A DNA stretch of 64,000 nucleotides from positions 72,654 to 136,653 of the forward strand of contig JALGVT010000003.1 in the NCBI GenBank assembly GCA_025774555.1. Direction: 5' to 3'. The position numbers were made by a program, and so were the translations under genes. Positions within the stretch are counted from its first letter, which is position 1. Every line of letters starts with the position of its first letter. Positions 1 to 64,000 of this stretch are shown in pieces. The notes under the pieces were generated by a model. The model made no database searches. It had not been told where the DNA came from and saw nothing but the letters and a program-made list of their open reading frames with translations. This DNA is from a candidate division LCP-89 bacterium. GTDB lineage: Bacteria; Electryoneota; B3-LCP.

Positions 1-812
1 AAGAGGGCACGCTGGTCATCGCCATCAGCCAGTCCGGTGAGACGCTGGACACTCTTGCGGCGATAAGGGAGGCAAAGCGCAAAGGAGCAATCACGCTTGG
101 AATTTGCAACGTGATTGGATCGAGTATTGCGCGGGAAACGGAAGCAGGGATTTATATTCATGCGGGTCCCGAGATCGGCGTCGCTTCGACGAAGGCATTC
201 ACCTCTCAGGTTACCGTACTGGCACTCCTGGCGATATTAGTAGGTCGCAGGAAGTCAATATCAGCCGCCCAGGGGCGATGGATGGTCAGAGAAATGAAGA
301 AGCTCCCGCAGTACGTGGAGAAAATCCTAGCGAGCACCGAGCATATCAAGGAGATTGCCGAGAGATTTAAGGATCATCGCAATTTTCTATATCTGGGACG
401 CGGCTATAATTTCCCCATCGCCTTAGAAGGCGCATTGAAGCTGAAAGAGATTAGCTACATCCATGCTGAAGGTTATCCCGCCGCTGAGATGAAGCACGGT
501 CCTATTGCTTTGATCGATAAGGACATGCCCGTGGTTTTCATCGCCACGCAGGATGGAACCTACGAAAAAGTGCTTTCCAATATCGAAGAAGTAAAGGCGC
601 GCGATGGCATCGTCATAGCCGTATGTTGTGAAGGTGACAAGGAGATGGCGGCGAAATCAGAATACCTCTTAGAGGTCCCGAGGACGATGAACTTCCTCAT
701 GCCTATACTGTCCGTTATCCCGCTTCAGCTTTTAGCTTATCATGTCGCGGTTTTACGAGACTGCGATGTCGATCAACCAAGAAATCTGGCAAAAAGCGTC
801 ACTGTCGAGTAA
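1..812 (+). CDS. glmS: Glutamine--fructose-6-phosphate aminotransferase, C-terminal SIS domains (5'-partial; reading frame runs from position 3)
   Basis: Translation from position 3 reads [45 protein letters not shown], continuing to the ORF at 111..812. The C-terminus ...[29 protein letters not shown] is the characteristic GlmS end. Confidence 0.9.
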
Positions 813-838
813 ATAACAGGAGTGTAAAATATAAATAT

Positions 839-2572
839 ATGCTAGTTATTATTTTAAGTTTTGTTCTTCTTGCTGGTAATGCCTACGCGGCGGCAGATGA
901 TGAGTCGCTGTTATTAACGGCAAAGGAGAAGTACGAGAAGGGTCGTTACGCATCAGCCATCGTTGACCTGAATGGTCTAATTGTCTCCCCGCATTCAAGC
1001 TATCAAAGCGCTGCCAGGCTTCTACTGGGGAAATGCCAATATAAACTCCGCAAATTCAAAGAAGCTGAAAACACTGCACGTAATTTAATTGCTAAATTTC
1101 CCTTCAGCCGCTACGTTCCGCACGCACACTACCTGACTGCTGAAATCGTTTTCAAGCGAAAAGAGTATTACGATACAGCATGGCATCTACTAATAACGGC
1201 ACAGACCACCTTCGAGGAAGATTTAAATTATACCGCTCGCGAAAAACTTGCCGGTGTTTTCGGTGGCTATCTCGATTCCAGTCAGCAAAAAGCACTGATA
1301 AATTGGGTGGAGTGTGATGATATTCGCGGTGAACTGGAATCCATTCAGAGAGGGTATATGCCCGCTGTTCCCATAGGGGTAATCCTCGATTTATCCGGCA
1401 CAAACGCACAAAACGGACAGAACCTGCTGCTTGGCATACAAGCAGCGAAGGCTGATGCAGGGAAAGACGTTCCCGGGGGCATCGAACTGGTAGTCCGCGA
1501 TGGCGGCGGCAGTGTCATCCAATCAGTCATAGCCGCACGAGAATTGATTTGTAATGAGAAAGCTGCTGCTATAATAGTTTGCCTGGATGCCGCCTGTACA
1601 GCCGCTATTGCTGGCGTGACATCATCAGAAGGCGTGCCGCTTATCGTGCCTACTCCGCAGAGTGCGGATATTCTCGAATTAGGAGACGATGTTTTCCAAT
1701 TGCTCGCCGGTTATAAGACAGAAGGCAAAATAGCAGCAGAATACGTTATAGCTGATCTCGAGGCGTCCAGAGCGGCGATTTTAGCGCCGGTGAGCGAGCA
1801 GGGCAGTCAATCGGTAAAAGGCTTTGCTTCTCGCTTTAAAGAGCTGGGCGGAGATGCTGAAGTAATTCAATGGTATTACAGCGGAGCGACCAATTACAAG
1901 CGTCAGCTTGATAAACTTATCCAGATTGGCGCGGACAGTCTGGCTGCGACGTATGAACTCACCGATGAAGATTACGAAGCGCTTCTGGCGTGGGATGATG
2001 AACCTGAAGAAGAGGAAGTGAAACCTGAGGAGGGTGAGCTTGAAGAAGAACCCTCTATTGTGGATTCCCTTCTTGAGGTGTACGTCTCACCCATTAATTT
2101 TTTTGACGTTCTCTATGTGCCTTTTGAAGGTGAAGAGATTCTCCTGTTAGCGCCACAAATCGCCGGCAGCGGATTTAACGGTTATTTTCTCGGCGGTTCA
2201 AATTGTCTGGATCATGTTCTGGATGAGTCCAATCGGCGGTATGTGAATGGACTCATTTTCCCATCGCATTTCAGTATTCCAAAAGGCTATTCGGATAATC
2301 CTTCCTTTGCCGCTGATTTTAAGTCGATTACCAGAAAGATGCCTGACAGATGGAATTTAATGGGGTGGGACGCATTTAATTACCTTGCCCTGGCATTCAA
2401 AGGGAAGGGCTGGCTGAATTCTCAACGGATCAAAACCAGACTTCAAGATGTGAGGGAATTTGAAAGTGAACGACTGGAGATACGTTTCCCTGAAGGGATC
2501 CGCGAGAACCAGTCGATGTTCATATTAGGCTTTGAGAATGGCAGTTTCCATACGTTGAAAACTCCTCAGTAG
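839..2572 (+). CDS. Secreted TPR-like domain plus periplasmic-binding-protein type I (Leu/Ile/Val-binding-like) domain protein; LpoA-like architecture
   Basis: Signal peptide MLVIILSFVLLAGNAYAAAD, TPR-like N-terminal region, then a PBP1-like stretch (GVILDLSGTNAQNGQNLLLGIQAA...GIELVVRDGGGS). There is also an acidic linker DDEPEEEEVKPEEGELEEEP. Confidence 0.5.
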   Translation: MLVIILSFVLLAGNAYAAADDESLLLTAKEKYEKGRYASAIVDLNGLIVSPHSSYQSAARLLLGKCQYKLRKFKEAENTARNLIAKFPFSRYVPHAHYLTAEIVFKRKEYYDTAWHLLITAQTTFEEDLNYTAREKLAGVFGGYLDSSQQKALINWVECDDIRGELESIQRGYMPAVPIGVILDLSGTNAQNGQNLLLGIQAAKADAGKDVPGGIELVVRDGGGSVIQSVIAARELICNEKAAAIIVCLDAACTAAIAGVTSSEGVPLIVPTPQSADILELGDDVFQLLAGYKTEGKIAAEYVIADLEASRAAILAPVSEQGSQSVKGFASRFKELGGDAEVIQWYYSGATNYKRQLDKLIQIGADSLAATYELTDEDYEALLAWDDEPEEEEVKPEEGELEEEPSIVDSLLEVYVSPINFFDVLYVPFEGEEILLLAPQIAGSGFNGYFLGGSNCLDHVLDESNRRYVNGLIFPSHFSIPKGYSDNPSFAADFKSITRKMPDRWNLMGWDAFNYLALAFKGKGWLNSQRIKTRLQDVREFESERLEIRFPEGIRENQSMFILGFENGSFHTLKTPQ

Positions 2573-2591
2573 ATCACTGGTACGATTATAA

Positions 2592-3416
2592 ATGACCCCT
2601 GAAGGAAAAGAAGCGAAGCTGCGAGAAATCATTCGTCAGATGGGAATACTGGCAATTGCTTTTTCAGGCGGCGTGGATTCTACTTACTTGTTGAACGTGG
2701 CTGCCGAGGAGCTGGGTGAAGATGTGCTTGCTATTACAGCGGTTTCACCGACTTATCCGCAGCGGGAACGTCAGAGGTCTATTGATCTGGCAAAGAATAT
2801 CGGCGCGCGACAGATGCTATTTGATTCGGGAGAAACTGATCTTCCCGAATTCAAAAGCAATCCTCCCGACCGCTGTTATTTCTGCAAGAAGGAGTTGTTT
2901 CTTCAAGTAGGGCGTATTGCACAGGATGAGGGAATAGCCAGAATAGCGGACGGCTCTAATGTGGATGACCTTCAAGATCATCGTCCCGGGATGGCAGCTT
3001 TGAAAGAGCTTGGCGTTCGCAGTCCTTTAAGAGAGTGCGGCATGACCAAGAATGACGTGCGGGAAAGATCGAAAACGCTAGGCTTATCCACGTGGGATCT
3101 GCCGTCATTTGCCTGTCTCGCATCCCGCTTCCCTTACGGCACTCCGATCACAGAGGATGCCTTAAAACGCATTGAACAAGCTGAAACGGCGCTCTATGAT
3201 CTGGGATTCAAGATCATCCGGGTGCGTCATCACGGCGACACAGCGCGGATCGAACTTGGGCGTGATGAAATTGATCTCCTTCTTAAAGAATCATTGCGGA
3301 CAAAAGTGGTCAGCGCAATAAAAAATACCGGATATAAATATGTCGCCCTCGATCTGGAAGGGTATCGCACCGGCAGTATGAACGAAGTGTTAGAAACTAA
3401 AGGACAATCCGCGTAG
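2592..3416 (+). CDS. PP-loop superfamily ATP pyrophosphatase (LarE / TIGR00268-like)
   Basis: SGGVDS PP-loop (AIAFSGGVDSTYLL) plus a CYFCK motif (DRCYFCKKELF), typical of the LarE/PP-loop ATP-utilizing family. Confidence 0.75.
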   Translation: MTPEGKEAKLREIIRQMGILAIAFSGGVDSTYLLNVAAEELGEDVLAITAVSPTYPQRERQRSIDLAKNIGARQMLFDSGETDLPEFKSNPPDRCYFCKKELFLQVGRIAQDEGIARIADGSNVDDLQDHRPGMAALKELGVRSPLRECGMTKNDVRERSKTLGLSTWDLPSFACLASRFPYGTPITEDALKRIEQAETALYDLGFKIIRVRHHGDTARIELGRDEIDLLLKESLRTKVVSAIKNTGYKYVALDLEGYRTGSMNEVLETKGQSA

Positions 3417-4138
3417 TGACCGAAGTCTGCTTTCAGCATAAAGGGAATCACGCACGATATACCGGGCTGCGTCCAAGCAGCATTATTGCAGCCTTTTCAT
3501 ATAGATCTTTTTATGAAGAGAACGAATCCCTTGAACGTGATCGAATGCGGGAACGATTCGTTCAGGAAATGGGGATTTCACCTGCTTTTACCGCCGGAGG
3601 CGAACAGGTGCATGGCGGAAATATCGCCGTTGCTGCCGAAGGGGGGATCGCTGCTGACGTTGACGGGGTGATCACGCGGGCGAGAAATCTCTTTCTCACT
3701 GTGGTAGTTGCAGATTGTCTCCCAATCTATCTCTGGGATGATGACGGCAAAGCAGTGGGATTACTGCATGCCGGCTGGCGGGGGACGGTTGCTGAGATTG
3801 CAGTCAGCGGTGTAGAAAAATTCAGTGATTCATTGCAGATAAAGCCTGATAAAATACACGTTCTGCTCGGTCCCTGTATTTGCCAGAGTTGTTTCGAGGT
3901 TGGACCTGAAGTTGCGGAACGATTCGATTCATTGTGTCTGCGGCAGGGCAGCGCTGATAGAATGCATCTGAATCTAAGAGATGCGAATTACCGTCAGTTG
4001 ATCGATGCGGGCGTCAGGTCAGAAATGATTCTTTCTGATAAGCGATGCACGAACTGCAACCAAGAACTGTTTTTCAGCTACCGTAGAGACGGCGCTGGCA
4101 CGGGCAGGATGATAGCCGCAATCGGTTTGAGCATATAA
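3416..4138 (+). CDS. pgeF: Peptidoglycan editing factor PgeF / YfiH (DUF152) family protein; GTG start overlaps the upstream stop
   Basis: Motifs QVHGG, ADCLPIYLWD, LHAGWRG, CICQSCFEVG and CTNC...FFSYRRDG fit the YfiH/PgeF family. Start position is uncertain (GTG at 3416 or an internal ATG). Confidence 0.75.
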   Translation: MTEVCFQHKGNHARYTGLRPSSIIAAFSYRSFYEENESLERDRMRERFVQEMGISPAFTAGGEQVHGGNIAVAAEGGIAADVDGVITRARNLFLTVVVADCLPIYLWDDDGKAVGLLHAGWRGTVAEIAVSGVEKFSDSLQIKPDKIHVLLGPCICQSCFEVGPEVAERFDSLCLRQGSADRMHLNLRDANYRQLIDAGVRSEMILSDKRCTNCNQELFFSYRRDGAGTGRMIAAIGLSI

Positions 4139-4160
4139 ACTATAATTCATAAGAAGAAAT

Positions 4161-4943
4161 TTGGACATATTATCCGCAGTACTTCTCGGGCTGGTTCAGG
4201 GATTGACGGAATTTCTGCCCGTTTCAAGTTCCGGGCATTTAGTGCTGTCGCAGCATCTTTTGGGATTTGAAGGATCAAACCTTGCCCTGAATCTATTGCT
4301 TCATATCGGAACTCTGCTGGCAGTTTTAATTTACTTCAGGAAAGACATTGCCCAGATCGCAATATCAGCGATAAGCGGACAGGGTGAGATTGACGGCCGA
4401 CGCTGGGTGATTATGATCTTGATCGGGTCTATTCCCACTGCAATAATAGGTTTTACGTTTAAGGATCAATTCGAGGCGCTATTCTTACAACCCAGATTGG
4501 TCGCGGTTATGCTCTGGGTAACGGCAATTCTGCTGTTAGCGTCTGATCGAGTTAAATTGAAGAAAGTGCAAGGGGAGAACATCACCGTATTGCGCAGTCT
4601 TTTTGTGGGCATCGCGCAGGGATTGGCGATTATTCCGGGTATTTCACGTTCGGGATCGACTATAGCCACCGCTATTTTCAGCGGGATACAACCGGAAAAG
4701 GCGGCAAGATTCTCTTTCCTGCTTTCTATTCCGGCTATTATAGGCGCGACTATGCTGGAATTTAAAGAGATCGCGGGTGTGACAGCAGCCGACGCGCCAT
4801 CATACTTGTTAGGGACTTTGACAGCTTTCGCTTCCGGTTACTTAGCGATAGATATTCTGCTTAAAATGGTCGTTAAACGAAAATTATGGAAATTTTCGAT
4901 CTATCTATTCGTCGTTGGTTTAGCAGGATTAATCTTCATTTGA
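4161..4943 (+). CDS. uppP: Undecaprenyl-diphosphatase (TTG start)
   Basis: N-terminal MDILSAVLLGLVQGLTEFLPVSSSGHLVL is the BacA/UppP signature; polytopic membrane protein. Confidence 0.9.
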   Translation: MDILSAVLLGLVQGLTEFLPVSSSGHLVLSQHLLGFEGSNLALNLLLHIGTLLAVLIYFRKDIAQIAISAISGQGEIDGRRWVIMILIGSIPTAIIGFTFKDQFEALFLQPRLVAVMLWVTAILLLASDRVKLKKVQGENITVLRSLFVGIAQGLAIIPGISRSGSTIATAIFSGIQPEKAARFSFLLSIPAIIGATMLEFKEIAGVTAADAPSYLLGTLTAFASGYLAIDILLKMVVKRKLWKFSIYLFVVGLAGLIFI

Positions 4944-4955
4944 ACAACTGATTAT

Positions 4956-5984
4956 ATGGCTGACAGACAGACAGAATTAAATTACCAATCGCTGGCGCGG
5001 GATCTTCAAAATAAGAATCTGCAGCCCGTATATTTCTTTTATGGCGCAGAGGATTATCTAATTGACAAAGCCCTTAAGCTATTGAAAAAATCCGCTCTGG
5101 AACCGGGATCCGAAGAGTTCAACTGGACTGTGTTCCGCGCTGATTCTGACGAAATGGACTGGAGTCTTTTTGCCGATTCACTAAACTCACTGGCATTGAT
5201 TCCCTCACAGCGAGTCGTTGTCCTTAAGCAGGTTAATCGAGCGCTGCGGAATAAGGGCGCTTTGAGAATCATTGAGAGTATAATTAAACAGCCTCCAGCC
5301 GATCTAACTTTCGTCCTCGTTGAAAGGGAACCCGATTTAAAGAAGGCTTTTTATAAGACAATCATCCAGCATTCCACGGTAGTCAATTTCCCTGTCCTGA
5401 GGTCTGCTGAATTGCAGCGGCAACTCGTCGAATTTACACGCGAATTTGGGAAAGAAATATCTGCTGCGGCGCTGGAGAAAATACTGACTGAGACGGATCC
5501 CTCTCTGCGTGAGTTGTTGCAGAAGCTGGAAGTCCTGATATTCTATGTTGGAGATCAAGAAGTTATATCTGAACAGGACGTCGAAACCTGCACCGCTTTT
5601 ACGCGCGAAGTCGAAATCTTCAATCTCCTTAAAGCGATCGGCGGAAAAGATGCGTCTGCCTGCCGCAGAATAGCCGAACAGCTTATTCAGAAAAAAGTTG
5701 AAATCGGCGCGTTGTTCACACTGCTATATCGCCAGATATGGGCGATGTATAGAATGAAATATCTGCAGGAACAACGCGTGCCGAACTGGAAGTGGCAGGA
5801 GCATTTAAATATCCGCCCGCAGTTCCTCGAGAAAAGATATCGTCAATATATTCCGAATTACAGTAGAGGGGAACTCGGTAGGTCTTTGGAGATATTGGCT
5901 GAAGCGGATCTGGCGAGAAAGACTACTGCGATTCAGGATGATGTATTATTACGAACGCTTATAGAAAAGCTGTTAAAACCATGA
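4956..5984 (+). CDS. holA: DNA polymerase III delta subunit
   Basis: PVYFFYGAEDYLIDKALKLL N-terminal motif and a length of about 340 aa are typical for HolA. Confidence 0.85.
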   Translation: MADRQTELNYQSLARDLQNKNLQPVYFFYGAEDYLIDKALKLLKKSALEPGSEEFNWTVFRADSDEMDWSLFADSLNSLALIPSQRVVVLKQVNRALRNKGALRIIESIIKQPPADLTFVLVEREPDLKKAFYKTIIQHSTVVNFPVLRSAELQRQLVEFTREFGKEISAAALEKILTETDPSLRELLQKLEVLIFYVGDQEVISEQDVETCTAFTREVEIFNLLKAIGGKDASACRRIAEQLIQKKVEIGALFTLLYRQIWAMYRMKYLQEQRVPNWKWQEHLNIRPQFLEKRYRQYIPNYSRGELGRSLEILAEADLARKTTAIQDDVLLRTLIEKLLKP

Positions 5985-6589
5985 CAGACCTGGAAAAAAC
6001 GAAAGAATTGTCGGTGAGCGTCAATCTGAAAGAGTGCAGTGACGAGGTGTTGATCGCACGTTTTCAGGCAGGTGAGTTGGCTTCTTTTGAGGAGATCGTC
6101 GGTCGCTACCAGGGGCAGTTGATCAATTTCGTAGGTCGTCTCCTGAGTGATCGCATTACCGCCGAGGATATTGTGCAGGAGACCTTCCTGCGCGTCTATC
6201 GTAATAAACATCGCTATAAGGAGATCGCCAAATTTTCAACCTGGATATATACCATTGCCGGAAATCTCGGTAGAACGGAACTCCGACGGCGCAAGATACG
6301 AAATATTTTTTCAATTTCTCAACGAGGCGAGACGGAGATAGATTACGAGATACCCGATCATGGAATCAACGTTGAAAAACAGGTTGAAGGGAAGATAAGG
6401 CAGGAGAGTATCCTGAAGGAGATCGGTAACCTGCCTGTTTATTTCCGCGAGGTTATTATCTTGCGGGACGTTCAGGATCTCTCTTACGAGGAGATCAGTC
6501 AGATTTTAAAGGTTCCGTTGGGCACAGTTAAGTCTCGTGTCAACCGGGGACGCACACAAATACAGAAGCGGTTGAAAAATAGATTATAA
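5981..6589 (+). CDS. ECF (sigma-24 family) RNA polymerase sigma factor
   Basis: Region 2 (QETFLRVYRNKHRY) and a region 4 helix-turn-helix (LGTVKSRVNRGRTQIQKRL). Its start overlaps the holA stop (ATGA). Confidence 0.85.
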   Translation: MTDLEKTKELSVSVNLKECSDEVLIARFQAGELASFEEIVGRYQGQLINFVGRLLSDRITAEDIVQETFLRVYRNKHRYKEIAKFSTWIYTIAGNLGRTELRRRKIRNIFSISQRGETEIDYEIPDHGINVEKQVEGKIRQESILKEIGNLPVYFREVIILRDVQDLSYEEISQILKVPLGTVKSRVNRGRTQIQKRLKNRL

Positions 6590-6749
6590 CATAATTTCTG
6601 AGGAAATTATAAATCAGGCGCAAAAAATTGCTTTTTTTGGGAACCCGTAAGATAGTGTTGGTGTTCAAATAGATGGAAGCATTTACCGTGGAGGTATATA
6701 CTGAAGAGTTAGAGAGCTGAATAATAGCAGATACAAAGGCGCTGATACC

Positions 6750-7346
6750 ATGAAGAAAATCACCTGTGAAAGCTACGAAAGAGGATTCCTTGAATTTACT
6801 AAGGGAACTCTTGATCCGGAACACAGGAAGGCTTTTGAAGACCACCGGGAACAATGCGAACATTGCCGGAATTTCAGCAAGGCTACCAGTGACGTTCGTG
6901 TTGCTTTGTCTCAATTACCGGCAATTGAGACACCTCCATATTTTACGAGCAATCTTAAACGTGAAATAAACCGGCTCGAGCAAGGTTCGAAAAAACCAGA
7001 GTGGAATTCCCGATTGATTCCAAGACTGTTAGCGCTCGGCACCGGTTTTGCCCTGGCGCTTTTCATCAGCTTTGTGGCGCTTCAGCCGGGTCAACAGCCA
7101 GGTATCCCCGGTATGGAACAACCGGACATGGTGGCTGGTTCTGGAGCTTCCGAAGAAACCGTTAATCCCGACAAGAAGCTGACAATTGATAGGGGCGGTG
7201 AGTTGTTGCTGACTGAGAACGAAGTGGTTGTTGATACCATGACACATCGTCTGCCAGAACCGGCGGGCATGGATTCAATACCGATTCCTGTCGATGACGA
7301 TTACTGGAAAATCAATCAGGTGTCAACCACACCGGAAGACAACTGA
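6750..7346 (+). CDS. Putative zf-HC2 anti-sigma factor with a single transmembrane helix
   Basis: Lies downstream of the ECF sigma gene. Has the HxxxCxxC motif (HREQCEHC) near the N-terminus and one transmembrane segment (LLALGTGFALALFISFVAL). Confidence 0.6.
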   Translation: MKKITCESYERGFLEFTKGTLDPEHRKAFEDHREQCEHCRNFSKATSDVRVALSQLPAIETPPYFTSNLKREINRLEQGSKKPEWNSRLIPRLLALGTGFALALFISFVALQPGQQPGIPGMEQPDMVAGSGASEETVNPDKKLTIDRGGELLLTENEVVVDTMTHRLPEPAGMDSIPIPVDDDYWKINQVSTTPEDN

Positions 7347-7373
7347 CTAACTAAAATATTACAGATCGTTGCA

Positions 7374-7407
7374 ATCCGCCCGAAGGTGATCGGGTGGATT
7401 TTTTATT
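7374..7407 (+). terminator. Rho-independent terminator after the anti-sigma gene
   Basis: Stem AATCCGCCCGA / TCGGGTGGATT with loop AGGTGA, followed by TTTTTATT. Confidence 0.6.
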
Positions 7408-7433
7408 GACTTTTCTGTAAAATGTATTATATT
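7406..7433 (+). promoter_or_regulatory. Sigma-70-like promoter (TTGACT-N16-TATATT) ahead of the small ORF and deoB
   Basis: TTGACT at 7406-7411 and TATATT at 7428-7433, read directly from the sequence. Confidence 0.45.
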
Positions 7434-7484
7434 ATAAGGTCTATGTAAAAGTAAGCTCAGATAATTAATAATCCAGAGGAATAA

Positions 7485-7679
7485 ATGGCAAAAGTACAGT
7501 CATTTGGCGATAAAGTCGCCAAGGCACATGCAAAGAAGACAGAATGCCCTGTATGCGGGCAGGTTGTGACCTACGTTAAAGTCGTAGCTCCAACCCAGAC
7601 TGAGGCAGGGAACTTCCGCTTTCGTTCCAGAATGCAGAGGTTATGTAAGTGTACCGAAGCTGAGTTGGCAGGGAAATAG
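7485..7679 (+). CDS. Small (64 aa) Cys-containing putative zinc-ribbon protein
   Basis: GAGGA ribosome-binding site 6 nt upstream; CPVCG...CKC motif; ends 2 nt before the deoB start. The coding call is tentative. Confidence 0.4.
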   Translation: MAKVQSFGDKVAKAHAKKTECPVCGQVVTYVKVVAPTQTEAGNFRFRSRMQRLCKCTEAELAGK

Positions 7680-7681
7680 GA

Positions 7682-8857
7682 TTGCCAACAGGTCGGTTTA
7701 CTGTCATCGTTTTGGATAGCGTCGGAGTCGGGGAATTGCCAGACGCTGATCTGTATAACGATGCCGGATCGAATACACTTGCGAACATCGCTGAGGATGT
7801 GGGCGGATTAGATCTACCCAATCTTGAATCTCTGGGATTAGGTAAAATTATCCCTGTTAAAGGTTTATCCGGGGATATCATAGCGAAAGCCGCTTATGGC
7901 ATCATGGCGGAAGCAGCCCCCGGAAAGGATAGTATCAGCGGTCACTGGGAACTGATGGGATACATCGCGCAGCAGCCACAGCCGACCTACCCGGAAGGTT
8001 TCCCCTTTGAGGTCATAACAGCTCTCGAGAAGGAGACCGGCAGAAAATTCATCGGGAATGTTGCTGCTTCTGGAACTGAGATCATAGAAAAACTTGGTAA
8101 AGAGCACGTTTCTACCGGTAGTCCGATCCTCTATACATCAGCCGATTCAGTGCTTCAGATTGCCGCGCATGAAGATGTAATTCCAGTCGAAGACCTTTAC
8201 CGAATCTGCAAGCAAGCGCGCGAGATAATGTCGGGGGAGAATGCGGTAGGCAGGATTATCGCCAGACCGTTTCAGGGCAGACCGGGGGATTTTCAACGCA
8301 CCGTCAACCGCAAAGATTATTCTATCCCGGCTCCGCAGGATACCGTTTTGGATTTGCTGAAGGATGCTGGTGTAAGCGTTCTGGGCATCGGTAAGATTGA
8401 GGATCTGTTCGCCGGCAGGGGTTTGACGGATTCTATCCATACAAGATCAAATCTCGAGGGAATGCAGACAACACTTCGTGCCATTCAGAGCGATATTTCA
8501 GGGATGATCTTTACCAATCTGGTTGATTTCGATATGCTTTGGGGACACCGCAATGACGTTGCAGGCTATTACCGCGGTTTGTGTGAATTCGACCGTTTTC
8601 TCCCGGAATTAATCGAAGCTCTTAAACCCGGTGATATACTTGTGCTGACAGCGGATCACGGTTGCGATCCCACGACTCCGTCCACCGACCATTCAAGAGA
8701 ACATGTGCCCGTTCTGGCTTATGGCGATGCTGTTTGCGGTGACGTGAATATTGGATTGCGATCGACCTTCGCTGATCTGGCAGCGTCGATAGTGGAGTAT
8801 TTTCAGATTACCGGCACCGGAGCGGGGGAGAGCTTCCTTAAAAAGATAATGGATTAA
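7682..8857 (+). CDS. deoB: Phosphopentomutase (TTG start)
   Basis: N-terminus RFTVIVLDSVGVGELPDADLYNDAGSNTL plus metal-site motifs (TADHGCDP, HSREHVP) typical of DeoB. Confidence 0.9.
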   Translation: MPTGRFTVIVLDSVGVGELPDADLYNDAGSNTLANIAEDVGGLDLPNLESLGLGKIIPVKGLSGDIIAKAAYGIMAEAAPGKDSISGHWELMGYIAQQPQPTYPEGFPFEVITALEKETGRKFIGNVAASGTEIIEKLGKEHVSTGSPILYTSADSVLQIAAHEDVIPVEDLYRICKQAREIMSGENAVGRIIARPFQGRPGDFQRTVNRKDYSIPAPQDTVLDLLKDAGVSVLGIGKIEDLFAGRGLTDSIHTRSNLEGMQTTLRAIQSDISGMIFTNLVDFDMLWGHRNDVAGYYRGLCEFDRFLPELIEALKPGDILVLTADHGCDPTTPSTDHSREHVPVLAYGDAVCGDVNIGLRSTFADLAASIVEYFQITGTGAGESFLKKIMD

Positions 8858-8878
8858 GGCAAAAGGACAAATCAAGAT

Positions 8879-10453
8879 ATGCATTTAGTATCAAGAATTA
8901 TTGCAATTGCATTCTTCGTGATGTTATCGGTCTCATTGACATTTGGAGAAGACATCTCATTGTACCCACCCAATGTGCAGGCTGTGCTTGATAGCACAGG
9001 CGACAATCGAGGCGAGTTGGAAACAGTCCTGGAACATTACTCTGCCGATATCGATTCACTGAAATTACAGGCTGCATATTATTTGATCGCCAACATGCAA
9101 GGGCATAATTATGTTACCTACTCCCTGAATGATTCTATTGGAAATGAAATCGAATTAAATGTCTTAGATTACCCTGATTTCAAGGCGCTGATTGCCGCAT
9201 GTGACACTCTTGAAGAACAACACGGTGAAATCGATTTTGAGAAAAAGGATAAAATCGAAGACATAGACGTCATCAAGGCGGATTTTCTGATAAAACAGAT
9301 CGATTGGGCTTTTCGAGCCTGGCGCGAGAAACCGTGGGCGAAAGGGCTTTCATTCGATCAATTCTGCGAATATATTCTACCCTATCGAGGCAGCAGCGAG
9401 CCCCTTGAAGATTGGCGAGAAACCTTCTGGGACAAATATGCGCATATAGCCGATAGTCTGGATAATCCATCCGATCCTATCGAAGTAACTGCTCTTATAA
9501 ACGATGACATTAAATCCTGGTTCTCCTTCGATCCGCGTTACTATCTGCATCCTACCGATCAGGGGTTGTCTGAGATGCTCGAGAACCGTATGGGCAGATG
9601 CGAAGATATGACCAATCTCACCATCTACGCTATGCGGGCGAACGGGTTGGCAGTAACTAGCGACTACACGCCTTACTGGGCGAACACAGGGAACAATCAC
9701 GCCTGGAACGCCATCGTAACCGCGGATGGTAATGTCGTTCCTTTTATGGGCGCGGAAGCTAATCCCGGCAAGTATAATTTAGCTCATAAAATGGCGAAAA
9801 CCTATCGCAAGATGTTCAGCGAACAGAAGGATAATCTGATCTTTCAGGCAAGAAAGCAAGAAAAGGTTCCCCGCTGGCTCGCCGGTAAAAACTATAAGGA
9901 TGTAACCTCTGAATATATCGACGTTTCCGACGTGGCGATCGCCTTCGATCCTGAAGCGCCCGATTCGATTGACATAGCCTACCTCTGTGTGTTCAATACG
10001 GGCGAATGGGGAGCGATCCACTGGGGACGGATTGAAGATGGCTTAGCATATTTCACGGATATGGGGATGGATATTGTCTATCTGCCGGCGCTTTATATCG
10101 ACAAAAAGATCACACCATGGGGAGCGCCATTCATACTCGATTGTGATGGAGCTATAAAAACGCTGCTGCCTGCTGACGAAGCCACTATCACAGTTAAGCT
10201 GACCTCAACGACAAAGCGGAAATTGTTGGAATCGACTGACGGTATCGTAGAGAGCAGCTTAACTGCAGGAGTGGAATACGAGCTGTCCGCCTGGGATAAC
10301 GGCTGGCAATCCCTGGGTAAGCAGATTGCCACAGATAAACCGCTCACGTTTGAAGACATTCCCGCAGGATGTCTGTATTGGCTCACCGTAGATGGATCTG
10401 AAAAAGACGAGCGTATCTTTACCATTGAAGATGGGAAACAGGTGTGGTGGTAG
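8879..10453 (+). CDS. Secreted transglutaminase-like superfamily (Cys-His-Asp) protein
   Basis: Signal peptide; core motif GRCEDMTNLTIYAMRANGLAV (Gly-x-Cys...Arg-x-x-Gly) followed by NHAWNA (His-x-Trp), which defines transglutaminase-like cysteine protease folds. Confidence 0.7.
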   Translation: MHLVSRIIAIAFFVMLSVSLTFGEDISLYPPNVQAVLDSTGDNRGELETVLEHYSADIDSLKLQAAYYLIANMQGHNYVTYSLNDSIGNEIELNVLDYPDFKALIAACDTLEEQHGEIDFEKKDKIEDIDVIKADFLIKQIDWAFRAWREKPWAKGLSFDQFCEYILPYRGSSEPLEDWRETFWDKYAHIADSLDNPSDPIEVTALINDDIKSWFSFDPRYYLHPTDQGLSEMLENRMGRCEDMTNLTIYAMRANGLAVTSDYTPYWANTGNNHAWNAIVTADGNVVPFMGAEANPGKYNLAHKMAKTYRKMFSEQKDNLIFQARKQEKVPRWLAGKNYKDVTSEYIDVSDVAIAFDPEAPDSIDIAYLCVFNTGEWGAIHWGRIEDGLAYFTDMGMDIVYLPALYIDKKITPWGAPFILDCDGAIKTLLPADEATITVKLTSTTKRKLLESTDGIVESSLTAGVEYELSAWDNGWQSLGKQIATDKPLTFEDIPAGCLYWLTVDGSEKDERIFTIEDGKQVWW

Positions 10454-10485
10454 CACTGAAGGATAAAATATAAACAGAGAATATC

Positions 10486-10806
10486 ATGCTTTTAGGCAGA
10501 GTAATTGGGACCGTCTGGGCGACGCGCAAGGACGATAAACTGGAGGGGATGAAATTCCAGATCGTCCGCGCGGTGGATACGGACTATAAACCGCTGAATA
10601 ACTTTGTCGTGGCGGTGGACAGCGTCGGCGCGGGGGCGGGCGAGATCGTGCTGATCGCGCAGGGATCGTCCGGCAGGCTAACCTGGCTGACGAAAGACAA
10701 GCCGGTCGATGCGGTTATCATGGCTATAGTTGACCGCTTAGACGTTGAAGTGCCGGAATCAGAATGGGAAGAGAACTTAAGCTCACCAGGTGGAACTAAG
10801 CGATGA
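10486..10806 (+). CDS. EutN/CcmL/PduN-family bacterial microcompartment vertex (BMC-P) protein
   Basis: MLLGRVIGTVWATRKDDKLEGMKF...AVDSVGAGAGEIVLIAQGSSGR...DKPVDAVIMAIVD matches the CcmL/EutN pattern (RV-GTV-ST-K...VGAG-E-VL...GS-R...PVDA-AIVD). Confidence 0.8.
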   Translation: MLLGRVIGTVWATRKDDKLEGMKFQIVRAVDTDYKPLNNFVVAVDSVGAGAGEIVLIAQGSSGRLTWLTKDKPVDAVIMAIVDRLDVEVPESEWEENLSSPGGTKR

Positions 10807-11084
10807 ACTTAGCGAAAGTTATCGGCACCATCTGGGCAACGGTTAAGGATGAGCATCTTGACAACTCCAAGCTGCAACTGATTCAGCCACTCACTGAGGA
10901 GGGCAAAAAGATGGGCAGCGTTATTGCTGCGGTAGATACCGTCGGAGCGGGGCAGAGAGAGATTGTTTTCTATGTGACCTCCCGCGAAGCGGCGCTGTCT
11001 TTCCCTGAACCGTTGTTGACGCCCGTCGATGCCGCCATAGTTGGTATCGTTGACCGGGTAGAACGTTATCAAAGGAATTCCTAA
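10803..11084 (+). CDS. Second EutN/CcmL-family BMC vertex protein (ATGA overlap with the first)
   Basis: MNLAKVIGTIWATVKDEHLDNSKLQLIQ...AVDTVGAGQREIVFYV...PVDAAIVGIVD. A hairpin GGCAACC...GGTTGCC plus a T-run follows at about 11125-11160. Confidence 0.8.
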   Translation: MNLAKVIGTIWATVKDEHLDNSKLQLIQPLTEEGKKMGSVIAAVDTVGAGQREIVFYVTSREAALSFPEPLLTPVDAAIVGIVDRVERYQRNS

Positions 11085-11166
11085 ATAAAACAAACTATCA
11101 CCGCTGAAAAAGTCGTACAACATTGGCAACCATGATTTGTGACAGGTTGCCGTTTTAATTAAAACT

Positions 11167-11757
11167 ATGAAAATACTATTAGCATCGAGAAACAAAGACA
11201 AACTCCGTGAGATTCGGGAAAAGACCGCCTCACTGGATGTGGATATCCTTTCGCCGGACGATTTTCCCGATCTGCCGGATGTAGAAGAAGACGGCGATAC
11301 TTTAGAAGCGAACGCCATCAAGAAGGCGCTGGCGCTCTCCAAGTTTGTCAATCTGCCCACTCTGGCGGATGATACAGGGCTGGAAGTGGACGCCTTGAAC
11401 GGTGCGCCGGGGCTCTACTCAGCGAGGTATGCCGGTCCGGACGCAACCTATCTGGATAACGTCGATAAGCTGCTTCGTGAGATGCAGGATGTGCCTGAAG
11501 GGAAGCGATCCGCCTGTTTCCGCTGTGTGCTTGCTTATGTAATTAAAGAAGAGATACATCTGTTCGAGGGGAAAGTTCAGGGAATCATCATCACCGAAGC
11601 TCGCGGCATAAGCGGTTTTGGGTATGATCCTGTGTTCTATATTCCTGAGGAGAACAAAACCTTCGCAGAGATGCCTCTGGAAAGAAAGAACAAGATCTCT
11701 CACCGTGGCCTCGCTGTTGATGCCTGGGTGAAATATATTGAGCAACTAATGCAATGA
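11167..11757 (+). CDS. rdgB: Non-canonical purine NTP pyrophosphatase (RdgB/HAM1)
   Basis: MKILLASRNKDKLREI, FGYDPVF and KNKISHRG motifs. Confidence 0.9.
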   Translation: MKILLASRNKDKLREIREKTASLDVDILSPDDFPDLPDVEEDGDTLEANAIKKALALSKFVNLPTLADDTGLEVDALNGAPGLYSARYAGPDATYLDNVDKLLREMQDVPEGKRSACFRCVLAYVIKEEIHLFEGKVQGIIITEARGISGFGYDPVFYIPEENKTFAEMPLERKNKISHRGLAVDAWVKYIEQLMQ

Positions 11758-11773
11758 TCTGGCTGGGAAACCT

Positions 11774-12922
11774 TTGAAACGTTACTACTTTGATCATAGC
11801 GCAACTACGCGCGTCAACGCACGGGCTATCGAGGCGATGACGAGGGTTATGGAGAGCAACTTCGGCAATCCGTCAAGCGTGCACGCTTTCGGGCGCGACG
11901 CCCGGGTTGTGCTGGAAGAATATAGAGAAACGATTGCCTCACTGCTGAATGCGGACGCTGGCGAGGTATTCTTTACGTCCGGTGGTACTGAAGCGGATAA
12001 TCTGGCTCTTATCGGCGTCATGCAGGCGAACAGATCGCGCGGCAGGCATCTTATTACGTCAGCTTACGAACATCACGCCATCCTCGACGCGGCTGAATAC
12101 CTCGGGAAGAACGGATTTGAGATCTCCTATATCAAGCCCGACAGATACGGACAAATTCAGCTTGATGACGTAGTGCGAGCAATCAGACCTGATACGCAAC
12201 TAATTTCGGTGATGCACGTCAATAACGAAGTCGGCACGATCAACGATATCGGAGCTATCGGAAAGTTAGCTCAAGAAAGGGATATTCTTTTTCACACGGA
12301 TGCCGTGCAATCGTTCAGTAAAATCCCGATAGACGTAAAAGCGATGAATATCGATCTCCTATCGCTCTCCGGGCATAAAATTTATGGACCGAAGGGGAAC
12401 GGCGCGATCTACATACGCAAGGGCGTTAATATCGAGCGTCGTCAGTTCGGTGGTCATCAGGAAAGGGAGATCAGGACGGGCACCGAAAATCTGCCCGGAA
12501 TAGCTGGACTGACCATGGCTGCTCAGATCTGTCACCAGGAAATGGATTCAGAAGCAGAGCGATTGCTTTATTTGCGCGAGAAACTATGGAATGGTCTGAA
12601 CGACAGTTTGGCTGATATTCAACTTAACGGACATCCTGAAGAGCGGCTGCATGGTCTATGCAACGTCTCTTTTGGCGGAGTTGAGGGTGAGGCGTTGATG
12701 CTTTCAATGGACCTGAAGGGGATAGCCGCTTCGACAGGATCCGCCTGCAGTTCGGGACAGACCAGTGCATCACACGTACTCCTTTCTATGGGAATTCCGC
12801 CGGAAATGGCGCAGAGTTCGATCCGATTCTCGCTGGGTAAGGAGACCGATGATGAAGCGGTTGATTACGTCCTTGAAATTGTTCCTGAGATAGTGAATAA
12901 CCTCAGGAAAATGTCCTTCTGA
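11774..12922 (+). CDS. Cysteine desulfurase, NifS/IscS family (TTG start)
   Basis: YFDHSATT N-terminus; PLP lysine region SGHKIYGPKG; active-site Cys in GSACSSG. Confidence 0.9.
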   Translation: MKRYYFDHSATTRVNARAIEAMTRVMESNFGNPSSVHAFGRDARVVLEEYRETIASLLNADAGEVFFTSGGTEADNLALIGVMQANRSRGRHLITSAYEHHAILDAAEYLGKNGFEISYIKPDRYGQIQLDDVVRAIRPDTQLISVMHVNNEVGTINDIGAIGKLAQERDILFHTDAVQSFSKIPIDVKAMNIDLLSLSGHKIYGPKGNGAIYIRKGVNIERRQFGGHQEREIRTGTENLPGIAGLTMAAQICHQEMDSEAERLLYLREKLWNGLNDSLADIQLNGHPEERLHGLCNVSFGGVEGEALMLSMDLKGIAASTGSACSSGQTSASHVLLSMGIPPEMAQSSIRFSLGKETDDEAVDYVLEIVPEIVNNLRKMSF

Positions 12923-12949
12923 TTATTCTGTTCATAATTAATAGTTGAT

Positions 12950-14062
12950 ATGGCACAGAAGCGAGCAGCCGTTGCCATGAGCGGCGGCGTGGATAGTTCA
13001 GTTACTGCGGCTTTACTGCTGAATAAGGGCTATGACGTCATCGGTATAACGATGAAGTTGTTTGCTCCTAAAACTACTGATCTCTCTTCGCAAATCGAAC
13101 GCGGCTGTTGTAATATCGATGCTGTCCACCGCGCCGAATCCGTCTGTCACACGCTAAACATTCCGCATTACTCCGTTGACCTGATAGATAAGTTTCAAAA
13201 ACACGTTATAGATGATTTCAGCGACGAATATATAGCCGGTCGGACTCCCAATCCTTGTGTCAGATGTAATGCCTTCCTCAAGTGGGGCAGTTTGCTGAGG
13301 AAAGCAGAATTGTTAGAGCGCCAATATCTGGCAACTGGTCATTACGCTCGTATTGATAAGGTAGGAGATGAATATCATCTGCTGAGGGCTGAAAATCACG
13401 ACAAGGATCAGGTTTATGCTCTCTGGGGAATACCGGCGGACGCTCTGTCGAAAACCCTGTTCCCTCTCGGGTCTCTAAGGAAAGAAAAAGTCAGGGAGAT
13501 TGCATCATCACTTGACTTGAAATCCGCGCAGACGCCGGAGAGTCAGGAAATATGTTTTATCCCCGGAAATGATTACGCCGAGTTTCTAAGAGGTTATCGT
13601 CCCGATTTTTTCACGCAACTTCAACCGGGCGACCTGATCGAAGAGACGTCAGAAGATGTGAAGAAAGTCGGCGAACACGCTGGTTATCCATTTTACACCA
13701 TCGGACAGAGGCGGGGCTTGGGCGGCGGGTTTCCTGACCCGAGATATGTGAACCGGATAGACCCGCAGACAAACCGGGTGTATATCGGAACTAAGGAAAG
13801 GCTCTTCAGCAAACGTTTTGAGGTGGATCAAATCAACTGGTTGATTGCCTCGCCGCATAGCGCAATCGTTGCTGAGGTTCAAATACGGTATCGGTCTCCC
13901 GCGGTACCGGCTCTGATCTATCCAAAAGATGATTCAGTCGGAGCAATAATTGAGTTTGAGGAGCCTGTCGAAGCGATTACTCCCGGGCAATCTGCCGTAT
14001 TCTTCCAAAGTGACCGGCTGATTGGCGGGGGCAGGATTACTATCGTTGCTGATCCTAACTAA
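12950..14062 (+). CDS. mnmA: tRNA-specific 2-thiouridylase
   Basis: AVAMSGGVDSSVTAALL PP-loop plus the conserved Cys pair; adjacent to the cysteine desulfurase, which fits the known sulfur relay. Confidence 0.9.
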   Translation: MAQKRAAVAMSGGVDSSVTAALLLNKGYDVIGITMKLFAPKTTDLSSQIERGCCNIDAVHRAESVCHTLNIPHYSVDLIDKFQKHVIDDFSDEYIAGRTPNPCVRCNAFLKWGSLLRKAELLERQYLATGHYARIDKVGDEYHLLRAENHDKDQVYALWGIPADALSKTLFPLGSLRKEKVREIASSLDLKSAQTPESQEICFIPGNDYAEFLRGYRPDFFTQLQPGDLIEETSEDVKKVGEHAGYPFYTIGQRRGLGGGFPDPRYVNRIDPQTNRVYIGTKERLFSKRFEVDQINWLIASPHSAIVAEVQIRYRSPAVPALIYPKDDSVGAIIEFEEPVEAITPGQSAVFFQSDRLIGGGRITIVADPN

Positions 14063-14110
14063 GAGATAATTTTCAATGATCTTATCCCACAGGTTTATTT
14101 AGGTTTATAA

Positions 14111-14917
14111 ATGAAAAAGGTTACGACGAAATCTCTTCTGGAGATGAAGGCAAAGGGCGAAAAAATCGCTGTTCTGACTGCCTATGACGCCACTTTTGCC
14201 AGTCTTCAGGATGAGGCAGAAATAGAGGTGATCCTCGTAGGTGATTCAGCGGCAATGGTCATCTGCGGCGAGTCTTCCACGCTGACCGCTACGATGGATC
14301 AGATGGTCTATCACGTGCGATGTGTTTCCGGGGGAGTGAAGCGTGCGCTGCTGGTCGCTGATATGCCCTTCATGTCATTTCAGATTTCCGCTGAAGAGAC
14401 ATTACGCAATGCCGGACGTTTTCTTGCCGAGGCTGGAGCGGAAGCGGTTAAACTGGAAGGCGGCAAGCCGATTCTGGATACGGTCAAGAGACTGGTGGAC
14501 GTCGGCATCCCGGTCATGGGACATCTGGGGTTGACGCCCCAGTCCATCCATCAATTCGGAGGGTGGGGAGTGCGGGCGAGAGAACAAGGGGAAGCGGATA
14601 GACTGCTTGAAGATGCGCTGGCGCTGGAGAAAGCAGGCGTATTCTCAATGGTACTGGAGAAGATTCCAGCTCCCTTAGCTGGTGAAGTCTCGCGTGCGCT
14701 GAAAGTACCCACCATCGGCATCGGTTCTGGAGCAGATTGCGATGGACAGGTGCTGGTCAATTACGATATGCTTGGGTTATATGAAAAGTTCGCCATGAAA
14801 TTCGTGCGCAAATACCGGCTTCTCGGGAAGGAAGTAACCGCTGCCGTAAGAGAGTACATTCAAGATGTAAAAAAGGGAGATTTTCCTTCCAAAGATGAGA
14901 GTTACGATATAAATTAA
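14111..14917 (+). CDS. panB: 3-methyl-2-oxobutanoate hydroxymethyltransferase
   Basis: LTAYDATFASL...VILVGDSAAMV signature. Confidence 0.9.
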   Translation: MKKVTTKSLLEMKAKGEKIAVLTAYDATFASLQDEAEIEVILVGDSAAMVICGESSTLTATMDQMVYHVRCVSGGVKRALLVADMPFMSFQISAEETLRNAGRFLAEAGAEAVKLEGGKPILDTVKRLVDVGIPVMGHLGLTPQSIHQFGGWGVRAREQGEADRLLEDALALEKAGVFSMVLEKIPAPLAGEVSRALKVPTIGIGSGADCDGQVLVNYDMLGLYEKFAMKFVRKYRLLGKEVTAAVREYIQDVKKGDFPSKDESYDIN

Positions 14918-14923
14918 AGCGCT

Positions 14924-15769
14924 ATGATAAAATGTGAAACTATATCGCAGCTTCGCGAGATAGTAAATGAATGGAAACAGCAGGGCAAGCGAATAGGATT
15001 AGTTCCTACGATGGGATACCTTCACGAGGGACATCTATCGCTGATCGATTATATCAAATCGCATTGTGACTGTGTAATCGCATCGGTCTTCGTCAATCCC
15101 AAACAGTTCGGACCGGGTGAAGATATAGATCGTTATCCACAGGATTTCGAACGCGACATGCAATTGCTGCAGGAGCGGGGTGTCGATGTCCTCTTCATCC
15201 CTGAAAGCAATGAAATCTATCCGGATGATTATTACACCTACGTTCAGGTAGATGAACTGGGCAAGGGACTATGCGGGCGCAGTCGTCCCACACATTTCCG
15301 AGGGGTCACAACCATCGTATCGAAGCTGTTTCTAATTACCAAGTGTGACGTTGCGGCATTTGGACAGAAGGATTACCAGCAGGCGGTAATCATTCAGCGG
15401 ATGGTCAAGGATCTGAATTTCGATATTCAGATTATCGTCTGTCCCACTGTACGCGAAGAGGATGGCGTTGCTATGAGTTCGCGCAACAGTTATCTTTCTG
15501 CGGAGGAAAGAAGTAGCGCAGTCCATTTATATCAATCTCTAAAGAGAGCGGAAAACCTTTTTAAATCGGGTGAATTGCACGCGGCGCGTTTACGCGAAGA
15601 GATGAAGAGTTCTCTGCTTTCAACACCTGAAATAAATGTGGATTACCTTGAGGTAGTGGATGCAGAAACACTGCAAAGCATAGATAAAGTTCACAGAATA
15701 ACTCTCCTCGCAGGGGCTGTTTGGGTAGGTAAGACGAGGTTAATAGATAATATTTTAATTGATCCCTGA
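14924..15769 (+). CDS. panC: Pantoate--beta-alanine ligase
   Basis: GLVPTMGYLHEGHLSLI (HIGH-like motif) and FGQKDYQQ. Confidence 0.9.
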   Translation: MIKCETISQLREIVNEWKQQGKRIGLVPTMGYLHEGHLSLIDYIKSHCDCVIASVFVNPKQFGPGEDIDRYPQDFERDMQLLQERGVDVLFIPESNEIYPDDYYTYVQVDELGKGLCGRSRPTHFRGVTTIVSKLFLITKCDVAAFGQKDYQQAVIIQRMVKDLNFDIQIIVCPTVREEDGVAMSSRNSYLSAEERSSAVHLYQSLKRAENLFKSGELHAARLREEMKSSLLSTPEINVDYLEVVDAETLQSIDKVHRITLLAGAVWVGKTRLIDNILIDP

Positions 15770-16507
15770 ATGAACACTGATAAGGAAAAGCTGGCTGTTT
15801 TTATCATGGCTGCGGGTAAGGGTACCCGGATGAAATCCGATCTTCCCAAGGTGCTGCACAAACTGCGCGGACGCGCTATGATACATTATGTAGTCGAAAC
15901 GGCACAGGAGATCGGCGCGGATCCCATCGTCCTGATTATTGGGCATCAGAAAGAAAGCGTCATGCAGGAATTGGAAGGTGAGAAAGTACGTTTTGCCGTA
16001 CAGGAGCCGCAATTAGGCACCGGACATGCTGTTATGTGCGCTGAAAAAGAGGCAAAGGATCATTCTGGAGCGGTTCTGGTCTTATCGGGTGACGTGCCGC
16101 TGATAAAACCTGCAACTTTAAAAAGGTTGCGGGATCAGCATAGAAAAATGAATGCCGCCGCTACTGTTCTGACTGCGGTTACTGAGCATCCTACTGGTTA
16201 TGGAAGGGTTGTTCGTCAGGCATCGGGTAACGTCGAGGCGATTGTCGAGGAGCGCGATGCAAGCGATGAGATTCGCAAGATAAACGAGATCAACAGCGGT
16301 ATTTATATATTCGAGATCGCCGATCTTCGCCGCGTGCTTCCACAGCTCAGCGACGATAATGATCAGGAAGAGTATTATCTGACGGACGCCGTGGGAATCC
16401 TGACCCGCGAAGGGAAAACCGTTGCCGCCGTCGATGGCGATATGCGTGAAGCGATGGGAATAAACACAGCGGGTGAGTTACAGGAAGCAGAGAAACTGCT
16501 TTCCTGA
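15770..16507 (+). CDS. Sugar-phosphate nucleotidyltransferase resembling the GlmU N-terminal domain, without the acetyltransferase domain
   Basis: FIMAAGKGTRMKSDLPKVLH matches the GlmU N-terminal motif. The protein is only 245 aa with a stop at 16507 and no left-handed beta-helix repeats. Start ATG overlaps the panC stop. Confidence 0.7.
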   Translation: MNTDKEKLAVFIMAAGKGTRMKSDLPKVLHKLRGRAMIHYVVETAQEIGADPIVLIIGHQKESVMQELEGEKVRFAVQEPQLGTGHAVMCAEKEAKDHSGAVLVLSGDVPLIKPATLKRLRDQHRKMNAAATVLTAVTEHPTGYGRVVRQASGNVEAIVEERDASDEIRKINEINSGIYIFEIADLRRVLPQLSDDNDQEEYYLTDAVGILTREGKTVAAVDGDMREAMGINTAGELQEAEKLLS

Positions 16508-16580
16508 GGAACTTCAATGCTTGGGGAATGTATAATTCTTAGATGAGATCAGCTCGAATTATAATTGATTCAGAAACTCC

Positions 16581-16609
16581 TTGACTTTTGCCCCTGATGT
16601 TGCTATACT
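16581..16609 (+). promoter_or_regulatory. Sigma-70-like promoter TTGACT-N17-TATACT
   Basis: TTGACT 16581-16586, 17-nt spacer, TATACT 16604-16609; 28 nt upstream of the ORF at 16638. Confidence 0.55.
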
Positions 16610-16637
16610 CATGTTAAAGGATTGAAGGATTTTTACG

Positions 16638-17171
16638 ATGAAGAGAACAGCACTATATTTGATGGTAGTCAGCTTTATAGTTGTCTCTTCTGCTGCCGCT
16701 CAGATAGAGGATACGCGCAGTACGGAAAAGTTCAGTAATTACCTGCGCTCCGGCAGCGATTACGGACTTGGATTACAGTCAATCGGCTTATTTAATCCCA
16801 GCCGGATGACGTTCTCTCATTCTATCTCCTCCAGCTATATTTCATCCGGCGGCGAAGGAGTGATGCGCAATATGTTCATGGAGACAATCGGATACAGGAT
16901 TTCGCAGCCATTGACTTTGACTATGAATATAGGCTATCTTCAGCAACCGTATTCGACCTTCAACCAGAACAGCGCACTAAGCTCAGGTCGTTTCATGGGC
17001 AGCGCCGCTTTGACATGGCGCCCGCGTGACAATATGTTTTTACATTTAGAGGTAGGAAATATTCCTTCTTACGGTAACTACGGCTATTACCCTTACAATT
17101 GTTTCGTACCGAGATATACGCCGGTTAATACAGATAGACCTCATACAGATGAATTATTCGAGGAGGATTAG
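16638..17171 (+). CDS. Hypothetical secreted protein (possibly a small outer-membrane protein)
   Basis: Signal peptide MKRTALYLMVVSFIVVSSAAAQ; promoter and ribosome-binding site upstream; no recognisable motifs. Confidence 0.5.
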   Translation: MKRTALYLMVVSFIVVSSAAAQIEDTRSTEKFSNYLRSGSDYGLGLQSIGLFNPSRMTFSHSISSSYISSGGEGVMRNMFMETIGYRISQPLTLTMNIGYLQQPYSTFNQNSALSSGRFMGSAALTWRPRDNMFLHLEVGNIPSYGNYGYYPYNCFVPRYTPVNTDRPHTDELFEED

Positions 17172-17257
17172 TTCATTCTGATGGGGATCGATTTAAATCA
17201 CCGAAATCTTAATAATAGACAGCGCCGCGCTGCTCACAGCGGCGTTTTCTTTGTGAT

Positions 17258-17866
17258 GTGACCATGAAAAAACGTCCCGTAAGTCGTTCGAGAAGCTCCT
17301 CAGGAAGTCGAACTGATAGTCCGCAGGTATGGATTATTGTCCTGCTCAGTCTGCTGGTCCTATTGACCGCAATTGATCTTTACTTGGATCACTTCAAGGT
17401 GTTGAAGTCACAAACGGAGAAGCCGCAGGATTCGCAAATCAAAGAGCTTAAAACAGAAGAAATCCCTGTGGCACGGAGAGTGGAAGACTCTGATCCTGTG
17501 CCCGATGAAGCTGAAGATGAGAAACCTGAGGTTGTTGCTGCGTCGCAGGAACTTCCCAGTCCATCTCAGGTCAACGTACAGGTCTTGAATGGCTGTGGAG
17601 TACGCGGGATAGCAGCGCGGGTCAGAGGGATTCTCAGGGAACGCGAATTTGACGTGCTGAGCTATGGCAATGCCAGAAAAGTCGATTATCCTTCGTCATT
17701 TATTCTGGTTCGTTCAGCAGGAAGTTTCGGCGAACAGGCAGCGAAGGTTTTAGCGCGCTCTGTTGGGATAAATGAATCCCGGATAAGCATACAACGAGAT
17801 CCCAATCTCGTCGATATTCACGTGACATTAGTCCTCGGGTTGGATTATAAAAATTTGAATCTTTAA
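17258..17866 (+). CDS. Membrane-anchored LytR_C (LytR cell-envelope-related C-terminal) domain protein
   Basis: One transmembrane helix, a Pro/Glu-rich linker, and a C-terminal VQVLNGCGVRGIAARVRGILREREFDVLSYGNA pattern typical of the LytR_C domain. Confidence 0.6.
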   Translation: MTMKKRPVSRSRSSSGSRTDSPQVWIIVLLSLLVLLTAIDLYLDHFKVLKSQTEKPQDSQIKELKTEEIPVARRVEDSDPVPDEAEDEKPEVVAASQELPSPSQVNVQVLNGCGVRGIAARVRGILREREFDVLSYGNARKVDYPSSFILVRSAGSFGEQAAKVLARSVGINESRISIQRDPNLVDIHVTLVLGLDYKNLNL

Positions 17867-17883
17867 CAGATCAGGAGCAACCT

Positions 17884-18282
17884 ACGCGGCAACAGAAAAG
17901 ACCTCGCACAGCCGAAAGCCTAGAACTGGCGAAGAAAATTGCCAGGCTGGCATGGGATAAAAAGGGTGAAGATATCGTCGTTCTGGATATAACAGGACTG
18001 GCAGAATTCACCGATTTATTCGTCCTGGTTTCTTCTGAAATTGATCAGCATATTAGAGCAGTTGCCCAACATATCATAGACGAATTGCGGGAAGAGGGTA
18101 TCCGTCCGCACCACGTCGAGGGCATGAATGAGATGCGCTGGATACTCATCGACTACGTTGACGTCGTGGTGCATCTATTACTGCCCGAGGTCAGGCAGTT
18201 TTACGAGTTGGAAGCGCTCTGGGGAGATGCGGAGCGCATCTCGATTGATTTCGATAAGGCAGATCGGGATTTATTGTCTTGA
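17884..18282 (+). CDS. rsfS: Ribosome silencing factor RsfS (Iojap); start codon uncertain
   Basis: The in-frame translation from 17851 reads ...LELAKKIARLAWDKKGEDIVVLDITGLAEFTDLFVLVSSEIDQHIRAVAQHIIDEL..., which is RsfS-like. No ATG, GTG or TTG lies in frame between the upstream stop (17848-17850) and the internal TTG at 18085. AGGAG ribosome-binding site at 17871-17875. Confidence 0.65.
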   Translation, partial: TRQQKRPRTAESLELAKKIARLAWDKKGEDIVVLDITGLAEFTDLFVLVSSEIDQHIRAVAQHIIDELREEGIRPHHVEGMNEMRWILIDYVDVVVHLLLPEVRQFYELEALWGDAERISIDFDKADRDLLS

Positions 18283-18339
18283 AGCCAAACGCCTTCCCTG
18301 TTTACACCCATAACCCCGTAATATAACTGAAATCCCATC

Positions 18340-19965
18340 GTGAATGTAAGCAAAGTATTAACCGATCTTCTGCATCAGGCGCTGGATGATCTGAAATACC
18401 CTGATACTGAGATCACTCTGGAAAGCCCGCCCGATCCCAAAATGGGAGACCGGTCTTGTACGATTGCTTTAGCGTTGGCAAAGCAGTTGAAACGTGCTCC
18501 GCGTCAGATTGCTGAGGAGATAAGGGACGCTATAAAAACCGATGGGTCTATCATTGAGAGAATTGAGATCGCTGGAGCGGGGTATCTGAATTTCTTCTGT
18601 TCTGAGGAAGTCTGGCTGCAGTTGTTGCAGAGCATATTATCCACCGGACCTGATTACGGTTCTTCCGATACAGGTAAAAATGAGAAACGGCTCTTTGAAT
18701 TTGTTTCAGCAAATCCCACCGGTCCGATGAATATCGTCAGCGCGAGAGCAGCAGCGTTGGGCGATTCAATGGTGAGACTTCAGAAAAAGGTCGGTTTTAG
18801 CGCCGACAGCGAATTCTATGTCAATGATTCCGGAAAGCAGATCCGTCTGCTGGGAGAATCAGTGCAGGCTCGAGCCAGGGAGTTGCAGGGAGAGACCGCT
18901 GAAATCCCGGATGGAGGGTATCACGGAGCTTATATAAAAGATCTGGCGAAGCGTGCCCTTGATGAATCGGCTGCGAATTGCCTTGAAGTCTCTGCTGAAT
19001 TGACCGGGAGATGGGCTGCAGATAAGTTAAGGGAAGGGCAGGAAGCGACTCTTGAGGAATACGGCGTCAAGTTTGATCGCTGGTTCCGTGAAAGTGAACT
19101 CTATACCGATAACAGTCATCAGAAGACGTTGGAGCGTCTTAAAGCGAATGGACATATCTACGAAAAGGACGGCGCGTTATTCTTCCGGACGACCGAATTC
19201 GGCGATGACGAAGATCGTGTGGTGATCACCTCGGATGGCAGACCGACCTATTTTCTTCCGGATATTGCCTATCACCTGAATAAAGCTGAGCGCGGTTATG
19301 TCAGGGTTTTCGATCTATTAGGACCAGATCATCACGGGCACGGCAAGAGGATGCAGGCGGCTATGAAGGCGGCTGGAATGCCGGATGATTTCCTTGAGAT
19401 AATCATAGTACAGCAGGTTAACCTGCTGCGAGGCGGCGAACCGGTTAAAATGTCTAAGAGAACCGGTGAGATGGTTACTATGAAAGAGCTGCTCGATGAG
19501 GTGGGAGCCGATGCTGCGAGGCAGATATTCCTGTCCAGAAAGTGGTCATCGCATCTCGATTTCGACATTGAATCCGCCAAAGACAGGTCTGAGAAAAGCC
19601 CCGTATTCTACGTGCAATACGCTCATGCCAGAATCTGTTCGATCTTCCGTAAAGCCGGGGATAGGGGAGATGCGAGTTTAAACGACCTGGAAAAACTCAA
19701 AGCCGCGGAAGAGAGAAATCTGATGCGTTCATTATCTCTCTTCCCTGATGTGGTCGAGAGTGCGGCTCTGTATCTGGCGCCGCATCGCCTGAATACCTAT
19801 CTAGGTGATTTAGCGACGGCATTTCATCATTTCTATCATGAATGCCGGGTGATTTCAGAGGATGAAGGATTAACCCGCGCCAGGCTGGCGTTATGCCGCG
19901 CGGTGCAGATAGCGCTTATAGAGGGTTTACGATTAATGGGGATGACTGCCCCTGAAAGGATGTAG
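18340..19965 (+). CDS. argS: Arginine--tRNA ligase (GTG start)
   Basis: FVSANPTGPMNIVSARAAALGD (class I HIGH region variant) and VKMSKRTG (KMSK motif). Confidence 0.9.
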   Translation: MNVSKVLTDLLHQALDDLKYPDTEITLESPPDPKMGDRSCTIALALAKQLKRAPRQIAEEIRDAIKTDGSIIERIEIAGAGYLNFFCSEEVWLQLLQSILSTGPDYGSSDTGKNEKRLFEFVSANPTGPMNIVSARAAALGDSMVRLQKKVGFSADSEFYVNDSGKQIRLLGESVQARARELQGETAEIPDGGYHGAYIKDLAKRALDESAANCLEVSAELTGRWAADKLREGQEATLEEYGVKFDRWFRESELYTDNSHQKTLERLKANGHIYEKDGALFFRTTEFGDDEDRVVITSDGRPTYFLPDIAYHLNKAERGYVRVFDLLGPDHHGHGKRMQAAMKAAGMPDDFLEIIIVQQVNLLRGGEPVKMSKRTGEMVTMKELLDEVGADAARQIFLSRKWSSHLDFDIESAKDRSEKSPVFYVQYAHARICSIFRKAGDRGDASLNDLEKLKAAEERNLMRSLSLFPDVVESAALYLAPHRLNTYLGDLATAFHHFYHECRVISEDEGLTRARLALCRAVQIALIEGLRLMGMTAPERM

Positions 19966-19973
19966 GAGGAAAA

Positions 19974-20873
19974 ATGAGTGTACTGGTAGTTGGATCAGCA
20001 GCGTTGGATTCAGTTAAAACGCCAACGGGTGAAGTAACGGACGCTTTGGGCGGATCGGCGTTTTACTTTGCCGCCGCGGCGAGTTACTTCAGTCCGGTGA
20101 AAATCGTTGCGGTGGTCGGTGAAGATTTCCCAATGGGAAAAATAGATTTTTTAAAAGAGAGAAATGTCGATCTAAAAGGTTTGGAAGTCGCTCAGGGGAA
20201 AACTTTCAGGTGGTCAGGCATCTATCACCAGGACATGAATCAGCGCGATACGCTCTCTACGGAATTGAACGTCTTCGAGAGCTTCTCGCCCAAACTTCCG
20301 GACGAATATCGACAAACACCATATATCTTTTTGGCGAATATCCACCCTGCGCTGCAGTTGGACGTTCTCAATCAGGTGGATAATCCTCGTTTTGTCATGC
20401 TGGACACCATGAATCTCTGGATCGATACCGACCTCGAGGGGTTGAAGAAAGTGATGGCAAAGCTCGATGCCATTATACTGAACGACCAGGAAACACGGCA
20501 GATCACCGGAGAGAACAACTTGATAAAAGCGGCTAAAGAGGTAACAAAACTGGGACCCACAACCGTCATTGTCAAAAAGGGTGAGCACGGCGCATTCATA
20601 GTCTCTCAGGACGATTTTTTCGCACTACCGGCATTTCCCATCGAAAACCTTTTCGATCCGACAGGAGCAGGGGATTCATTTGCGGGCGGTATGATCGGGT
20701 GTCTGGCTAAGCAAGATAATCTGTCCGCTGATAATTTCCGTAGGGCGTTGGTATATGGCACGGTAACGGCTTCATTTACGGTGGAAAAATTCTCTATTGA
20801 CAGATTACGCGAAATCACCATGGATGACATTGAATCACGCTACCAGAAAATGCAGGATATGACGAAGTTCTAA
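19974..20873 (+). CDS. PfkB/ribokinase-family sugar or sugar-phosphate kinase
   Basis: N-terminal GG motif (DALGGSAFYFAAAA) and C-terminal DPTGAGDSFAGGMIG anion-hole motif. Confidence 0.85.
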   Translation: MSVLVVGSAALDSVKTPTGEVTDALGGSAFYFAAAASYFSPVKIVAVVGEDFPMGKIDFLKERNVDLKGLEVAQGKTFRWSGIYHQDMNQRDTLSTELNVFESFSPKLPDEYRQTPYIFLANIHPALQLDVLNQVDNPRFVMLDTMNLWIDTDLEGLKKVMAKLDAIILNDQETRQITGENNLIKAAKEVTKLGPTTVIVKKGEHGAFIVSQDDFFALPAFPIENLFDPTGAGDSFAGGMIGCLAKQDNLSADNFRRALVYGTVTASFTVEKFSIDRLREITMDDIESRYQKMQDMTKF

Positions 20874-21011
20874 TTGCACAGTAATCAACTGGTGTAAAAG
20901 CCGTTTTTTTACCTTTTACCTTGACTTCAAAGATAAAATGAGTTAAATTTCCAGATTAGACATCTATCGGAGTGCGGCAGAATCACGATTATAAAAACGG
21001 CAAGATGGCAG

Positions 21012-22043
21012 ATGCGCGTAGAAACTTTAGAATGGCTCGCTGACGAAGAAAAGGTTTGCTTGGTTGCACAGACGAAGCTCCCCGGAAAACTCGAATATAT
21101 CGTAACGGATAACTACCTCGTGATGTGCGATGCGATCCGCCGTCTGGAAGTGCGCGGCGCTCCGGCAATTGGATGCGCTGGCGCGTACGGCGTTGTAATC
21201 GGCGCGCTGTCGATAGATGATACCGATTTCAAGCAGTTCAGCGCTGAACTGCGGCGCATCATGGATGAGCTTCGCGCTACGCGCCCCACAGCAGTCAATC
21301 TCTTCTGGGCAATCGACCGGATGGAGAAAGTATTCAACGAACAGTCCGATATCAAAGCCGCTCAGCAGGCACTGATCAAGGAAGCAGTTGAAATACACCG
21401 AGAAGATGCCGAAATGTGCCGCAGGATCGGAAAGAATGGAGCTGCATTGCTATCAGATGGGATGACCGTCCTGACGCACTGTAATGCTGGTTCTCTCGCA
21501 ACTGGCGGTATGGGAACGGCATTAGCGCCGATCTATACTGCGCAGGATCAAGGTAAGAATATAAAGGTCTTCGCCGATGAAACCCGCCCGTTGTTACAGG
21601 GCGCTCGCTTGACTTCATGGGAACTCCAGCAAAACGGCGTTGAAGTAACATTGATATGTGACAACATGGCTGCAGTGGTTATGCGTAAAGGCTGGATTGA
21701 CGCAGTGATAGTCGGATCAGACCGAATCGCCTGCAACGGAGACGTTGCCAATAAGATCGGCACGTTTACCGTTGCGCTGCTGGCAAAACAGTTCGGCGTG
21801 CCTTTCTACGTTGCCGCTCCTACTTCGACTGTGGATACTTCACTGGCATCCGGAGACTTGATTCCCATAGAGGAACGAGCGGATGAAGAGGTTGCCGGCT
21901 TTAACGGCATCCGCACGGCTCCAGATGGTATAAGCACTTACAATCCAGCGTTTGATGTGACTCCGAATGAATTAGTCGCCGCGATTATCACCGAACAGGG
22001 AGTGCATAAACCGCCATTCGATTTCTCGTATTTAACGCAGTAA
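21012..22043 (+). CDS. eIF-2B alpha/beta/delta-family isomerase (MtnA-like S-methyl-5-thioribose-1-P isomerase or ribose-1,5-bisphosphate isomerase)
   Basis: GAPAIGCAGAYGV, TRPLLQGARLTSWEL and VIVGSDRIACNGDVANKIGT motifs of the MtnA/e2b2 family. Confidence 0.8.
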   Translation: MRVETLEWLADEEKVCLVAQTKLPGKLEYIVTDNYLVMCDAIRRLEVRGAPAIGCAGAYGVVIGALSIDDTDFKQFSAELRRIMDELRATRPTAVNLFWAIDRMEKVFNEQSDIKAAQQALIKEAVEIHREDAEMCRRIGKNGAALLSDGMTVLTHCNAGSLATGGMGTALAPIYTAQDQGKNIKVFADETRPLLQGARLTSWELQQNGVEVTLICDNMAAVVMRKGWIDAVIVGSDRIACNGDVANKIGTFTVALLAKQFGVPFYVAAPTSTVDTSLASGDLIPIEERADEEVAGFNGIRTAPDGISTYNPAFDVTPNELVAAIITEQGVHKPPFDFSYLTQ

Positions 22044-22094
22044 AAACCTGAACAACAATAAACTAATTACAAATAGTATAACTTTGAGGCTTTA

Positions 22095-23147
22095 ATGAAA
22101 AAGTTGATCCCCATAATAATCGCATGCATTCTCATAGCGATGGGGTTGTCAAGCTGCAGAAATCCCGACGTCGTTTCAGCCGGGATCTATTTCTACCAAC
22201 AGAATAACGCCGATAAAGCGGAAGAATTGCTGGTGAATTCACTAAAAACCAATCCCAACGACTTTGAAGCACATTACATGCTCGGGCAGGTGTATGCCCA
22301 TAAGAAGAAGTACCCTGAAATGATCTCGGAATTCGACGCGTCGCTGGCAATCAAGTCAAAATACCAGGCTAAGATAGACAGCACGAAAGAGAAGCACTTT
22401 TTTAACCTGTATAACGGCGCCGTCGAAAACTTCAACAAAGGCGTGCTCGATAAGACAATAGACCAATTGAACACAGCGCTATTGATTGAACCTGGAGATC
22501 AGCAGGGCTGGGCGCTGCTCGGCAAAAGCTACATACGCAACCAGAATCACGATGAAGCGCTGCTTGCGCTGGAGAAAGCCGTCGAGCTGGATCCCGAATT
22601 GGAAGCGATTAACGATCATGTATTGCTGATGCAGATTCACTATGAAAATGAGGATTACGACAAAGCGCTTGATATTTCAGCGAACGTATTAGAACGTGAT
22701 CCGAAGAACATCGATGCTGTAAAAATTGCAGCCTTCTGTTACAACGCGATTGGGGAAACAGACAAGGCGCTGGAATACTATCAGAATCTATTGATAGAGG
22801 AGCCTGATGATCCTGATCTGGTATTCAACATGGGCATCCTCTACGAACAGATGGAAAAATATGACGAAGCCATCGAGCTGTTTATCAGGGCTTTCGAGCT
22901 GAACCCGCAGGATTTTGAAGCGATCCTGCATTGCGCACAGGTTTTCCTCGATATCAAGGGAGACAACCTGAAGGCTGTCGAGTGTTACGAAAAAGCGCTC
23001 GAGATTGAGCCGGATAACGCCGGTGTCTTGAACAATTACGGTATTGCCCTTATTCGTGCCGGTGAACAGAATGAGGATCAATCCCTGATCACGCGTGGCA
23101 CTGAAGCGATAAAGCGAGCCACTGAACTTCGTGAAACTGGACAATAA
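22095..23147 (+). CDS. TPR-repeat lipoprotein
   Basis: Lipobox LSSC; multiple TPR-like repeats (AHYMLGQVYAHKKKYPEMI and others). Confidence 0.7.
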   Translation: MKKLIPIIIACILIAMGLSSCRNPDVVSAGIYFYQQNNADKAEELLVNSLKTNPNDFEAHYMLGQVYAHKKKYPEMISEFDASLAIKSKYQAKIDSTKEKHFFNLYNGAVENFNKGVLDKTIDQLNTALLIEPGDQQGWALLGKSYIRNQNHDEALLALEKAVELDPELEAINDHVLLMQIHYENEDYDKALDISANVLERDPKNIDAVKIAAFCYNAIGETDKALEYYQNLLIEEPDDPDLVFNMGILYEQMEKYDEAIELFIRAFELNPQDFEAILHCAQVFLDIKGDNLKAVECYEKALEIEPDNAGVLNNYGIALIRAGEQNEDQSLITRGTEAIKRATELRETGQ

Positions 23148-23153
23148 AAAGAG

Positions 23154-23897
23154 ATGTCCAAAGCTGCCACATCAATACCCGCGGAACTCGATAAAGAGAA
23201 AGTGCCCCGTCACATAGCTATTATAATGGATGGCAATGGACGCTGGGCAAAGCAGAGGTCTCTGCCCCGCATAGCTGGTCATAATGAGGGGATCAAATCG
23301 GTTCGGGAGATTGTTGAAACATGCGGTAATATCGGCGTCGGTGCGCTGACGCTATACACTTTCTCTTCTGAAAATTGGAAACGTCCGCGCAAGGAAGTTT
23401 CCGCATTGATGCATCTTCTACTGGCTACCATCAATCGGGAAGTGAACGACCTTGACCGGAATAACGTAAGGTTGAAAGTCATAGGCAGGATGGACGATCT
23501 GCCTGAAAAGCCCCGGCAGGGGATGTTCGCAGCGATTGATAAGTTGAAGGACAACACAGGACTTACCTTGATTCTGGCGTTATCATACGGCGGAAGACAG
23601 GAGATTGTGGATGCTGTTAAGCGAATAGTTGATGAAGGAGTAAAGGATATATCGGTTGATTCGTTCTCAGGTTATCTTTACACAGAGGATCTGCCAGATC
23701 CAGAATTACTGATCAGAACATCCGGTGAGCTGAGGCTCTCCAACTTTCTCCTGTGGCAGTTAGCCTATACGGAGATTTATGTCACCGATACTCTCTGGCC
23801 CGATTTTCGTGCTCCACAACTCTTCGATGCCATCCTGGATTTCCAGCGGCGCGAGAGGCGTTTTGGGAGAGTTAGTGAACAATTGGAACCTGAATAG
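23154..23897 (+). CDS. uppS: Ditrans,polycis-undecaprenyl-diphosphate synthase
   Basis: HIAIIMDGNGRWAKQRSLPRIAGH and TLYTFSSENWKRP signatures. Confidence 0.9.
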   Translation: MSKAATSIPAELDKEKVPRHIAIIMDGNGRWAKQRSLPRIAGHNEGIKSVREIVETCGNIGVGALTLYTFSSENWKRPRKEVSALMHLLLATINREVNDLDRNNVRLKVIGRMDDLPEKPRQGMFAAIDKLKDNTGLTLILALSYGGRQEIVDAVKRIVDEGVKDISVDSFSGYLYTEDLPDPELLIRTSGELRLSNFLLWQLAYTEIYVTDTLWPDFRAPQLFDAILDFQRRERRFGRVSEQLEPE

Positions 23898-23915
23898 CCG
23901 CAGAGGCGCTCAGTG

Positions 23916-23950
23916 AAGACCAACCCGCAGGTTGGTCTTTGCTCTTTTAT
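23916..23950 (+). terminator. Rho-independent terminator after uppS
   Basis: AAGACCAACC / GGTTGGTCTT stem with CGCA loop, followed by TGCTCTTTTAT. A TGTATAAT extended -10 element sits at about 23983-23990 ahead of the next gene. Confidence 0.6.
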
Positions 23951-24011
23951 GGAACATTTGCAGCTAAAACTGGTGTAATTCTTGTATAATCAATAATAAT
24001 TTAATGAGATA

Positions 24012-24713
24012 ATGGAAGCCTCACTCATTGAAGACCTGAGCAAATGCGGTTGTCAGATTGTTGAGCAGTTATTGCCGAGGATCGTCCTTATTCCAGAAGA
24101 TACAGAAGCAATCGCAAAACTGGTTAGAACTGCTGTGGAGAAAAGATTTCATATCTGTCCCACAGGAACGGGTTCGAGCTTCCCGGCGAATTATTCACCG
24201 CCAGATGAAATAGTTTTTCTGATGATGAACCAGATGAATCAGGTTCTGGATTTAAAGCCTCTGGATGCTATTATTGCAGTCGAAAGCGGTATGTTGACGT
24301 CTGAATTGGCTTTAAAAATGGATGGCACCGATCTTGAAATACCGCCCTGTCTCGCAGAATATCCCGGGACTATCGGTGGAGCGTTACTCGGTCCGGATGC
24401 GAGTGGATACAGGCATGCCGAGATACGCAGACGCATCCTCGGAGTTCAGCTAATAGACTCCAGAGGCGATATATTAAGCTTCGGTGGAGCTTCGATAAAA
24501 AACGTAGCCGGGTACGATTACTGGTCTTTCATCGTTGGAACGAGAGGGCGATTCGGTATCTTAACTCATCTGATACTCAATATTGACAGGATGCCGGCGC
24601 TAAATGGACCCTCCGAACTGAAACAACCATGCAGCTCCGATGAAAATCCCACACAATGGATCTATGCCAACCTGTGTAAGGGACTCGATCCGGATGGAAT
24701 CTTTGTTCGATGA
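24012..24713 (+). CDS. Short FAD-binding (PCMH-type, GlcD/GlcE-like) domain protein
   Basis: FAD_binding_4-like stretch (ICPTGTGSSF...EYPGTIGGALLGPDASGYRHAEIRRRILGVQLI) and a C-terminal ...GLDPDGIFV end like FAD-linked oxidases, but only 233 aa. Its stop overlaps the next start (ATGA). Confidence 0.55.
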   Translation: MEASLIEDLSKCGCQIVEQLLPRIVLIPEDTEAIAKLVRTAVEKRFHICPTGTGSSFPANYSPPDEIVFLMMNQMNQVLDLKPLDAIIAVESGMLTSELALKMDGTDLEIPPCLAEYPGTIGGALLGPDASGYRHAEIRRRILGVQLIDSRGDILSFGGASIKNVAGYDYWSFIVGTRGRFGILTHLILNIDRMPALNGPSELKQPCSSDENPTQWIYANLCKGLDPDGIFVR

Positions 24714-27700
24714 ATATTCGCACATTCCTACTCTATTTTTCCCTCGCCTGCCTGATTATCGTTCTCTTAGGAGCGCTTGTCTGGCCCTTTCTTCATGTTG
24801 ATACCTACCTGCAAGAACTCCTTTTAGATCAGGTTCAGAGCGCCTTTCATGGTAATGTGGATGTGAAACGCGTTACCCTGGGCTTTTTCGCTCTCAATCT
24901 GCACAGCCTGGAAATTGAAGACGAGCAGATAACATACAGGCTGGATGCAGATCTGATTCGTGTTGAGATAAGTCCGGTGGAATTTATCAGTTCTAGATTC
25001 GATCCCCTGAGTTCCATATCATCCATTACAATCACCAATCCCAAGGTATTTATCCGGCTTCCCGATCAGAAAAAACCTCAGACTGGCGCAGAAAAAGCCG
25101 ATTCTTCATATTGGTCAATCATTCGTGGAATGCCGCCATATATCTGGGTTGATCATATTGAAATAGAATCCGGTGAAGTGCACCTGTTAACGAATACAGG
25201 TAAACCGCTTTGGTCAATTTATCATATAGATGGCGGCTTGCAATCAGAAGCTCAAGGAATGGTTAAGGGATATCTTCAAATTGGTAACTCAGATGAGCTG
25301 ATCGAAAGGCGTGATATCCGTTTCCTTCTGAATCAAGATGAGGAAATCTTCACTGCTGATCTTGCTATGCGATTTTCGGAAATCGCCTTAGGCGCGGAGG
25401 CTGGTTTACCAGATTCATTTGAATTTCTAACGAACAATCTTGCGATTGATATGCATCTCTGGGCTGAAGGAGAAAACACTGGGCTCGAGGGCGCTGTTAC
25501 TTCAGATCATTTAGGATTAATGGAAAACGGGAGGAGCCTATTCGCTGCCGATTCCTTGTCTTGCTTGATTGATAATTGGGAAGTTGCAATAAAATCTATT
25601 AAGATCGATGGTATGGATGCTGTTTTTATTATAAGCGGCGGAATCCCTGACCTGCGAGAACCTAATTGGGACATCGAGATCGATGGTAAATCAGACAATT
25701 GCTCGGAATTAGCCAGGTGGCTGATAGATCGAAATGGGATCGAACCAGCCGGCAATTTTTCTATTCATGCAAGTTTAACGAATGAAATCGCCAATCCTGA
25801 ACTGATAATAGTTAGTGAGTTGGAAAAGATCACCATGCCGTTTGACGATCTAAACGACATTAAACTGAAAGGCTCACTATACAGGGGTGTTATTCGATTG
25901 AATGAGATGAAAGCATTTTGTTCAACCGGGGAAATATCAGCGCATGGCGAAGTGGAACTGTCTAGGGATGATGCTGATTACCAGGGCATATTAAGTCTGT
26001 ATGGATCGATTCCCAGCTTTGGCGGATCAACTAGCGGAGGTATAGAATTAGAATTTACAGGTGCTGATCATATCCACCGGATGAACGGTCATTGGTGGGC
26101 TGATGGGACACCTGATCAACCACTGTTTATTGATGCAACTTATTGGGCAGAAGGCGATCGTTTAACAGCAGGTTTGAATATTCCTGGTAGTCAGTCAGGT
26201 GCAGACTTAACAATTAACGGGTTATCCGGTAAGCCTGAGTATAACCTTCATTTCAACGAACTCATTGATATTTTTAAGAGGGTGTATCCTTCGCAGGAGT
26301 GGGAGAAATTCACCGATGTTTATTTGACCGGAGATATTAATGGAACCATAGATGAGCTTTCCACAAAGTTTAAAGCTTATTACGCCGAGTCTGGATCTTA
26401 CTTTGATTTTGATGGCATACTATTGATTCCATCGAAGGATGAGATACAGTACTACGGTGCTCTTAGATTCCAGCAGGGAGAAAACGCTGCGCTAAACGGC
26501 GTGGTTGAAATCGTGTACAGTGATAACGTTTTGTCACTCAAAAACATCGAGTTGGATGATGCCATATTCGGCAGCGGGTCGGTAGATTTTGGAACAGGGG
26601 AATTTGGCTTAACCGAGCTGCAGGTTTTTAAGTGGGACATCTCAAGAGGAGTCCAACTATTCGCGCCCGAATTGGCAACGCGCCTGGGCGGAATCATCGA
26701 CGGGCGGGTTGAGATATATGGTCCCTTAGACAATCCATACGCTTCAATAAACTTCTATGCCTCAAGAGGGCATTTCAATGATCAGACTGATTTTTGGGCG
26801 GTCTTTTCTGCTGATTATGTAGAAAAATCCCTGAATATCAAAGAGTTTAACATAGGGCGCGGTGTATTGAGCTTATTAACCGTTTCAGGTGCAGGCGCGG
26901 CAGACGGATCCGATATCAATTTTAATATTGCATCTAACGGCGTTGACGTTTCGCAGGTTGTCAGGTTAGCGGGATTTGAAACAAATCTGTTCGGAGGATT
27001 GCTTACTCTGGATGCATCGGTTAAGGGATCGGCAGCCAATCCTGAAATCAGTGTCTCCGCTCGGATTAATTCCGGTTATTTCTATAAAGCGCCTTTTGAA
27101 AAACTGGAAGCAGAGGTTTTTATCGATTCATCGACCAGCGGCGTCCCGGTGATCGAAAGATTGTTGCTGACTCAATCGGATGACTTGGTTATAAGAGGTG
27201 AAGGTTCAATCCCGATCAATTCTACCCCGGCGAAGTTTTCCATTACGCTTGAAGGGAACGTCCTGAAGATACCGAATTTGATCGAAAGAACAATTCTCAA
27301 ATCCAGCGGAGAAGGCAGAATATTTCTGGAGATGACCAGCGGAGCGGATGGTCTTCGGCTGGAAAATGCTGAGTTTGTTATTCATAATGGTTACATGAAG
27401 TTACCCGACGTCGTAAAAGAGATTGAAGGCATTGAAGCCGATATTCACCTCGAAGGTAACCGGGTAGTCATCAATGACCTTTCAGGTACGGTGGACAGAC
27501 AGAAGTTCAGGTTCAATAACTTTTTTATTGAAGATAGTGACAGCGCCAGTTTCGATCATCTCTATTTCCGGAGCGTCGATCTGGACGTGGGAATTCTGAC
27601 CATAGAAACCGAAGGACGCGGACTTTATGCGCACATTCCGGCATTGATGATACCGGGTTCAATGGGGTATTTCCGTTTTAACGGAAAGGAGGATGCGGAG

Positions 27701-28801
27701 AATTTTCTATTTGCCGGTCCCGTCGATAATATAACCATACAAGGTAAGCTTAATATTTCCAGAACCATACTTACCTTCCCCTTTCCCGAAGGACAGAGAA
27801 GCCCCTCTCCGTTTGCCCGCGGTGTTCTCAAGGTGCTTAAGGCTGCAGATTGGGATATCGACGTCATTCCTGAAAGAGACAATCGGTATGTGAGACAAAT
27901 AAGCAGTGACGTCAGAACTTTATTTTTGGAAGGAATGTCAGATTTATTTACTACCATCGACATAAATCTCAATATCAATGCAGCGTTGAGTCATCTTAAA
28001 CTGCTGGGAAATATCGACAGGGGAAATTTCAGATCCCAGGGAACTCTCGTTTCAACACGCGGCACAATCGAATATCTCGATCTTAAATTCAATGTGGATC
28101 AATTTACCGCGGATTTCGATGAACATGACCCTCTGCCCTGGGTAGAAGGCAGGGGACAGACGGTTTATATCGACTCCCTAGGTCAGACCAGAAATATCTA
28201 CCTGAAGCTTTATGTCGTCGATCCAGTCACTGGTGAACGCACGCTTCGTGGTCGCTGGGGGGATTTCATATTCATTTTAGAGGATGACGCCGGATCGTCG
28301 CAGGAGCAAATTTTAGCTTCTATGGGTTACTCGCCAGAGCAGATTACCGATAAGATGACGGCGCTCTCCAGTCAGATGATTTCCGATGCCGTACTGCGCC
28401 GCTGGATTCGTCCTATCGAGCGTGAACTTGAATCGGTTTTAAATGTCGATTTTATACGCCTCCAACCCGCAATTGCGAAGCATTTCTTTGAAACACAAGT
28501 GTTTGGCATCACAACCGGACCGGAAGGAGAACTCGATTGGGGCGCCTACTTCTTAAACCAGTCTCAGCTCTCAGTGGGGAAATATATCACAGATGATATA
28601 TTCGTAACCTACACAGGGCTGTGGGAAAGCGCGCTTGATGCACAGAACGAAAGGCACTCCGGAGTTATCCACCGTTGGAGGGTCGAATATAGAATTCTGC
28701 CTATATCAAAGCGGTTGACTTTAGATTTTGGATATGAATATGACAGTCTTGAACAGCTTCGCGACCGTGAAATTAAGTTGCGCTATTCGATTCTATTCTA
28801 A
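24710..28801 (+). CDS. TamB/AsmA-like translocation and assembly module protein (1363 aa)
   Basis: N-terminal membrane anchor, very long beta-rich body, C-terminal ...LDFGYEYDSLEQLRDREIKLRYSILF resembling the DUF490 end of TamB. Located immediately upstream of bamA. Confidence 0.55.
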   Translation: MNIRTFLLYFSLACLIIVLLGALVWPFLHVDTYLQELLLDQVQSAFHGNVDVKRVTLGFFALNLHSLEIEDEQITYRLDADLIRVEISPVEFISSRFDPLSSISSITITNPKVFIRLPDQKKPQTGAEKADSSYWSIIRGMPPYIWVDHIEIESGEVHLLTNTGKPLWSIYHIDGGLQSEAQGMVKGYLQIGNSDELIERRDIRFLLNQDEEIFTADLAMRFSEIALGAEAGLPDSFEFLTNNLAIDMHLWAEGENTGLEGAVTSDHLGLMENGRSLFAADSLSCLIDNWEVAIKSIKIDGMDAVFIISGGIPDLREPNWDIEIDGKSDNCSELARWLIDRNGIEPAGNFSIHASLTNEIANPELIIVSELEKITMPFDDLNDIKLKGSLYRGVIRLNEMKAFCSTGEISAHGEVELSRDDADYQGILSLYGSIPSFGGSTSGGIELEFTGADHIHRMNGHWWADGTPDQPLFIDATYWAEGDRLTAGLNIPGSQSGADLTINGLSGKPEYNLHFNELIDIFKRVYPSQEWEKFTDVYLTGDINGTIDELSTKFKAYYAESGSYFDFDGILLIPSKDEIQYYGALRFQQGENAALNGVVEIVYSDNVLSLKNIELDDAIFGSGSVDFGTGEFGLTELQVFKWDISRGVQLFAPELATRLGGIIDGRVEIYGPLDNPYASINFYASRGHFNDQTDFWAVFSADYVEKSLNIKEFNIGRGVLSLLTVSGAGAADGSDINFNIASNGVDVSQVVRLAGFETNLFGGLLTLDASVKGSAANPEISVSARINSGYFYKAPFEKLEAEVFIDSSTSGVPVIERLLLTQSDDLVIRGEGSIPINSTPAKFSITLEGNVLKIPNLIERTILKSSGEGRIFLEMTSGADGLRLENAEFVIHNGYMKLPDVVKEIEGIEADIHLEGNRVVINDLSGTVDRQKFRFNNFFIEDSDSASFDHLYFRSVDLDVGILTIETEGRGLYAHIPALMIPGSMGYFRFNGKEDAENFLFAGPVDNITIQGKLNISRTILTFPFPEGQRSPSPFARGVLKVLKAADWDIDVIPERDNRYVRQISSDVRTLFLEGMSDLFTTIDINLNINAALSHLKLLGNIDRGNFRSQGTLVSTRGTIEYLDLKFNVDQFTADFDEHDPLPWVEGRGQTVYIDSLGQTRNIYLKLYVVDPVTGERTLRGRWGDFIFILEDDAGSSQEQILASMGYSPEQITDKMTALSSQMISDAVLRRWIRPIERELESVLNVDFIRLQPAIAKHFFETQVFGITTGPEGELDWGAYFLNQSQLSVGKYITDDIFVTYTGLWESALDAQNERHSGVIHRWRVEYRILPISKRLTLDFGYEYDSLEQLRDREIKLRYSILF

Positions 28802-28944
28802 AGAGTATGCATAGCAATAATGTGCTAATCCAAGGATATTGTTACACATAAAATTCGTTACAATAAGGTGAACTGCAAAACGATTATCACATTTTCTGCT
28901 TTAATCTATGCGAAGAATTAATTAACTTACAAGGTTCACCTATC

Positions 28945-31347
28945 TTGTCTATGAATACGATGAAATACGCCAAAGCTGTTTTTGCTTTATTACTGCTCCT
29001 CCTATCTATATCCAGCGCATCTGGACAGGCGGGGCGCGTTCGTTTGATTGGTCTGACCGTTGAAGGCGCGCTGACGGCTGACGAAGGACTCATCCGCGCA
29101 AACTCGGGGCTGATTGTCGGATCTGAAATCGGCGGAGATGAAATTCAGCTCGCCATTAAGCAGATCTGGAAACTCGGACTCTTTTCCGATATCAGAATTG
29201 TGATAGAGCAGGAAGTTCCACAGGGAATCTTTCTCAAGATCGTCGTTGAAGAATATCCGAGATTGGAGAAGATCGAAATATCTGGCAACAAGAAATTGAA
29301 ACAGGACGAAATAGAGGAGATTCTCGATTTCTATCCCGGACAGATTCTCCGTTCAGAACAGGTATTGAGCGCCAGGAATCTTCTGCTGGACAAATATGCA
29401 GAGAAGGGCTACCTGCTCGCTGAAATAGAGACAGAGACGTTTCGCAGCGAAGAGAGCGGCAAGATTGTTCTGAAGATAGATATCGAAGAGCACAAAAAGG
29501 TAAAGATTAAAGAAATCACTTTCCATGGCAATGAGCATCATGATAAAACAGGCGTATGGTTTCCTGCATCGCTGGTTAACTGGTCTGTAGAGTGGCTGGT
29601 ATTGGATGATCCCTTCACATCGGGTAAACTGCGCGGTAAAATGAAGAATACCAAGCAGAAGAATCTATTCAGATCTGGTGAGTTCAGTGAGGATGGTTTC
29701 GATGAAGACCTGGCAAGTCTGATAGATCATTACAAGAACTACGGTTATCGTGACGCCACTGTTATTGCGGATTCAGTGAGGTACAGCGAAAATAATCGGC
29801 TGCTGTATATCGACGTCTGGATCGATGAAGGCACCTTATATACCTTTGGTGAACTGACATTCTCGGATAATACACTCTATACGGACGATGAACTGAGAGA
29901 AAAGCTGCTTTTTGAAGAAGGCGACCTGTACAGCAAGGAGAAACTTGATCGAAGCGTGCAGGAGAACCTGACCAACCTTTACTATGACCGCGGCTATATT
30001 TACGCCAATGTATCGCCGGTGGAAGTCCCTTCCGGCGACGATAAAGTCAACGTCCATTTCCGGGTTTTTGAGGGTAACGAGTTCACAGTCCGACGCATCA
30101 ATATCGAAGGAAACACGAAAACTCATGAAAAGGTCATCCGGCGGGAATTCGTCCTTAATCCCGGTGATACTTTCAACGTTTCTAAATTGCGCCGCTCAGC
30201 CCGTGAAGTGACGATCCTGAACTATTTCTCCAATATCATCCCCGACGTCCAGCCGGTTAATGATGAGGAAGTTGATCTCTTTATAAAGGTCGAAGAAAAA
30301 TCGACCGACCAGATACAGACTTCCGCCGGCTATTCTGAACGCGACGGTATGATCGGTTCCTTAGGTTTTACTATGCCCAACCTGTTCGGAACGGGCAAAA
30401 GGTTCAGCATGGATTGGCAGTTTGGTCGTATCTACCGCACTTTCTCAGTCAATCTGACGGAACCGTGGCTCTGGGATACTCCCACTCTGGTAGGCTTGAG
30501 TTTTTTTGATACACGGCGTGGTGGCAGCTATTACGGATTCAACGAGAACATTATCGGTGGCTCTTTGCGTGTGGGCAGAGAACTACGCTGGCCCGATGAT
30601 TACTTCCGGATCGACTGGATCTACCGCCTTGAACGGGCATTATACACCGGTTTCAGCTCATCATTCACACTGTATAACCCTCGAAACCTGCAAGAAGATG
30701 AACCGCGCATTTCTTCAGGTTTGACAACAATCCTTACCAGGGACTCGAGAGATAATCCGGAATTCCCCTCTTCCGGTTCCGTAAATCGATACTCGGTAGA
30801 AGTGGCGGGCGGTCCTTTTTACGGCGACGACCAGTATCACAAGCATATTTTCACGTCTCAGTGGTATTCGCCAATCTTTAAATCGCTGGTGCTCTACACC
30901 GATACCGAAATGGGAATTGTAGCAAACCTGACAGACGATGATCAAGCTGTGCCTTACATAGAACACTTCTTCATGGGTGGTTCGGGGCTTTCGCTCGGCA
31001 CAGCCCTGCGAGGCTACGATGAGCGGGTTGTCGGTCCGCAAAGCGGCGGTTATGCGGTCGGCGGCAAGACCATGTTCAAGCAGTCCATGGAACTCCGTCT
31101 CCCTGTTGTCTATAATCCCACGATTTTCCTGCTCGGTTTTGCCGAAGCCGGTAACGTGTGGTACAACTTTGAATCGACCGACGTCTTCGACCTCAGACGT
31201 TCAGTTGGTCTGGGCATCAGGCTCTATATGCCTATGATCGGACTGATCGGGCTCGATTACGGTTACGGCTTTGATAATCCTGATCCTGTCACAGGTGAAT
31301 TAAAAGGCGAATGGATTCCACACTTCCAGTTTGGCAGAGGTTTCTAA
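28945..31347 (+). CDS. bamA: Outer membrane protein assembly factor BamA (TTG start; ATG alternatives at 28951 and 28960)
   Basis: Signal peptide, POTRA-like repeats (RINIEGNTKTHEKVIRREF), Omp85 barrel, terminal ...FQFGRGF with C-terminal Phe. Confidence 0.9.
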   Translation: MSMNTMKYAKAVFALLLLLLSISSASGQAGRVRLIGLTVEGALTADEGLIRANSGLIVGSEIGGDEIQLAIKQIWKLGLFSDIRIVIEQEVPQGIFLKIVVEEYPRLEKIEISGNKKLKQDEIEEILDFYPGQILRSEQVLSARNLLLDKYAEKGYLLAEIETETFRSEESGKIVLKIDIEEHKKVKIKEITFHGNEHHDKTGVWFPASLVNWSVEWLVLDDPFTSGKLRGKMKNTKQKNLFRSGEFSEDGFDEDLASLIDHYKNYGYRDATVIADSVRYSENNRLLYIDVWIDEGTLYTFGELTFSDNTLYTDDELREKLLFEEGDLYSKEKLDRSVQENLTNLYYDRGYIYANVSPVEVPSGDDKVNVHFRVFEGNEFTVRRINIEGNTKTHEKVIRREFVLNPGDTFNVSKLRRSAREVTILNYFSNIIPDVQPVNDEEVDLFIKVEEKSTDQIQTSAGYSERDGMIGSLGFTMPNLFGTGKRFSMDWQFGRIYRTFSVNLTEPWLWDTPTLVGLSFFDTRRGGSYYGFNENIIGGSLRVGRELRWPDDYFRIDWIYRLERALYTGFSSSFTLYNPRNLQEDEPRISSGLTTILTRDSRDNPEFPSSGSVNRYSVEVAGGPFYGDDQYHKHIFTSQWYSPIFKSLVLYTDTEMGIVANLTDDDQAVPYIEHFFMGGSGLSLGTALRGYDERVVGPQSGGYAVGGKTMFKQSMELRLPVVYNPTIFLLGFAEAGNVWYNFESTDVFDLRRSVGLGIRLYMPMIGLIGLDYGYGFDNPDPVTGELKGEWIPHFQFGRGF

Positions 31348-31426
31348 AGCACAGATAAAACTACCTTAATACAATCTAAAATCAATTCGTAGTATCCTGA
31401 AATAATGTAAGGTATATGAGGTTCTA

Positions 31427-31942
31427 ATGCGTACAAAAATTACAATCTGCATTGCCGTTATTCTGTCCGTTGCAGCAGCGGCATTTGCCAAAGATTTAAA
31501 AATCGGGTATATCCATTCGCAGCGCATCTTGAGCGAATTTCAAGAATCGACTGAAGCTCAGCAAACGCTCGACGATGAGCAAAGAGAATGGATGGAGCAG
31601 GCAAAACAGATGGAAGAGGAGATCACAGATCTCGAAAACGAGCTGGAAAACCAGAGTCTTCTGACGTCGGAGGAAAAAAGAGCAGAACGTTTGCAGTTGA
31701 TTCAGGAAAAATATCTCGAGTATCAACGATTTCAACAGGAAATCTGGGGTGAGAACGGCACACTGTACCAGCGAAACGAAGAGCTTACCAAACCTATTAT
31801 CGACAAAGTCAATGTCATTATCCAGAAAATCGGCGAAGACTATGAATATGACTTCATTTTCGACGCTGCGCTCGGCAATATGGTCTATGCCAAAGATGAT
31901 TACGATATTACCGATCTGATTCTGGAAGATCTGAACGAGTGA
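31427..31942 (+). CDS. skp: Periplasmic chaperone Skp/OmpH
   Basis: Signal peptide, then KIGYIHSQRILSEFQES... and a Glu/Gln-rich coiled coil; conserved position between bamA and lpxD. Confidence 0.8.
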   Translation: MRTKITICIAVILSVAAAAFAKDLKIGYIHSQRILSEFQESTEAQQTLDDEQREWMEQAKQMEEEITDLENELENQSLLTSEEKRAERLQLIQEKYLEYQRFQQEIWGENGTLYQRNEELTKPIIDKVNVIIQKIGEDYEYDFIFDAALGNMVYAKDDYDITDLILEDLNE

Positions 31943-31946
31943 GACG

Positions 31947-32987
31947 ATGATAATCAAAGCTCGTGAGTTGGCTTCGATGCTGGGGGGAAAGCTGGAGGGC
32001 GATCCCGAGGTGGAAGTCTCCGACGTCGCAAAAATCGAAGAGGCGAAACCCGGAGACGTCAGCTTTCTCGCTAATCCGAAGTATGAACACTACTTAAGCT
32101 CCACTGGCGCTTCTATCGTCCTCGTTTCTGAATCGCAGGAAACCCCTACAGGGAACTATATCAGAATAGCTGATCCGTACATGGCTTTTGCGAAGCTATT
32201 GATTTTTTTTCACCCCCCGGAAGAGCCGCCTGAAGTAGGCGTTCATACGACCGCGTTTATCGATCAAGATGTGCAGATGGGTGACAAGATTCGCATTGCT
32301 CCCAATGTGGTAGTCGGTAAGAGTTGTATAATAGGAGATAATGTGACTCTATATCCCGGAGTCGTTATCGGTGATCGTGTGACGATAGGGAAAGATACCA
32401 CCATTCGAGCAGGTGTGTCGATACGAATAGATGTACGAGTCGGGCAACGTGTGGTTATTCAGGATAATGCAGTAATCGGTTCTGATGGTTTCGGTTTTGC
32501 GCCTAAACAGGAAGGCGATTATGCGAAGATCCCACAGGTCGGCACGGTCATTATAGAGGATGACGTGGAGATTGGCGCAGGATGTACAATCGACCGCGCC
32601 ACGCTGGGATCGACTGTAATTCAGAGAGGGACGAAACTCGATAATCTCATTCAGGTAGCTCACAACGTGGTGATAGGGGAAAATACCGTAATCGCGGCAC
32701 AAACCGGTATTTCCGGATCAGTGAAAATCGGCAGAGGCTGTATGATCGGCGGGCAGGTAGGCTTTGCCGGACATATCGACATCGGTGATGATTCCAAGAT
32801 CGGAGCCCAGTCAGGGTTATCCAAATCTTTCCCCGACGGATCCGTTCTGTTCGGAACGCCTGCCCAGGATTTGAAGCGAGAATTTCGCACCAAAGCAGCA
32901 CTGAATAAACTGCCAGAGTTAACCCGCACTGTTCATCGCCTCGAAAAAGAGATCGAAGAGCTTCGCAGAAAATCGGAAGACAAATAA
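31947..32987 (+). CDS. lpxD: UDP-3-O-acylglucosamine N-acyltransferase
   Basis: LpxD N-terminal domain followed by hexapeptide repeats and a C-terminal helix. Confidence 0.9.
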   Translation: MIIKARELASMLGGKLEGDPEVEVSDVAKIEEAKPGDVSFLANPKYEHYLSSTGASIVLVSESQETPTGNYIRIADPYMAFAKLLIFFHPPEEPPEVGVHTTAFIDQDVQMGDKIRIAPNVVVGKSCIIGDNVTLYPGVVIGDRVTIGKDTTIRAGVSIRIDVRVGQRVVIQDNAVIGSDGFGFAPKQEGDYAKIPQVGTVIIEDDVEIGAGCTIDRATLGSTVIQRGTKLDNLIQVAHNVVIGENTVIAAQTGISGSVKIGRGCMIGGQVGFAGHIDIGDDSKIGAQSGLSKSFPDGSVLFGTPAQDLKREFRTKAALNKLPELTRTVHRLEKEIEELRRKSEDK

Positions 32988-32988
32988 T

Positions 32989-34392
32989 ATGCTTCAAAAA
33001 CAGCGCACGATTCAGAGCTCTATGTCTTGTTCAGGAATCGGACTTCACACAGGCGCCCCCTGCTCATTGACTTTCCATCCTGCTCCAGTCGGGCATGGCA
33101 TTCAGTTCAAACGGCTTGACATCCCCAATTCCGTTCCGATTCCAGCTATAATCGACAACGTCGTCGATATTTCCCGGGGAACGATAATCGGGATGAATGA
33201 CATTAAAATCTACACCGTAGAGCACGTACTCGCCGCCCTGGCTGGACTCGAGATCGACAACGTATTGATCGAATTGACCGCCAGCGAACCGCCCGTCTGC
33301 GATGGTTCGGCTCTCCCCTTTATTGAAGTGCTTCAAAAAGCGGGATTCGAGGAGCAGGATGCTCCGAAGGAATACCTCGAGATCGATCAGACCATTATCT
33401 ATCACAACGAAGAGAAGGGCATTGACCTCGTCGTGGTGCCCGCGCCAGCATTCCGCATTACTTACATGATTGATTATAAGAATCCGGCGCTGGGGACACA
33501 GTACACTTCCTTATATGATCTTCAGGAGGAGTTTGTAAAAGATTTCGCTGCGGCGCGCACTTTCTGTTTTCTCTCCGAAGTGGAAATGTTGAAGGATAAC
33601 GATCTCATCAAAGGTGGCGGCATCGACAATGCCGTGGTCTTCGTGGACAGGGAAGTCGATTCATCTGAACTGGAACGGCTCAAGTCGCTTTTTGCCATGA
33701 CTTCTGACGTTATTGTCGGAGCTAATGGGATTCTCAATGGTCGTGAGTTGCGATACTATAACGAGCCTGTGCGGCATAAAACGCTCGATCTAATCGGTGA
33801 TCTTGCTCTTCTCGGATTCCCGATTCAGGGACATGTTTTAGCTGCGCGCGCCGGACACGCCGCGCACGTTGAGTTAGTGCGGATGCTACGGAAAGAATAC
33901 GAAAAGAAGAAATTAATCCGCGCCTATCGCGGTAAAACCTCCGCTGATGTAATTTTCGATTCTGCGGCGATTGCCAGAATTCTGCCGCATCGCTATCCCT
34001 TCCTGCTGGTCGATAAAATCGTCGATCTGTCTCCCGGCGAAAAAGTATGCGGCGTCAAGAGCGTTACCATTAACGAGCCGTTTTTCCAGGGGCATTTCCC
34101 CGGATACCCGATTATGCCAGGTGTGCTGGTCATCGAAGCTCTGGGTCAAGCAGGAGGCGTTTTATTGCTGAACTCAGTCGAGAATCCTGAGGGCAAACTG
34201 GTTTTCTTCACAGGGATGGATAAGGTGCGATTCAGAAAACCGGTTGTGCCGGGAGATCAACTCTATCTTAAGGTTGAACTGGATTTCTTTCGTCGGGGGA
34301 TATGCAAAATGCGCGGCAAAGCGCTGGTTAACGACGTTGTTGTGGCTGAAGCGGAAATGACTGCGGTTGTGCGCGACAAGGAGGCTTCATGA
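32989..34392 (+). CDS. lpxC/fabZ: Bifunctional UDP-3-O-acyl-GlcNAc deacetylase / 3-hydroxyacyl-ACP dehydratase (LpxC-FabZ fusion)
   Basis: N-terminal half is LpxC (SGIGLHTGAPCSLTFHPA...HAAHVELVRML). C-terminal half is FabZ (HRYPFLLVDKIVDL...GHFPGYPIMPGVLVIEALGQAGG). Confidence 0.9.
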   Translation: MLQKQRTIQSSMSCSGIGLHTGAPCSLTFHPAPVGHGIQFKRLDIPNSVPIPAIIDNVVDISRGTIIGMNDIKIYTVEHVLAALAGLEIDNVLIELTASEPPVCDGSALPFIEVLQKAGFEEQDAPKEYLEIDQTIIYHNEEKGIDLVVVPAPAFRITYMIDYKNPALGTQYTSLYDLQEEFVKDFAAARTFCFLSEVEMLKDNDLIKGGGIDNAVVFVDREVDSSELERLKSLFAMTSDVIVGANGILNGRELRYYNEPVRHKTLDLIGDLALLGFPIQGHVLAARAGHAAHVELVRMLRKEYEKKKLIRAYRGKTSADVIFDSAAIARILPHRYPFLLVDKIVDLSPGEKVCGVKSVTINEPFFQGHFPGYPIMPGVLVIEALGQAGGVLLLNSVENPEGKLVFFTGMDKVRFRKPVVPGDQLYLKVELDFFRRGICKMRGKALVNDVVVAEAEMTAVVRDKEAS

Positions 34393-35156
34393 ACATTCAT
34401 CCAACGGCTATCGTAGATCCAAAAGCCGAACTCGCTGAAGACATTGAGGTAGCGCCTTTTGCCATCGTTGAGGCGGACGTTGAAATCGGCGCTGGATCTT
34501 CAATTGGACCTCATGCTTTGATTGCTGCTGGAACCAGGATGGGGCGTGAAGTCAGAATCTTTAACGGAGCCGTAATCGGGACGGTACCGCAGGATTTGAA
34601 GTTCGGAGGCGAAAAGTCTCTGGCCGTAATCGGTGACAGGACTATGGTGCGTGAATTCGCGACAGTCAACCGCGGCACTGAAGCCACAGGCAAAACCGTC
34701 GTCGGCTCCGATTGTCTCCTTATGGCATACTCCCACATCGCTCATGATTGCGTGCTGGAAGATAAAGTAATCTTGGCTAACGCAGTCAACTTAGCGGGAC
34801 ATATATCCATCGGAGAACACGCTATTTTAGGCGGAATTGTCCCTGTACATCAATTCGTGCGGATTGGTAGACACGCCTTTATCGCTGGCGGGTATCGTGT
34901 CCCCAAAGACGTTCCACCTTACGTTCTCGCTGCCAACGAGCCAATGAGATATTCAGGTTTGAATAGCATAGGCTTAAAACGGAGTGGTTTTTCAACTGAT
35001 ACAATCGTTGCGATAAAGAGAGCTTACAAGTTGATCTATCTTTCTGACCTTAACGTTTCACAGGGCATCAAGAGAATTAAAGACGAGATGGAACTCATCC
35101 CGGAAATTCAACATATCATCGAATTTATCGAGAGCACTAAGCGGGGGGTCATCTAA
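34389..35156 (+). CDS. lpxA: Acyl-ACP--UDP-N-acetylglucosamine O-acyltransferase
   Basis: MNIHPTAIVDPKAELAEDIEVAPFAIVE plus hexapeptide repeats and a C-terminal helical domain. Confidence 0.9.
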   Translation: MNIHPTAIVDPKAELAEDIEVAPFAIVEADVEIGAGSSIGPHALIAAGTRMGREVRIFNGAVIGTVPQDLKFGGEKSLAVIGDRTMVREFATVNRGTEATGKTVVGSDCLLMAYSHIAHDCVLEDKVILANAVNLAGHISIGEHAILGGIVPVHQFVRIGRHAFIAGGYRVPKDVPPYVLAANEPMRYSGLNSIGLKRSGFSTDTIVAIKRAYKLIYLSDLNVSQGIKRIKDEMELIPEIQHIIEFIESTKRGVI

Positions 35157-35160
35157 CAAT

Positions 35161-35952
35161 ATGACCGGTCGCTTGGTATTCGATTCAGCGCGTAATGGCG
35201 CTTTTAACATGGCGGCTGACAGCTATCTTGCATATGAATCGCGTAAAAGATGTATGCCAGCGTTGCGTTTGTACAGATGGAAATTGCCCACGTTGTCTCT
35301 GGGTTTTCACCAGAAGCTCTCAGAATCTGTTTTAGAAAAATGCGGTAGTATGGGTGTGCCGGTTGTGCGGCGTCCAACCGGCGGCAGAGCAGTTTTGCAT
35401 GACCATGAACTGACTTATTGTTTGACGCTGCCAGAAGACCACGTTATATTCAAGAACAGCCGCGGCGATCTACTCAAAGAGATTGGTTCCATATTTGTTT
35501 TAGCTGCTGAGAAAGCTGGATTAAATGCTCAGTTGGTACGCGCTGGCAGCAGAGATGAATCGCCGAGTGATGCCTTGAAGAGAGGAAGTCCGCTCTGTTT
35601 TGATGCTGTCTCGAGATGGGAAGTGCAGCTTTCAGGCAAGAAATGGATCGGATCCGCGCAACGGTTTCTACCCGGGGTGTTGTTACAGCATGGGTCGATT
35701 CTGCTGGGCAAAAGTGAAGTGGATATAGCAAGACTCTTTAATCTGCGGGGATCAACCGATAGAGAGCTGTCCATTTCCGATGATCAGAGGTTAAGACTAC
35801 AGGAAGCGATCCCAAAGGCGTTCAGTGATTACTGGGGAATTGACTGGATCGAATCATCGTTTGACAGCGCTGAAATAAAAGCAATTAAATCGACAGCGGA
35901 CAATTACAGTATTTTAGATCTGAAGGATAGCAGACATCGTAAGTCTGCATAG
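35161..35952 (+). CDS. Lipoate/biotin protein ligase family (BPL_LplA_LipB catalytic domain) protein
   Basis: RLYRWKLPTLSLGFHQ and VVRRPTGGRAVLHDHELTY resemble the LplA motif RRxSGGGAVxHD. Confidence 0.65.
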   Translation: MTGRLVFDSARNGAFNMAADSYLAYESRKRCMPALRLYRWKLPTLSLGFHQKLSESVLEKCGSMGVPVVRRPTGGRAVLHDHELTYCLTLPEDHVIFKNSRGDLLKEIGSIFVLAAEKAGLNAQLVRAGSRDESPSDALKRGSPLCFDAVSRWEVQLSGKKWIGSAQRFLPGVLLQHGSILLGKSEVDIARLFNLRGSTDRELSISDDQRLRLQEAIPKAFSDYWGIDWIESSFDSAEIKAIKSTADNYSILDLKDSRHRKSA

Positions 35953-36008
35953 ACAATATGGTATGGTTGAATACGAATTACACTCCAAGCTACTAATCAG
36001 GAGGGATC

Positions 36009-36794
36009 ATGAAGCGTTGCACACCCATTATCTTGTTGCTGGTCATTGTATTTTGTGCATCTCAAGTGATAGCACAGGATGACAACAACCTGTTCGATGA
36101 GATTAAAGAATATGCCGAAGCCGAAGCAGAAGAGGCATTGTCGCCGGTTGTTCAAGCCTTTGGCACAGGTGTAACCGGTGGTTTGTATAACACAGCAAAG
36201 ACCCACGGCGTGCTCGGTTTCGATGTTGGAGTCAGAGCCATGATGGTGACGATATCTAATGGCGAGGGCGTTCTGGATTCTGTTGACATCTCGATGTTCC
36301 CTGTCCCTGTCATACAGGCTTCAGTAGGTCTTCCGATGGATTTTGAGGTGATGGTTCGCGGCTTTGGCGCTAAATTCGATGATGAAACAATTTCGCTTTT
36401 CGGTGTCGGTGTGAAGAAGAACTTCAATCACCTGATTCCCGTGCCGGCTTTCCCGGACGTCTCCGCTATGATAGCATATCACAAATTCAAGGGAAGCGAT
36501 ATTTTAACATCTTCCCACCTGAGCTTCGATTTAATGGTTTCAAAGAGCTTTGTAATTGTTACACCGTATGCAGGATTCGGGATTGACAGACATTCGATGG
36601 ATATTGAATACACATGGGTTGATCCTTATAATGTCCTACCTGATGAAAATCTAGATCTGAGTATCAAAGAAACGACGACCAGGTTGACGCTGGGATTGAA
36701 TGTTACTCCATTCCCCTTCGTGAAGCTATTTGCTGATTACAATATAGGCAAGTTCTCGGAAATCACAGCCGGTCTTGCGGTGAGCATCAGATAG
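36009..36794 (+). CDS. Hypothetical secreted or outer-membrane protein
   Basis: Signal peptide MKRCTPIILLLVIVFCASQVIAQD; beta-rich; no recognisable motif. Confidence 0.5.
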   Translation: MKRCTPIILLLVIVFCASQVIAQDDNNLFDEIKEYAEAEAEEALSPVVQAFGTGVTGGLYNTAKTHGVLGFDVGVRAMMVTISNGEGVLDSVDISMFPVPVIQASVGLPMDFEVMVRGFGAKFDDETISLFGVGVKKNFNHLIPVPAFPDVSAMIAYHKFKGSDILTSSHLSFDLMVSKSFVIVTPYAGFGIDRHSMDIEYTWVDPYNVLPDENLDLSIKETTTRLTLGLNVTPFPFVKLFADYNIGKFSEITAGLAVSIR

Positions 36795-36819
36795 GCGAAA
36801 CATTTCAGGAAGTGTTCAG

Positions 36820-37980
36820 ATGAAAAACGTTGCTATATTAGGTTCGACTGGCTCTATCGGCAGAAGTACCTTAGACGTCATCAAGCAACTGGGCGATGAA
36901 TTCAGGGTTATCAGCCTTGCCGCGCGCTCTCAGATCGACCGGTTAGTCGATCAGGCGAGAGACTTTTCACCGGTGCGGCTCGCAGTTGCCAATCCTGAGT
37001 CTGAGCGGGACGTTCGCAGCCTTCTCGGTGAAAATGGGTGTGATATTTTCTCAGGTACTGAAGCCCTGGTTGAACTAGCGAAAGACCCCGACGCGGATAT
37101 AGTTGTGAACGCTCTTGTCGGAGCAGTCGGACTGCGCGCCACTCTGGCAGCCTTGGAAGCGGGTAAAATCGTGGCGTTGGCGAACAAGGAGAGCATTGTC
37201 ATGGCTGGCGTTTTGGTGATGCAGGCTGTCGCCGAGAGTGAAGGTTGGTTAGTTCCGATTGATTCTGAACATTCTGCCGTTTTACAATGCTTACGCGGAG
37301 AAGATCCGACTCAAGTGAAACAGTTACTCCTGACTGCTTCCGGTGGACCTTTTCTGCGCAGACCAATTGACAGTTTTGCCAGTATCACACCCGAAGAAGC
37401 CTTGAAACATCCCAACTGGGAGATGGGACCCAAGATTACCATAGACAGCGCTACTTTGATGAACAAGGGATTGGAAGTTATCGAAGCACACTATCTCTTC
37501 GATCTGCCTCCGGAAAAGATCAAGGTAGTGGTTCATCCGCAATCCATTGTTCATTCAATGGTTGAGTTTGTCGATGGTTCAATTAAAGCGCAGCTATCTC
37601 AGCCGGATATGCGCGTTCCCATTCAGTATGCGTTGACCTATCCCGACAGATTCCAGGCTGATTTCGTCTCGTTTGATCTGTCACAGATCGGATCTTTAGA
37701 ATTTGAAGAGCCGGATATTGAAAAATTCAAGTGCTTGAAATTAGCCTGTCAGAGTCTTGATCAAGGGAATGGGTATCCAACGGCGCTGAATGCTGCCAAT
37801 GAAATCGCCGTCGAGGCATTCCTCGAAAAGCGAATCAGATTCGATCAGATTGCCAAATTAAACGAAAGCGTGCTTACTGCCTTTAACTCTCCTGATTCAT
37901 TCGATCTTGACGCCGTTTTACAGGTCGATGACTGGGCGAGGCAGTGGTGCCGCGAACAGATAAAATCAATAAATAAATAA
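36820..37980 (+). CDS. dxr: 1-deoxy-D-xylulose 5-phosphate reductoisomerase
   Basis: VAILGSTGSIGRSTLDV NADPH-binding N-terminus and a typical length of 386 aa. Confidence 0.9.
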   Translation: MKNVAILGSTGSIGRSTLDVIKQLGDEFRVISLAARSQIDRLVDQARDFSPVRLAVANPESERDVRSLLGENGCDIFSGTEALVELAKDPDADIVVNALVGAVGLRATLAALEAGKIVALANKESIVMAGVLVMQAVAESEGWLVPIDSEHSAVLQCLRGEDPTQVKQLLLTASGGPFLRRPIDSFASITPEEALKHPNWEMGPKITIDSATLMNKGLEVIEAHYLFDLPPEKIKVVVHPQSIVHSMVEFVDGSIKAQLSQPDMRVPIQYALTYPDRFQADFVSFDLSQIGSLEFEEPDIEKFKCLKLACQSLDQGNGYPTALNAANEIAVEAFLEKRIRFDQIAKLNESVLTAFNSPDSFDLDAVLQVDDWARQWCREQIKSINK

Positions 37981-37991
37981 CAGAATTCAGA

Positions 37992-39062
37992 ATGCTCTTA
38001 ACTATAGCTGCTTTTATCGTTGTTCTGGGCGTAATTATTTTTGTCCACGAATTGGGGCATTTCATCGCCGCCAAATTGGTGGGGATTCGTGTCGAAACAT
38101 TCTCACTCGGTTTTCCGCCCAAAATGATATCAAAGAAGATCGGGGAGACGGAATACGTCATTGCCTGGATTCCGCTGGGCGGATACGTCAAAATGACAGG
38201 CATGATCGATGAAGGCTTAGAGGATAAACCGTTAACAGGCGCTCCGTGGGAGTTTATGTCGAAATCCTTCCTGCAGAAAGCATTCGTCATTACTGCCGGC
38301 GTCATGATGAATTTTCTCCTGGGCATTCTGGTGTTTTTCTTCCTGACGCTGCACGTAGGAGCGCCGGTTACCAGCGACGAACCGTTGGTCGGTTATGCGG
38401 TGACAGATTTTCCCGCCGCTGAAGCAGGCATGGTGATAGGCGACCGGATTATCGCTATTGACAGTGACAGCATTCTTACCTGGCAGAATCTGGTTGACGC
38501 CGTTCACCCCCGGGCAGGCGACAGCGTGACCGTTGCCTGGATGCATGATGGCGAAATACATACTGCTTTGATGGCGCCGGTACAATCCGAATACGTTTCG
38601 GGTGACAGCGTGGTGTCATTTGGTCGAATCGGAATCAATCCGAAAGTGGAATTTCATAAGGTTGGACTGTTCCAATCGGCTGTCCACGGAATCAATCTTA
38701 CTGGATATATCATCACAGAAAGTCTGAAGATGATAAAGATGCTGATTTTCGGCGAAGCGAGCATCGAGGGTTTGGCAGGTCCTATTGGTATTGCGCAAAT
38801 TTCCGGTCAGTCGATCCGCTCTGGGTTTGTTGAGTATCTATCACTCATTGCACAGGTATCAATCAGCATCGGCTTGTTGAACATTATGCCGTTTCCTGTG
38901 CTGGATGGCAGTCACCTGGTTTTTGTGTCAATAGAAGCTGTTATCCGGCGACCCATTCCAACTAAGATTAAGATGAACATTCAGAAAGTGGGATTGGCGT
39001 TATTATTGGCTTTATTCCTATTGATTAGTTACAATGATATCATAAGGATATTCACAGGCTAA
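37992..39062 (+). CDS. rseP: RIP metalloprotease RseP (site-2 protease)
   Basis: HELGHFIAAKLVGI (HExxH within the first transmembrane helix), a PDZ-like middle region and C-terminal LDGSHL. Confidence 0.85.
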   Translation: MLLTIAAFIVVLGVIIFVHELGHFIAAKLVGIRVETFSLGFPPKMISKKIGETEYVIAWIPLGGYVKMTGMIDEGLEDKPLTGAPWEFMSKSFLQKAFVITAGVMMNFLLGILVFFFLTLHVGAPVTSDEPLVGYAVTDFPAAEAGMVIGDRIIAIDSDSILTWQNLVDAVHPRAGDSVTVAWMHDGEIHTALMAPVQSEYVSGDSVVSFGRIGINPKVEFHKVGLFQSAVHGINLTGYIITESLKMIKMLIFGEASIEGLAGPIGIAQISGQSIRSGFVEYLSLIAQVSISIGLLNIMPFPVLDGSHLVFVSIEAVIRRPIPTKIKMNIQKVGLALLLALFLLISYNDIIRIFTG

Positions 39063-40438
39063 TGAAAAGATCAACAGGCTATATATCCCTCTTATTCTTT
39101 TTCCTTCTTCTGCTGACGGGATGTGCTTCACACCGTCCCGAAATCGAGATAGAGGAAGCTGATCATGAACCCTCGCCGCAGGCGCTGGAGCATTTCATTC
39201 GCGGAGTTGTACTTGATCAGCAGGGGGAACTAATCCGTGCCATTGCAGAATACAGACGCGCTCTGCTGTATGATTCGACTTCAGCCAGTATCCATCTGGC
39301 GATGGCTGAAGATTATTACGCCTTAAAGCTGCTAGACGATGCGTTGAATCAACTGTACGTCGCTCAGAATCTTGAACCAAAAAACGAAGAGGTACTGAAA
39401 TTTTTGGGCGACATTTACATCAGAAGCAACCAGCTGGATTCAACCGCTGTCTATCTCGAAAAACTGGTGGAGCACTGTCCTGATAATTTCGATTACAGAC
39501 ATGATCTTGCCAGCATTTATCTGCGATTGAACCGGACCGATGATGCGGTTTCACAGTACAAATTGATTCTCGAACAGCACCCCGAAGACGCTGAAGCGTT
39601 GGGTCAATTGAATGCCCTTTATATTTCCAGCGGCAGTTATGAGGAAGCGCTGGGCACAGCGTTGAAGCTTTATAAAATCGACGATCAAGATGATCGCGTC
39701 TGTTTTACAATTGCCTCGCTATACGCAGAACTGGATCAAACAGCAGAAGCGGACAGTTTCTTTGCTTTAGCTGCCGAACTAAACCCGAACGATCCCAGAT
39801 ACTATACGAATTGGGCGTTTCTCCACCTGCGAAATGATGCGCCTGATAGAGCTGCTGAAATATTGGTAGATGGTACTTATCAGCACCCCACATCGGCTGA
39901 TATATGGGGGTTGTTGGGGTCGGCATATCAGCAGGCACAGCAGGATTCACTGGCTCTGGAAGCATTGGACGTATCGCTCGAACTTGACGCAGGCAACGTC
40001 GGATCCTACATAACGCTCGGCTTTATTTACGACAGCCGCGGTGAGATCGAAAAAGCGATAGAGGTTTATGAACAGGCGCTGACCATAGCTCCAGAAAACG
40101 CGCTTATATTGAATAACTACGCCTATCTGTTATCACAGAAGGGTGAACGACTGGATGAAGCGTTAAGTATGGCTCAGAAAGCCGTACAGCTAAGTCCGGA
40201 TAATCCATCTTACCTCGATACCATCGGGTGGGTCTATTTCATAATGGGACAGCCGGAAGAAGGGCGGGAGTACATTGAAAGAGCCCTAGAATTAGATCCG
40301 GAGAATGCAACGATACTGGAACACCTGGGAGATTTGTATAGCAAGTTGGGTGAACACAGTAGAGCCAGGGATTTCTGGCTCAAGGCTTTAGAATACGATC
40401 CTGACAATGTTCCAATACGCGAGAAGCTGGCGCAATGA
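39062..40438 (+). CDS. TPR-repeat lipoprotein
   Basis: Lipobox LLTGCASH; many TPR repeats. Confidence 0.7.
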   Translation: MKRSTGYISLLFFFLLLLTGCASHRPEIEIEEADHEPSPQALEHFIRGVVLDQQGELIRAIAEYRRALLYDSTSASIHLAMAEDYYALKLLDDALNQLYVAQNLEPKNEEVLKFLGDIYIRSNQLDSTAVYLEKLVEHCPDNFDYRHDLASIYLRLNRTDDAVSQYKLILEQHPEDAEALGQLNALYISSGSYEEALGTALKLYKIDDQDDRVCFTIASLYAELDQTAEADSFFALAAELNPNDPRYYTNWAFLHLRNDAPDRAAEILVDGTYQHPTSADIWGLLGSAYQQAQQDSLALEALDVSLELDAGNVGSYITLGFIYDSRGEIEKAIEVYEQALTIAPENALILNNYAYLLSQKGERLDEALSMAQKAVQLSPDNPSYLDTIGWVYFIMGQPEEGREYIERALELDPENATILEHLGDLYSKLGEHSRARDFWLKALEYDPDNVPIREKLAQ

Positions 40439-41205
40439 GGCACGCAATTCTGCCCAAACGCGCATTTTTATTAGTGCTCGCTATTATGATAGCGGGCTGT
40501 GCGCGGCATTATCAAGATATTCAAACCCTCCCCGTTCCCAATCTGCAGGTATTAAAAGAGCGTATAGAAGCTAATAAAGATGCCCTGAGTGATTTCAAAG
40601 GATTTGGCGTTATCGTGGTGCGGGGTCCGGAAATGCGGCAAGCGTTCGGAATAAAAACGCAGTATCTGGCTCCCTCTTCTTTTAAAATCGAGTTTAATGG
40701 ATCGATGGGCGTGAGTATGGGAACGCTGATTCTCAATGAACGTCAATATCTGTTGACGGGCGGTGGTTCAGGCGAGTCCTTCTGCGGAAGTATCGAAGAT
40801 TTCAATCTGGCAGATGAATTTGGCATTCCCATTAAAGGCGAGGATCTGCTGGAGCTATTTGATCCTCTCAGGTCCATTGCTGAAGTGCCGGACACGACTG
40901 CCCTGAAGACAGATTTTCAAACACAACAATATTCGTTTATAACGTATAGCGATAGCCTCACTACAACATTATGGATTGCGCCCTATACGCCGCTCATTAC
41001 CCGCGAACTCCACGCTAAAGCGTCAGGGGATACAGTCTGGTTCAGAAATATTGAGAAGGTAAAAAAGCGTAGCGGAGTGTTTTTCCCCGCGGCATGGAAT
41101 GGTCAGATTGGGAGTGGGGAAGAGGCGGTTACTTTCGATTTGGAATTCAGCAGTTTATGGCTTAATAAAGGCATTTCAGCTTCTCTTTTCGATATCGATA
41201 ATTGA
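40435..41205 (+). CDS. Hypothetical lipoprotein (possibly a LolA/LolB-like fold)
   Basis: Lipobox IAGCARH; its start overlaps the upstream stop; no catalytic motifs. Confidence 0.5.
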   Translation: MRHAILPKRAFLLVLAIMIAGCARHYQDIQTLPVPNLQVLKERIEANKDALSDFKGFGVIVVRGPEMRQAFGIKTQYLAPSSFKIEFNGSMGVSMGTLILNERQYLLTGGGSGESFCGSIEDFNLADEFGIPIKGEDLLELFDPLRSIAEVPDTTALKTDFQTQQYSFITYSDSLTTTLWIAPYTPLITRELHAKASGDTVWFRNIEKVKKRSGVFFPAAWNGQIGSGEEAVTFDLEFSSLWLNKGISASLFDIDN

Positions 41206-41232
41206 GTGCGCTTTTATTTAAGGAGCGGTCAC

Positions 41233-42183
41233 TTGGCAGACGAAATTCTAATCACAGCAGTTATTCCGTTACTGAACGAAGAAGAATCGCTTCGTGAATT
41301 ATATAAACGGTTAGCGGATAACTTGACGCCTCTGGGCAATTGGGAGATCATCTTTATAGATGATGGCAGCGTCGACCGGTCACTGGACGTTCTGAAAAGC
41401 CTCAACGCTGAGGATCAGCGGATTAAGATCATCTCTTTCCGAAAAAATTATGGCAAATCAGCCGCATTAAACGCTGGCTTCCGAGTGGCAAGAGGACAAT
41501 TTGTCGTAACATTGGATGCAGACCTGCAGGATGATCCGGCTGAAATTCCCAATCTTATTCGTAAATTAGAAGAGGGATACGACCTCGTTTCCGGCTGGAA
41601 GAAAGTGCGGCACGATCCCATCGGTAAAACCTTTCCATCAAAGATTTGGAATCGCATTACCGCAATTATATCCGGCTTGCGAATACATGATTTTAACTGC
41701 GGATTGAAAGCCTATCGCAACGAAGTGATCAAACGGTTGCCAGTTTATGGTGAAATGCACCGGTTTCTACCAGCGCTCGCACACTGGGACGGGTTTAGAG
41801 TCACTGAACTGCCGGTAACGCATCATCCGAGAAAATTCGGGCGGAGCAAATTCGGTGCATCACGCTTTCTGAAGGGATCGCTCGATTTATTAAGTGTGAT
41901 GTTTCTGGCAAGATTTGCCAAAAAACCGATGCACCTTTTCGGCTTGGCAGGAATTATCTTTACATTGATGGGATTTATAATTCTCGCTTACCTGACCTGG
42001 GGATGGCTGCACGGTATCTGGATTGGTAACCGTCCCATTTTCTTCCTCGGTATTCTGTTGCTCATCTTCGGCGCTCAGTCATTTTCCCTGGGATTTCTCG
42101 GTGAACTGATGACTCGTTTCCTGTCAGATAAAAAAGAATACTCCTTTAAACTACTTGAGGGAATCGATCAGGAGGCATTTTGA
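41233..42183 (+). CDS. Family 2 glycosyltransferase (polyprenol-phosphate sugar transferase-like) with C-terminal transmembrane helices; probable TTG start (the longest ORF would start at GTG 41206)
   Basis: AAGGAG at 41220-41225, then TTG 41233 giving (M)ADEILITAVIPLLNEEESL. DxD-type motifs IFIDDGSVDRS and VTLDADLQDDP; two C-terminal transmembrane helices. Confidence 0.8.
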   Translation: MADEILITAVIPLLNEEESLRELYKRLADNLTPLGNWEIIFIDDGSVDRSLDVLKSLNAEDQRIKIISFRKNYGKSAALNAGFRVARGQFVVTLDADLQDDPAEIPNLIRKLEEGYDLVSGWKKVRHDPIGKTFPSKIWNRITAIISGLRIHDFNCGLKAYRNEVIKRLPVYGEMHRFLPALAHWDGFRVTELPVTHHPRKFGRSKFGASRFLKGSLDLLSVMFLARFAKKPMHLFGLAGIIFTLMGFIILAYLTWGWLHGIWIGNRPIFFLGILLLIFGAQSFSLGFLGELMTRFLSDKKEYSFKLLEGIDQEAF

Positions 42184-43313
42184 CCTTCTGCATCGTTGGA
42201 CCATTTTACCCGCTGCGAGGTGGGATTGCTCAATACATAGGCGTCTTAGGACAGAAATTGATAGACAGAGGGCATCGGGTTAAGGTGCTCTCTTTTCGTA
42301 AGCAATTCCCTAAGTTCTTATTCCCCGGTCAAACACAGATTGAATCAAGCAGAGAACATATAGCTCTGGATTCCCTGCAAATATTCACTCCCTGGAATCC
42401 ACTGACCTGGTTACGCACTTTTCTTCAAGTTAAGCGCGACAAGCCTGATGCAGTGATATTCAAATTCTGGATGCCTTTCTTCGCGCCGGGTTTTGCCGCA
42501 GTTTGCGCATTGATAAAATGGTGTACCAAGGTTCGTACGATCTTTATTCTGGATAATGTAATTCCACATGAGAAGCGTTTTAGCGATAAGTTTTTAACCC
42601 GCCTGGTTTTTAGATGGGTAGATTGCTTTATTGTCCAGTCAGAGGTGGTGAAGAACGATCTCTTCAAATGGTTTCCTGAAGCTGAAGGGCGGGAAGTACA
42701 GTTTGTTCCACATCCTGTTTACGACTGCTATTCGGGCGATGAAATAAGTCTTGAAGAATCACGACAAAAGCTGCAGATTGATATTGATACAAGGCTGCTG
42801 CTGTTTTTCGGATTGGTGCGGGAGTATAAAGGTCTGGATGTACTTCTGAATGCGATACCGCATATAGTAGATAAGTTAGGTCAGAAGGTTCATCTGGTAA
42901 TTGCCGGCGAATTCTACGAACCGGAAACGAAATACCAGCAGATCATTGAAAGGCTAAATATAGGGCAGTTTGTGACTATCCATAATCGATATATTGCAAA
43001 TGAAGACGTCAGTCTTTACTTTCAATCAGCCGACGTTCTCGTTTTACCTTACCGTTCCGCTACACAATCGGGTGTTATCCAGGTCGCCAGTAACTTCAAG
43101 CTGCCGGTGATATCAACGGAAGTAGGTGGATTACCGGAAGTTATTGATCATGGCAGAAACGGGTTTCTGGTGCCGCCTGAAGACCCGGAGGCTCTTGCTG
43201 AGGCAATTGTTGAGTTTTTCAAAGGTGATCTAAGTGAGAAAATCAGAAGGAATCTCGATGCCGAAGGAGAGGATGAATCCTGGGAAAAGATGATGTTGGT
43301 AATGGAAAGTTGA
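42180..43313 (+). CDS. Family 4 (GT-B, group 1) glycosyltransferase (TTG start)
   Basis: C-terminal GT1 motif FGLVREYKGLDVLL...PYRSATQSGVIQVASNFKLPVISTEVGGLPEVIDHGRNGFLV (EX7E-like). Confidence 0.8.
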   Translation: MTFCIVGPFYPLRGGIAQYIGVLGQKLIDRGHRVKVLSFRKQFPKFLFPGQTQIESSREHIALDSLQIFTPWNPLTWLRTFLQVKRDKPDAVIFKFWMPFFAPGFAAVCALIKWCTKVRTIFILDNVIPHEKRFSDKFLTRLVFRWVDCFIVQSEVVKNDLFKWFPEAEGREVQFVPHPVYDCYSGDEISLEESRQKLQIDIDTRLLLFFGLVREYKGLDVLLNAIPHIVDKLGQKVHLVIAGEFYEPETKYQQIIERLNIGQFVTIHNRYIANEDVSLYFQSADVLVLPYRSATQSGVIQVASNFKLPVISTEVGGLPEVIDHGRNGFLVPPEDPEALAEAIVEFFKGDLSEKIRRNLDAEGEDESWEKMMLVMES

Positions 43314-43389
43314 TAATAACTTCTGGAAATGACATTCATTTGAAAAACAGCTTGCAAAGCAGTCGATAATTATATATATTATTTTTCTT

Positions 43390-43465
<76 letters not shown>

Positions 43466-43494
43466 AGGTATATTATTGGAAATACAAAGAATTA

Positions 43495-43530
43495 CCCCGG
43501 ACTTTTCGCAGAAGTTCGGGGTTTTCGCGT
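43495..43530 (+). terminator. Rho-independent terminator after tRNA-Pro
   Basis: CCCCGGACTT / AAGTTCGGGG stem (one G-U pair), loop TTCGCAG, then TTTTCGCGTTT. Confidence 0.55.
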
Positions 43531-43630
43531 TTAATATTTAGCGTATTTTCTGGATTTATCTAATTGTGATTAAGTTACATAACACACGACCGCAGGTCAT
43601 GTGATATCATTATAGAAATTTCATCTGGTT

Positions 43631-45652
43631 TTATTTTACCAGTATCATTTTCTGAACGAAAGAAAAATCCTCCGCTTGGATGCAGTAGAGATAGATACCA
43701 GAAGCTAGATAAGTTGCGTCAAATGTTACCCCGTGCAATCCAGCATCACGCCAGCCGCTGACTAATTCTGCGACCATTCTTCCCGACACATCATATACTG
43801 ACAGATTTACATGACTGTTTTCCGCCAACAGATAGCTGATGGTGGTGGTTGGATTAAACGGATTGGGATAGGCATGCATTAGCATGTTTTTATCTGGTAC
43901 ACTATCACTAAAAATCTTGTCTGCCGCCTCGCTGTCACTCATTCCGGTTCTCTCAGTGACTTCGTAGGTTATCAAGTTGTTTTCGAACAGGAATTGTGAT
44001 TGATGCCACCCAATCACCCGCTTCGGTGAATTGCTGGATACATCACTAGTCAGAACCAACCAGATTTTCGCACCATAACCCCAGCTATAGTATCCCAAAC
44101 CATCGAAGGGAAGATCACCCGTTTCAAGGGAATTCTCAATGTGCAGTGTGCCATCAGTTTCCGGCGTACCAGAGCCCAAAACGAGCAGGTTCCAACCGGG
44201 CCAGGGATCAGGATAGTAGATCAAGCTGTAGTTTTTTGCAGGATTCAAACCTATTCCATCGAAGATATAGCTGAATTCTGGACCAGTCGAATTGAATATC
44301 ATTTCACCTGCAATCTCACTTGTCTGGATTGGCTGCCATGTAGATGGGTGCTTCTTATAAAGCATTAATGATTCACCCACAATAGTGAACTCGACATTTT
44401 TATTCACCATTGCGCCCGCCCAATAACCTCCCAATCCAGATGAATGGAAGCTCTCTTCGGTTAAAAGCAGTTGAACGTTATATTGTCCAAGCGGTAATAA
44501 TGTATTACCGGGCGTTGGTCTGTCGTTTTGCCATTCAGCGTAGATACCTTCGGTATATGGGCCTCCTGTCATGTCATAGGCAATGCTGGACGAGCTGGTG
44601 CTGAAGGTATGCCATTTCGTATCAGAGTCATTTGATCCAGGGGAACGTTGACTCTCCTTCCATAGCACGTGATAGCTGCTGTTCAGGTTAAATTCGAGGT
44701 CTGCGTTACCATTATCATCGGTAGTGAAGAAATCGAACAGCAGGTACCCTTCGAAGATGTAGGTTGGATCACTAAGACGAGGAGTGATGTAGGCATCAAC
44801 TCGGTTTCCTGATCCTGGAGCTTGTTCAAACCATCTTCCAGCATAACCAATGCTCTGGTTTGACCAGTCATCACCCCCGGTAACCCATTGCGGATCATTT
44901 TCCGGTTTTCCAACCAATTTCACTTGATAGGAGAAATTTGGCTTTAACCCGACTGCTGACATAGAACCGCAGAACGTAGTGCCGACATCGTGGTATGTAA
45001 CCGTTACATTAGGATGATATTTCTTCTCATAGGTCACTAATTCAACTTCCAGAAGAAACTGCGATACATTCCATCCTGTCATACAACAGGCAGTTTGATT
45101 GACATAGTTGGAAGGCACCAACCAGATTTTTGCACCCGGATTCGGATCACCTGCTGCCGGAAGATCACCGGTATCTACACTACCTTCGAGATGCAGATCC
45201 CCTATGGTGGTGGGAGTTCCTGATCCCAGAACGATGAGGCCATTTCCTGGCCAGGGATCAGGATAGTAGATCAACAGGTATTCAACTATGTTAAGCCCCG
45301 AAGCATCAAATTCATATTCAAACGTCGGTCCTGTTGGGCTGTAGATGAGAGTTCCCGATGCAGCGCCTGGCACCGGCTGCCAGGTGGATGGATCTTTTAT
45401 ACTCAATTGTATAGACCGCTCTGGCTCGATATAATAATCGAACCGATCCTGATAATCACTGGCATAGAGATTATTGGCAACGTCCATCATCCTATAGGTA
45501 GTTGTGGACCATGTGGTAACATTGCCTGCTGCTTCCAGTGATTGTGTTACTTCACCTGTAAAGCTGACATTTACAATTACCATACATGTAATTAGACAGA
45601 CTAATAATAGATATGCTTGTCGCATATTAACCTCCCTTTGTAAAGTTAGCAA
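43631..45652 (-). CDS. Secreted protein with T9SS C-terminal sorting domain; internal tandem duplication
   Basis: Signal peptide; C-terminal ...YPNPFNPTTTISYLL...LSVYDVSGRMVAELV...GIYLYCIQAEDFSFVQKMILVK is a T9SS C-terminal domain. Repeated module ...LIYYPDPWPG(N/W)xL(I/L)VLGSGTP...GDLP occurs twice. Confidence 0.8.
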   Translation of the reverse strand: MLTLQREVNMRQAYLLLVCLITCMVIVNVSFTGEVTQSLEAAGNVTTWSTTTYRMMDVANNLYASDYQDRFDYYIEPERSIQLSIKDPSTWQPVPGAASGTLIYSPTGPTFEYEFDASGLNIVEYLLIYYPDPWPGNGLIVLGSGTPTTIGDLHLEGSVDTGDLPAAGDPNPGAKIWLVPSNYVNQTACCMTGWNVSQFLLEVELVTYEKKYHPNVTVTYHDVGTTFCGSMSAVGLKPNFSYQVKLVGKPENDPQWVTGGDDWSNQSIGYAGRWFEQAPGSGNRVDAYITPRLSDPTYIFEGYLLFDFFTTDDNGNADLEFNLNSSYHVLWKESQRSPGSNDSDTKWHTFSTSSSSIAYDMTGGPYTEGIYAEWQNDRPTPGNTLLPLGQYNVQLLLTEESFHSSGLGGYWAGAMVNKNVEFTIVGESLMLYKKHPSTWQPIQTSEIAGEMIFNSTGPEFSYIFDGIGLNPAKNYSLIYYPDPWPGWNLLVLGSGTPETDGTLHIENSLETGDLPFDGLGYYSWGYGAKIWLVLTSDVSSNSPKRVIGWHQSQFLFENNLITYEVTERTGMSDSEAADKIFSDSVPDKNMLMHAYPNPFNPTTTISYLLAENSHVNLSVYDVSGRMVAELVSGWRDAGLHGVTFDATYLASGIYLYCIQAEDFSFVQKMILVK

Positions 45653-45760
45653 TTAACCATGAGGTGGTGAGTTAAACAATTGGATACGCCGTATTCTCCT
45701 GTGAATGATCTCATTAAACTGGTTATATCATTGCTGATGTATTTATGACTACTAAATGGT

Positions 45761-45805
45761 AAAAACATCAATCGTGGCCTCTGGGTGACCACGATTGATG
45801 TTTTT
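45761..45805. terminator. Bidirectional rho-independent terminator (17-bp perfect stem)
   Basis: AAAAACATCAATCGTGG ... CCACGATTGATGTTTTT with an 11-nt loop; T-runs on both strands; sits right after the minus-strand gene that ends at 45847. Confidence 0.7.
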
Positions 45806-45846
45806 GGCTGGTATCTGGTCGATAGCCTTAGATTTTACTCGTATTG

Positions 45847-47967
45847 CTACTTCATAAGCACAATCTTTCGAGTGATTGAATTGCCTTCAGCTTTCAAGCA
45901 AATGACATAGATACCTGATGCTAGCCACGATCCATTAAATGTTAATTCGTATGTTCCTGCATCTCGCCAGCCGTTGACCAGCACTGCGACCTGCCGTCCG
46001 AATGTGTTGTATACTGTCAGGCTTGTAAAGCTGTAAGTTGCAAGTTGGTAACTGATAGTCGTCAACGGGTTGAAAGGATTAGGATGTATTCCTGTTAATC
46101 TGAATTCCCCTGGTGCATCAGGCTGATTTGGCATAATCCCTGAGTTTTGATTCGATACGGTAATTATGAATTCGACTGGCTCTTCATAATCGATCGAGAT
46201 CAATTGGGTTGCCAGTAAATCGTAATCTATCCCCTGAATAATTGCAAATGCTTCATACTCGTCAGGCAGATTTTCGAGGATATCGGGAAATTCGATACAA
46301 ACCTCACCTGGTTGGGATGCTTCCAGCATCCCTTGCCACAGTTCAACCGATTCCGGTTCCACCGGGGAGCGATAATCGTTGCAGAATGAATCGCCAACAG
46401 GCGCTGACCATTCCGGATGTTCGAATGTGATTCGTACATAATCACCCGATGGGGCTATAGGTGGTACCGGGAGATCATACAGAGAGTCGAATCCATTTGT
46501 AGCATCCGGTTTGACGCCCAGGCGGGTCAATCGGTTCTGAATAGCGCCCTGTTCGACGAGAATCCCGATTTGCCAATCATCTTCGTCACCCTGATCAACA
46601 ATGGAATATTCTTTTGATGTGCCATGGTCATAGGGTGGATTCGTGATCATATCCAGGTTTTCCACCAGAGCTTGCAACCAATATCCCTCCCATGGAGTTA
46701 ATGTAGTCGCAGTCATGTAACTTCCTGTTCCGTTATTGAAGCTGTAGAATGCCGCAGAAATCCAGCCTGTAGTGACAGCATTCACAAAAGTATGTGTTGT
46801 AATTCCGTCAGTGAACAGCAGATCATCACGAGAAACGGGTGCTGCCATGGCGCAACCCACCATGTTCCAATTCAGAGAGAGTGGAATAGTGACCGGATTT
46901 ACAGCCGTTAATCCTGTAACGTCAATCAGGGCGCTGTTTTCCAGCGCAAGCCAATAACCGTATCCGTGATCAACGTTTTGAACAAGCCCATAACCACCTG
47001 CCTGGGAGTAATCATAGACGAAATAGGCTCCTGTGACATCGTCACCGTAAATGTCTGCGATGGCGGTACTTGGCGGAATCAGGGGAATACTGGTTAAATG
47101 CCAGCCGACGTTGAAGCTACTCTCCATATACCCTGATGCGATTGTGAACGGACTGCTCATGATTGTTTCACCTGAGTTACCCGCCCAATCCTGTGCCTCT
47201 ATTTTAATGAGTGCTTCAGTGCTGATGGTCCCCGGAGTTGTCCACAAATAACTCGTCGTTTCACCAGTGATATTATCAATAAGTGTCCATGATGTACCAT
47301 TATTAAGCGAATAATACAGGTCTGCAGACCGGATTGGTGAAACGTCTGTGTATGACCAGGTGACGGTATATCCTGTATTTGTCAGTAAGGTGATTCCCGG
47401 AGTGGGATACGTTATACTGATGGACGGTGGAGTCCCATCCCCAAGCCGTAAATTGAAGGTGTGAACGGCGAGAGAGGCAGTATAATTATAGGTATTACTT
47501 TCTCTGATGTTTTGGTAGGTTCCGGTATCACTATCGTAGAGCACCACACCGTATGATCCCGGGTAGGAAGGTCCGATGGTAAAAGTTAGATCCACAGTCT
47601 CACTATTTTGATCGGTATCGACCTCAAAATCATAGATTTTCACCGCGTTGGTCAGGTCGTCGTTTCCGTTTCTTACATCCACCATGAAATTATCGCCGAA
47701 TATGCTGCTCCACTCCGGATGGGGAAAGTAGGTTGTTAAGTATTCAGAAACAGGTGGGGCGGGTTCAGGAACATCTATCCCTGAATCGTATCCATCCGTA
47801 GCTGTTGCATCAAGGGCTGCGTAGTTACCATCGTCAGTGAGGACAGTCTCGAATCCGGTATCGATCATGCTGGTTATTAGCACGCTGTTTTCGTATTGTG
47901 CGTGAGCAGAATACTGGAAAACACTCAGGACAATTCCTATACTGAAAAATCGGATAGCAAGTCTCAT
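45847..47967 (-). CDS. Secreted protein with T9SS C-terminal sorting domain; shares a roughly 300-aa module with the neighbouring GH5 enzyme
   Basis: Signal peptide; C-terminal HPNPFNPLTTISYQL...LTVYNTFGRQVAVLV...GIYVICLKAEGNSITRKIVLMK. An internal HPEWSAPVGD module and an SIPLIP...GDDVTGAYFVYDYSQ...GYWLALEN module are both also present in the 48040..51666 protein. Confidence 0.8.
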   Translation of the reverse strand: MRLAIRFFSIGIVLSVFQYSAHAQYENSVLITSMIDTGFETVLTDDGNYAALDATATDGYDSGIDVPEPAPPVSEYLTTYFPHPEWSSIFGDNFMVDVRNGNDDLTNAVKIYDFEVDTDQNSETVDLTFTIGPSYPGSYGVVLYDSDTGTYQNIRESNTYNYTASLAVHTFNLRLGDGTPPSISITYPTPGITLLTNTGYTVTWSYTDVSPIRSADLYYSLNNGTSWTLIDNITGETTSYLWTTPGTISTEALIKIEAQDWAGNSGETIMSSPFTIASGYMESSFNVGWHLTSIPLIPPSTAIADIYGDDVTGAYFVYDYSQAGGYGLVQNVDHGYGYWLALENSALIDVTGLTAVNPVTIPLSLNWNMVGCAMAAPVSRDDLLFTDGITTHTFVNAVTTGWISAAFYSFNNGTGSYMTATTLTPWEGYWLQALVENLDMITNPPYDHGTSKEYSIVDQGDEDDWQIGILVEQGAIQNRLTRLGVKPDATNGFDSLYDLPVPPIAPSGDYVRITFEHPEWSAPVGDSFCNDYRSPVEPESVELWQGMLEASQPGEVCIEFPDILENLPDEYEAFAIIQGIDYDLLATQLISIDYEEPVEFIITVSNQNSGIMPNQPDAPGEFRLTGIHPNPFNPLTTISYQLATYSFTSLTVYNTFGRQVAVLVNGWRDAGTYELTFNGSWLASGIYVICLKAEGNSITRKIVLMK

Positions 47968-48039
47968 TTCAGGTTCCTTTCAGTCGAATTTATCTTTTTG
48001 ATATTCACTTTATATAATTGGTTTACTTGAGAACATAAG

Positions 48040-51000
48040 TCATTCCCAGGTAACTCTGTAAAAATAGACGACGTTCAGAAGTGCATAGAGGTCTAAGTAT
48101 TGCGAAACTGCAGTACTATCTATAGGTGATATCCCTGTTGTTTCGAAGTAGGGATCGGTAGAGCGGTAGATGTAATAGACTGATGCACCTGCCATATCAC
48201 TCCAATCTAACAAGACGTCTAAGTCCGACAATGATAAAGTCAGGTCATCAATCGCCTGAATATCGTTTGAAACGATGATATCGATAACATATGGATCCGT
48301 ATAGTTGAAAGTAAACTGAGGCGTCTGCAACAGGTCAACGGTACCACCAAAATGTTCGACACGCGCAGAATACCCAGCAGGCAGAATCGATAGAATATTA
48401 TCGAAATCAACCGTTACCATTCCCTCTTCAGATGCTTCGATAATGCCTTCCCAGGTTTTTACGGATGAAGAATCAAGCGGCGCGCGGGTATCAGTGCTGA
48501 AAATATCTCCCACAGGTGCGAGCCATTCGGGATGATAGAAGACCAGGCGAATATAATCTCCACTGGGTGGAGTCGGTGGCGCAGACATATCGTACCATAC
48601 GTCATATTCATCTGTGGCATTATAATGGACTCCGATCCCCGGAAGATAATCAGACAGATTTCCAAGCGTGACCTCAATCTGAACGAACCAATCATCCTCT
48701 TCATCAGAATTATCTGCTATCATGGGCAATGGTATTTTTTCGGATACTGGAGAGTAGGTCAGCATTTGTAAGCCTGACGATAAAGTCTGCAACCAGTAAC
48801 CTCCCCAGGAATGCAGAGAATCGCTCGATTGGTAGCTCCCCATGGAATTATTATATTGGTACACCGCTGGTGAAATCCATCCGCTATTGACGGCATCGTT
48901 GAATGATTGCGTTATTATACCATTTGTGAAATGAAGAGACTGTAGTAAGATCGGATCAGAATAGGCCGCGCCTACAATATTCCAGTTTAAATCGAGTGGT
49001 AGGAGTGTTGAGTCTCCGGGAACAGTACCCGTCAGATCGACAGCGGCTCCGTTTTCCAGGGCAAGCCAGTAGCCAGCTCCATGCTCAACCTCATCAATCA
49101 GTTCATAACCATATATTTGCGAATATTCATAGACATAGTAAGCACCGGTGATATCATCACCGAAGATGCTGTCGATATTGGCGTATTCCGGGATCAACGG
49201 AATACTCATCATATGCCATCCGGAGCTGAAAACGTGCTCAACATAGACGGAGATGCTGTTCAACAGGTTCATAGAATCAGCATGAGCCTCCAATATCGAA
49301 ATTGTTGAAGTGTGTGCTGGATAGTAAACTCCAAAACCATCGTAATCAGGATAATCATCATGGTATAATATCCAGAGATTGGATCCCGCTGAAGAGTTAC
49401 CTGCTTGCGCCCCAGCAAGGATGACATCCAACCAGCTCTGGAAATACTGGTTGCGAGTAGATATTGGCTGTGATTTGCCGTATTCTTCTAAAATCAGCGG
49501 TTTTCCCAGAAGGGCATCGGTGTCCGCGATATGATCATTTGTCCAGTTAATAGAGGTTGTTAAATTCATCCCCCACCAGTCCGGCCAAGCATGATAACAA
49601 GCAAAGTCAATAGCTTCAGGTTGGTGATTCCGGATAAAGTCAACGCCTTTACTTTCCATCCAGCCGCTGGGATTGTGAGCTGGTCCTGTTGGCCCATAAA
49701 AGCCTTCCGAGCCTGTGGTTACCATATGCAGCGAATCAATTGACTTGATATAAACTGCGGTCTCTTCAATCCAGGTCTGGAGGATATCACCACCCGCATC
49801 GGATGTGCATTCAGGTTCATTTGCCAGTTCCCAGGCAAAAACGGTTGGATCCTCCTTATAGACACGTCCATTGAAGACGTTGACGCGATTAAGAACAGTA
49901 TTTACGTGATTTTCATACCACTCGATACAGAGTTCATCCTGGTAGAAATCATCATGCTCACCTGAAGTTAGCAGGGTCTTCATCTGATCGGAGTGAGATG
50001 ATATTATCGCAATCGTACTCACATCGGAATCATAAACGCTATACCAGCCTTGATGTTCGTGTGGTGGATCTCCAATCCAGGGATCGCCAATGCTCCAGTA
50101 ACTTCCATAGGGTAAAACCGGTCTCCCTTCACCAGCCCAGGACCAGATATTCGTCCCTGCGGCCGGCTGTCCAGAAGATGCCGAAGTATACACTTCATCA
50201 AACATAGCATTGAAGAAAGTATTTCGCCATGTTGTTGACGAACTTGGATCGTAGCTCTCGCTGTCGCGTGCAAGTCCGAATTCTTCAAGCACCATCGGTT
50301 TACCCAGAGAAACAGCTTCAGCTTCGTGATTGTTGAAGTACGTTATTGCAGATGCTTCCGAGCTTGCGTATGTACCGCCCGGATTTGCAGGATCGTACCA
50401 GCCCCAGTTTTGTGGCCAGATATGAATGGTGGTATAGTCGATATCAGGACCGTTGTGGTTCTGGATAAAGTCTAAACCATTCCATGAAGGCCAGGGGGTG
50501 TCACCTTCGCAGCCAGTAGTAACGAGATGATTTGAATCCAAGGATTTGATATAAGCGGCACAATTATCAATCCAGATGTTGAACGCTGCAGCGTTGTTGT
50601 TGAAGCCTCGCGGTTCATTGCACAACTCCCATGACATGATAGCAGGTTCATCACTATATGTTGTGCTCGTATATGGATTTGTGCGGTTGATGATGAAGGC
50701 AATGTGATCCTCAAAGTCCTGCATCGCCCCTGCATTTGAATAGAAGTCCGAGGCGTAATCCTGGAAAGCATCCCAGCTTCCTCCCGGCTCGGGAGGCGGA
50801 TATGGAATTGGACCGCCACCATTCCAATTCACATATTGAGCCATACCTCCCGACCATTGCCAGAAGTTATTCAAGCACATTACCGCTCGAATACCTCGCT
50901 GTTTCATGGCGTAAATAAGGTAATCCAAACCATCGAGAACGTCGGGATCATAAACGCCCGGTGAGGTCTGAAAAGAAGGCACCATACGCCAGGGCTCGGT

Positions 51001-51666
51001 GTCAGGACCTTCCGAACCTGTCATGATGCGCAGATTCGTTATTCCAATCGCTTTAAGAGAATCCAGTTCACGATTAAGTCTATCTCTATCACCTCCGGAT
51101 CCGTTGGAAGCGAGGTTTAATCCGTACCAGTAGTTGGCGCCGACGTAGTAATACTTCCTGCCACCGATTTCGAAATGAGTGCCATTCACTTCGACGAAGC
51201 CGGAAGTCCCCAGAGTATAAGCTGAATCCGCCCAATCGACATACTGATTCATGCCGCCGTAATCGTCCCAATTGTTTATGAACGGCAGGATAAGCCTGAT
51301 ACCTTCTAGATCAGCTTTATGGAGCACATAATCCAGTCCCTGGAAGACATATTCCTGGTAAATTCCCGGGCTGGTCTGCAGAGAGTTCCACTGTGTCACA
51401 CCATCATTAAAAGCCCAGGTGCGCAGAACAGACATATCCATTGCCGCTATCTCTTCGATGACCTCATCCACCGCATAGCGAAGTCCCATATCAGCGGCAT
51501 AGACCATCTGGTAGTAATTATTGGCGCCGGCGTAGTAAAAGGGATTTCCATTCAACGTGAAATGGTTACCATCGCGCGTGGCGATTCCAATATTCTCCGC
51601 GTTAGCAGAGAAAATGAAGACCATAATACTGGGTACCAGGATGAGGTGCTGGATAAATCTGGTCAT
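48040..51666 (-). CDS. Multi-domain family 5 glycoside hydrolase (beta-mannanase-like) with a second GH5 domain apparently inserted into the first
   Basis: Signal peptide. GH5 mannanase strand motifs appear in order: VLRTWAFNDG, ILPFINNWDDYGG...YVDWA. A complete second GH5 domain follows (YYYVGANYWY, NLRIMTGSEG, MCLNNFWQWSGG, WELCNEPR, TTGCEG, IHIWPQNWG, LEEFG). Then come the remaining strands of the first barrel (FAWELANEPEC, VTTGSEGFYG, YHAWPDWWG, LILEEYGKS). A roughly 440-aa C-terminal region shares modules with the 706-aa neighbour. Confidence 0.8.
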   Translation of the reverse strand: MTRFIQHLILVPSIMVFIFSANAENIGIATRDGNHFTLNGNPFYYAGANNYYQMVYAADMGLRYAVDEVIEEIAAMDMSVLRTWAFNDGVTQWNSLQTSPGIYQEYVFQGLDYVLHKADLEGIRLILPFINNWDDYGGMNQYVDWADSAYTLGTSGFVEVNGTHFEIGGRKYYYVGANYWYGLNLASNGSGGDRDRLNRELDSLKAIGITNLRIMTGSEGPDTEPWRMVPSFQTSPGVYDPDVLDGLDYLIYAMKQRGIRAVMCLNNFWQWSGGMAQYVNWNGGGPIPYPPPEPGGSWDAFQDYASDFYSNAGAMQDFEDHIAFIINRTNPYTSTTYSDEPAIMSWELCNEPRGFNNNAAAFNIWIDNCAAYIKSLDSNHLVTTGCEGDTPWPSWNGLDFIQNHNGPDIDYTTIHIWPQNWGWYDPANPGGTYASSEASAITYFNNHEAEAVSLGKPMVLEEFGLARDSESYDPSSSTTWRNTFFNAMFDEVYTSASSGQPAAGTNIWSWAGEGRPVLPYGSYWSIGDPWIGDPPHEHQGWYSVYDSDVSTIAIISSHSDQMKTLLTSGEHDDFYQDELCIEWYENHVNTVLNRVNVFNGRVYKEDPTVFAWELANEPECTSDAGGDILQTWIEETAVYIKSIDSLHMVTTGSEGFYGPTGPAHNPSGWMESKGVDFIRNHQPEAIDFACYHAWPDWWGMNLTTSINWTNDHIADTDALLGKPLILEEYGKSQPISTRNQYFQSWLDVILAGAQAGNSSAGSNLWILYHDDYPDYDGFGVYYPAHTSTISILEAHADSMNLLNSISVYVEHVFSSGWHMMSIPLIPEYANIDSIFGDDITGAYYVYEYSQIYGYELIDEVEHGAGYWLALENGAAVDLTGTVPGDSTLLPLDLNWNIVGAAYSDPILLQSLHFTNGIITQSFNDAVNSGWISPAVYQYNNSMGSYQSSDSLHSWGGYWLQTLSSGLQMLTYSPVSEKIPLPMIADNSDEEDDWFVQIEVTLGNLSDYLPGIGVHYNATDEYDVWYDMSAPPTPPSGDYIRLVFYHPEWLAPVGDIFSTDTRAPLDSSSVKTWEGIIEASEEGMVTVDFDNILSILPAGYSARVEHFGGTVDLLQTPQFTFNYTDPYVIDIIVSNDIQAIDDLTLSLSDLDVLLDWSDMAGASVYYIYRSTDPYFETTGISPIDSTAVSQYLDLYALLNVVYFYRVTWE

Positions 51667-51694
51667 CTTTGTCTCGGGATCATTTATGTTTCAG

Positions 51695-53341
51695 TTATAG
51701 TTGATCGAACTCGCTTGGATCGATCAGAAGGTGGGGTGTGATCAATACGACCACTTCGGTTTTCTCGATTTCGGTAGTAGTATTTCCGAAAAGGTAGCCT
51801 AAAATGGGGATGTCTCCCAGGAAGGGGATGCGGTTTCTCGTCTCTCGCTTGTTTTCGGATACCAGACCACCGATACCAATGGTCTGTCCATTGTCAATCT
51901 GCACCCTGGTCTCCACTGATCTCACGCTGGTTACCGGCAGATCTGTGGCGCCGGATCCAGTGACGTCGCTGACCTCAATCACGATATCTGCCGTGATGTT
52001 GGCTTCACTGCCGACATAAGGCGTGATCATCAGCATGATGCCGGTAGCTATTTTTTCCAGGGTCACATAGCTGTAGGCAGAAGATCCCTGGAGCAGTGAA
52101 TAATAGGCTTCCTTCCCAATGCGAATTGCGGCTTCCTGTCCGTCAGAGGTAGTGATGCGGGGGTTAGCGCGGATGTTTGCCTGATCTTTTATGGCTAATG
52201 CCTGAAGTGCTAAACGCAGATCGAAGACCATACCTTGGTGGTGATCTCCGGTTCTGAACATTTCGCTTAAGAAGAAGGATGTGTCGCTGTAAGAGGGCAG
52301 CAGTTTTGACAGTTTGAACGCATCATTCCCTTTCGTGCCTGACCAATCCCATTCCAAACCGAGCGAACGCCTGGCTTCGTCGCCCATCTCCACGACAAGT
52401 GCTTCTATCAATACCTGCTGAGGGGGGTGGTCAACAGCAGCTAACTCCTCCTTGAAACGGTCGATGATTGCAGGGGGAGCAGATATAACCAGCGTATTGG
52501 TTTTTTCGTTCACCTTAATAAAATTATTATAATAGTCGGGTATGAGTTTAGGAACTTCAGCCGCCGGAAGGTGCTTGGGCTTGACCGCCTCTGTCTGCGC
52601 CAGTAGAGGGAAAGAGGGATTGTCAGCCACCGGCGCGCCGACGATGTAATAGTTTTCAATTTTACGGTAACTATAACCCATCGGCGACAGGATCAGACTG
52701 AGCGCCTGTTCGAGGGGTACGTCGATTATATCAAGCGTTATGTAACCTCTCACCATGGCATCCGGAATGATGGCAATCTCTGTCTGTGCGGAAAGATCCA
52801 TCAGCGCCTGGCGGATATCCGTTTCATAGAAGGAATTGGACACCAGCGGTCCGGAGTGATTTGAATCGGTCATAGAAGGCTCTTCACCGGAATCATTCTC
52901 CTGCCCCTGGAGCTTCTTCAACGCGGCTACACCCTGCTCTGCGCTGCTCTCCCAACTGGCGAGTAGAGGATAATTGGCTTCCACCCGTGGAAAATACTGC
53001 CTCAGCAGGTTGAAGCACCGCGCTGCTTTAACCGGGTCTCCCAGCGCTATATTACACCGCCCCAGCAGATACAGCACTTCGTCCATCCGGTAGTACGATG
53101 GCTCCTGCTGTCCGGTGGATCGCAACAGGTCCGCGGCATCCACGTAATCGCCGGAATCCATCAAGGTGGTGGCTCTCTCGATTATTCCGCTGATACCATC
53201 AGGATATATGCTCTCCATTTCCTGCGGCAGCAGGGGGGGTGACTGCGTGCAAGAAAGGATAAGTAATCCGAGTGATAGCGCGCAACAAACGGGAACCCAT
53301 GAGCGTATAATTTTATAGAAGCGGTTGTAGGGACGTATCAT
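51695..53341 (-). CDS. Secretin (GspD/PilQ family) with N-terminal lipoprotein TPR-like (pilotin-like) region
   Basis: Lipobox LILSCTQS, then a TPR-like segment and secretin N-domain (FYETDIRQALMDLSAQTEIAIIPDAMVRG). C-terminal secretin motif IPFLGDIPILGYLFGNTTTEIEKTEVVVLITPHLL. Confidence 0.8.
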   Translation of the reverse strand: MIRPYNRFYKIIRSWVPVCCALSLGLLILSCTQSPPLLPQEMESIYPDGISGIIERATTLMDSGDYVDAADLLRSTGQQEPSYYRMDEVLYLLGRCNIALGDPVKAARCFNLLRQYFPRVEANYPLLASWESSAEQGVAALKKLQGQENDSGEEPSMTDSNHSGPLVSNSFYETDIRQALMDLSAQTEIAIIPDAMVRGYITLDIIDVPLEQALSLILSPMGYSYRKIENYYIVGAPVADNPSFPLLAQTEAVKPKHLPAAEVPKLIPDYYNNFIKVNEKTNTLVISAPPAIIDRFKEELAAVDHPPQQVLIEALVVEMGDEARRSLGLEWDWSGTKGNDAFKLSKLLPSYSDTSFFLSEMFRTGDHHQGMVFDLRLALQALAIKDQANIRANPRITTSDGQEAAIRIGKEAYYSLLQGSSAYSYVTLEKIATGIMLMITPYVGSEANITADIVIEVSDVTGSGATDLPVTSVRSVETRVQIDNGQTIGIGGLVSENKRETRNRIPFLGDIPILGYLFGNTTTEIEKTEVVVLITPHLLIDPSEFDQL

Positions 53342-53412
53342 ATATCTTCTCGATTTTTATCTACTTCAGACTATGCTCTTTGACATAGTCCCTAAAAACC
53401 CGTTAATGTACT

Positions 53413-55038
53413 CTATTTCAATCCTTTAGGTGTTGTCGTAGTGCTGGTAAAGCTTACTTCGGAGCGCTCCCAGACCGGCTTTTTGCCTAAAGTGACAAAT
53501 TCGGCTTTTACAAGGAAACCACCCTGATCCAATGGCGGCAAGGTCATGCGGAACTCGCGTGAAGATCCCGGCAGAATAATTTCCTCCTGATCTTTGCCCA
53601 GATTCATGAAAGCGATCACCTGTCCATTGGTTCGTTCCAATTGCAATTTGCCCTTGAAGGTCGCGACTTTTCCGCCGCTGTTATAAATTGGCACTACTGC
53701 GGTCGTAGGGTTGGCACCCTCTACGGGGTAAATCAGATTGGGTTTGCTGACCTCCAGCTTTGACGGAGGAGATTTGGGATTCTTGGCTACCAGCAGAACC
53801 CCAAATTCCGCACCGCTCACGCGCCCACCAACTGTCAATGGACCAGTGGCGTTGATGCGTACTGCTTTCACGAATGCGCCAAAACCGGTGGTATCGCGTG
53901 GCACCTTGACCTGAGCTTTGATAGAAGCGGTACGTTTTGATTCTATAGATACAGTTTCCGGGGAGATACTTATCCAATCATTGCTCTCCTGAATCTTTGC
54001 AGGGAATGTAAGGGATCCATCCACTTCCATTTTCACATCGGAGACATAAGCTCGAATTTCAGTGGTACGCTCGTCTCTGTTCTGAATCCTGATGGGAACA
54101 GTGCGCACCGCGCCGGGTGTGAGTGTTAGTTCAACCATTTGGGGATTGACCGACATATCCAGATCGAACTCGGACCTGGTCAGGATTTTACTGGAAACGC
54201 TCTTGCCTGTCAAAGAAGCTGGAACTTCGAATTCCAGATTGCTGACTGAACGTATCGCACCGTTCAAAAGCAAACGTACCTCAGCTCTGTATTTACCAGG
54301 ACTTGGAACTTCCGTGAGAGGACAAATAAGATCAACCTCATAACCAGGATATATTTCAAACGGTTTACCCCCTGGCCTGAAGGGAATTGGAACTTTAGTA
54401 GGAAATATACTTGTAGGTCCATAGAGGAGCATATCCCCAGTAACATCCAATCTCCAAACGCCTGGATTTGAGGCTAAAAGACTTATGCAATAATTATCCT
54501 TTCCTGTCACTGGAACAAGTTTCATATCCTTAACTTCTATATTCGTTTTGCCTCTTCCCAGTACCATCGCCTCAATTTTTATAGAAAGAGCAGGTCGTAC
54601 TAAAACGGCAATATTAGCAGATGGTCGCTCAGGCTGAACCTGTATTATAATATAAGCATAATAGTGACCTGGATTGGCAGTGGGATAGGTTATCGTAATC
54701 GGGATGTCCATTGATCCACCAGCCGGGATTTCTAACTCTTCGGCTACAGATATCCAAGACGCGCAGGATTGATATCCAAGGCCTGCATCTACGACCTGAA
54801 TAGTTCCTTCGTTACTCTGGTTGAGATCCCTGACTTCTATAGTATATCTTGATGTTGCTGTTGTGTTGGTTGCAGCCAATATGAAACTGGAGTTGACTCT
54901 TTGCCCTGGATTGCCTTGCAACTGTATATGTGCAGGACTTATCCCAAATCCTCTACGACTTTCTTCTTGTGTCTGTGCTTCAGAAAGTGAAAGCGCAAAA
55001 AATATGGATGTGAAAATTAGGATAGTACTTTTTACCAT
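53413..55038 (-). CDS. Hypothetical secreted 541-aa beta-rich protein (predicted multiple Ig-like/beta-sandwich repeats)
   Basis: Signal peptide MVKSTILIFTSIFFALSLSEAQTQ; recurring ...ISP...I.L...G...V... strand-like patterns; no catalytic motif. Transcribed just upstream of the secretin gene. Confidence 0.5.
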   Translation of the reverse strand: MVKSTILIFTSIFFALSLSEAQTQEESRRGFGISPAHIQLQGNPGQRVNSSFILAATNTTATSRYTIEVRDLNQSNEGTIQVVDAGLGYQSCASWISVAEELEIPAGGSMDIPITITYPTANPGHYYAYIIIQVQPERPSANIAVLVRPALSIKIEAMVLGRGKTNIEVKDMKLVPVTGKDNYCISLLASNPGVWRLDVTGDMLLYGPTSIFPTKVPIPFRPGGKPFEIYPGYEVDLICPLTEVPSPGKYRAEVRLLLNGAIRSVSNLEFEVPASLTGKSVSSKILTRSEFDLDMSVNPQMVELTLTPGAVRTVPIRIQNRDERTTEIRAYVSDVKMEVDGSLTFPAKIQESNDWISISPETVSIESKRTASIKAQVKVPRDTTGFGAFVKAVRINATGPLTVGGRVSGAEFGVLLVAKNPKSPPSKLEVSKPNLIYPVEGANPTTAVVPIYNSGGKVATFKGKLQLERTNGQVIAFMNLGKDQEEIILPGSSREFRMTLPPLDQGGFLVKAEFVTLGKKPVWERSEVSFTSTTTTPKGLK

Positions 55039-55116
55039 TTGACTTTCCCTTCAATTATAACCATTGTATGCCTGGGAGATAGAAAGCTCCCAGACATACC
55101 TTATTAGGCCAGACCT

Positions 55117-55911
55117 TTAGGGCACACTAAGAGTTACATTAAGATTAGCGGTGTAAACGCCCGCCGGATCAGACATACCATTTCTTTCTACCCTACCATG
55201 GAATGTGAAGGTACCCCTAACATATTGGTTCATTGCTAGAGTGTACGTAGGAGAGCCGGCCATGACCCATGCTTTCTGCGTTGGGAATTCGTTAAAAGGA
55301 TTAACCAGACCTGGCCACACAGCACTGGGAGATTCGAGACCAAAGTCAGTGCCCGCAACATTGGAAAGGTACTGACCGTCATTCCACCCAAACGGGGGTA
55401 CGCCTGCAGTCCAACCACCCATATATGTTGTTCCGTTTGCTATGAAGCCGCCCACATCCCACCACGCTGCTGCTGCAGTGAAGTATGATGGGAGAGTAAA
55501 AGACCCATTAGTAAGATCTCCGGACGGTGTAATTTGAAGGTTCATTCCACCATTGCTGGTTACATAGATATCTGCCCAGTCTCCGGACTCCCAGTACTTT
55601 GCTGATGGGGCTGGAGTCGTGGTGGGATCACCAGACCATGGATCGGTTGCATACGTTTTGAGGCCTGGATCATTGCCACTACTATAAGCGCTGCCCTCAA
55701 TTGCGGTTGTGTTCCACCAGTCATATCCTGGTCCCTGTTCCGGAGCAACTTGACCATTTGGTCCGAAAACGATGTTCATGTCTTGCCACTGGACATCAGA
55801 CCACACCGGTATGTCTAGCGTGACAACTACAGTGCCGGTGTAGGTGATAGGCTGTGCAGACACAATACCTGCAAACGCCAGGACAACAAGAATTATTAGT
55901 GCTTTTCGCAT
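55117..55911 (-). CDS. Hypothetical secreted 264-aa Gly/Trp/Thr-rich protein
   Basis: Signal peptidase I-type signal (AGIVSA|QP); Trp- and Gly-rich (8 Trp, many GxxG); no class III (prepilin) signal. Confidence 0.5.
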   Translation of the reverse strand: MRKALIILVVLAFAGIVSAQPITYTGTVVVTLDIPVWSDVQWQDMNIVFGPNGQVAPEQGPGYDWWNTTAIEGSAYSSGNDPGLKTYATDPWSGDPTTTPAPSAKYWESGDWADIYVTSNGGMNLQITPSGDLTNGSFTLPSYFTAAAAWWDVGGFIANGTTYMGGWTAGVPPFGWNDGQYLSNVAGTDFGLESPSAVWPGLVNPFNEFPTQKAWVMAGSPTYTLAMNQYVRGTFTFHGRVERNGMSDPAGVYTANLNVTLSVP

Positions 55912-56179
55912 TTTCTTCTCCTAAATTTCCGCCCAAGGGTATCTGATCGAGGAATGGGAAGTCGTGTCAAGACCTCTTCCCTGCCGGGGAGGGCGGTGCC
56001 CCCCGGTTCCCCGTCCGGCTTTTTTCTCCGGGGAGCCGGAACCCATTTAGCCGTCGGGCTTATCGCCCGGCGGTTACTCTTTACAAACGCTCAGCTTATT
56101 GCCAGGTCATCACCTCCTTTTTTAGGCTCAAAGCCTTGTTGTTCGGTCGTTATATGAACGTAGTCAATCGAATTGACTA

Positions 56180-56662
56180 TTAATCTCGAGATTCTTCTCC
56201 CTCAATATCAGCGCCTGGCTTCTTATCACGAAGCCGCGCCTTGCCTTTGTTCTCGATTTGTTCCTTAATGGATTGCCTTTGCTGGCATTCTTCCAGCCAT
56301 TCAGCCAACTTTACCAGCTTGATCGGTTTCTTCAGAACCTTATATCCCAGCTCCTCAGCTACCTGTTCGTAATCTTTCAGCCATTCATCGATAATCAGGG
56401 CGATATTGTCGATCTTGAAGCCGCTGTTCAGCAGTAGTTCCGTGAATTCCAATCCGTCCATGATCCGCAGATTCAGCTCACAGATCAAGACGTCCAGGCG
56501 CAAATAATCGTTTGCTTCAGATTCTGGCGGCTTCGCTTTCGGCATCGGATAATATGAGGGATCCTCATAAGGTTCAACCTCATAACCATACACCTCCAGC
56601 ATCTCCACAATCTTGGACCGAACGTGTAAGTTTCTCTCAATAACGCAGGCTTTAGGTTTCAT
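56180..56662 (-). CDS. Single-domain response-regulator receiver-like protein with atypical phosphoacceptor site (Glu in place of Asp) and a charged C-terminal tail
   Basis: Aligns to CheY-like receivers: KACVIERNLHVRSKIVEML..., DVLICELNLRIMDGLEF (CheY DWNMPNMDGLEL, so Asp57 corresponds to Glu), KKPIKL (Lys109 conserved). The usual acidic pair near the N-terminus is ER. Confidence 0.55.
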   Translation of the reverse strand: MKPKACVIERNLHVRSKIVEMLEVYGYEVEPYEDPSYYPMPKAKPPESEANDYLRLDVLICELNLRIMDGLEFTELLLNSGFKIDNIALIIDEWLKDYEQVAEELGYKVLKKPIKLVKLAEWLEECQQRQSIKEQIENKGKARLRDKKPGADIEGEESRD

Positions 56663-56806
56663 GAATGAATCCTACTGCACATTTCCATGATTTTGTTTGC
56701 TATTTTATCAGTGCCATACGCCCACTGGTAGTGAATTGATCTGTAGATAGACGATACAGGTAAATCCCCGAGGCTATATTTCCAGCATCGAATGTAACCT
56801 GGCACT

Positions 56807-57871
56807 TTAATTTCCAGTTATCCCCTGCAAGGATATATTCCCCCGGTAACTGCCGGCTACGTCCGCCATGGTGATATCGATGTTGAAACGGAGAATAATC
56901 TCTTCGTTAGGCCTGCAGTGCCGTGAACCACTCCTGGCTACTTCGTTGCTGCTGCCCAGGTTGCCGCTATCCAGCACGTCGCCAGAGGGGCTGACCTGCG
57001 TCCAATGTATTCTGTCTGCTGGTATCTCACCGCGCTCGCTCGTGAGATTGCTTGTATTCGCCAACACTCTCCACTTGCGCGAATTTGTGATGACCTTAAA
57101 GCGGACTTCCTGCTGTGCCTGATAGGTTCCTTCCGGACCATCACCCTGGAAATCCAACTCCCCACCGCACAAGAAAGCTATCTCCATGATTTCGGGGATT
57201 GTGAGGGCGACATGTACCTGGCCAGGAAGTCCCTGAAAGGGCGTTCCTGCACCCGGTGTTGGTGTGAAGTGTTGACTCGGACTTGGATCAAGACCTTCAC
57301 CTTTACGATTAGAAGAGGTCTTTCTTGCAGAAAATTTTGATGTATGTGTTTTTATTTTTGGCCCTGAAGGCGTCAGAACCAGGGTGCCATGATATTCACC
57401 CGGCGGGTCCTGCCAGGTGGGACGAACTTCTATTGCAATCTCAGTATCCTTAACAGGCATTCCAAGGTTGCCGATCACGACTGGTATGGGTTTGGTTAAA
57501 GGTGTGAAAGCACCGCCGGTCTCTTCAGTTTTTATCCATAAGCGGTCAGGCGGGAGAGCGCCTTCCGGTCCCTCCAGATTAGTTGGGACAATAGTAGCAC
57601 TCCATTCAGGCAGATAGGATTGTACTCTCAGTTTGAGAATGCCGCTGCTGATCCAGGGAGCATGTTCATAACCCCCTTGAGGTCCAAATTCCAAGCGAAC
57701 CTGATCGCTCTCGGGGATGATCTGAATGAAACCATTTTTGAGCACGGGTGACGCGGGAGAAATTTCCTGTCCATACGCGTCATTACGGGTAGCAAGGAGG
57801 AGCGCCAAAATCAACAGCAGCCCGCATATGGTGTAGATCACTAATCTTTTCGTGATCTTGATTCTTTCCAT
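56807..57871 (-). CDS. Hypothetical secreted 354-aa protein
   Basis: N-terminal transmembrane/signal segment (LVIYTICGLLLILALLLATRNDAYGQ); Pro/Gly-rich middle section; no recognisable motif. Confidence 0.5.
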   Translation of the reverse strand: MERIKITKRLVIYTICGLLLILALLLATRNDAYGQEISPASPVLKNGFIQIIPESDQVRLEFGPQGGYEHAPWISSGILKLRVQSYLPEWSATIVPTNLEGPEGALPPDRLWIKTEETGGAFTPLTKPIPVVIGNLGMPVKDTEIAIEVRPTWQDPPGEYHGTLVLTPSGPKIKTHTSKFSARKTSSNRKGEGLDPSPSQHFTPTPGAGTPFQGLPGQVHVALTIPEIMEIAFLCGGELDFQGDGPEGTYQAQQEVRFKVITNSRKWRVLANTSNLTSERGEIPADRIHWTQVSPSGDVLDSGNLGSSNEVARSGSRHCRPNEEIILRFNIDITMADVAGSYRGNISLQGITGN

Positions 57872-58900
57872 GGCTGATTTCCTCCAACCTTTTATGGAGC
57901 AGATGATGGAAAAATACTGTTCTGCAAAATTCTGCGGATTGAATAAGCAGATCCCCGAGAATAAGTCAAGGAATGGTAGTTTTAACTTGATTTCTACAGT
58001 TTAAATTTGTATATTAAAGAGAGTTTGCCCCGTCCCTAATGCTAGGGGTGAATCTCTTGAGCCGGTTTCAGAGGTGCTCCTACACACGCTCTCTTGGAAT
58101 CGGCTCTCCTGTTTTACTCAATTAGATAACGCTTATTAAATATGTTCCTCTACTCACATCCCAATAAGTAGATTTAGAATTAATTCATCCTATACAAGAA
58201 ATCGCCCTGAAAAGAAAAGCCCTCTTGCGAAGTGCAGAAAGATTCCACACTCGAGAGAGGGCAAAGCAATTCTAAGAGTAGCTTTCTAATGACTAACGAA
58301 AACAAACTTTGAGATTTATAAGGCGTAGTTTTAAGATTCATAACAATTTCCTGAAGTAATTCCTTTCACCTGGATATTGAAGCGCCTTACACCCGATATA
58401 TAAAAAAGCAAAAAAGACACAAACGTATCCGCCGAATCAGTGCCACGGATCTGTTTATGCCTTCGACTTACTGGCCCATACGTCCAATCCGACAAGGCGG
58501 CTTGCCCTGAAATATGCAAGCCTTCCCAAAATCAGGGATATACAATATACAAAACTATTTTGGAGAAGTCAAGCATTTTTTTTAAAAACATAAATAATTT
58601 TTCATTTGTCATTATAGGCAGCATTCATAATTCGATAAATTGACATAATATCATGATATTCCCGAACTTCTTCTTGCGAGAATCAAATTCATTTCTTATT
58701 GTTTTACATTCCATTTGAGATTGAACATACAGGACAAGAATAAGACAAAAACCCAGTTGTTTGAAGAAGTCTTATCCAGCGCATGTTAGAGCCTGCACTA
58801 ATCCCTGAAAACAAGACATTTATAAAGGAGCTTTCAACAGAGGTGTTCCTTTTGACCGTGAAGCCAAGTTTATACGTATGAAGGAAGATCACAAACGTAA

Positions 58901-58947
58901 CGGACTCATAATCCGTCGGTCGTAGGTTCGAGTCCTACTGGGCCCAC
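58901..58947 (+). pseudogene. 3' fragment of a tRNA-Met/Ile2 (CAT anticodon) gene: anticodon arm, variable loop, T-arm and 3' acceptor strand only
   Basis: ACGGA-CTCATAA-TCCGT anticodon arm (loop C-U-CAU-A-A), CGGTC variable region, GTAGG-TTCGAGT-CCTAC T-arm, TGGGCCC acceptor 3' strand plus discriminator A. The 26 nt upstream (ACGTATGAAGGAAGATCACAAACGTA) cannot form the matching 5' acceptor strand (GGGCCCA) or a D-arm. Confidence 0.55.
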
Positions 58948-58979
58948 AGTAAATAGACGATATTGTCATTACAAAAATA

Positions 58980-59019
58980 ACAGGAACCTGTAAGCTGCAC
59001 AGGTTCCTGTTATTTTCTA
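58980..59019. terminator. Bidirectional rho-independent terminator (13-bp perfect stem) ending the minus-strand NifX-like/ATPase operon
   Basis: AACAGGAACCTGT / ACAGGTTCCTGTT with loop AAGCTGC; flanked by AAAAAT and ATTTTCT; 22 nt after the stop of the gene at 59042. Confidence 0.7.
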
Positions 59020-59041
59020 TGCTATCATATATAAGCAAGCG

Positions 59042-59956
59042 TCACAATGCTTCGATTTTTTCCTCCAGTTGGTTCCAAAGCTGCTTAATGTCTTCGGCAA
59101 CTCCGTTGTTTGAATATTCCACTACGCTGATTCCCGCAATCTGCGCTTTTGTGAAGGCGCTATCGTAACGAATTTTGCCGATAACTTTCACTCCGTCAGC
59201 TAAAGCTTCATTTTCGATTTCGTTTGATATTTCCTGGTTTAAATCGCATTTGTTAATGCAGACGACCATGGGGATACTGAAGTGGCGCGTTAATTCGGCG
59301 ATACGCTTCAAATCATGCCGCCCGGCGACCGTTGGTTCGGTAACGGCTAGAACGAGATCAGCTCCAGTAAGGGAAGCTATGACGGGACAACCCACTCCCG
59401 GTGAACCATCGATGAAAAGATAGTCGATACCGGTCTCCTCGGCTAATTTCTTCGCCTCGTTTCGCACCAGAGTTACCAGTTTTCCAGAATTTTCTTCAGC
59501 TATCCCCAGACGGGCGTGAGCCATAGGTCCGAAGTGGGTATCTGAGCTGAACAGTTCTCCACAAATCGGAGTTTCCATCTCGATAGCTTTCTCGGGACAG
59601 AAAAAGGAGCATACTCCGCACCCCTCGCAGGCAATTTTATCTATTTCGTATTCGCAGTTGTTCGCTTCGATAGCGGGATCAAGCTTTTTTACGGCGTCAA
59701 AGCGGCACAGGTCATAGCATATTCCGCATGACGTGCATATTTCGGGATCTATCTTTGCCTTGTATCCAGCGCGAAAATCCTCATGATGGAGGATTTTCGG
59801 CTTCATAATGAGGTGTAAATCAGCCGCGTCCACATCGCAGTCAGCCACCACAGCATTATGCGCTAAAGCAGCAAGCGAAGCTACGATGCTGGTTTTTCCG
59901 GTGCCTCCTTTGCCGCTGATGATAACTATTTCTTTCATTTTACTGTTTTGCAGCAT
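59042..59956 (-). CDS. MinD/ParA-superfamily P-loop ATPase with inserted 2x[4Fe-4S] ferredoxin module (COG1149-type)
   Basis: Deviant Walker A ISGKGGTGKTS; two CxxCxxCxxxC(P) motifs (CTSCGICYDLC and CEGCGVCSFFCP) inserted in the ATPase fold. Confidence 0.8.
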   Translation of the reverse strand: MLQNSKMKEIVIISGKGGTGKTSIVASLAALAHNAVVADCDVDAADLHLIMKPKILHHEDFRAGYKAKIDPEICTSCGICYDLCRFDAVKKLDPAIEANNCEYEIDKIACEGCGVCSFFCPEKAIEMETPICGELFSSDTHFGPMAHARLGIAEENSGKLVTLVRNEAKKLAEETGIDYLFIDGSPGVGCPVIASLTGADLVLAVTEPTVAGRHDLKRIAELTRHFSIPMVVCINKCDLNQEISNEIENEALADGVKVIGKIRYDSAFTKAQIAGISVVEYSNNGVAEDIKQLWNQLEEKIEAL

Positions 59957-60294
59957 TAATGATCACAGACATTATTACCTGCCTCGAGATTACCATCGAT
60001 GTATGCTTTTGCAACATTTTCAGGGTAGTCCGGAAAGGCTCCCACTACAACTTCGATGCCATATCCCCGAAAGAAGTTCTGCGCCATTTGTCCCATACCT
60101 CCTGAGATGATGGTGGTAGCACCTTGTTCGCTGAGCCAGCGGGGAAGCACCCCCGGTTCATGAACAGGTGGGGTTAGGGTCTCATTGGACACAATATCGT
60201 TGTTTTCGGGATCAACGCTAATCAATGCGAAATGTTGACAGTGGCCGAAATGAGCACACAGCTTTCCATCTGCAACCGGTATGGCGATTTTCAT
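59956..60294 (-). CDS. NifX/NafY/NifB-C-terminal-like dinitrogenase FeMo-cofactor-binding family protein (small)
   Basis: MKIAIPVADGKLCAHFGHCQHFALISVD... family pattern. A GAGGA ribosome-binding site precedes the ATG at 60294; the longer ORF to 60324 has a weak site. Its stop overlaps the next start. Confidence 0.75.
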   Translation of the reverse strand: MKIAIPVADGKLCAHFGHCQHFALISVDPENNDIVSNETLTPPVHEPGVLPRWLSEQGATTIISGGMGQMAQNFFRGYGIEVVVGAFPDYPENVAKAYIDGNLEAGNNVCDH

Positions 60295-60377
60295 TCTCTT
60301 TTCCTCTGTTTTAGTTAAATTCATTTTACTTTCAATTTGATTCTCGATAAATGAATGGATTGTTCGATTCTATTTAA

Positions 60378-61247
60378 TTATCGTATAGTCTCTTCTTGTA
60401 TTGGCTTGAATCTCATTTTGATAGAGTCCACCAAGCGCTTGAATAACAGTTCGTATTGCGGCAGTGCGTCTACTAGAAGCTCCCCTCGTGAGTAACTTTC
60501 CGCAATCTTACGGTCATCAGGAATTTCGGCGATCAGATCAATATCTTCTTTCCGGCAGTAATCGTGTACCCGGTCGTCGCCTGAACCAGCGCGGTTCAGA
60601 AGAACAGAATATCGTAAATTCAGTTTCCTAACCATTTCGACAGCCAATTTCAAGTCATTCAATCCAAAAGGAGTCGGCTCGGTAACTAAGAGGACATAAT
60701 CTGAATCTTTTACCACCTCAACAACAGGACATGAGGTCCCGGGTGGAGCGTCGATGACTGCATGCTCATTTGCTGGAATGGCACGCTTTACTTCACGAAT
60801 GAGAGGAGGGGACATAGCTTCGCCGATGCGCAGTTTCCCACTGACGAAATTAAGATCGCCGGCGCTGCCGGTCTCTACAATCCCAATATTACGAGGGATT
60901 TCCTTTATGGCTTTAGGTTCACAAACCAAACTGCATCCACCGCAGCTATGGCATAATTCCGGGAAAGTAAGCGGCTTACCAGCTAAGACCACAATAGCGC
61001 TGAAATTGCAGATTTCTCCGCACTTGCCGCAGCCGTCGCATAAATCAAAATTCACCTCGGGGACCAGCGCTCCAATTTGTTCTGTTTTTTCTATCGAGGG
61101 CTTAAGGAAAAGGTGACCATTCGGTTCTTCGACGTCGCAATCTGCATAGGTTACCTTTTCCTCCAAGCGCGACCAGGCGACGGCTAAGTTAGCGGAAACA
61201 GTAGTCTTACCAGTCCCGCCTTTTCCACTGGCGATGGCAACTCTCAT
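60378..61247 (-). CDS. Second MinD/ParA-superfamily ATPase with ferredoxin insertion (COG1149-type)
   Basis: IASGKGGTGKTT P-loop; CDGCGKCGEIC and CHSCGGCSLVCEP 4Fe-4S motifs. Confidence 0.8.
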   Translation of the reverse strand: MRVAIASGKGGTGKTTVSANLAVAWSRLEEKVTYADCDVEEPNGHLFLKPSIEKTEQIGALVPEVNFDLCDGCGKCGEICNFSAIVVLAGKPLTFPELCHSCGGCSLVCEPKAIKEIPRNIGIVETGSAGDLNFVSGKLRIGEAMSPPLIREVKRAIPANEHAVIDAPPGTSCPVVEVVKDSDYVLLVTEPTPFGLNDLKLAVEMVRKLNLRYSVLLNRAGSGDDRVHDYCRKEDIDLIAEIPDDRKIAESYSRGELLVDALPQYELLFKRLVDSIKMRFKPIQEETIR

Positions 61248-61289
61248 TATAGTAATATAATCCTTCGGTAAATCGGCTTTCTATAAGGC

Positions 61290-61544
61290 TCAACCCTGTC
61301 GGGTTAGAGTAGTGCCACATGAGGCACACTGCATTGCGTTGCATGGCGTGCCACTTTGGTGTGGAACGACGGCGCCACATTTAGGGCAGATACAATTACC
61401 GCCCTGACCAAGACCTCTGCCGCCGCCCATACCACGACCACCACTCTGACCACCTCCTCTACCAGAGCCCATGCCGCCACCTTGACCGGCGCCGCGACCA
61501 CCACCTTGACCGCCTGCTTTATTACCTCCACCACCCTGAGGCAT
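61290..61544 (-). CDS. Small Gly/Arg-rich protein with C-terminal Cys-rich zinc-ribbon-like motif
   Basis: MPQGGGGNKAGGQGGGRGAGQGGGMGSGRGGG... low-complexity N-terminus, then CICPKCG...CNAMQCASCG. Lies within the minus-strand operon; the plus-strand ORF over the same DNA is low-complexity nonsense. Confidence 0.5.
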   Translation of the reverse strand: MPQGGGGNKAGGQGGGRGAGQGGGMGSGRGGGQSGGRGMGGGRGLGQGGNCICPKCGAVVPHQSGTPCNAMQCASCGTTLTRQG

Positions 61545-61640
61545 AATGTTCTTCCTTTCTTGCGAGTTTTATACAATCTCTTTGTTTTTACGAGTTCAGC
61601 GTTGAAGAAAAGTTGGATACTTTCTTCATGTATTTACTAA

Positions 61641-62039
61641 CTATTTCTTTTCTGTAGATGCTTTCAGTTCGTCTATGCGTTTGTTAATTTCGCTCATAGC
61701 ACTTTTTAAGCTGTCTGCCTGAGCTTTCAGTCCTTCGATCTCCTGATCTTTGGTCATTGGCGCCATTGGAAGCGCTGCCCCATACCCCTGATAATAATCC
61801 GGGTAAGCAGCTCCGTAGTAACCGTAACCTGGTCCACGTCCGCCACCCCAGGCTCTGCCTCGTCCACCACCCCAGGGCTGACCGCCGCGGCCTGCGCCGC
61901 GATTACCAAAACCATAACCATAACCACTGCCTGGTACGTTATTCATGTATCCGGGAACATCGTATCCGGCGCAATAACCGGCTCTTCGTCCAGTCATCGG
62001 TCCTGCGCCCTGAGGACCTGTTCTATCTCCACGTGGCAT
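61641..62039 (-). CDS. Gly/Tyr/Arg-rich protein with C-terminal coiled coil (resembles the uncharacterized Gly-rich proteins found in NifX-like/Mrp-like clusters of anaerobes)
   Basis: MPRGDRTGPQGAGPMTGRRAGYCAGY...GGGRGRAWGGGRGPGYGYYG... then QEIEGLKAQADSLKSAMSEINKRIDELKASTEKK. Confidence 0.5.
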   Translation of the reverse strand: MPRGDRTGPQGAGPMTGRRAGYCAGYDVPGYMNNVPGSGYGYGFGNRGAGRGGQPWGGGRGRAWGGGRGPGYGYYGAAYPDYYQGYGAALPMAPMTKDQEIEGLKAQADSLKSAMSEINKRIDELKASTEKK

Positions 62040-62078
62040 TTTGTTCTCCTTTCACGTTTATTGCTGTTTACTATTATT

Positions 62079-62438
62079 CTACCAATGACTTGCCACATCT
62101 GCCGAAGAAGCGAATTGATATTCGCCCTTCTTAAATTTATCAATAGCTGTTTTTACCGAACCCTCAACACCGTGAACGATTTTTACTCCTGCGGAAGTTA
62201 ACGCTCGAAAAGCTTTCGGTCCACAATGACCTGTGAGCAGAACTTCGGCTTCATTTTTAACAATCGCTTCAGCCGATTGAATTCCCGCTCCGCTTGCCGC
62301 CTGTAAATTTTGATCATTGTCTATGGGGAGTATCTCTTCCGTTTCGGTATCAACAAGCAAGAAATATTGCGCGCGCCCGAAGCGAGGATCAACTTCTGAT
62401 TCCAGATTAGTTCCAGTAGCGGTTATAATAATTTTCAT
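62079..62438 (-). CDS. NifX/NafY-like FeMo-cofactor-binding family protein
   Basis: MKIIITATGTNLESEVDPRFGRAQYFLLVDTE...LLTGHCGPKAFRAL...VKIV pattern of the PF02579-type family. Confidence 0.75.
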   Translation of the reverse strand: MKIIITATGTNLESEVDPRFGRAQYFLLVDTETEEILPIDNDQNLQAASGAGIQSAEAIVKNEAEVLLTGHCGPKAFRALTSAGVKIVHGVEGSVKTAIDKFKKGEYQFASSADVASHW

Positions 62439-62461
62439 TGTTATACCTCGTTTATTTAGAT

Positions 62462-62845
62462 TTAACTTGTTCTATTTCCGCGTCTGCGGCGATATCCTCT
62501 GCCTTGACCGCAACAACCCGGCATTCTGTAACAAGGCTCTGAAAGGCGATCCGCGATAAATGCCTTTAATACGTCCTCTACGTCGCCAATCAGCCAGGGA
62601 TGAACCTTAATTTTTTGATTAACTAAAAGGTTCATGAACATATCTGATACGGCGCCGCATAACACGTCATCAACACCGTTTCTTTTCAACGATATCGCGC
62701 GTTCTGAAATAGGATCGCGTTCAATCGGCAACTTTAGACGGTTAATTTCACTTTGCTGGTCGAAATCCACCAGAAGTATTTCTCTGGCTACGTCCAACAC
62801 AGGTGAAATTCTATTACCCCACACGGGGATTGCTATGCGCATCAT
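62462..62845 (-). CDS. NifX/NafY-like family protein with Cys-rich, Arg-rich C-terminal tail
   Basis: MMRIAIPVWGNRISPVLDVAREILLVDFD... family pattern; tail CYRMPGCCGQGRGYRRRRGNRTS. Confidence 0.7.
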   Translation of the reverse strand: MMRIAIPVWGNRISPVLDVAREILLVDFDQQSEINRLKLPIERDPISERAISLKRNGVDDVLCGAVSDMFMNLLVNQKIKVHPWLIGDVEDVLKAFIADRLSEPCYRMPGCCGQGRGYRRRRGNRTS

Positions 62846-62872
62846 TCATGCCCTTATCTTACCATGAATATG

Positions 62873-62888
62873 TGCAATCATCGTGCCG
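62873..62888 (-). promoter_or_regulatory. Sigma-54 (-24/-12) promoter GGCAC-N5-TTGCA for the NifX-like/ATPase operon
   Basis: Plus strand reads TGCAATCATCGTGCCG; the minus strand therefore reads CGGCACGATGATTGCA, matching TGGCAC-N5-TTGCA. It lies about 30 nt upstream of the ATG at 62845, with an AAGGG ribosome-binding site between them. Confidence 0.6.
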
Positions 62889-63032
62889 ATAGGGATAAAA
62901 TGATATAAGTTGTTTTTATTATATTATTAATTAACAATTTAAGAAAACAGGCGAGGTGTGTATATTTTTAGAGGGGCGTATTACAGTATCAGTAATGCAA
63001 CTATAGATCAGAATAACGTCGCAGCAACGCTA

Positions 63033-64000
63033 CTATTTATGATGCCTGCTATTCCTGCCATCCATATCGGGAAGGGTGATGTTCAGTTTGTGGATTTTTC
63101 GGTAGAGAGTAGTTTTGTGTATGCCCAGTTCTTTTGCGACTGCGGTGCGATTCCAGTTGTTTCGTTCCAGAGCAGTTGTTAAGAACTGCGCTTCCAATTC
63201 TTCCATAGTCTCTGCGGTAGATGCGGAGGCGGTTTTACTGGCTAAGAGTCCATCAGGAAGATGCTGGGCAAGAATGATTCCTCCGCTGCAAAGCACGAAA
63301 GCGTGCTCGAGGACGTTCTCCAGTTCCCTTATATTCCCGGGATAATCATGGTTCATTACAATTTTTAGCACATCAGGGGAGACGCCGTTGATATCCTTGC
63401 CATGAATCTGGTTGAGTTTTCCAATGAAATGTTCAATCAAGAGTGGAATATCCTCCTTACGGTCACGCAAAGGCGGCAGTATCATATGGATAATATTGAT
63501 TCTGTAAAATAAATCGCGCCGAAATGATCCTTTCTCCACAAGCTCGGCGAGATTCTGGTTTGTGGCGGCTATTATGCGCACGTCAACTTTAACAGTTTCC
63601 ACGTCGCCTAAAGGTTCGAAAGTTCTTTCCTGTAATACGCGTAACAGCCGAACTTGTAGGGCGGAAGAAACGTCTCCTATCTCATCCAAGAATAAGGTCC
63701 CGCCGTCAGCTAATTGGAAGCGTCCCGGTTTGTCTTTCCTGGCGTCGGTAAAAGCGCCTGCTTTATAGCCAAACAGTTCGGATTCGAGAAGCGTGTCTGG
63801 AAGAGCGCCGCAATTTACTGTAATCAGCCGTTTATTTTTTCGAGAGCTTAGATTGTGGATAGCTCGAGCGATCAGCTCTTTGCCCGTTCCACTTTCTCCT
63901 TCAATTAAAACAGTACTATCACTGAGGGATATTGTAGGCAGAATCTCGAATATTTTCTGCATTGCAGGGCTTTTACTGACGATGTCCTCAAATGAGTAGC
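63033..64000 (-). CDS. Sigma-54-dependent transcriptional activator (AAA+ sigma-54 interaction domain plus Fis-type helix-turn-helix), 5'-partial at the window edge
   Basis: GESGTGKE Walker A, ESELFGY, GAFTDA, and C-terminal TAVAKELGIHKTTLYRKI. The frame continues upstream past 63962 (...YSFEDIVSKSPAMQKIFEIL...) to the window end. Confidence 0.85.
   Translation of the reverse strand, partial: YSFEDIVSKSPAMQKIFEILPTISLSDSTVLIEGESGTGKELIARAIHNLSSRKNKRLITVNCGALPDTLLESELFGYKAGAFTDARKDKPGRFQLADGGTLFLDEIGDVSSALQVRLLRVLQERTFEPLGDVETVKVDVRIIAATNQNLAELVEKGSFRRDLFYRINIIHMILPPLRDRKEDIPLLIEHFIGKLNQIHGKDINGVSPDVLKIVMNHDYPGNIRELENVLEHAFVLCSGGIILAQHLPDGLLASKTASASTAETMEELEAQFLTTALERNNWNRTAVAKELGIHKTTLYRKIHKLNITLPDMDGRNSRHHK

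Follow-up and report, generated by a model that had tools for sequence, protein, structure and literature searches.

Here, we describe a seven-gene operon from an uncultured, FCB-group-like anaerobe which, as judged from its sequence, is a compact, one-strand orp (orange protein) cluster and a variant of a system that is known but poorly understood. Such clusters were described in Desulfovibrio, a sulfate reducer, and are specific to anaerobes; their metal-sulfur-cluster proteins are induced by a sigma-54 activator that senses the redox state. We think it likely that the genes form a single sigma-54-dependent operon of this type; its most likely function, inferred from its parts, is to handle anionic metal-sulfide clusters, driven by ATP, when the redox potential is low, and the system is independent of nitrogenase. 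All coordinates refer to the window, the 64-kb stretch of DNA that was analysed. A first-pass annotation had presumed metallocluster handling and called the function unknown. The latter was overstated, as parts of the system are already characterised in Desulfovibrio, including ORP with its Mo-Cu cluster, MrpORP as an Fe-S carrier, the complex of Orp3/4/5/8/9 and the redox regulation of orp through sigma-54, OrpR and IHF; it holds for the Orp complex as a whole, the physiological role of which these papers leave unclear (PMC6345978, PMC8359166, PMC3897727). The same annotation overlooked the orp identity, the sigma-54 promoter and the adjoining upstream activator gene.

Operon structure and gene content

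Seven ORFs (g1 to g7) occupy positions 59042-62845 of the minus strand, exactly where the first-pass annotation had placed them. They are separated, in operon order, by 23, 39, 96, 42 and 53 (or 83) nt, with a TAATG overlap at the g6/g7 junction that sets the g7 start over the g6 stop. An intrinsic terminator (58973-59017, minus strand) lies 25 nt past the g7 stop codon and consists of a 20-bp hairpin, the loop of which is 5 nt long, together with an A-tract/T-tract; its predicted folding energy of -31.4 kcal/mol (z-score -6.2) was equalled by 0 of 200 shuffles. The tightly packed single operon and strong terminator described earlier are upheld, as is the gene inventory of three NifX-like paralogues, two COG1149-type ATPases with two 4Fe-4S motifs each, and two small Gly/Arg-rich proteins. 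The products divide by charge, with a pI of 9.1-9.8 for g1, g3 and g4 (family medians 9.4-10.0) versus about 5 for g2, g5, g6 and g7. Housekeeping and envelope genes surround the operon.

Of the NifX-like proteins, g2 (62079-62438, minus strand; 119 aa; PF02579, 76 bits) is a homologue of the orange protein (ORP/Orp8), and its best relative among solved structures is 2WFB, the ORP of D. gigas (44% identity across 110 residues, E 3.9e-23), which is nearer to g2 than MTH1175, also among the matches. Gene g6 (59956-60324, minus strand) encodes a stand-alone NifX-like protein that matches PF02579 (62 bits) and positions 259-365 of the NCBIfam MrpORP model (130.7 bits). The ORF has the extent given earlier, although translation probably starts at the ATG at 60294 (112 aa) instead of 60324. 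Its motifs CAHFGHCQ, TPPVHEPGVLP and C-terminal CDH correspond to all three signatures of the Orp9/MrpORP C-terminal domain (CxHFGHCE, TPPPHxPGxxP and CDH; PMC6345978), and on this evidence g6 is the free-standing equivalent of that 'Di-Nase' domain. Protein g1 (62462-62845, minus strand; 127 aa) scores only 21 bits against PF02579, below the cut-off of 26.3 bits, and is identified as a third, divergent NifX-like paralogue because its family profile matches those of g2 and g6 (hhalign probabilities of 98.6% and 99.2%, respectively). An alignment of 86 ORFs shows a conserved MPGC(C) motif in this family, and g1 ends in a cationic, Arg-rich tail (CCGQGRGYRRRRGNRTS) with a pI of 11.3.

The two Fe-S ATPases, g5 (60378-61247, minus strand; 289 aa; CbiA, ParA and Fer4 matches) and g7 (59042-59956, minus strand; 304 aa; CbiA and Fer4 matches), are paralogues with 34% identity to each other. 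Protein g5 is a MinD/Mrp-class P-loop ATPase into which a 2x[4Fe-4S] ferredoxin domain is inserted, and g7, a second ATPase of the Orp3/Orp4 type, is likewise of the MinD class and carries such an insert. Both have a deviant Walker A motif (SGKGGTGKT in g5) and eight invariant cysteines arranged as two CxxCxxCxxxC motifs (70/73/76/80 and 99/102/105/109 in g5; 74/77/80/84 and 110/113/116/120 in g7), the same features by which Orp3 and Orp4 are described (PMC6345978). Further invariant cysteines are C37 (DCDVEE), C173 (PPGTSCP) and C231 in g5, and C40 and C190 in g7. An AlphaFold model of g5 (pLDDT 90) best matches archaeal MinD, and its nearest folds are MinD, FleN, BchL, ApbC and HypB.

Protein g3 (61641-62039, minus strand; 132 aa; pI 9.5) belongs to DUF5320 (PF17253, 85 bits). 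The N-terminal motif MPRGDRTGPxGxGPMTGRxxGYCAG, as seen in the family alignment, is followed by a Gly/Arg/aromatic-rich middle part (35% Gly, 20% aromatic, 8% Arg, 9% Pro) and, at the C terminus, by a helix that resembles a coiled coil. Protein g4 (61290-61544, minus strand; 84 aa), a small cationic protein, matched no curated family in scans with Pfam and NCBIfam-type models; its family comprises >2000 clusters of unnamed homologues of 40-77 aa, some of which begin with the DUF5320 N-terminal motif. A disordered N-terminal half of (GGGRG)n type (pLDDT about 50 at residues 1-49 of the AlphaFold model) precedes an invariant Cys6 mini-ribbon, C-x-C-P-x-C-G-x4-H-x4-P-C-x4-C-P-x-C-G (pLDDT 86-93 at residues 50-84), for which a fold search gave zinc-ribbon/rubredoxin-type matches only, all non-significant. 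By analogy of composition, g1, g3 and g4 may act as electrostatic carriers.

Promoter and upstream activator

Upstream of g1 lies the 3' part (321 codons; 63033-64000, minus strand) of a gene for an OrpR-type sigma-54 enhancer-binding protein (Sigma54_activat, 228 bits; AAA_lid_14; HTH_8). The part within the window encodes an AAA+ domain with GAFTDA, a lid and an HTH of the Fis type; the reading frame runs on to the edge of the window, beyond which the N-terminal sensor falls. The rare GAFTDA motif is shared with DVU2106/OrpR (PMC4641369, table) and is present in 99 of the 103 loci with orthologues of this activator (60-67% identity). In 98 of these 103, a PAS domain carries C-x-[DE]-x6-C-x3-C, at the same spacing as the OrpR Fe-S residues C52/D54/C61/C65 (PMC8359166).

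A sigma-54 (-24/-12) promoter, GGCACgatgaTTGCA (62873-62887, minus strand), is located 27 nt before the g1 start codon. GGCAC-N5-TTGCA has this single match on both strands of the window, against a chance expectation of 0.14, and GGCAY-N5-xTGC precedes the g1 homologue in almost every one of 64 related loci. Most related loci also carry a pair of TTGCR-N4-YGCAA sites, near -180 and -150, which are not clearly seen in the window or in the closest full-length relative (L011). Weak candidates here are a distal activator-binding site, the imperfect palindrome AGCGTTGCTGCGACGTT (63015-63031, minus strand), read from sequence and adjoining the activator stop codon directly 3', and a proximal site, TAGTTGCATTACTGATAC (62986-63003, minus strand), placed at about -155 from the g1 start as is the proximal site of related loci, with a good left half (GTTGCA) and a degenerate right half (2/6 mismatches). 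Between these candidates and the promoter, a 79% A+T stretch holds a possible IHF site, AATTAACAATTTA (62929-62941, plus strand), with one mismatch to WATCARNNNNTTR; a consensus match in such AT-rich DNA is weak evidence, and the orp promoters of D. vulgaris have IHF sites at the equivalent place (PMC3897727).

Comparison with related loci and Desulfovibrio orp

As noted earlier for homologous clusters, the arrangement recurs among anaerobes; in our neighbourhood comparison, about 160 related loci from many anaerobic phyla have the gene order, the promoter and the activator in common with it. The recurring order is EBP>g1>g2>g3>g4>g5>g7>(Mrp-)g6, found in MAGs of Zixibacteria, Ignavibacteria, Planctomycetota, Hydrogenedentota, Fermentibacteria, Acidobacteriota, Nitrospirota and Desulfobacterota. 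Extra genes in related operons encode NifU_N scaffolds, radical-SAM proteins, Mrp domains and DUF364/DUF4213 'metal chelation' proteins.

In D. vulgaris, the gene orders are orp5-orp4-orp3 and orp7-orp8-orp9 (PMC8359166), which parallel g4-g5-g7 and g1-g2-g6, respectively. The likeness of g4 to Orp5, which like g4 directly precedes the ATPases, and of g1 to Orp7 is one of gene position only. Desulfovibrio has two orp operons, whereas a single operon is present here, and the Mrp P-loop half of Orp9, shown in Desulfovibrio to pass Fe-S clusters to Orp3/Orp4, is without counterpart in the operon or window. The additions relative to Desulfovibrio are the DUF5320 protein, the Cys6 mini-ribbon protein with its unnamed family, and a NifX-like protein whose tail contains Cys and Arg; the literature holds no description of a role for the extra Gly/Arg-rich partners.

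If the operon works as in Desulfovibrio, the activator's N-terminal PAS domain, known here from orthologues only, would hold a redox-labile [4Fe-4S] cluster, and the activator would fire the promoter at low redox potential only, with the AT-rich spacer probably bent in IHF fashion; the products would then assemble into one Fe-S-rich complex. From their anatomy, the two ATPases may pair as a (hetero)dimer of the MinD/Mrp/NifH class that is switched by ATP. The three NifX-like domains, acidic to neutral in charge, would hold inorganic metal-sulfide clusters, and the dimer would load, transfer or reduce these. Candidate cluster species are Fe-S fragments, thioferrate or a cluster of ORP's [S2MoS2CuS2MoS2]3- type.

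Alternative explanations

It is very improbable that this is a nitrogenase accessory region, in which NifX-like proteins and NifH-like ATPases would serve FeMo-cofactor assembly for a nitrogenase just outside the window. PF02579 is the NifX/NafY/NifB-C-terminal domain, the activator scores 337 bits on the NifA model, and the window stops inside the activator gene with the upstream DNA beyond view. However, that score is below the NifA cut-off of 529 bits, and GAFTDA and the orthologues are of OrpR type; the closest relative of g2 is ORP, neither NifX nor NafY, and the operon's housekeeping and envelope surroundings also speak against it. In agreement with the earlier report that nitrogenase is absent, Pfam scans that covered virtually every window ORF of at least 130 aa found no nifH/D/K/B/E/N, and no nif genes recur as neighbours in the 5-10 kb flanks of 83 related loci. 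Unlikely, too, is IssA-like Fe-S storage or detoxification in place of cofactor delivery, with NifX-like domains nucleating thioferrate-type iron sulfide, Gly-rich proteins wrapping it and ATPases mobilising it. IssA joins an IPR003731 domain to a cationic tail of Gly/Arg/aromatic type that contains a single Cys (PMC5524996); g1 is a miniature of this layout, the g3 middle part resembles the tail in composition, and g2 matches MTH1175, on which the IssA domain was modelled. Yet the long tails sit here on separate proteins, off the NifX-like domains, g2 is nearer to ORP with its discrete Mo-Cu cluster, the domain that g6 matches likewise has a discrete cluster, of the [3Fe-4S] type (PMC6345978), and the IssA system is not known to include a redox-sensing activator or a pair of Fe-S ATPases.

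A MinD-like positioning or cell-division device, with the ATPases as membrane- or pole-associated spatial regulators and the small proteins as adaptors, has a low probability. Cell division is the link that the Desulfovibrio authors prefer, and a spatial or division role has been proposed, as a hypothesis only, for the D. vulgaris ORP complex, where OrpR inactivation leads to morphological defects, Orp3/Orp4 are reported with a MinD-like C-terminal amphipathic helix and MrpORP is polar (PMC8359166, PMC6345978). MinD and FleN are the closest folds to the g5 model, and the C-terminal end of g5 (LFKRLVDSIKMRF) is possibly amphipathic. Against this, all components are predicted metal or cluster binders, related operons are joined by NifU, Mrp and radical-SAM genes and not by division genes, and window scans found no adjacent min, fts or par genes. 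It is similarly doubtful that the ATPases work like NifH, BchL or CfbC, as an ATP-dependent donor of low-potential electrons to a client enzyme or as its activase; ferredoxin inserts and a possible inter-subunit cluster would then supply the electrons, with NifX-like proteins as substrates or adaptors. The neighbourhood is without a conserved candidate client enzyme, and MinD, ApbC and HypB-type ATPases match g5 equally or better than BchL, the structural neighbour that favours such a donor. Also in its favour, both ATPase families keep invariant cysteines after Walker A (DCDV[ED]) and in switch II (PGxxCP), the latter of which we take to be analogous in position to the switch II cluster ligand of NifH.

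Description

Seven genes, here called g1 to g7 in operon order, lie on the minus strand of the window at 59042-62845 and form a locus that, judged from its genes, would largely work like the orange protein (ORP, orp) system of Desulfovibrio and largely qualify as a member of it. The first-pass annotation had proposed a seven-gene operon on one strand here, and an ORF listing recovered seven minus-strand frames that span exactly the coordinates it gave: g1 (62462-62845, 127 aa), g2 (62079-62438, 119 aa), g3 (61641-62039, 132 aa), g4 (61290-61544, 84 aa), g5 (60378-61247, 289 aa), g6 (59956-60324, 122 aa as longest ORF) and g7 (59042-59956, 304 aa). Intergenic gaps in the operon are 23-96 nt, and the g6 stop overlaps the g7 start in TAATG. 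The true start of g6 is probably the ATG at 60294 and not 60324, because the ATG at 60294 has a Shine-Dalgarno-like GAGGAAAAGAG ahead of it, members of the g6 family start at the equivalent ATG, and the JGI-called product is 112 aa long. The strong terminator proposed for the end of the operon is a hairpin of 20 bp (58973-59017; -31.4 kcal/mol, z -6.2), which was missed by a simple terminator scan and confirmed by folding.

The orp system is known from D. vulgaris Hildenborough, D. alaskensis G20 and D. gigas (DVU2103-DVU2109, with the sigma-54 activator OrpR). The ORP complex was reportedly defined in 2011 as a set of metalloproteins specific to anaerobes. In D. vulgaris Hildenborough, the orp genes form two divergent sigma-54 operons, orp5-orp4-orp3 and orp7-orp8-orp9, activated by OrpR (DVU2106) with IHF; Orp3 and Orp4 are paralogous ATPases with two [4Fe-4S] motifs each, Orp8, the orange protein, binds its [S2MoS2CuS2MoS2]3- cluster non-covalently, Orp9 (MrpORP) joins an Mrp/NBP35 Fe-S carrier to a [3Fe-4S]-binding 'Di-Nase' (PF02579) domain, and Orp5 is a homologue of a small protein that binds [2Fe-2S] (PMC6345978, PMC8359166, PMC3897727). 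The ORP cluster is anionic as well as non-covalently bound (PMC6345978), orp5 stands ahead of the ATPase genes, and orp7 stands ahead of orp8 (PMC8359166). Three results connect the window locus to this named system: the match of g2 to a solved orange protein, the match of g6 to the MrpORP family, and a sigma-54 enhancer-binding protein gene directly upstream of g1.

Of the NifX-like proteins, g2 and g6 match PF02579 at 76.2 and 62.3 bits, and g1, at 21.2 bits, falls just under the cut-off of 26.3. The proposal of three NifX-like paralogues holds, because a g1-family profile made from sequences of related loci aligns with the g2 and g6 families at 98.6% and 99.2% probability, respectively (hhalign, profile-profile). 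The orange protein (Orp8) homologue of the operon is g2. Among solved structures it is nearest to D. gigas ORP (2WFB), to which it is 44% identical over 110 residues (E 3.9e-23), with MTH1175 and TM1816 ranking behind (E ~6e-15). MrpORP is the sole NCBIfam family matched by the NifX-like proteins; g6 scores 130.7 bits on positions 259-365 of the model, its C-terminal third, where the cut-off of 450 is for the whole protein. The motifs published for the Di-Nase domain are CxHFGHCE, TPPPHxPGxxP and a C-terminal CDH (PMC6345978), and all three are found in g6 as CAHFGHCQ, TPPVHEPGVLP and a C-terminal ...NNVCDH. The operon holds only this Di-Nase half and no complete MrpORP (Mrp/NBP35 P-loop with Di-Nase), and Pfam scans found no Mrp gene in the operon or the window. 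In the family alignment, g1 proteins have, besides the NifX-like domain, the conserved motif MPGC(C) and an Arg/Gly tail, which in g1 itself has 23 residues, a pI of 11.3 and 3 Cys.

Proteins g5 and g7 are 34% identical, and both match CbiA/ParA P-loop ATPase and Fer4 (Pfam). Alignments of 88 and 79 members show eight invariant Cys in each family, arranged in two CxxCxxCxxxC motifs. Both families have one further invariant Cys in DCDV[ED], which follows Walker A, and one in PGxxCP, which follows Walker B. These alignments, the Pfam matches and a MinD-class model of g5 agree with the earlier description of two COG1149-type ATPases with two 4Fe-4S motifs each, where the COG1149 assignment draws on the Pfam matches, the g5 model and the JGI name for homologues, 'MinD superfamily P-loop ATPase'. 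In motif content, g5 and g7 correspond to the paralogous Orp3 and Orp4. The AlphaFold model of g5 (pLDDT 90) is closest to archaeal MinD (TM ~0.6-0.7), and its further structural neighbors are FleN, Soj, BchL, ApbC (8ZKC), Cfd1 (6G2G) and the ATPase-type HypB (5AUQ); the ferredoxin insert, residues ~50-140, has no structural match. No structure spanning the g5/g7 architecture was found by sequence in a search of solved structures.

The remaining small proteins are cationic, and pI values are 9.1-9.8 for g1, g3 and g4 (family medians 9.4-10.0) versus near 5 for g2, g5, g6 and g7. The two Gly/Arg-rich small proteins of the first-pass annotation are g3, a DUF5320 protein, and g4, in which a Gly/Arg half is joined to a Cys6 ribbon. 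Protein g3 covers the full DUF5320 profile (PF17253; 84.8 bits, cut-off 27) and carries its N-terminal motif, MPRGDRTGPxGxGPMTGRxxGYCAG, followed by a middle part of 35% Gly, 20% aromatic residues and 8% Arg and a C-terminal helix. Protein g4 has no curated-family match, PF17253 included; AlphaFold predicts a disordered Gly/Arg half and, with confidence, a 35-residue ribbon that contains one His besides six invariant Cys; for this ribbon, a fold search gave only non-significant zinc-ribbon/rubredoxin-like matches (E at least 0.5). The g4 family comprises more than 2000 clusters, all without a name. Many of its members begin with the DUF5320 N-motif, and therefore the g3 and g4 N-termini are related; some members also match PF17253. 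In the paper collection searched, none mentioned DUF5320 or Dde_3197. The orp link is a first functional handle both on DUF5320 and on the more than 2000 nameless clusters of small Cys-rich proteins.

On the operon strand, 27 nt ahead of the g1 ATG, stands GGCACgatgaTTGCA (62873-62887), the only GGCAC-N5-TTGCA in the window, both strands counted, where 0.14 would be expected by chance. Among the 64 loci whose intergenic DNA from activator gene to g1 homologue could be extracted, nearly all have a GGCAY-N5-xTGC sequence a short way ahead of the g1 homologue. We take GGCACgatgaTTGCA as a putative sigma-54-dependent promoter, of the kind that drives the orp operons. The gene directly upstream of g1, from 63033 to the window edge, encodes a sigma-54 enhancer-binding protein with AAA+ and HTH domains and with GAFTDA in place of the usual GAFTGA; the table of the D. 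vulgaris sigma-54 regulome gives GAFTDA for DVU2106/OrpR as well (PMC4641369). An adjacent OrpR-type activator, an AAA+ protein with GAFTDA and HTH, is found in the window. Its N-terminal sensor lies outside the window, and sensor features were read from 103 orthologues (at least 58% identity) from genome and metagenome scans. Most of these have ~130-170 residues ahead of the AAA+ domain, which in 22 aligned N-termini form a PAS-like domain; GAFTDA is present in 99/103, and 98/103 carry C-x-[DE]-x6-C-x3-C, the spacing of OrpR C52, D/E54, C61 and C65. These residues of the OrpR PAS sensor, C52, C61 and C65 being its three conserved Cys, have been proposed to hold a redox-sensing [4Fe-4S] cluster (PMC8359166).

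Most of the 64 loci also have two TTGCR-N4-YGCAA palindromes ~32 bp apart, at ~-180 and ~-150 from the g1 start. Conserved across phyla, these pairs are likely the binding motif of this activator family, and they differ from the published D. vulgaris OrpR site, GGGCGYRTTTTGCGCCC, which is absent from the window. Although common to most related loci, a clear OrpR-type palindrome was not found in the window; the sites at 63015-63031 and 62986-63003 are only weak candidates for activator binding because both are degenerate. The closest full-length relative, L011, likewise has degenerate palindromes only. The spacer, 79% A+T, contains an IHF-like site with one mismatch.

Genome and metagenome scans, in collections without the source genome, found only relatives at no more than 67% identity. 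At 67% identity for g5, a MAG of Ca. Tariuqbacter arcticus (Ca. Electryoneota, FCB group) is the closest genome, a placement with which proteins bearing type 9 secretion (T9SS) tails elsewhere in the window fit. Mapping of gene order by tblastn and phmmer showed the order activator, g1, g2, g3, g4, g5, g7, g6, with variations, across 160 related loci; the MAGs that have it are assigned to Zixibacteria, Ignavibacteria, Planctomycetota, Hydrogenedentota, Fermentibacteria, Acidobacteriota, Nitrospirota, Myxococcota and Desulfobacterota. The recurrence of such clusters in anaerobes, stated in the first-pass annotation, is borne out by these ~160 loci from many phyla; the g5-g6-g7 order of the window is rare (L001, L011 and L161). 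Co-occurrence was counted in the 41 genome loci where g5 is flanked on both sides by 5 kb or more, in which g7 is present in 38, g2 in 35, g6 in 35 and the activator in 27, along with g3 in at least 22, g1 in at least 20 and g4 in at least 13, the last three being minimum counts, since gene picking easily misses short ORFs of Gly-rich proteins. From these counts, the conserved core is the ORP, the two ATPases and the Di-Nase protein, and the rest is frequent accessory content. Among g6-like ORFs of related loci, 65/73 stand alone and 8/73 are fused to an Mrp P-loop domain. Fused proteins in Myxococcota MAGs carry the NCBI name 'iron-sulfur cluster carrier protein MrpORP', and among the matches listed for a fused MrpORP-like query, 120 were closer MAG proteins and none was from Desulfovibrio.

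OrpR has been described as seemingly confined to delta-Proteobacteria (PMC8359166). Contrary to that description, OrpR-type activators with GAFTDA and the PAS Cys triad adjoin orp genes far outside this group, in MAGs (L001-L160) of Zixibacteria, Ignavibacteria, Planctomycetota, Hydrogenedentota, Fermentibacteria, Acidobacteriota and Nitrospirota. In two Desulfobacterota-type loci, L075 (4569-5033 and 2140-4287) and L080 (9540-10004 and 7177-9279), the ORP homologue has its own C-terminal Gly/Lys/Arg-rich tail with two Cys, and the activator is divergently encoded, ~700 aa long and apparently contains two PAS domains.

Related operons also carry extra genes, for a radical-SAM/winged-helix protein (18 loci), a NifU_N scaffold (10 loci), a metallo-beta-lactamase (8 loci), an ARMT1-like protein (7 loci), a Zn-ribbon protein (7 loci), DUF1847 fusions (5 loci), DUF134 (4 loci) and DUF364/DUF4213 (4 loci). 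The radical-SAM protein, with its C-terminal winged helix, sits between both ATPase genes in its 18 operons, and the NifU_N/IscU-type scaffold is inserted in 10 other operons (examples of inserted genes are L014 10885-11835 and L057 1348-1887); both inserts are absent from the window.

Compared with Desulfovibrio, the window shares an ORP homologue with 44% identity to 2WFB, two paralogous P-loop ATPases with two [4Fe-4S] motifs each, a Di-Nase domain of MrpORP type that carries all three signature motifs, a putative sigma-54 promoter with an adjacent GAFTDA activator, and an AT-rich, IHF-like spacer. The OrpR Cys triad is common to Desulfovibrio OrpR and the orthologues of the window activator, and gene order is parallel within each half. 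The window genes form one co-directional operon, whereas those of Desulfovibrio form two divergent operons, and the host, unlike Desulfovibrio, is not a deltaproteobacterium. The window locus is without the MrpORP P-loop half and without clear activator palindromes: the Mrp/NBP35 P-loop domain of Orp9 is absent, and Di-Nase is a gene of its own between both ATPases. The DUF5320 gene, g3, is added relative to Desulfovibrio. Equating g1 with Orp7 and g4 with Orp5 follows gene position alone, and the g1 and g4 families are possibly additions to the orp system. The first-pass annotation had called the function of such clusters unknown, which is overstated for a system already named and partly characterized.

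Following experiments in Desulfovibrio, expression would be limited to low redox potential through the Fe-S PAS sensor, and the operon products would assemble into one complex. Their anatomy is consistent with g5 and g7 acting as an ATP-switched dimer of the MinD/Mrp/NifH class and with inorganic clusters being held by the NifX-like domains, and, by analogy with IssA of P. furiosus, anionic cluster species could be held electrostatically by the cationic Gly/Arg segments. A speculative and on balance improbable proposal is that DUF5320 and Cys6 mini-ribbon proteins are free-standing equivalents of the IssA tail, wrapping anionic metal-sulfides (thioferrate, Fe-S fragments, thiomolybdate-copper clusters) that are scaffolded by NifX-like domains and loaded or released by the two Fe-S ATPases. 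If true, orp would be a general, so far unrecognized machine that stores and delivers pre-formed inorganic clusters in many anaerobic phyla, switched by an Fe-S redox sensor, and not a Desulfovibrio-specific cell-division accessory.

Less probably, the locus may instead serve IssA-like storage, MinD-like positioning or NifH-like electron donation, roles that partly overlap with the favored reading, an orp-type operon that handles inorganic clusters. IssA (PF2025) has an IPR003731 domain followed by a disordered, cationic Gly/Arg/aromatic tail of 70 residues with Cys, proposed to wrap anionic thioferrate electrostatically (PMC5524996). This layout, a NifX-like domain with a cationic Cys-bearing tail, recurs in g1, and the tail chemistry recurs in g3 and g4 on separate chains. 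The g1 tail of 23 residues is much shorter than the 70-residue IssA tail (PMC5524996), and the long Gly-rich segments of the window belong to separate small proteins, one with a coiled coil and one with a Cys6 ribbon, whereas IssA is a single chain. IssA is a thioferrate binder, to which the window proteins are likened by composition, and the window system, unlike IssA, includes ATPases and a dedicated activator.

Positioning is the hypothesis of the Desulfovibrio authors, and archaeal MinD is the structure nearest to g5; the P-loop class with deviant Walker A is also that of Mrp/NBP35/ApbC/Cfd1 and ATPase-type HypB, some of them neighbors of the g5 model, whose role is nucleotide-dependent delivery of metal centers. 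The CxxC motif of Mrp is missing from g5 and g7, which instead have the ferredoxin insert and single Cys in DCDV and PGxxCP. As for electron donation, these invariant switch-region Cys suggest a possible NifH-like inter-subunit cluster, and the locus resembles nif systems in having a PF02579 cluster-carrier domain beside Fe-S deviant-Walker-A ATPases of the MinD/NifH class. The PF00142 (NifH) match of the ATPases is limited to the Walker A end, the inserted two-cluster ferredoxin domain of g5 and g7 is absent from NifH, and no nitrogenase, NifB radical-SAM or NifEN is found in the window or related loci. That the window lacks nitrogenase had been noted from the start, and Pfam scans of essentially all window ORFs of at least 130 aa agree, with no nifHDK, nifB radical-SAM, nifEN or Mrp genes in the 64 kb. 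Nitrogenase genes were also not found among recurrent neighbors of 83 related loci, and an ordinary nif accessory region was rejected on these two results.

The cationic partners are a testable lead to function. The orp system and its Fe-S-sensing activator reach far past delta-Proteobacteria (the window and ~160 loci), and in many phyla the orp core travels with three cationic Gly/Arg-rich components that resemble the thioferrate-binding tail of IssA in chemistry. Handling of anionic inorganic clusters is thereby a testable idea for the ORP complex. The Cys6 small protein and a NifX-like protein also appear to be a module of their own. In Dehalococcoidia contigs (L162/L163, 4813-6689), an instance of the DUF134-linked NifX-like clusters of Chloroflexota and other anaerobes that are known from gene context alone, a g4-like Cys6 protein is flanked by a NifX-like protein and by a 'metal chelation' protein (DUF4213/DUF364), with a DUF134 gene at the head versus the sigma-54/OrpR-type activator of the window. 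The order is DUF134, DUF4213/DUF364, g4-like, NifX-like, without ATPases or a sigma-54 activator.

Among the window ORFs of at least 130 aa, Pfam scans found housekeeping, lipid A/outer-membrane, polysaccharide and secretion genes. The only other sulfur-mobilizing gene site is at 11774-14062 (plus strand), where a class-V aminotransferase (IscS/NifS-like cysteine desulfurase) adjoins the tRNA 2-thiouridylase MnmA, with no link to the operon. A degenerate, tRNA-like piece at 58874-58946 (plus strand), convergent with the operon and 27 nt beyond its terminator, contains a T arm, an anticodon arm (CAT) and a 3' acceptor strand and lacks the matching 5' acceptor strand; it scores 29.7 bits against Rfam tRNA, just over the cut-off as a partial tRNA, and ARAGORN called no tRNA beside the operon. 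This piece could represent a tRNA pseudogene or the scar of an old integration. An AT-rich, ORF-poor stretch of ~1 kb (57872-58870), with no ORF longer than 67 aa and no Rfam family at E of 0.1 or below, separates this piece from a 354-aa protein without Pfam matches. That protein belongs to a minus-strand block of surface or secretion genes at 43631-57871, unrelated to the operon, which also encodes 1208-, 541- and 264-aa proteins without a Pfam match, two ~700-aa proteins whose C-termini are T9SS sorting domains, a TPR-repeat secretin, and a receiver-domain protein that stands alone (56180-56662).

Follow-up and report, generated by a model that had tools for sequence, protein, structure and literature searches.

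Genes of the cluster and the adjoining activator

The window, by which we mean the whole 64-kb stretch of DNA analysed here, carries a cluster of seven genes together with the gene of a sigma-54 activator, all of them on the minus strand and with the seven genes downstream of the regulator. Gene 1 (62462-62845) encodes a protein of 127 aa with a weak Nitro_FeMo-Co-like domain (Pfam E 3.5e-4, below the curated cutoff) and a tail rich in cysteine and arginine, and a search of the PDB returned no match to its product. Gene 2 (62079-62438) encodes a 119-aa homolog of the orange protein (ORP/Orp8) with a Nitro_FeMo-Co domain (E 2.6e-21), and among PDB entries it is closest to the Desulfovibrio gigas ORP (2WFB, E 3.9e-23). 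It is followed by gene 3 (61641-62039), which encodes a DUF5320 protein of 132 aa (Pfam E 1e-23) that also occurs in the same clusters of relatives, and by gene 4 (61290-61544), an open reading frame for a Gly/Arg-rich protein of 84 aa whose C-terminal segment is rich in cysteine and resembles a zinc ribbon; the protein has positional homologs in relatives and a Pfam match that stays below threshold. Genes 5 (60378-61247) and 7 (59042-59956) both encode MinD/CbiA-type P-loop ATPases that resemble Orp3 and Orp4, each with matches to Pfam CbiA/ParA and Fer4 and with two CxxCxxCxxxC ferredoxin (4Fe-4S) motifs visible in its translation. Between them, gene 6 (59956-60324) encodes a stand-alone Nitro_FeMo-Co domain of 122 aa that corresponds to the MrpORP (Orp9) C-terminal domain; it aligns with positions 259-365 of the NCBIfam profile NF041136 (E 7.8e-38, 130.7 bits against a cutoff of 450). 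Beyond gene 7, folding predicts an intrinsic terminator on the same strand (58968-59017), whose 20-bp stem leads into a run of U (-28.5 kcal/mol, z -7.4; none of 200 shuffled sequences was as stable).

Because the gaps between these same-strand genes are small, we infer that the seven genes (62845-59042) form a single operon. Judged by the sequences of its products, the cluster belongs to the orp (orange protein complex) type and is not related to nif. The original prediction had described a NifX-like operon. Near the locus there are also genes for proteins that carry a sorting tail for type IX secretion.

The neighbouring gene (63033-64000) is the 3' part of an OrpR-like activator gene and the sole activator gene within the window. 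Its product matches Pfam Sigma54_activat (E 6e-70), AAA_lid_14, and HTH_8 and carries the motifs GESGTGK and GAFTDA (the latter at 63758), which bears out the earlier reading of an AAA+ sigma-54 activator adjoining the operon. A full-length public protein of 457 aa (P0001) is 100% identical to the fragment over all 321 residues, so the window encodes residues 137-457 of the activator. P0001 has a three-domain architecture consisting of an N-terminal PAS domain, an AAA+ (Sigma54_activat) domain, and a Fis-type HTH. The N-terminal sensory domain that had been expected to be cut off by the window is thus a cysteine-rich PAS domain lying past its end, with C57, C66, and C70 arranged as Cx8Cx3C, together with D59 (P0001 numbering). 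Among full-length homologs, Cx8Cx3C is present in all 116, an aspartate or glutamate two residues after the first cysteine in 114 of 116, and GAFTDA in 113 of 116. The 5' region of the activator gene was read from L087, a contig of 2.2 kb that belongs to a near-identical strain. NCBIfam holds no dedicated OrpR model, and every activator equivalog in it scored below its own cutoff; in the PDB there is no structure of an OrpR-like PAS domain, the best matches being LOV-type PAS domains (E 8e-5).

Promoter and conservation in related loci

On the minus strand, positions 62888-62873 read CGGCACGATGATTGCA, in which GG (62887-62886) and GC (62875-62874) stand in a 12-nt register, so that the -24 and -12 elements of a sigma-54 promoter lie one helical turn apart within the context TGGCAC-N5-TTGCW. 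The motif is therefore present with the spacing originally claimed for it, and it ends 27 nt before the ATG of gene 1 (62845), against a predicted distance of about 30 nt. It is the sole match in the window to TGGCACGNNNNTTGCW (TGGCACG-N4-TTGCW) when at most one mismatch is allowed. For a second measure we scanned the 64-kb window with a weight matrix to which only the homologous promoters in other loci contributed and the window's own site did not, and the predicted site, with 15.3 bits, outscored every other one of the 128,000 positions that the two strands offer. Per 128 kb, 0.59 sites are expected by chance for the pattern and 0.38 for the matrix score, so a single site of this quality is unsurprising; for the operon strand of the 187-nt gap between activator gene and operon, the expectation is about 0.0006. 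In the closest relative, L084, GT takes the place of GC at -12.

With the usual spacing of 12 nt between the C of the GC element and the start, transcription is predicted to begin on the minus strand at 62862 (within 2 nt). The leader would then be 17 nt long and contain AAGGG (62855-62851) five bases ahead of the ATG. Neither a sigma-70-like site on the operon strand of the gap nor a terminator between the activator gene and the operon was found by the respective scans, and with no terminator predicted after the activator gene, read-through could add sigma-54-independent transcription. No RpoN box was found in the 64-kb window, and rpoN does not lie within it.

For the wider comparison, an alignment of the PAS domain was searched against species-representative genomes, which yielded 577 relatives, of which 80 loci were kept. 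These come from Zixibacteria, Planctomycetota, Lentisphaerota, Ignavibacteria, Gemmatimonadota, Acidobacteriota, Nitrospirota, Desulfotomaculum-type Firmicutes, and many Thermodesulfobacteriota. Gene 1 is the conserved first gene behind the promoter: across 81 loci, its homolog follows the activator directly in tandem in 49 and is divergent from it in 3, and in a further 10 other orp-like genes lie nearby. Activator and operon are thus linked in 62 of the 81 related loci, and the tandem layout is the commonest. Upstream of the gene 1 homolog (within 150 nt, sense strand, up to two mismatches), the sigma-54 motif occurs in 32 of 58 loci other than the window, compared with 1 on the antisense strand and 0.25 in shuffled sequences, and in most loci it lies 9-30 nt from the projected start codon. 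It is this conservation across loci, more than the motif match itself, that makes the promoter credible, and we conclude that a genuine sigma-54 promoter is very probably present here. The operon had been predicted to be probably enhancer-dependent and signal-controlled, and a promoter conserved across phyla, beside a linked activator with a sensory domain, agrees with that expectation.

Upstream dyads and the IHF-like site

The promoters of the related loci are preceded by an inverted repeat of the form TTGCA-N3/4-TGCAA, for which we counted 40 sites with at most one mismatch where 0.38 would be expected. Most loci have two copies, whose starts, counted from the first base of the -24 element, fall at about -100 to -116 and about -134 to -148, and when the upstream regions are aligned on the promoter the two dyads lie 32-33 bp apart. 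Since the window is without a near-perfect TTGCA-N3/4-TGCAA dyad, we brought in its closest relatives, namely L084 (activator 75% identical), L085 (72%), and L087, which is essentially the same organism and has an identical gap sequence. A three-way alignment of the window with L084 and L085 revealed four conserved blocks, consisting of two dyads, an A+T-rich block with an IHF-like site, and the promoter.

The first block, TAGC(G/A)-N4-TGC(G/A)(A/T), lies at or overlaps the stop codon of the activator gene. In the window it corresponds to the distal candidate dyad TAGCGTTGCTGCGA on the minus strand (63032-63019), which stands directly after the stop codon, 144 nt upstream of the -24 motif, and matches TAGCATAATTGCAT in L084 and TAGCGAATTTGCAT in L085 column for column; by our own count it has two mismatches to TWGCA-N4-TGCAA. 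Another placement of the distal dyad, TTGCTGCGACGTTA at 63027-63014, was considered and dropped, as only 63032-63019 aligns with L084 and L085 and keeps the 32-bp spacing. The second block, T(T/A)GCA-N4-(T/C)GATACT(A/G)TA, lies 32 bp downstream of the first and contains the proximal candidate dyad TTGCATTACTGATA (63000-62987, minus strand), which occupies the position of the relatives' dyad. Its start, 112 nt ahead of the -24 motif, agrees with that of TTGCA-N4-TGCAA in relatives of the N4 type (-112 or -113), and its centre is about -131 from the predicted transcription start. Both dyads of the window are degenerate, each departing from the family dyad at two positions (again by our own count), and their starts are 32 bp apart, as in the relatives.

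The third block is the A+T-rich spacer, in which AATTAACAATTTA (62929-62941, plus strand) differs by one mismatch from the IHF consensus WATCARNNNNTTR and is centred about -73 from the predicted start. A one-mismatch match is found in this block in the window as well as in L084 and L085, the last two by reading of the alignment. As the consensus with one mismatch matches 134 times in the window against 122 expected, the site is weak when taken alone.

We consider the dyads at 63032-63019 and 63000-62987 to be putative binding sites of the activator, on the basis of their alignment with the relatives. The original prediction had placed activator sites within 62889-63032, and two candidate dyads do lie in that region, where relatives carry clear palindromes. 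A direct, automated repeat search of the gap reported only A+T-rich palindromes and neither dyad; the two degenerate dyads came out only in the comparison with relatives.

Relation to the OrpR/orp system and a regulatory model

The locus closely resembles a system described in Desulfovibrio. In D. vulgaris Hildenborough, OrpR (DVU2106) is encoded between two divergent sigma-54-dependent orp operons and activates both together with IHF (PMC3897727); the OrpR/orp1/orp2 system goes back to Fievet 2011, as cited in PMC4641369, and by ChIP-seq the two orp operons are the sole OrpR targets (PMC8359166). The PAS domain of OrpR holds a redox-sensitive [4Fe-4S] cluster, its cysteines C52, C61, and C65 are required for sensing, and an aspartate or glutamate at position 54 is also conserved. 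Loss of the PAS domain or of the cysteines leads to constitutive expression and DNA binding is unchanged by oxidation, the sensor exerting negative control on the AAA+ domain (PMC8359166). The loop motif of DVU2106 is the unusual GAFTDA (PMC4641369), and the orp1 promoter has an activator site at -131 and a functional IHF site at -79 (PMC3897727). The Orp proteins include the orange protein Orp8, the paralogous ATPases Orp3 and Orp4, both of which contain two ferredoxin motifs, and MrpORP (Orp9), which has two domains (PMC6345978).

Judged by these published marks of DVU2106, the window's activator shares the PAS/AAA+/HTH architecture, Cx8Cx3C, the D/E at C+2, and GAFTDA. The arrangement of the DNA is similar as well, with a sigma-54 promoter before orp genes, the regulator gene adjacent, and, about 130 nt upstream, a palindromic site whose core is GCA-N-TGC, with an IHF-type site in between. 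The presumed targets likewise include an orange protein, along with MinD-like ATPases that carry two 4Fe-4S motifs: Orp8, Orp3, and Orp4 have counterparts in the window, and Orp9 is represented by its C-terminal domain only. On these grounds it is quite likely that the locus is an OrpR/orp-type regulatory module.

There are also differences. The window has one tandem seven-gene operon, whereas Desulfovibrio has two divergent three-gene operons flanking the regulator. A fused MrpORP is missing, the Orp9 C-terminal domain being a separate gene, and the genes for a DUF5320 protein and a Gly-rich Cys protein may be additions to the cluster. The window's dyad is A+T-rich, T(T/A)GCA-N4-TG(C/A)(A/G/T)A, and has only the GCA-N-TGC core in common with the Desulfovibrio motif GGGCGYRTTTTGCGCCC, which is absent from the window even when up to three mismatches are allowed. 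The host differs too, being LCP-89-like and placed roughly, by one marker, in the FCB group, while Desulfovibrio is a deltaproteobacterium. The arginyl-tRNA synthetase encoded in the window is 65% identical to a candidate division LCP-89 protein and about 50% identical to those of KSB1 and Calditrichota. What is new here relative to Desulfovibrio is the single tandem operon, the other dyad sequence, and a host outside the Deltaproteobacteria; the locus is otherwise largely ordinary.

Several other explanations of the locus have to be weighed against this one. The promoter motif could be a chance match, with the operon read through from the activator gene or transcribed from a sigma-70 promoter in the A+T-rich gap, and a match of equal quality is indeed expected in about a third of 128-kb sequences, while no predicted terminator separates the activator gene from the operon. 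We regard this as very unlikely, given how small the expectation becomes at this position (about 0.0006), the strand-specific conservation in 32 of 58 independent loci across phyla, the conserved dyads at enhancer distance, and the failure of the scan to find a sigma-70-like site on the operon strand of the gap. The cluster could instead belong to nitrogen fixation, with a cofactor carrier of the NifX/NifB type under a NifA-like activator. The Nitro_FeMo-Co domain in three gene products points that way, as do the 350 bits that the activator scores against the NifA model TIGR01817, and there is a broader likeness to nif regulation in the sigma-54 promoter, the candidate upstream activator sites, the presumed IHF-assisted looping, and targets with the Nitro_FeMo-Co fold. 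The score is nevertheless far under the cutoff of 528.85 and covers only the shared AAA+ core, and the best structural relative is ORP rather than NifX. NifA proteins carry a GAF sensor domain, whereas the sensor here is a Cys-PAS domain. Among the window ORFs that were scanned (eleven, at 21012-39062, were outside the scan), none had a Pfam match to nifHDK, nifEN, or nifB, so that no nif structural genes accompany the cluster in the scanned set. We give the nitrogen fixation reading hardly any weight.

A different question is whether the promoter is real but answers to something other than redox, for example O2, NO, or a metal (Mo, W, or Cu) tied to the orange-protein cofactor, or is served by a different activator. 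The sensor of NorR is a GAF domain with non-heme iron and that of DmpR an aromatic-binding domain; as in both of these, the N-terminal sensor of the window's activator would repress the AAA+ domain, but it is of another kind, a Cys-rich PAS domain presumed to bind Fe-S. The case for such a signal is that redox is deduced solely from common Cys and Asp positions, that the dyad sequence is unlike the Desulfovibrio OrpR site, and that this type of PAS domain is without a solved structure or a dedicated NCBIfam model. Against it, Cx8Cx3C and the D/E residue are invariant or nearly so in 116 homologs, and in D. vulgaris redox control requires the same signature, which goes together with a [4Fe-4S] cluster (PMC8359166). 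A different activator is further disfavoured by the adjacency of activator and operon in most loci and by the window having no second activator gene. Overall, we find a non-redox signal or another activator unlikely, and by analogy with D. vulgaris it is on balance probable that redox is the activator's signal. That promoter, activator, and operon belong together as one regulatory relationship can be stated with considerable confidence.

The sigma-54 holoenzyme depends on an AAA+ activator that binds upstream, and looping of the DNA is aided by IHF or by intrinsic bends. In an OrpR/orp-type module, the activator would bind the two dyads just behind its own stop codon whatever the redox state, and the A+T-rich spacer with its IHF-like site would bend the DNA. 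ATP hydrolysis by the activator would then open the closed sigma-54 polymerase complex at 62888-62873, making the operon dependent on sigma-54 in vivo, and transcription would start near 62862, run through the seven orp-like genes, and stop at the terminator (59017-58968). At low redox potential, the [4Fe-4S] cluster presumed in the PAS domain may keep the AAA+ domain in a permissive state, and once oxidised it may block that domain, in which case the orp genes would be made only under reducing conditions.

The distribution of the related loci bears on how the system is viewed more generally. A paper from 2021 stated that OrpR "seems to be restricted" to Deltaproteobacteria (PMC8359166), and a 2025 survey of sigma-54 regulons makes no mention of orp or OrpR. 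The related loci found in many other phyla argue against such a restriction. A more far-reaching proposal, for and against which we see the balance as even, is that OrpR/orp constitutes a widespread regulon of anaerobes across the many phyla of the related loci, Gemmatimonadota and LCP-89-like lineages included, and is not a deltaproteobacterial invention. As part of the same proposal, the enhancer geometry would be strongly conserved, with a pair of dyads at about 100 and 135 nt before the -24 element, spaced 32-33 bp from each other, while the half-site spacing would be N3 or N4 according to clade and one half-site in the window's clade would have been re-tuned to TGATA. It would also include a dyad before orpR itself, which would point to autoregulation, and leaderless sigma-54 transcripts in Planctomycetota.

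For the organism at hand, an anonymous "NifX-like" cluster of an uncultivated FCB-group bacterium can be assigned, with the likelihood given above, to a characterised redox-controlled system, and exact coordinates are now available for its predicted promoter, enhancer, bend site, and terminator. For the family, the dyad TTGCA-N3/4-TGCAA that recurs across the loci differs from the single OrpR site defined by experiment. If the regulon is as broad as proposed, its breadth would argue that the regulon is a core feature of anaerobic life and not a peculiarity of sulfate reducers.

Dyads upstream of the operon and of the activator gene

Upstream of the orp promoters in the related loci from other genomes (L004-L086), the candidate activator site, a dyad of the TTGCA-N3/4-TGCAA type, occurs with two half-site spacers. 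The shorter, of 3 nt, is seen in the Planctomycetota and Firmicutes loci, and the longer, of 4 nt, in those of Zixibacteria and Ignavibacteria as well as in several from Deltaproteobacteria. The distance from dyad to dyad is constant at 32-33 bp, whichever half-site spacer is used. We also found a good dyad, TAGCATTATTGCAA, 10 nt upstream of the ATG of the OrpR-like activator gene itself, on a 2.2-kb contig from the same organism (L087:439-486, about 400 nt past the window end), together with a second element containing TTGCA 20 nt upstream of this dyad. Comparable dyads lie a short way 5' of the activator gene in six other loci (L007, L009, L034, L065, L076, and L085). These sequence patterns suggest that the activator gene is autoregulated.

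Surroundings of the operon

Just beyond the orp operon terminator, the ORF-poor gap at 57872-59041 contains a degenerate tRNA-like element on the plus strand (58874-58938; 29.7 bits in Rfam), in which a CAU anticodon loop and T arm are present and the acceptor stem is absent. ARAGORN called no tRNA at this position, and the element may represent what is left of an integration site. Further along, two minus-strand genes (56180-57871) encode a 160-aa protein, with a sub-threshold receiver-domain match and nothing else, and a 354-aa protein without a family match. They are followed by a series of large minus-strand genes (43631-55911), which includes a secretin with TPR (51695-53341, minus strand), a pair of proteins that carry type IX secretion sorting tails, and three ORFs without a Pfam match (1208, 541, and 264 aa).

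Sigma-54 promoter matches and variants

The second- and third-best scores of the sigma-54 matrix in the window, 14.5 bits at 4784-4799 (minus strand) and 13.5 bits at 20756-20771 (plus strand), both fall within coding regions and are probably due to chance. In the closest relative, L084, the aligned promoter (L084:2190-2215) has GT rather than GC at the -12 position, and a further GGCA motif 13 nt upstream overlaps it. Among Planctomycetota-type loci (L005, L013, L015, L016, L026, L068, L069, and L072), only 9-10 nt separate the -12 element from the projected start codon of the gene 1 homolog. If these projected starts are right, the sigma-54-dependent mRNAs of those loci would be leaderless.
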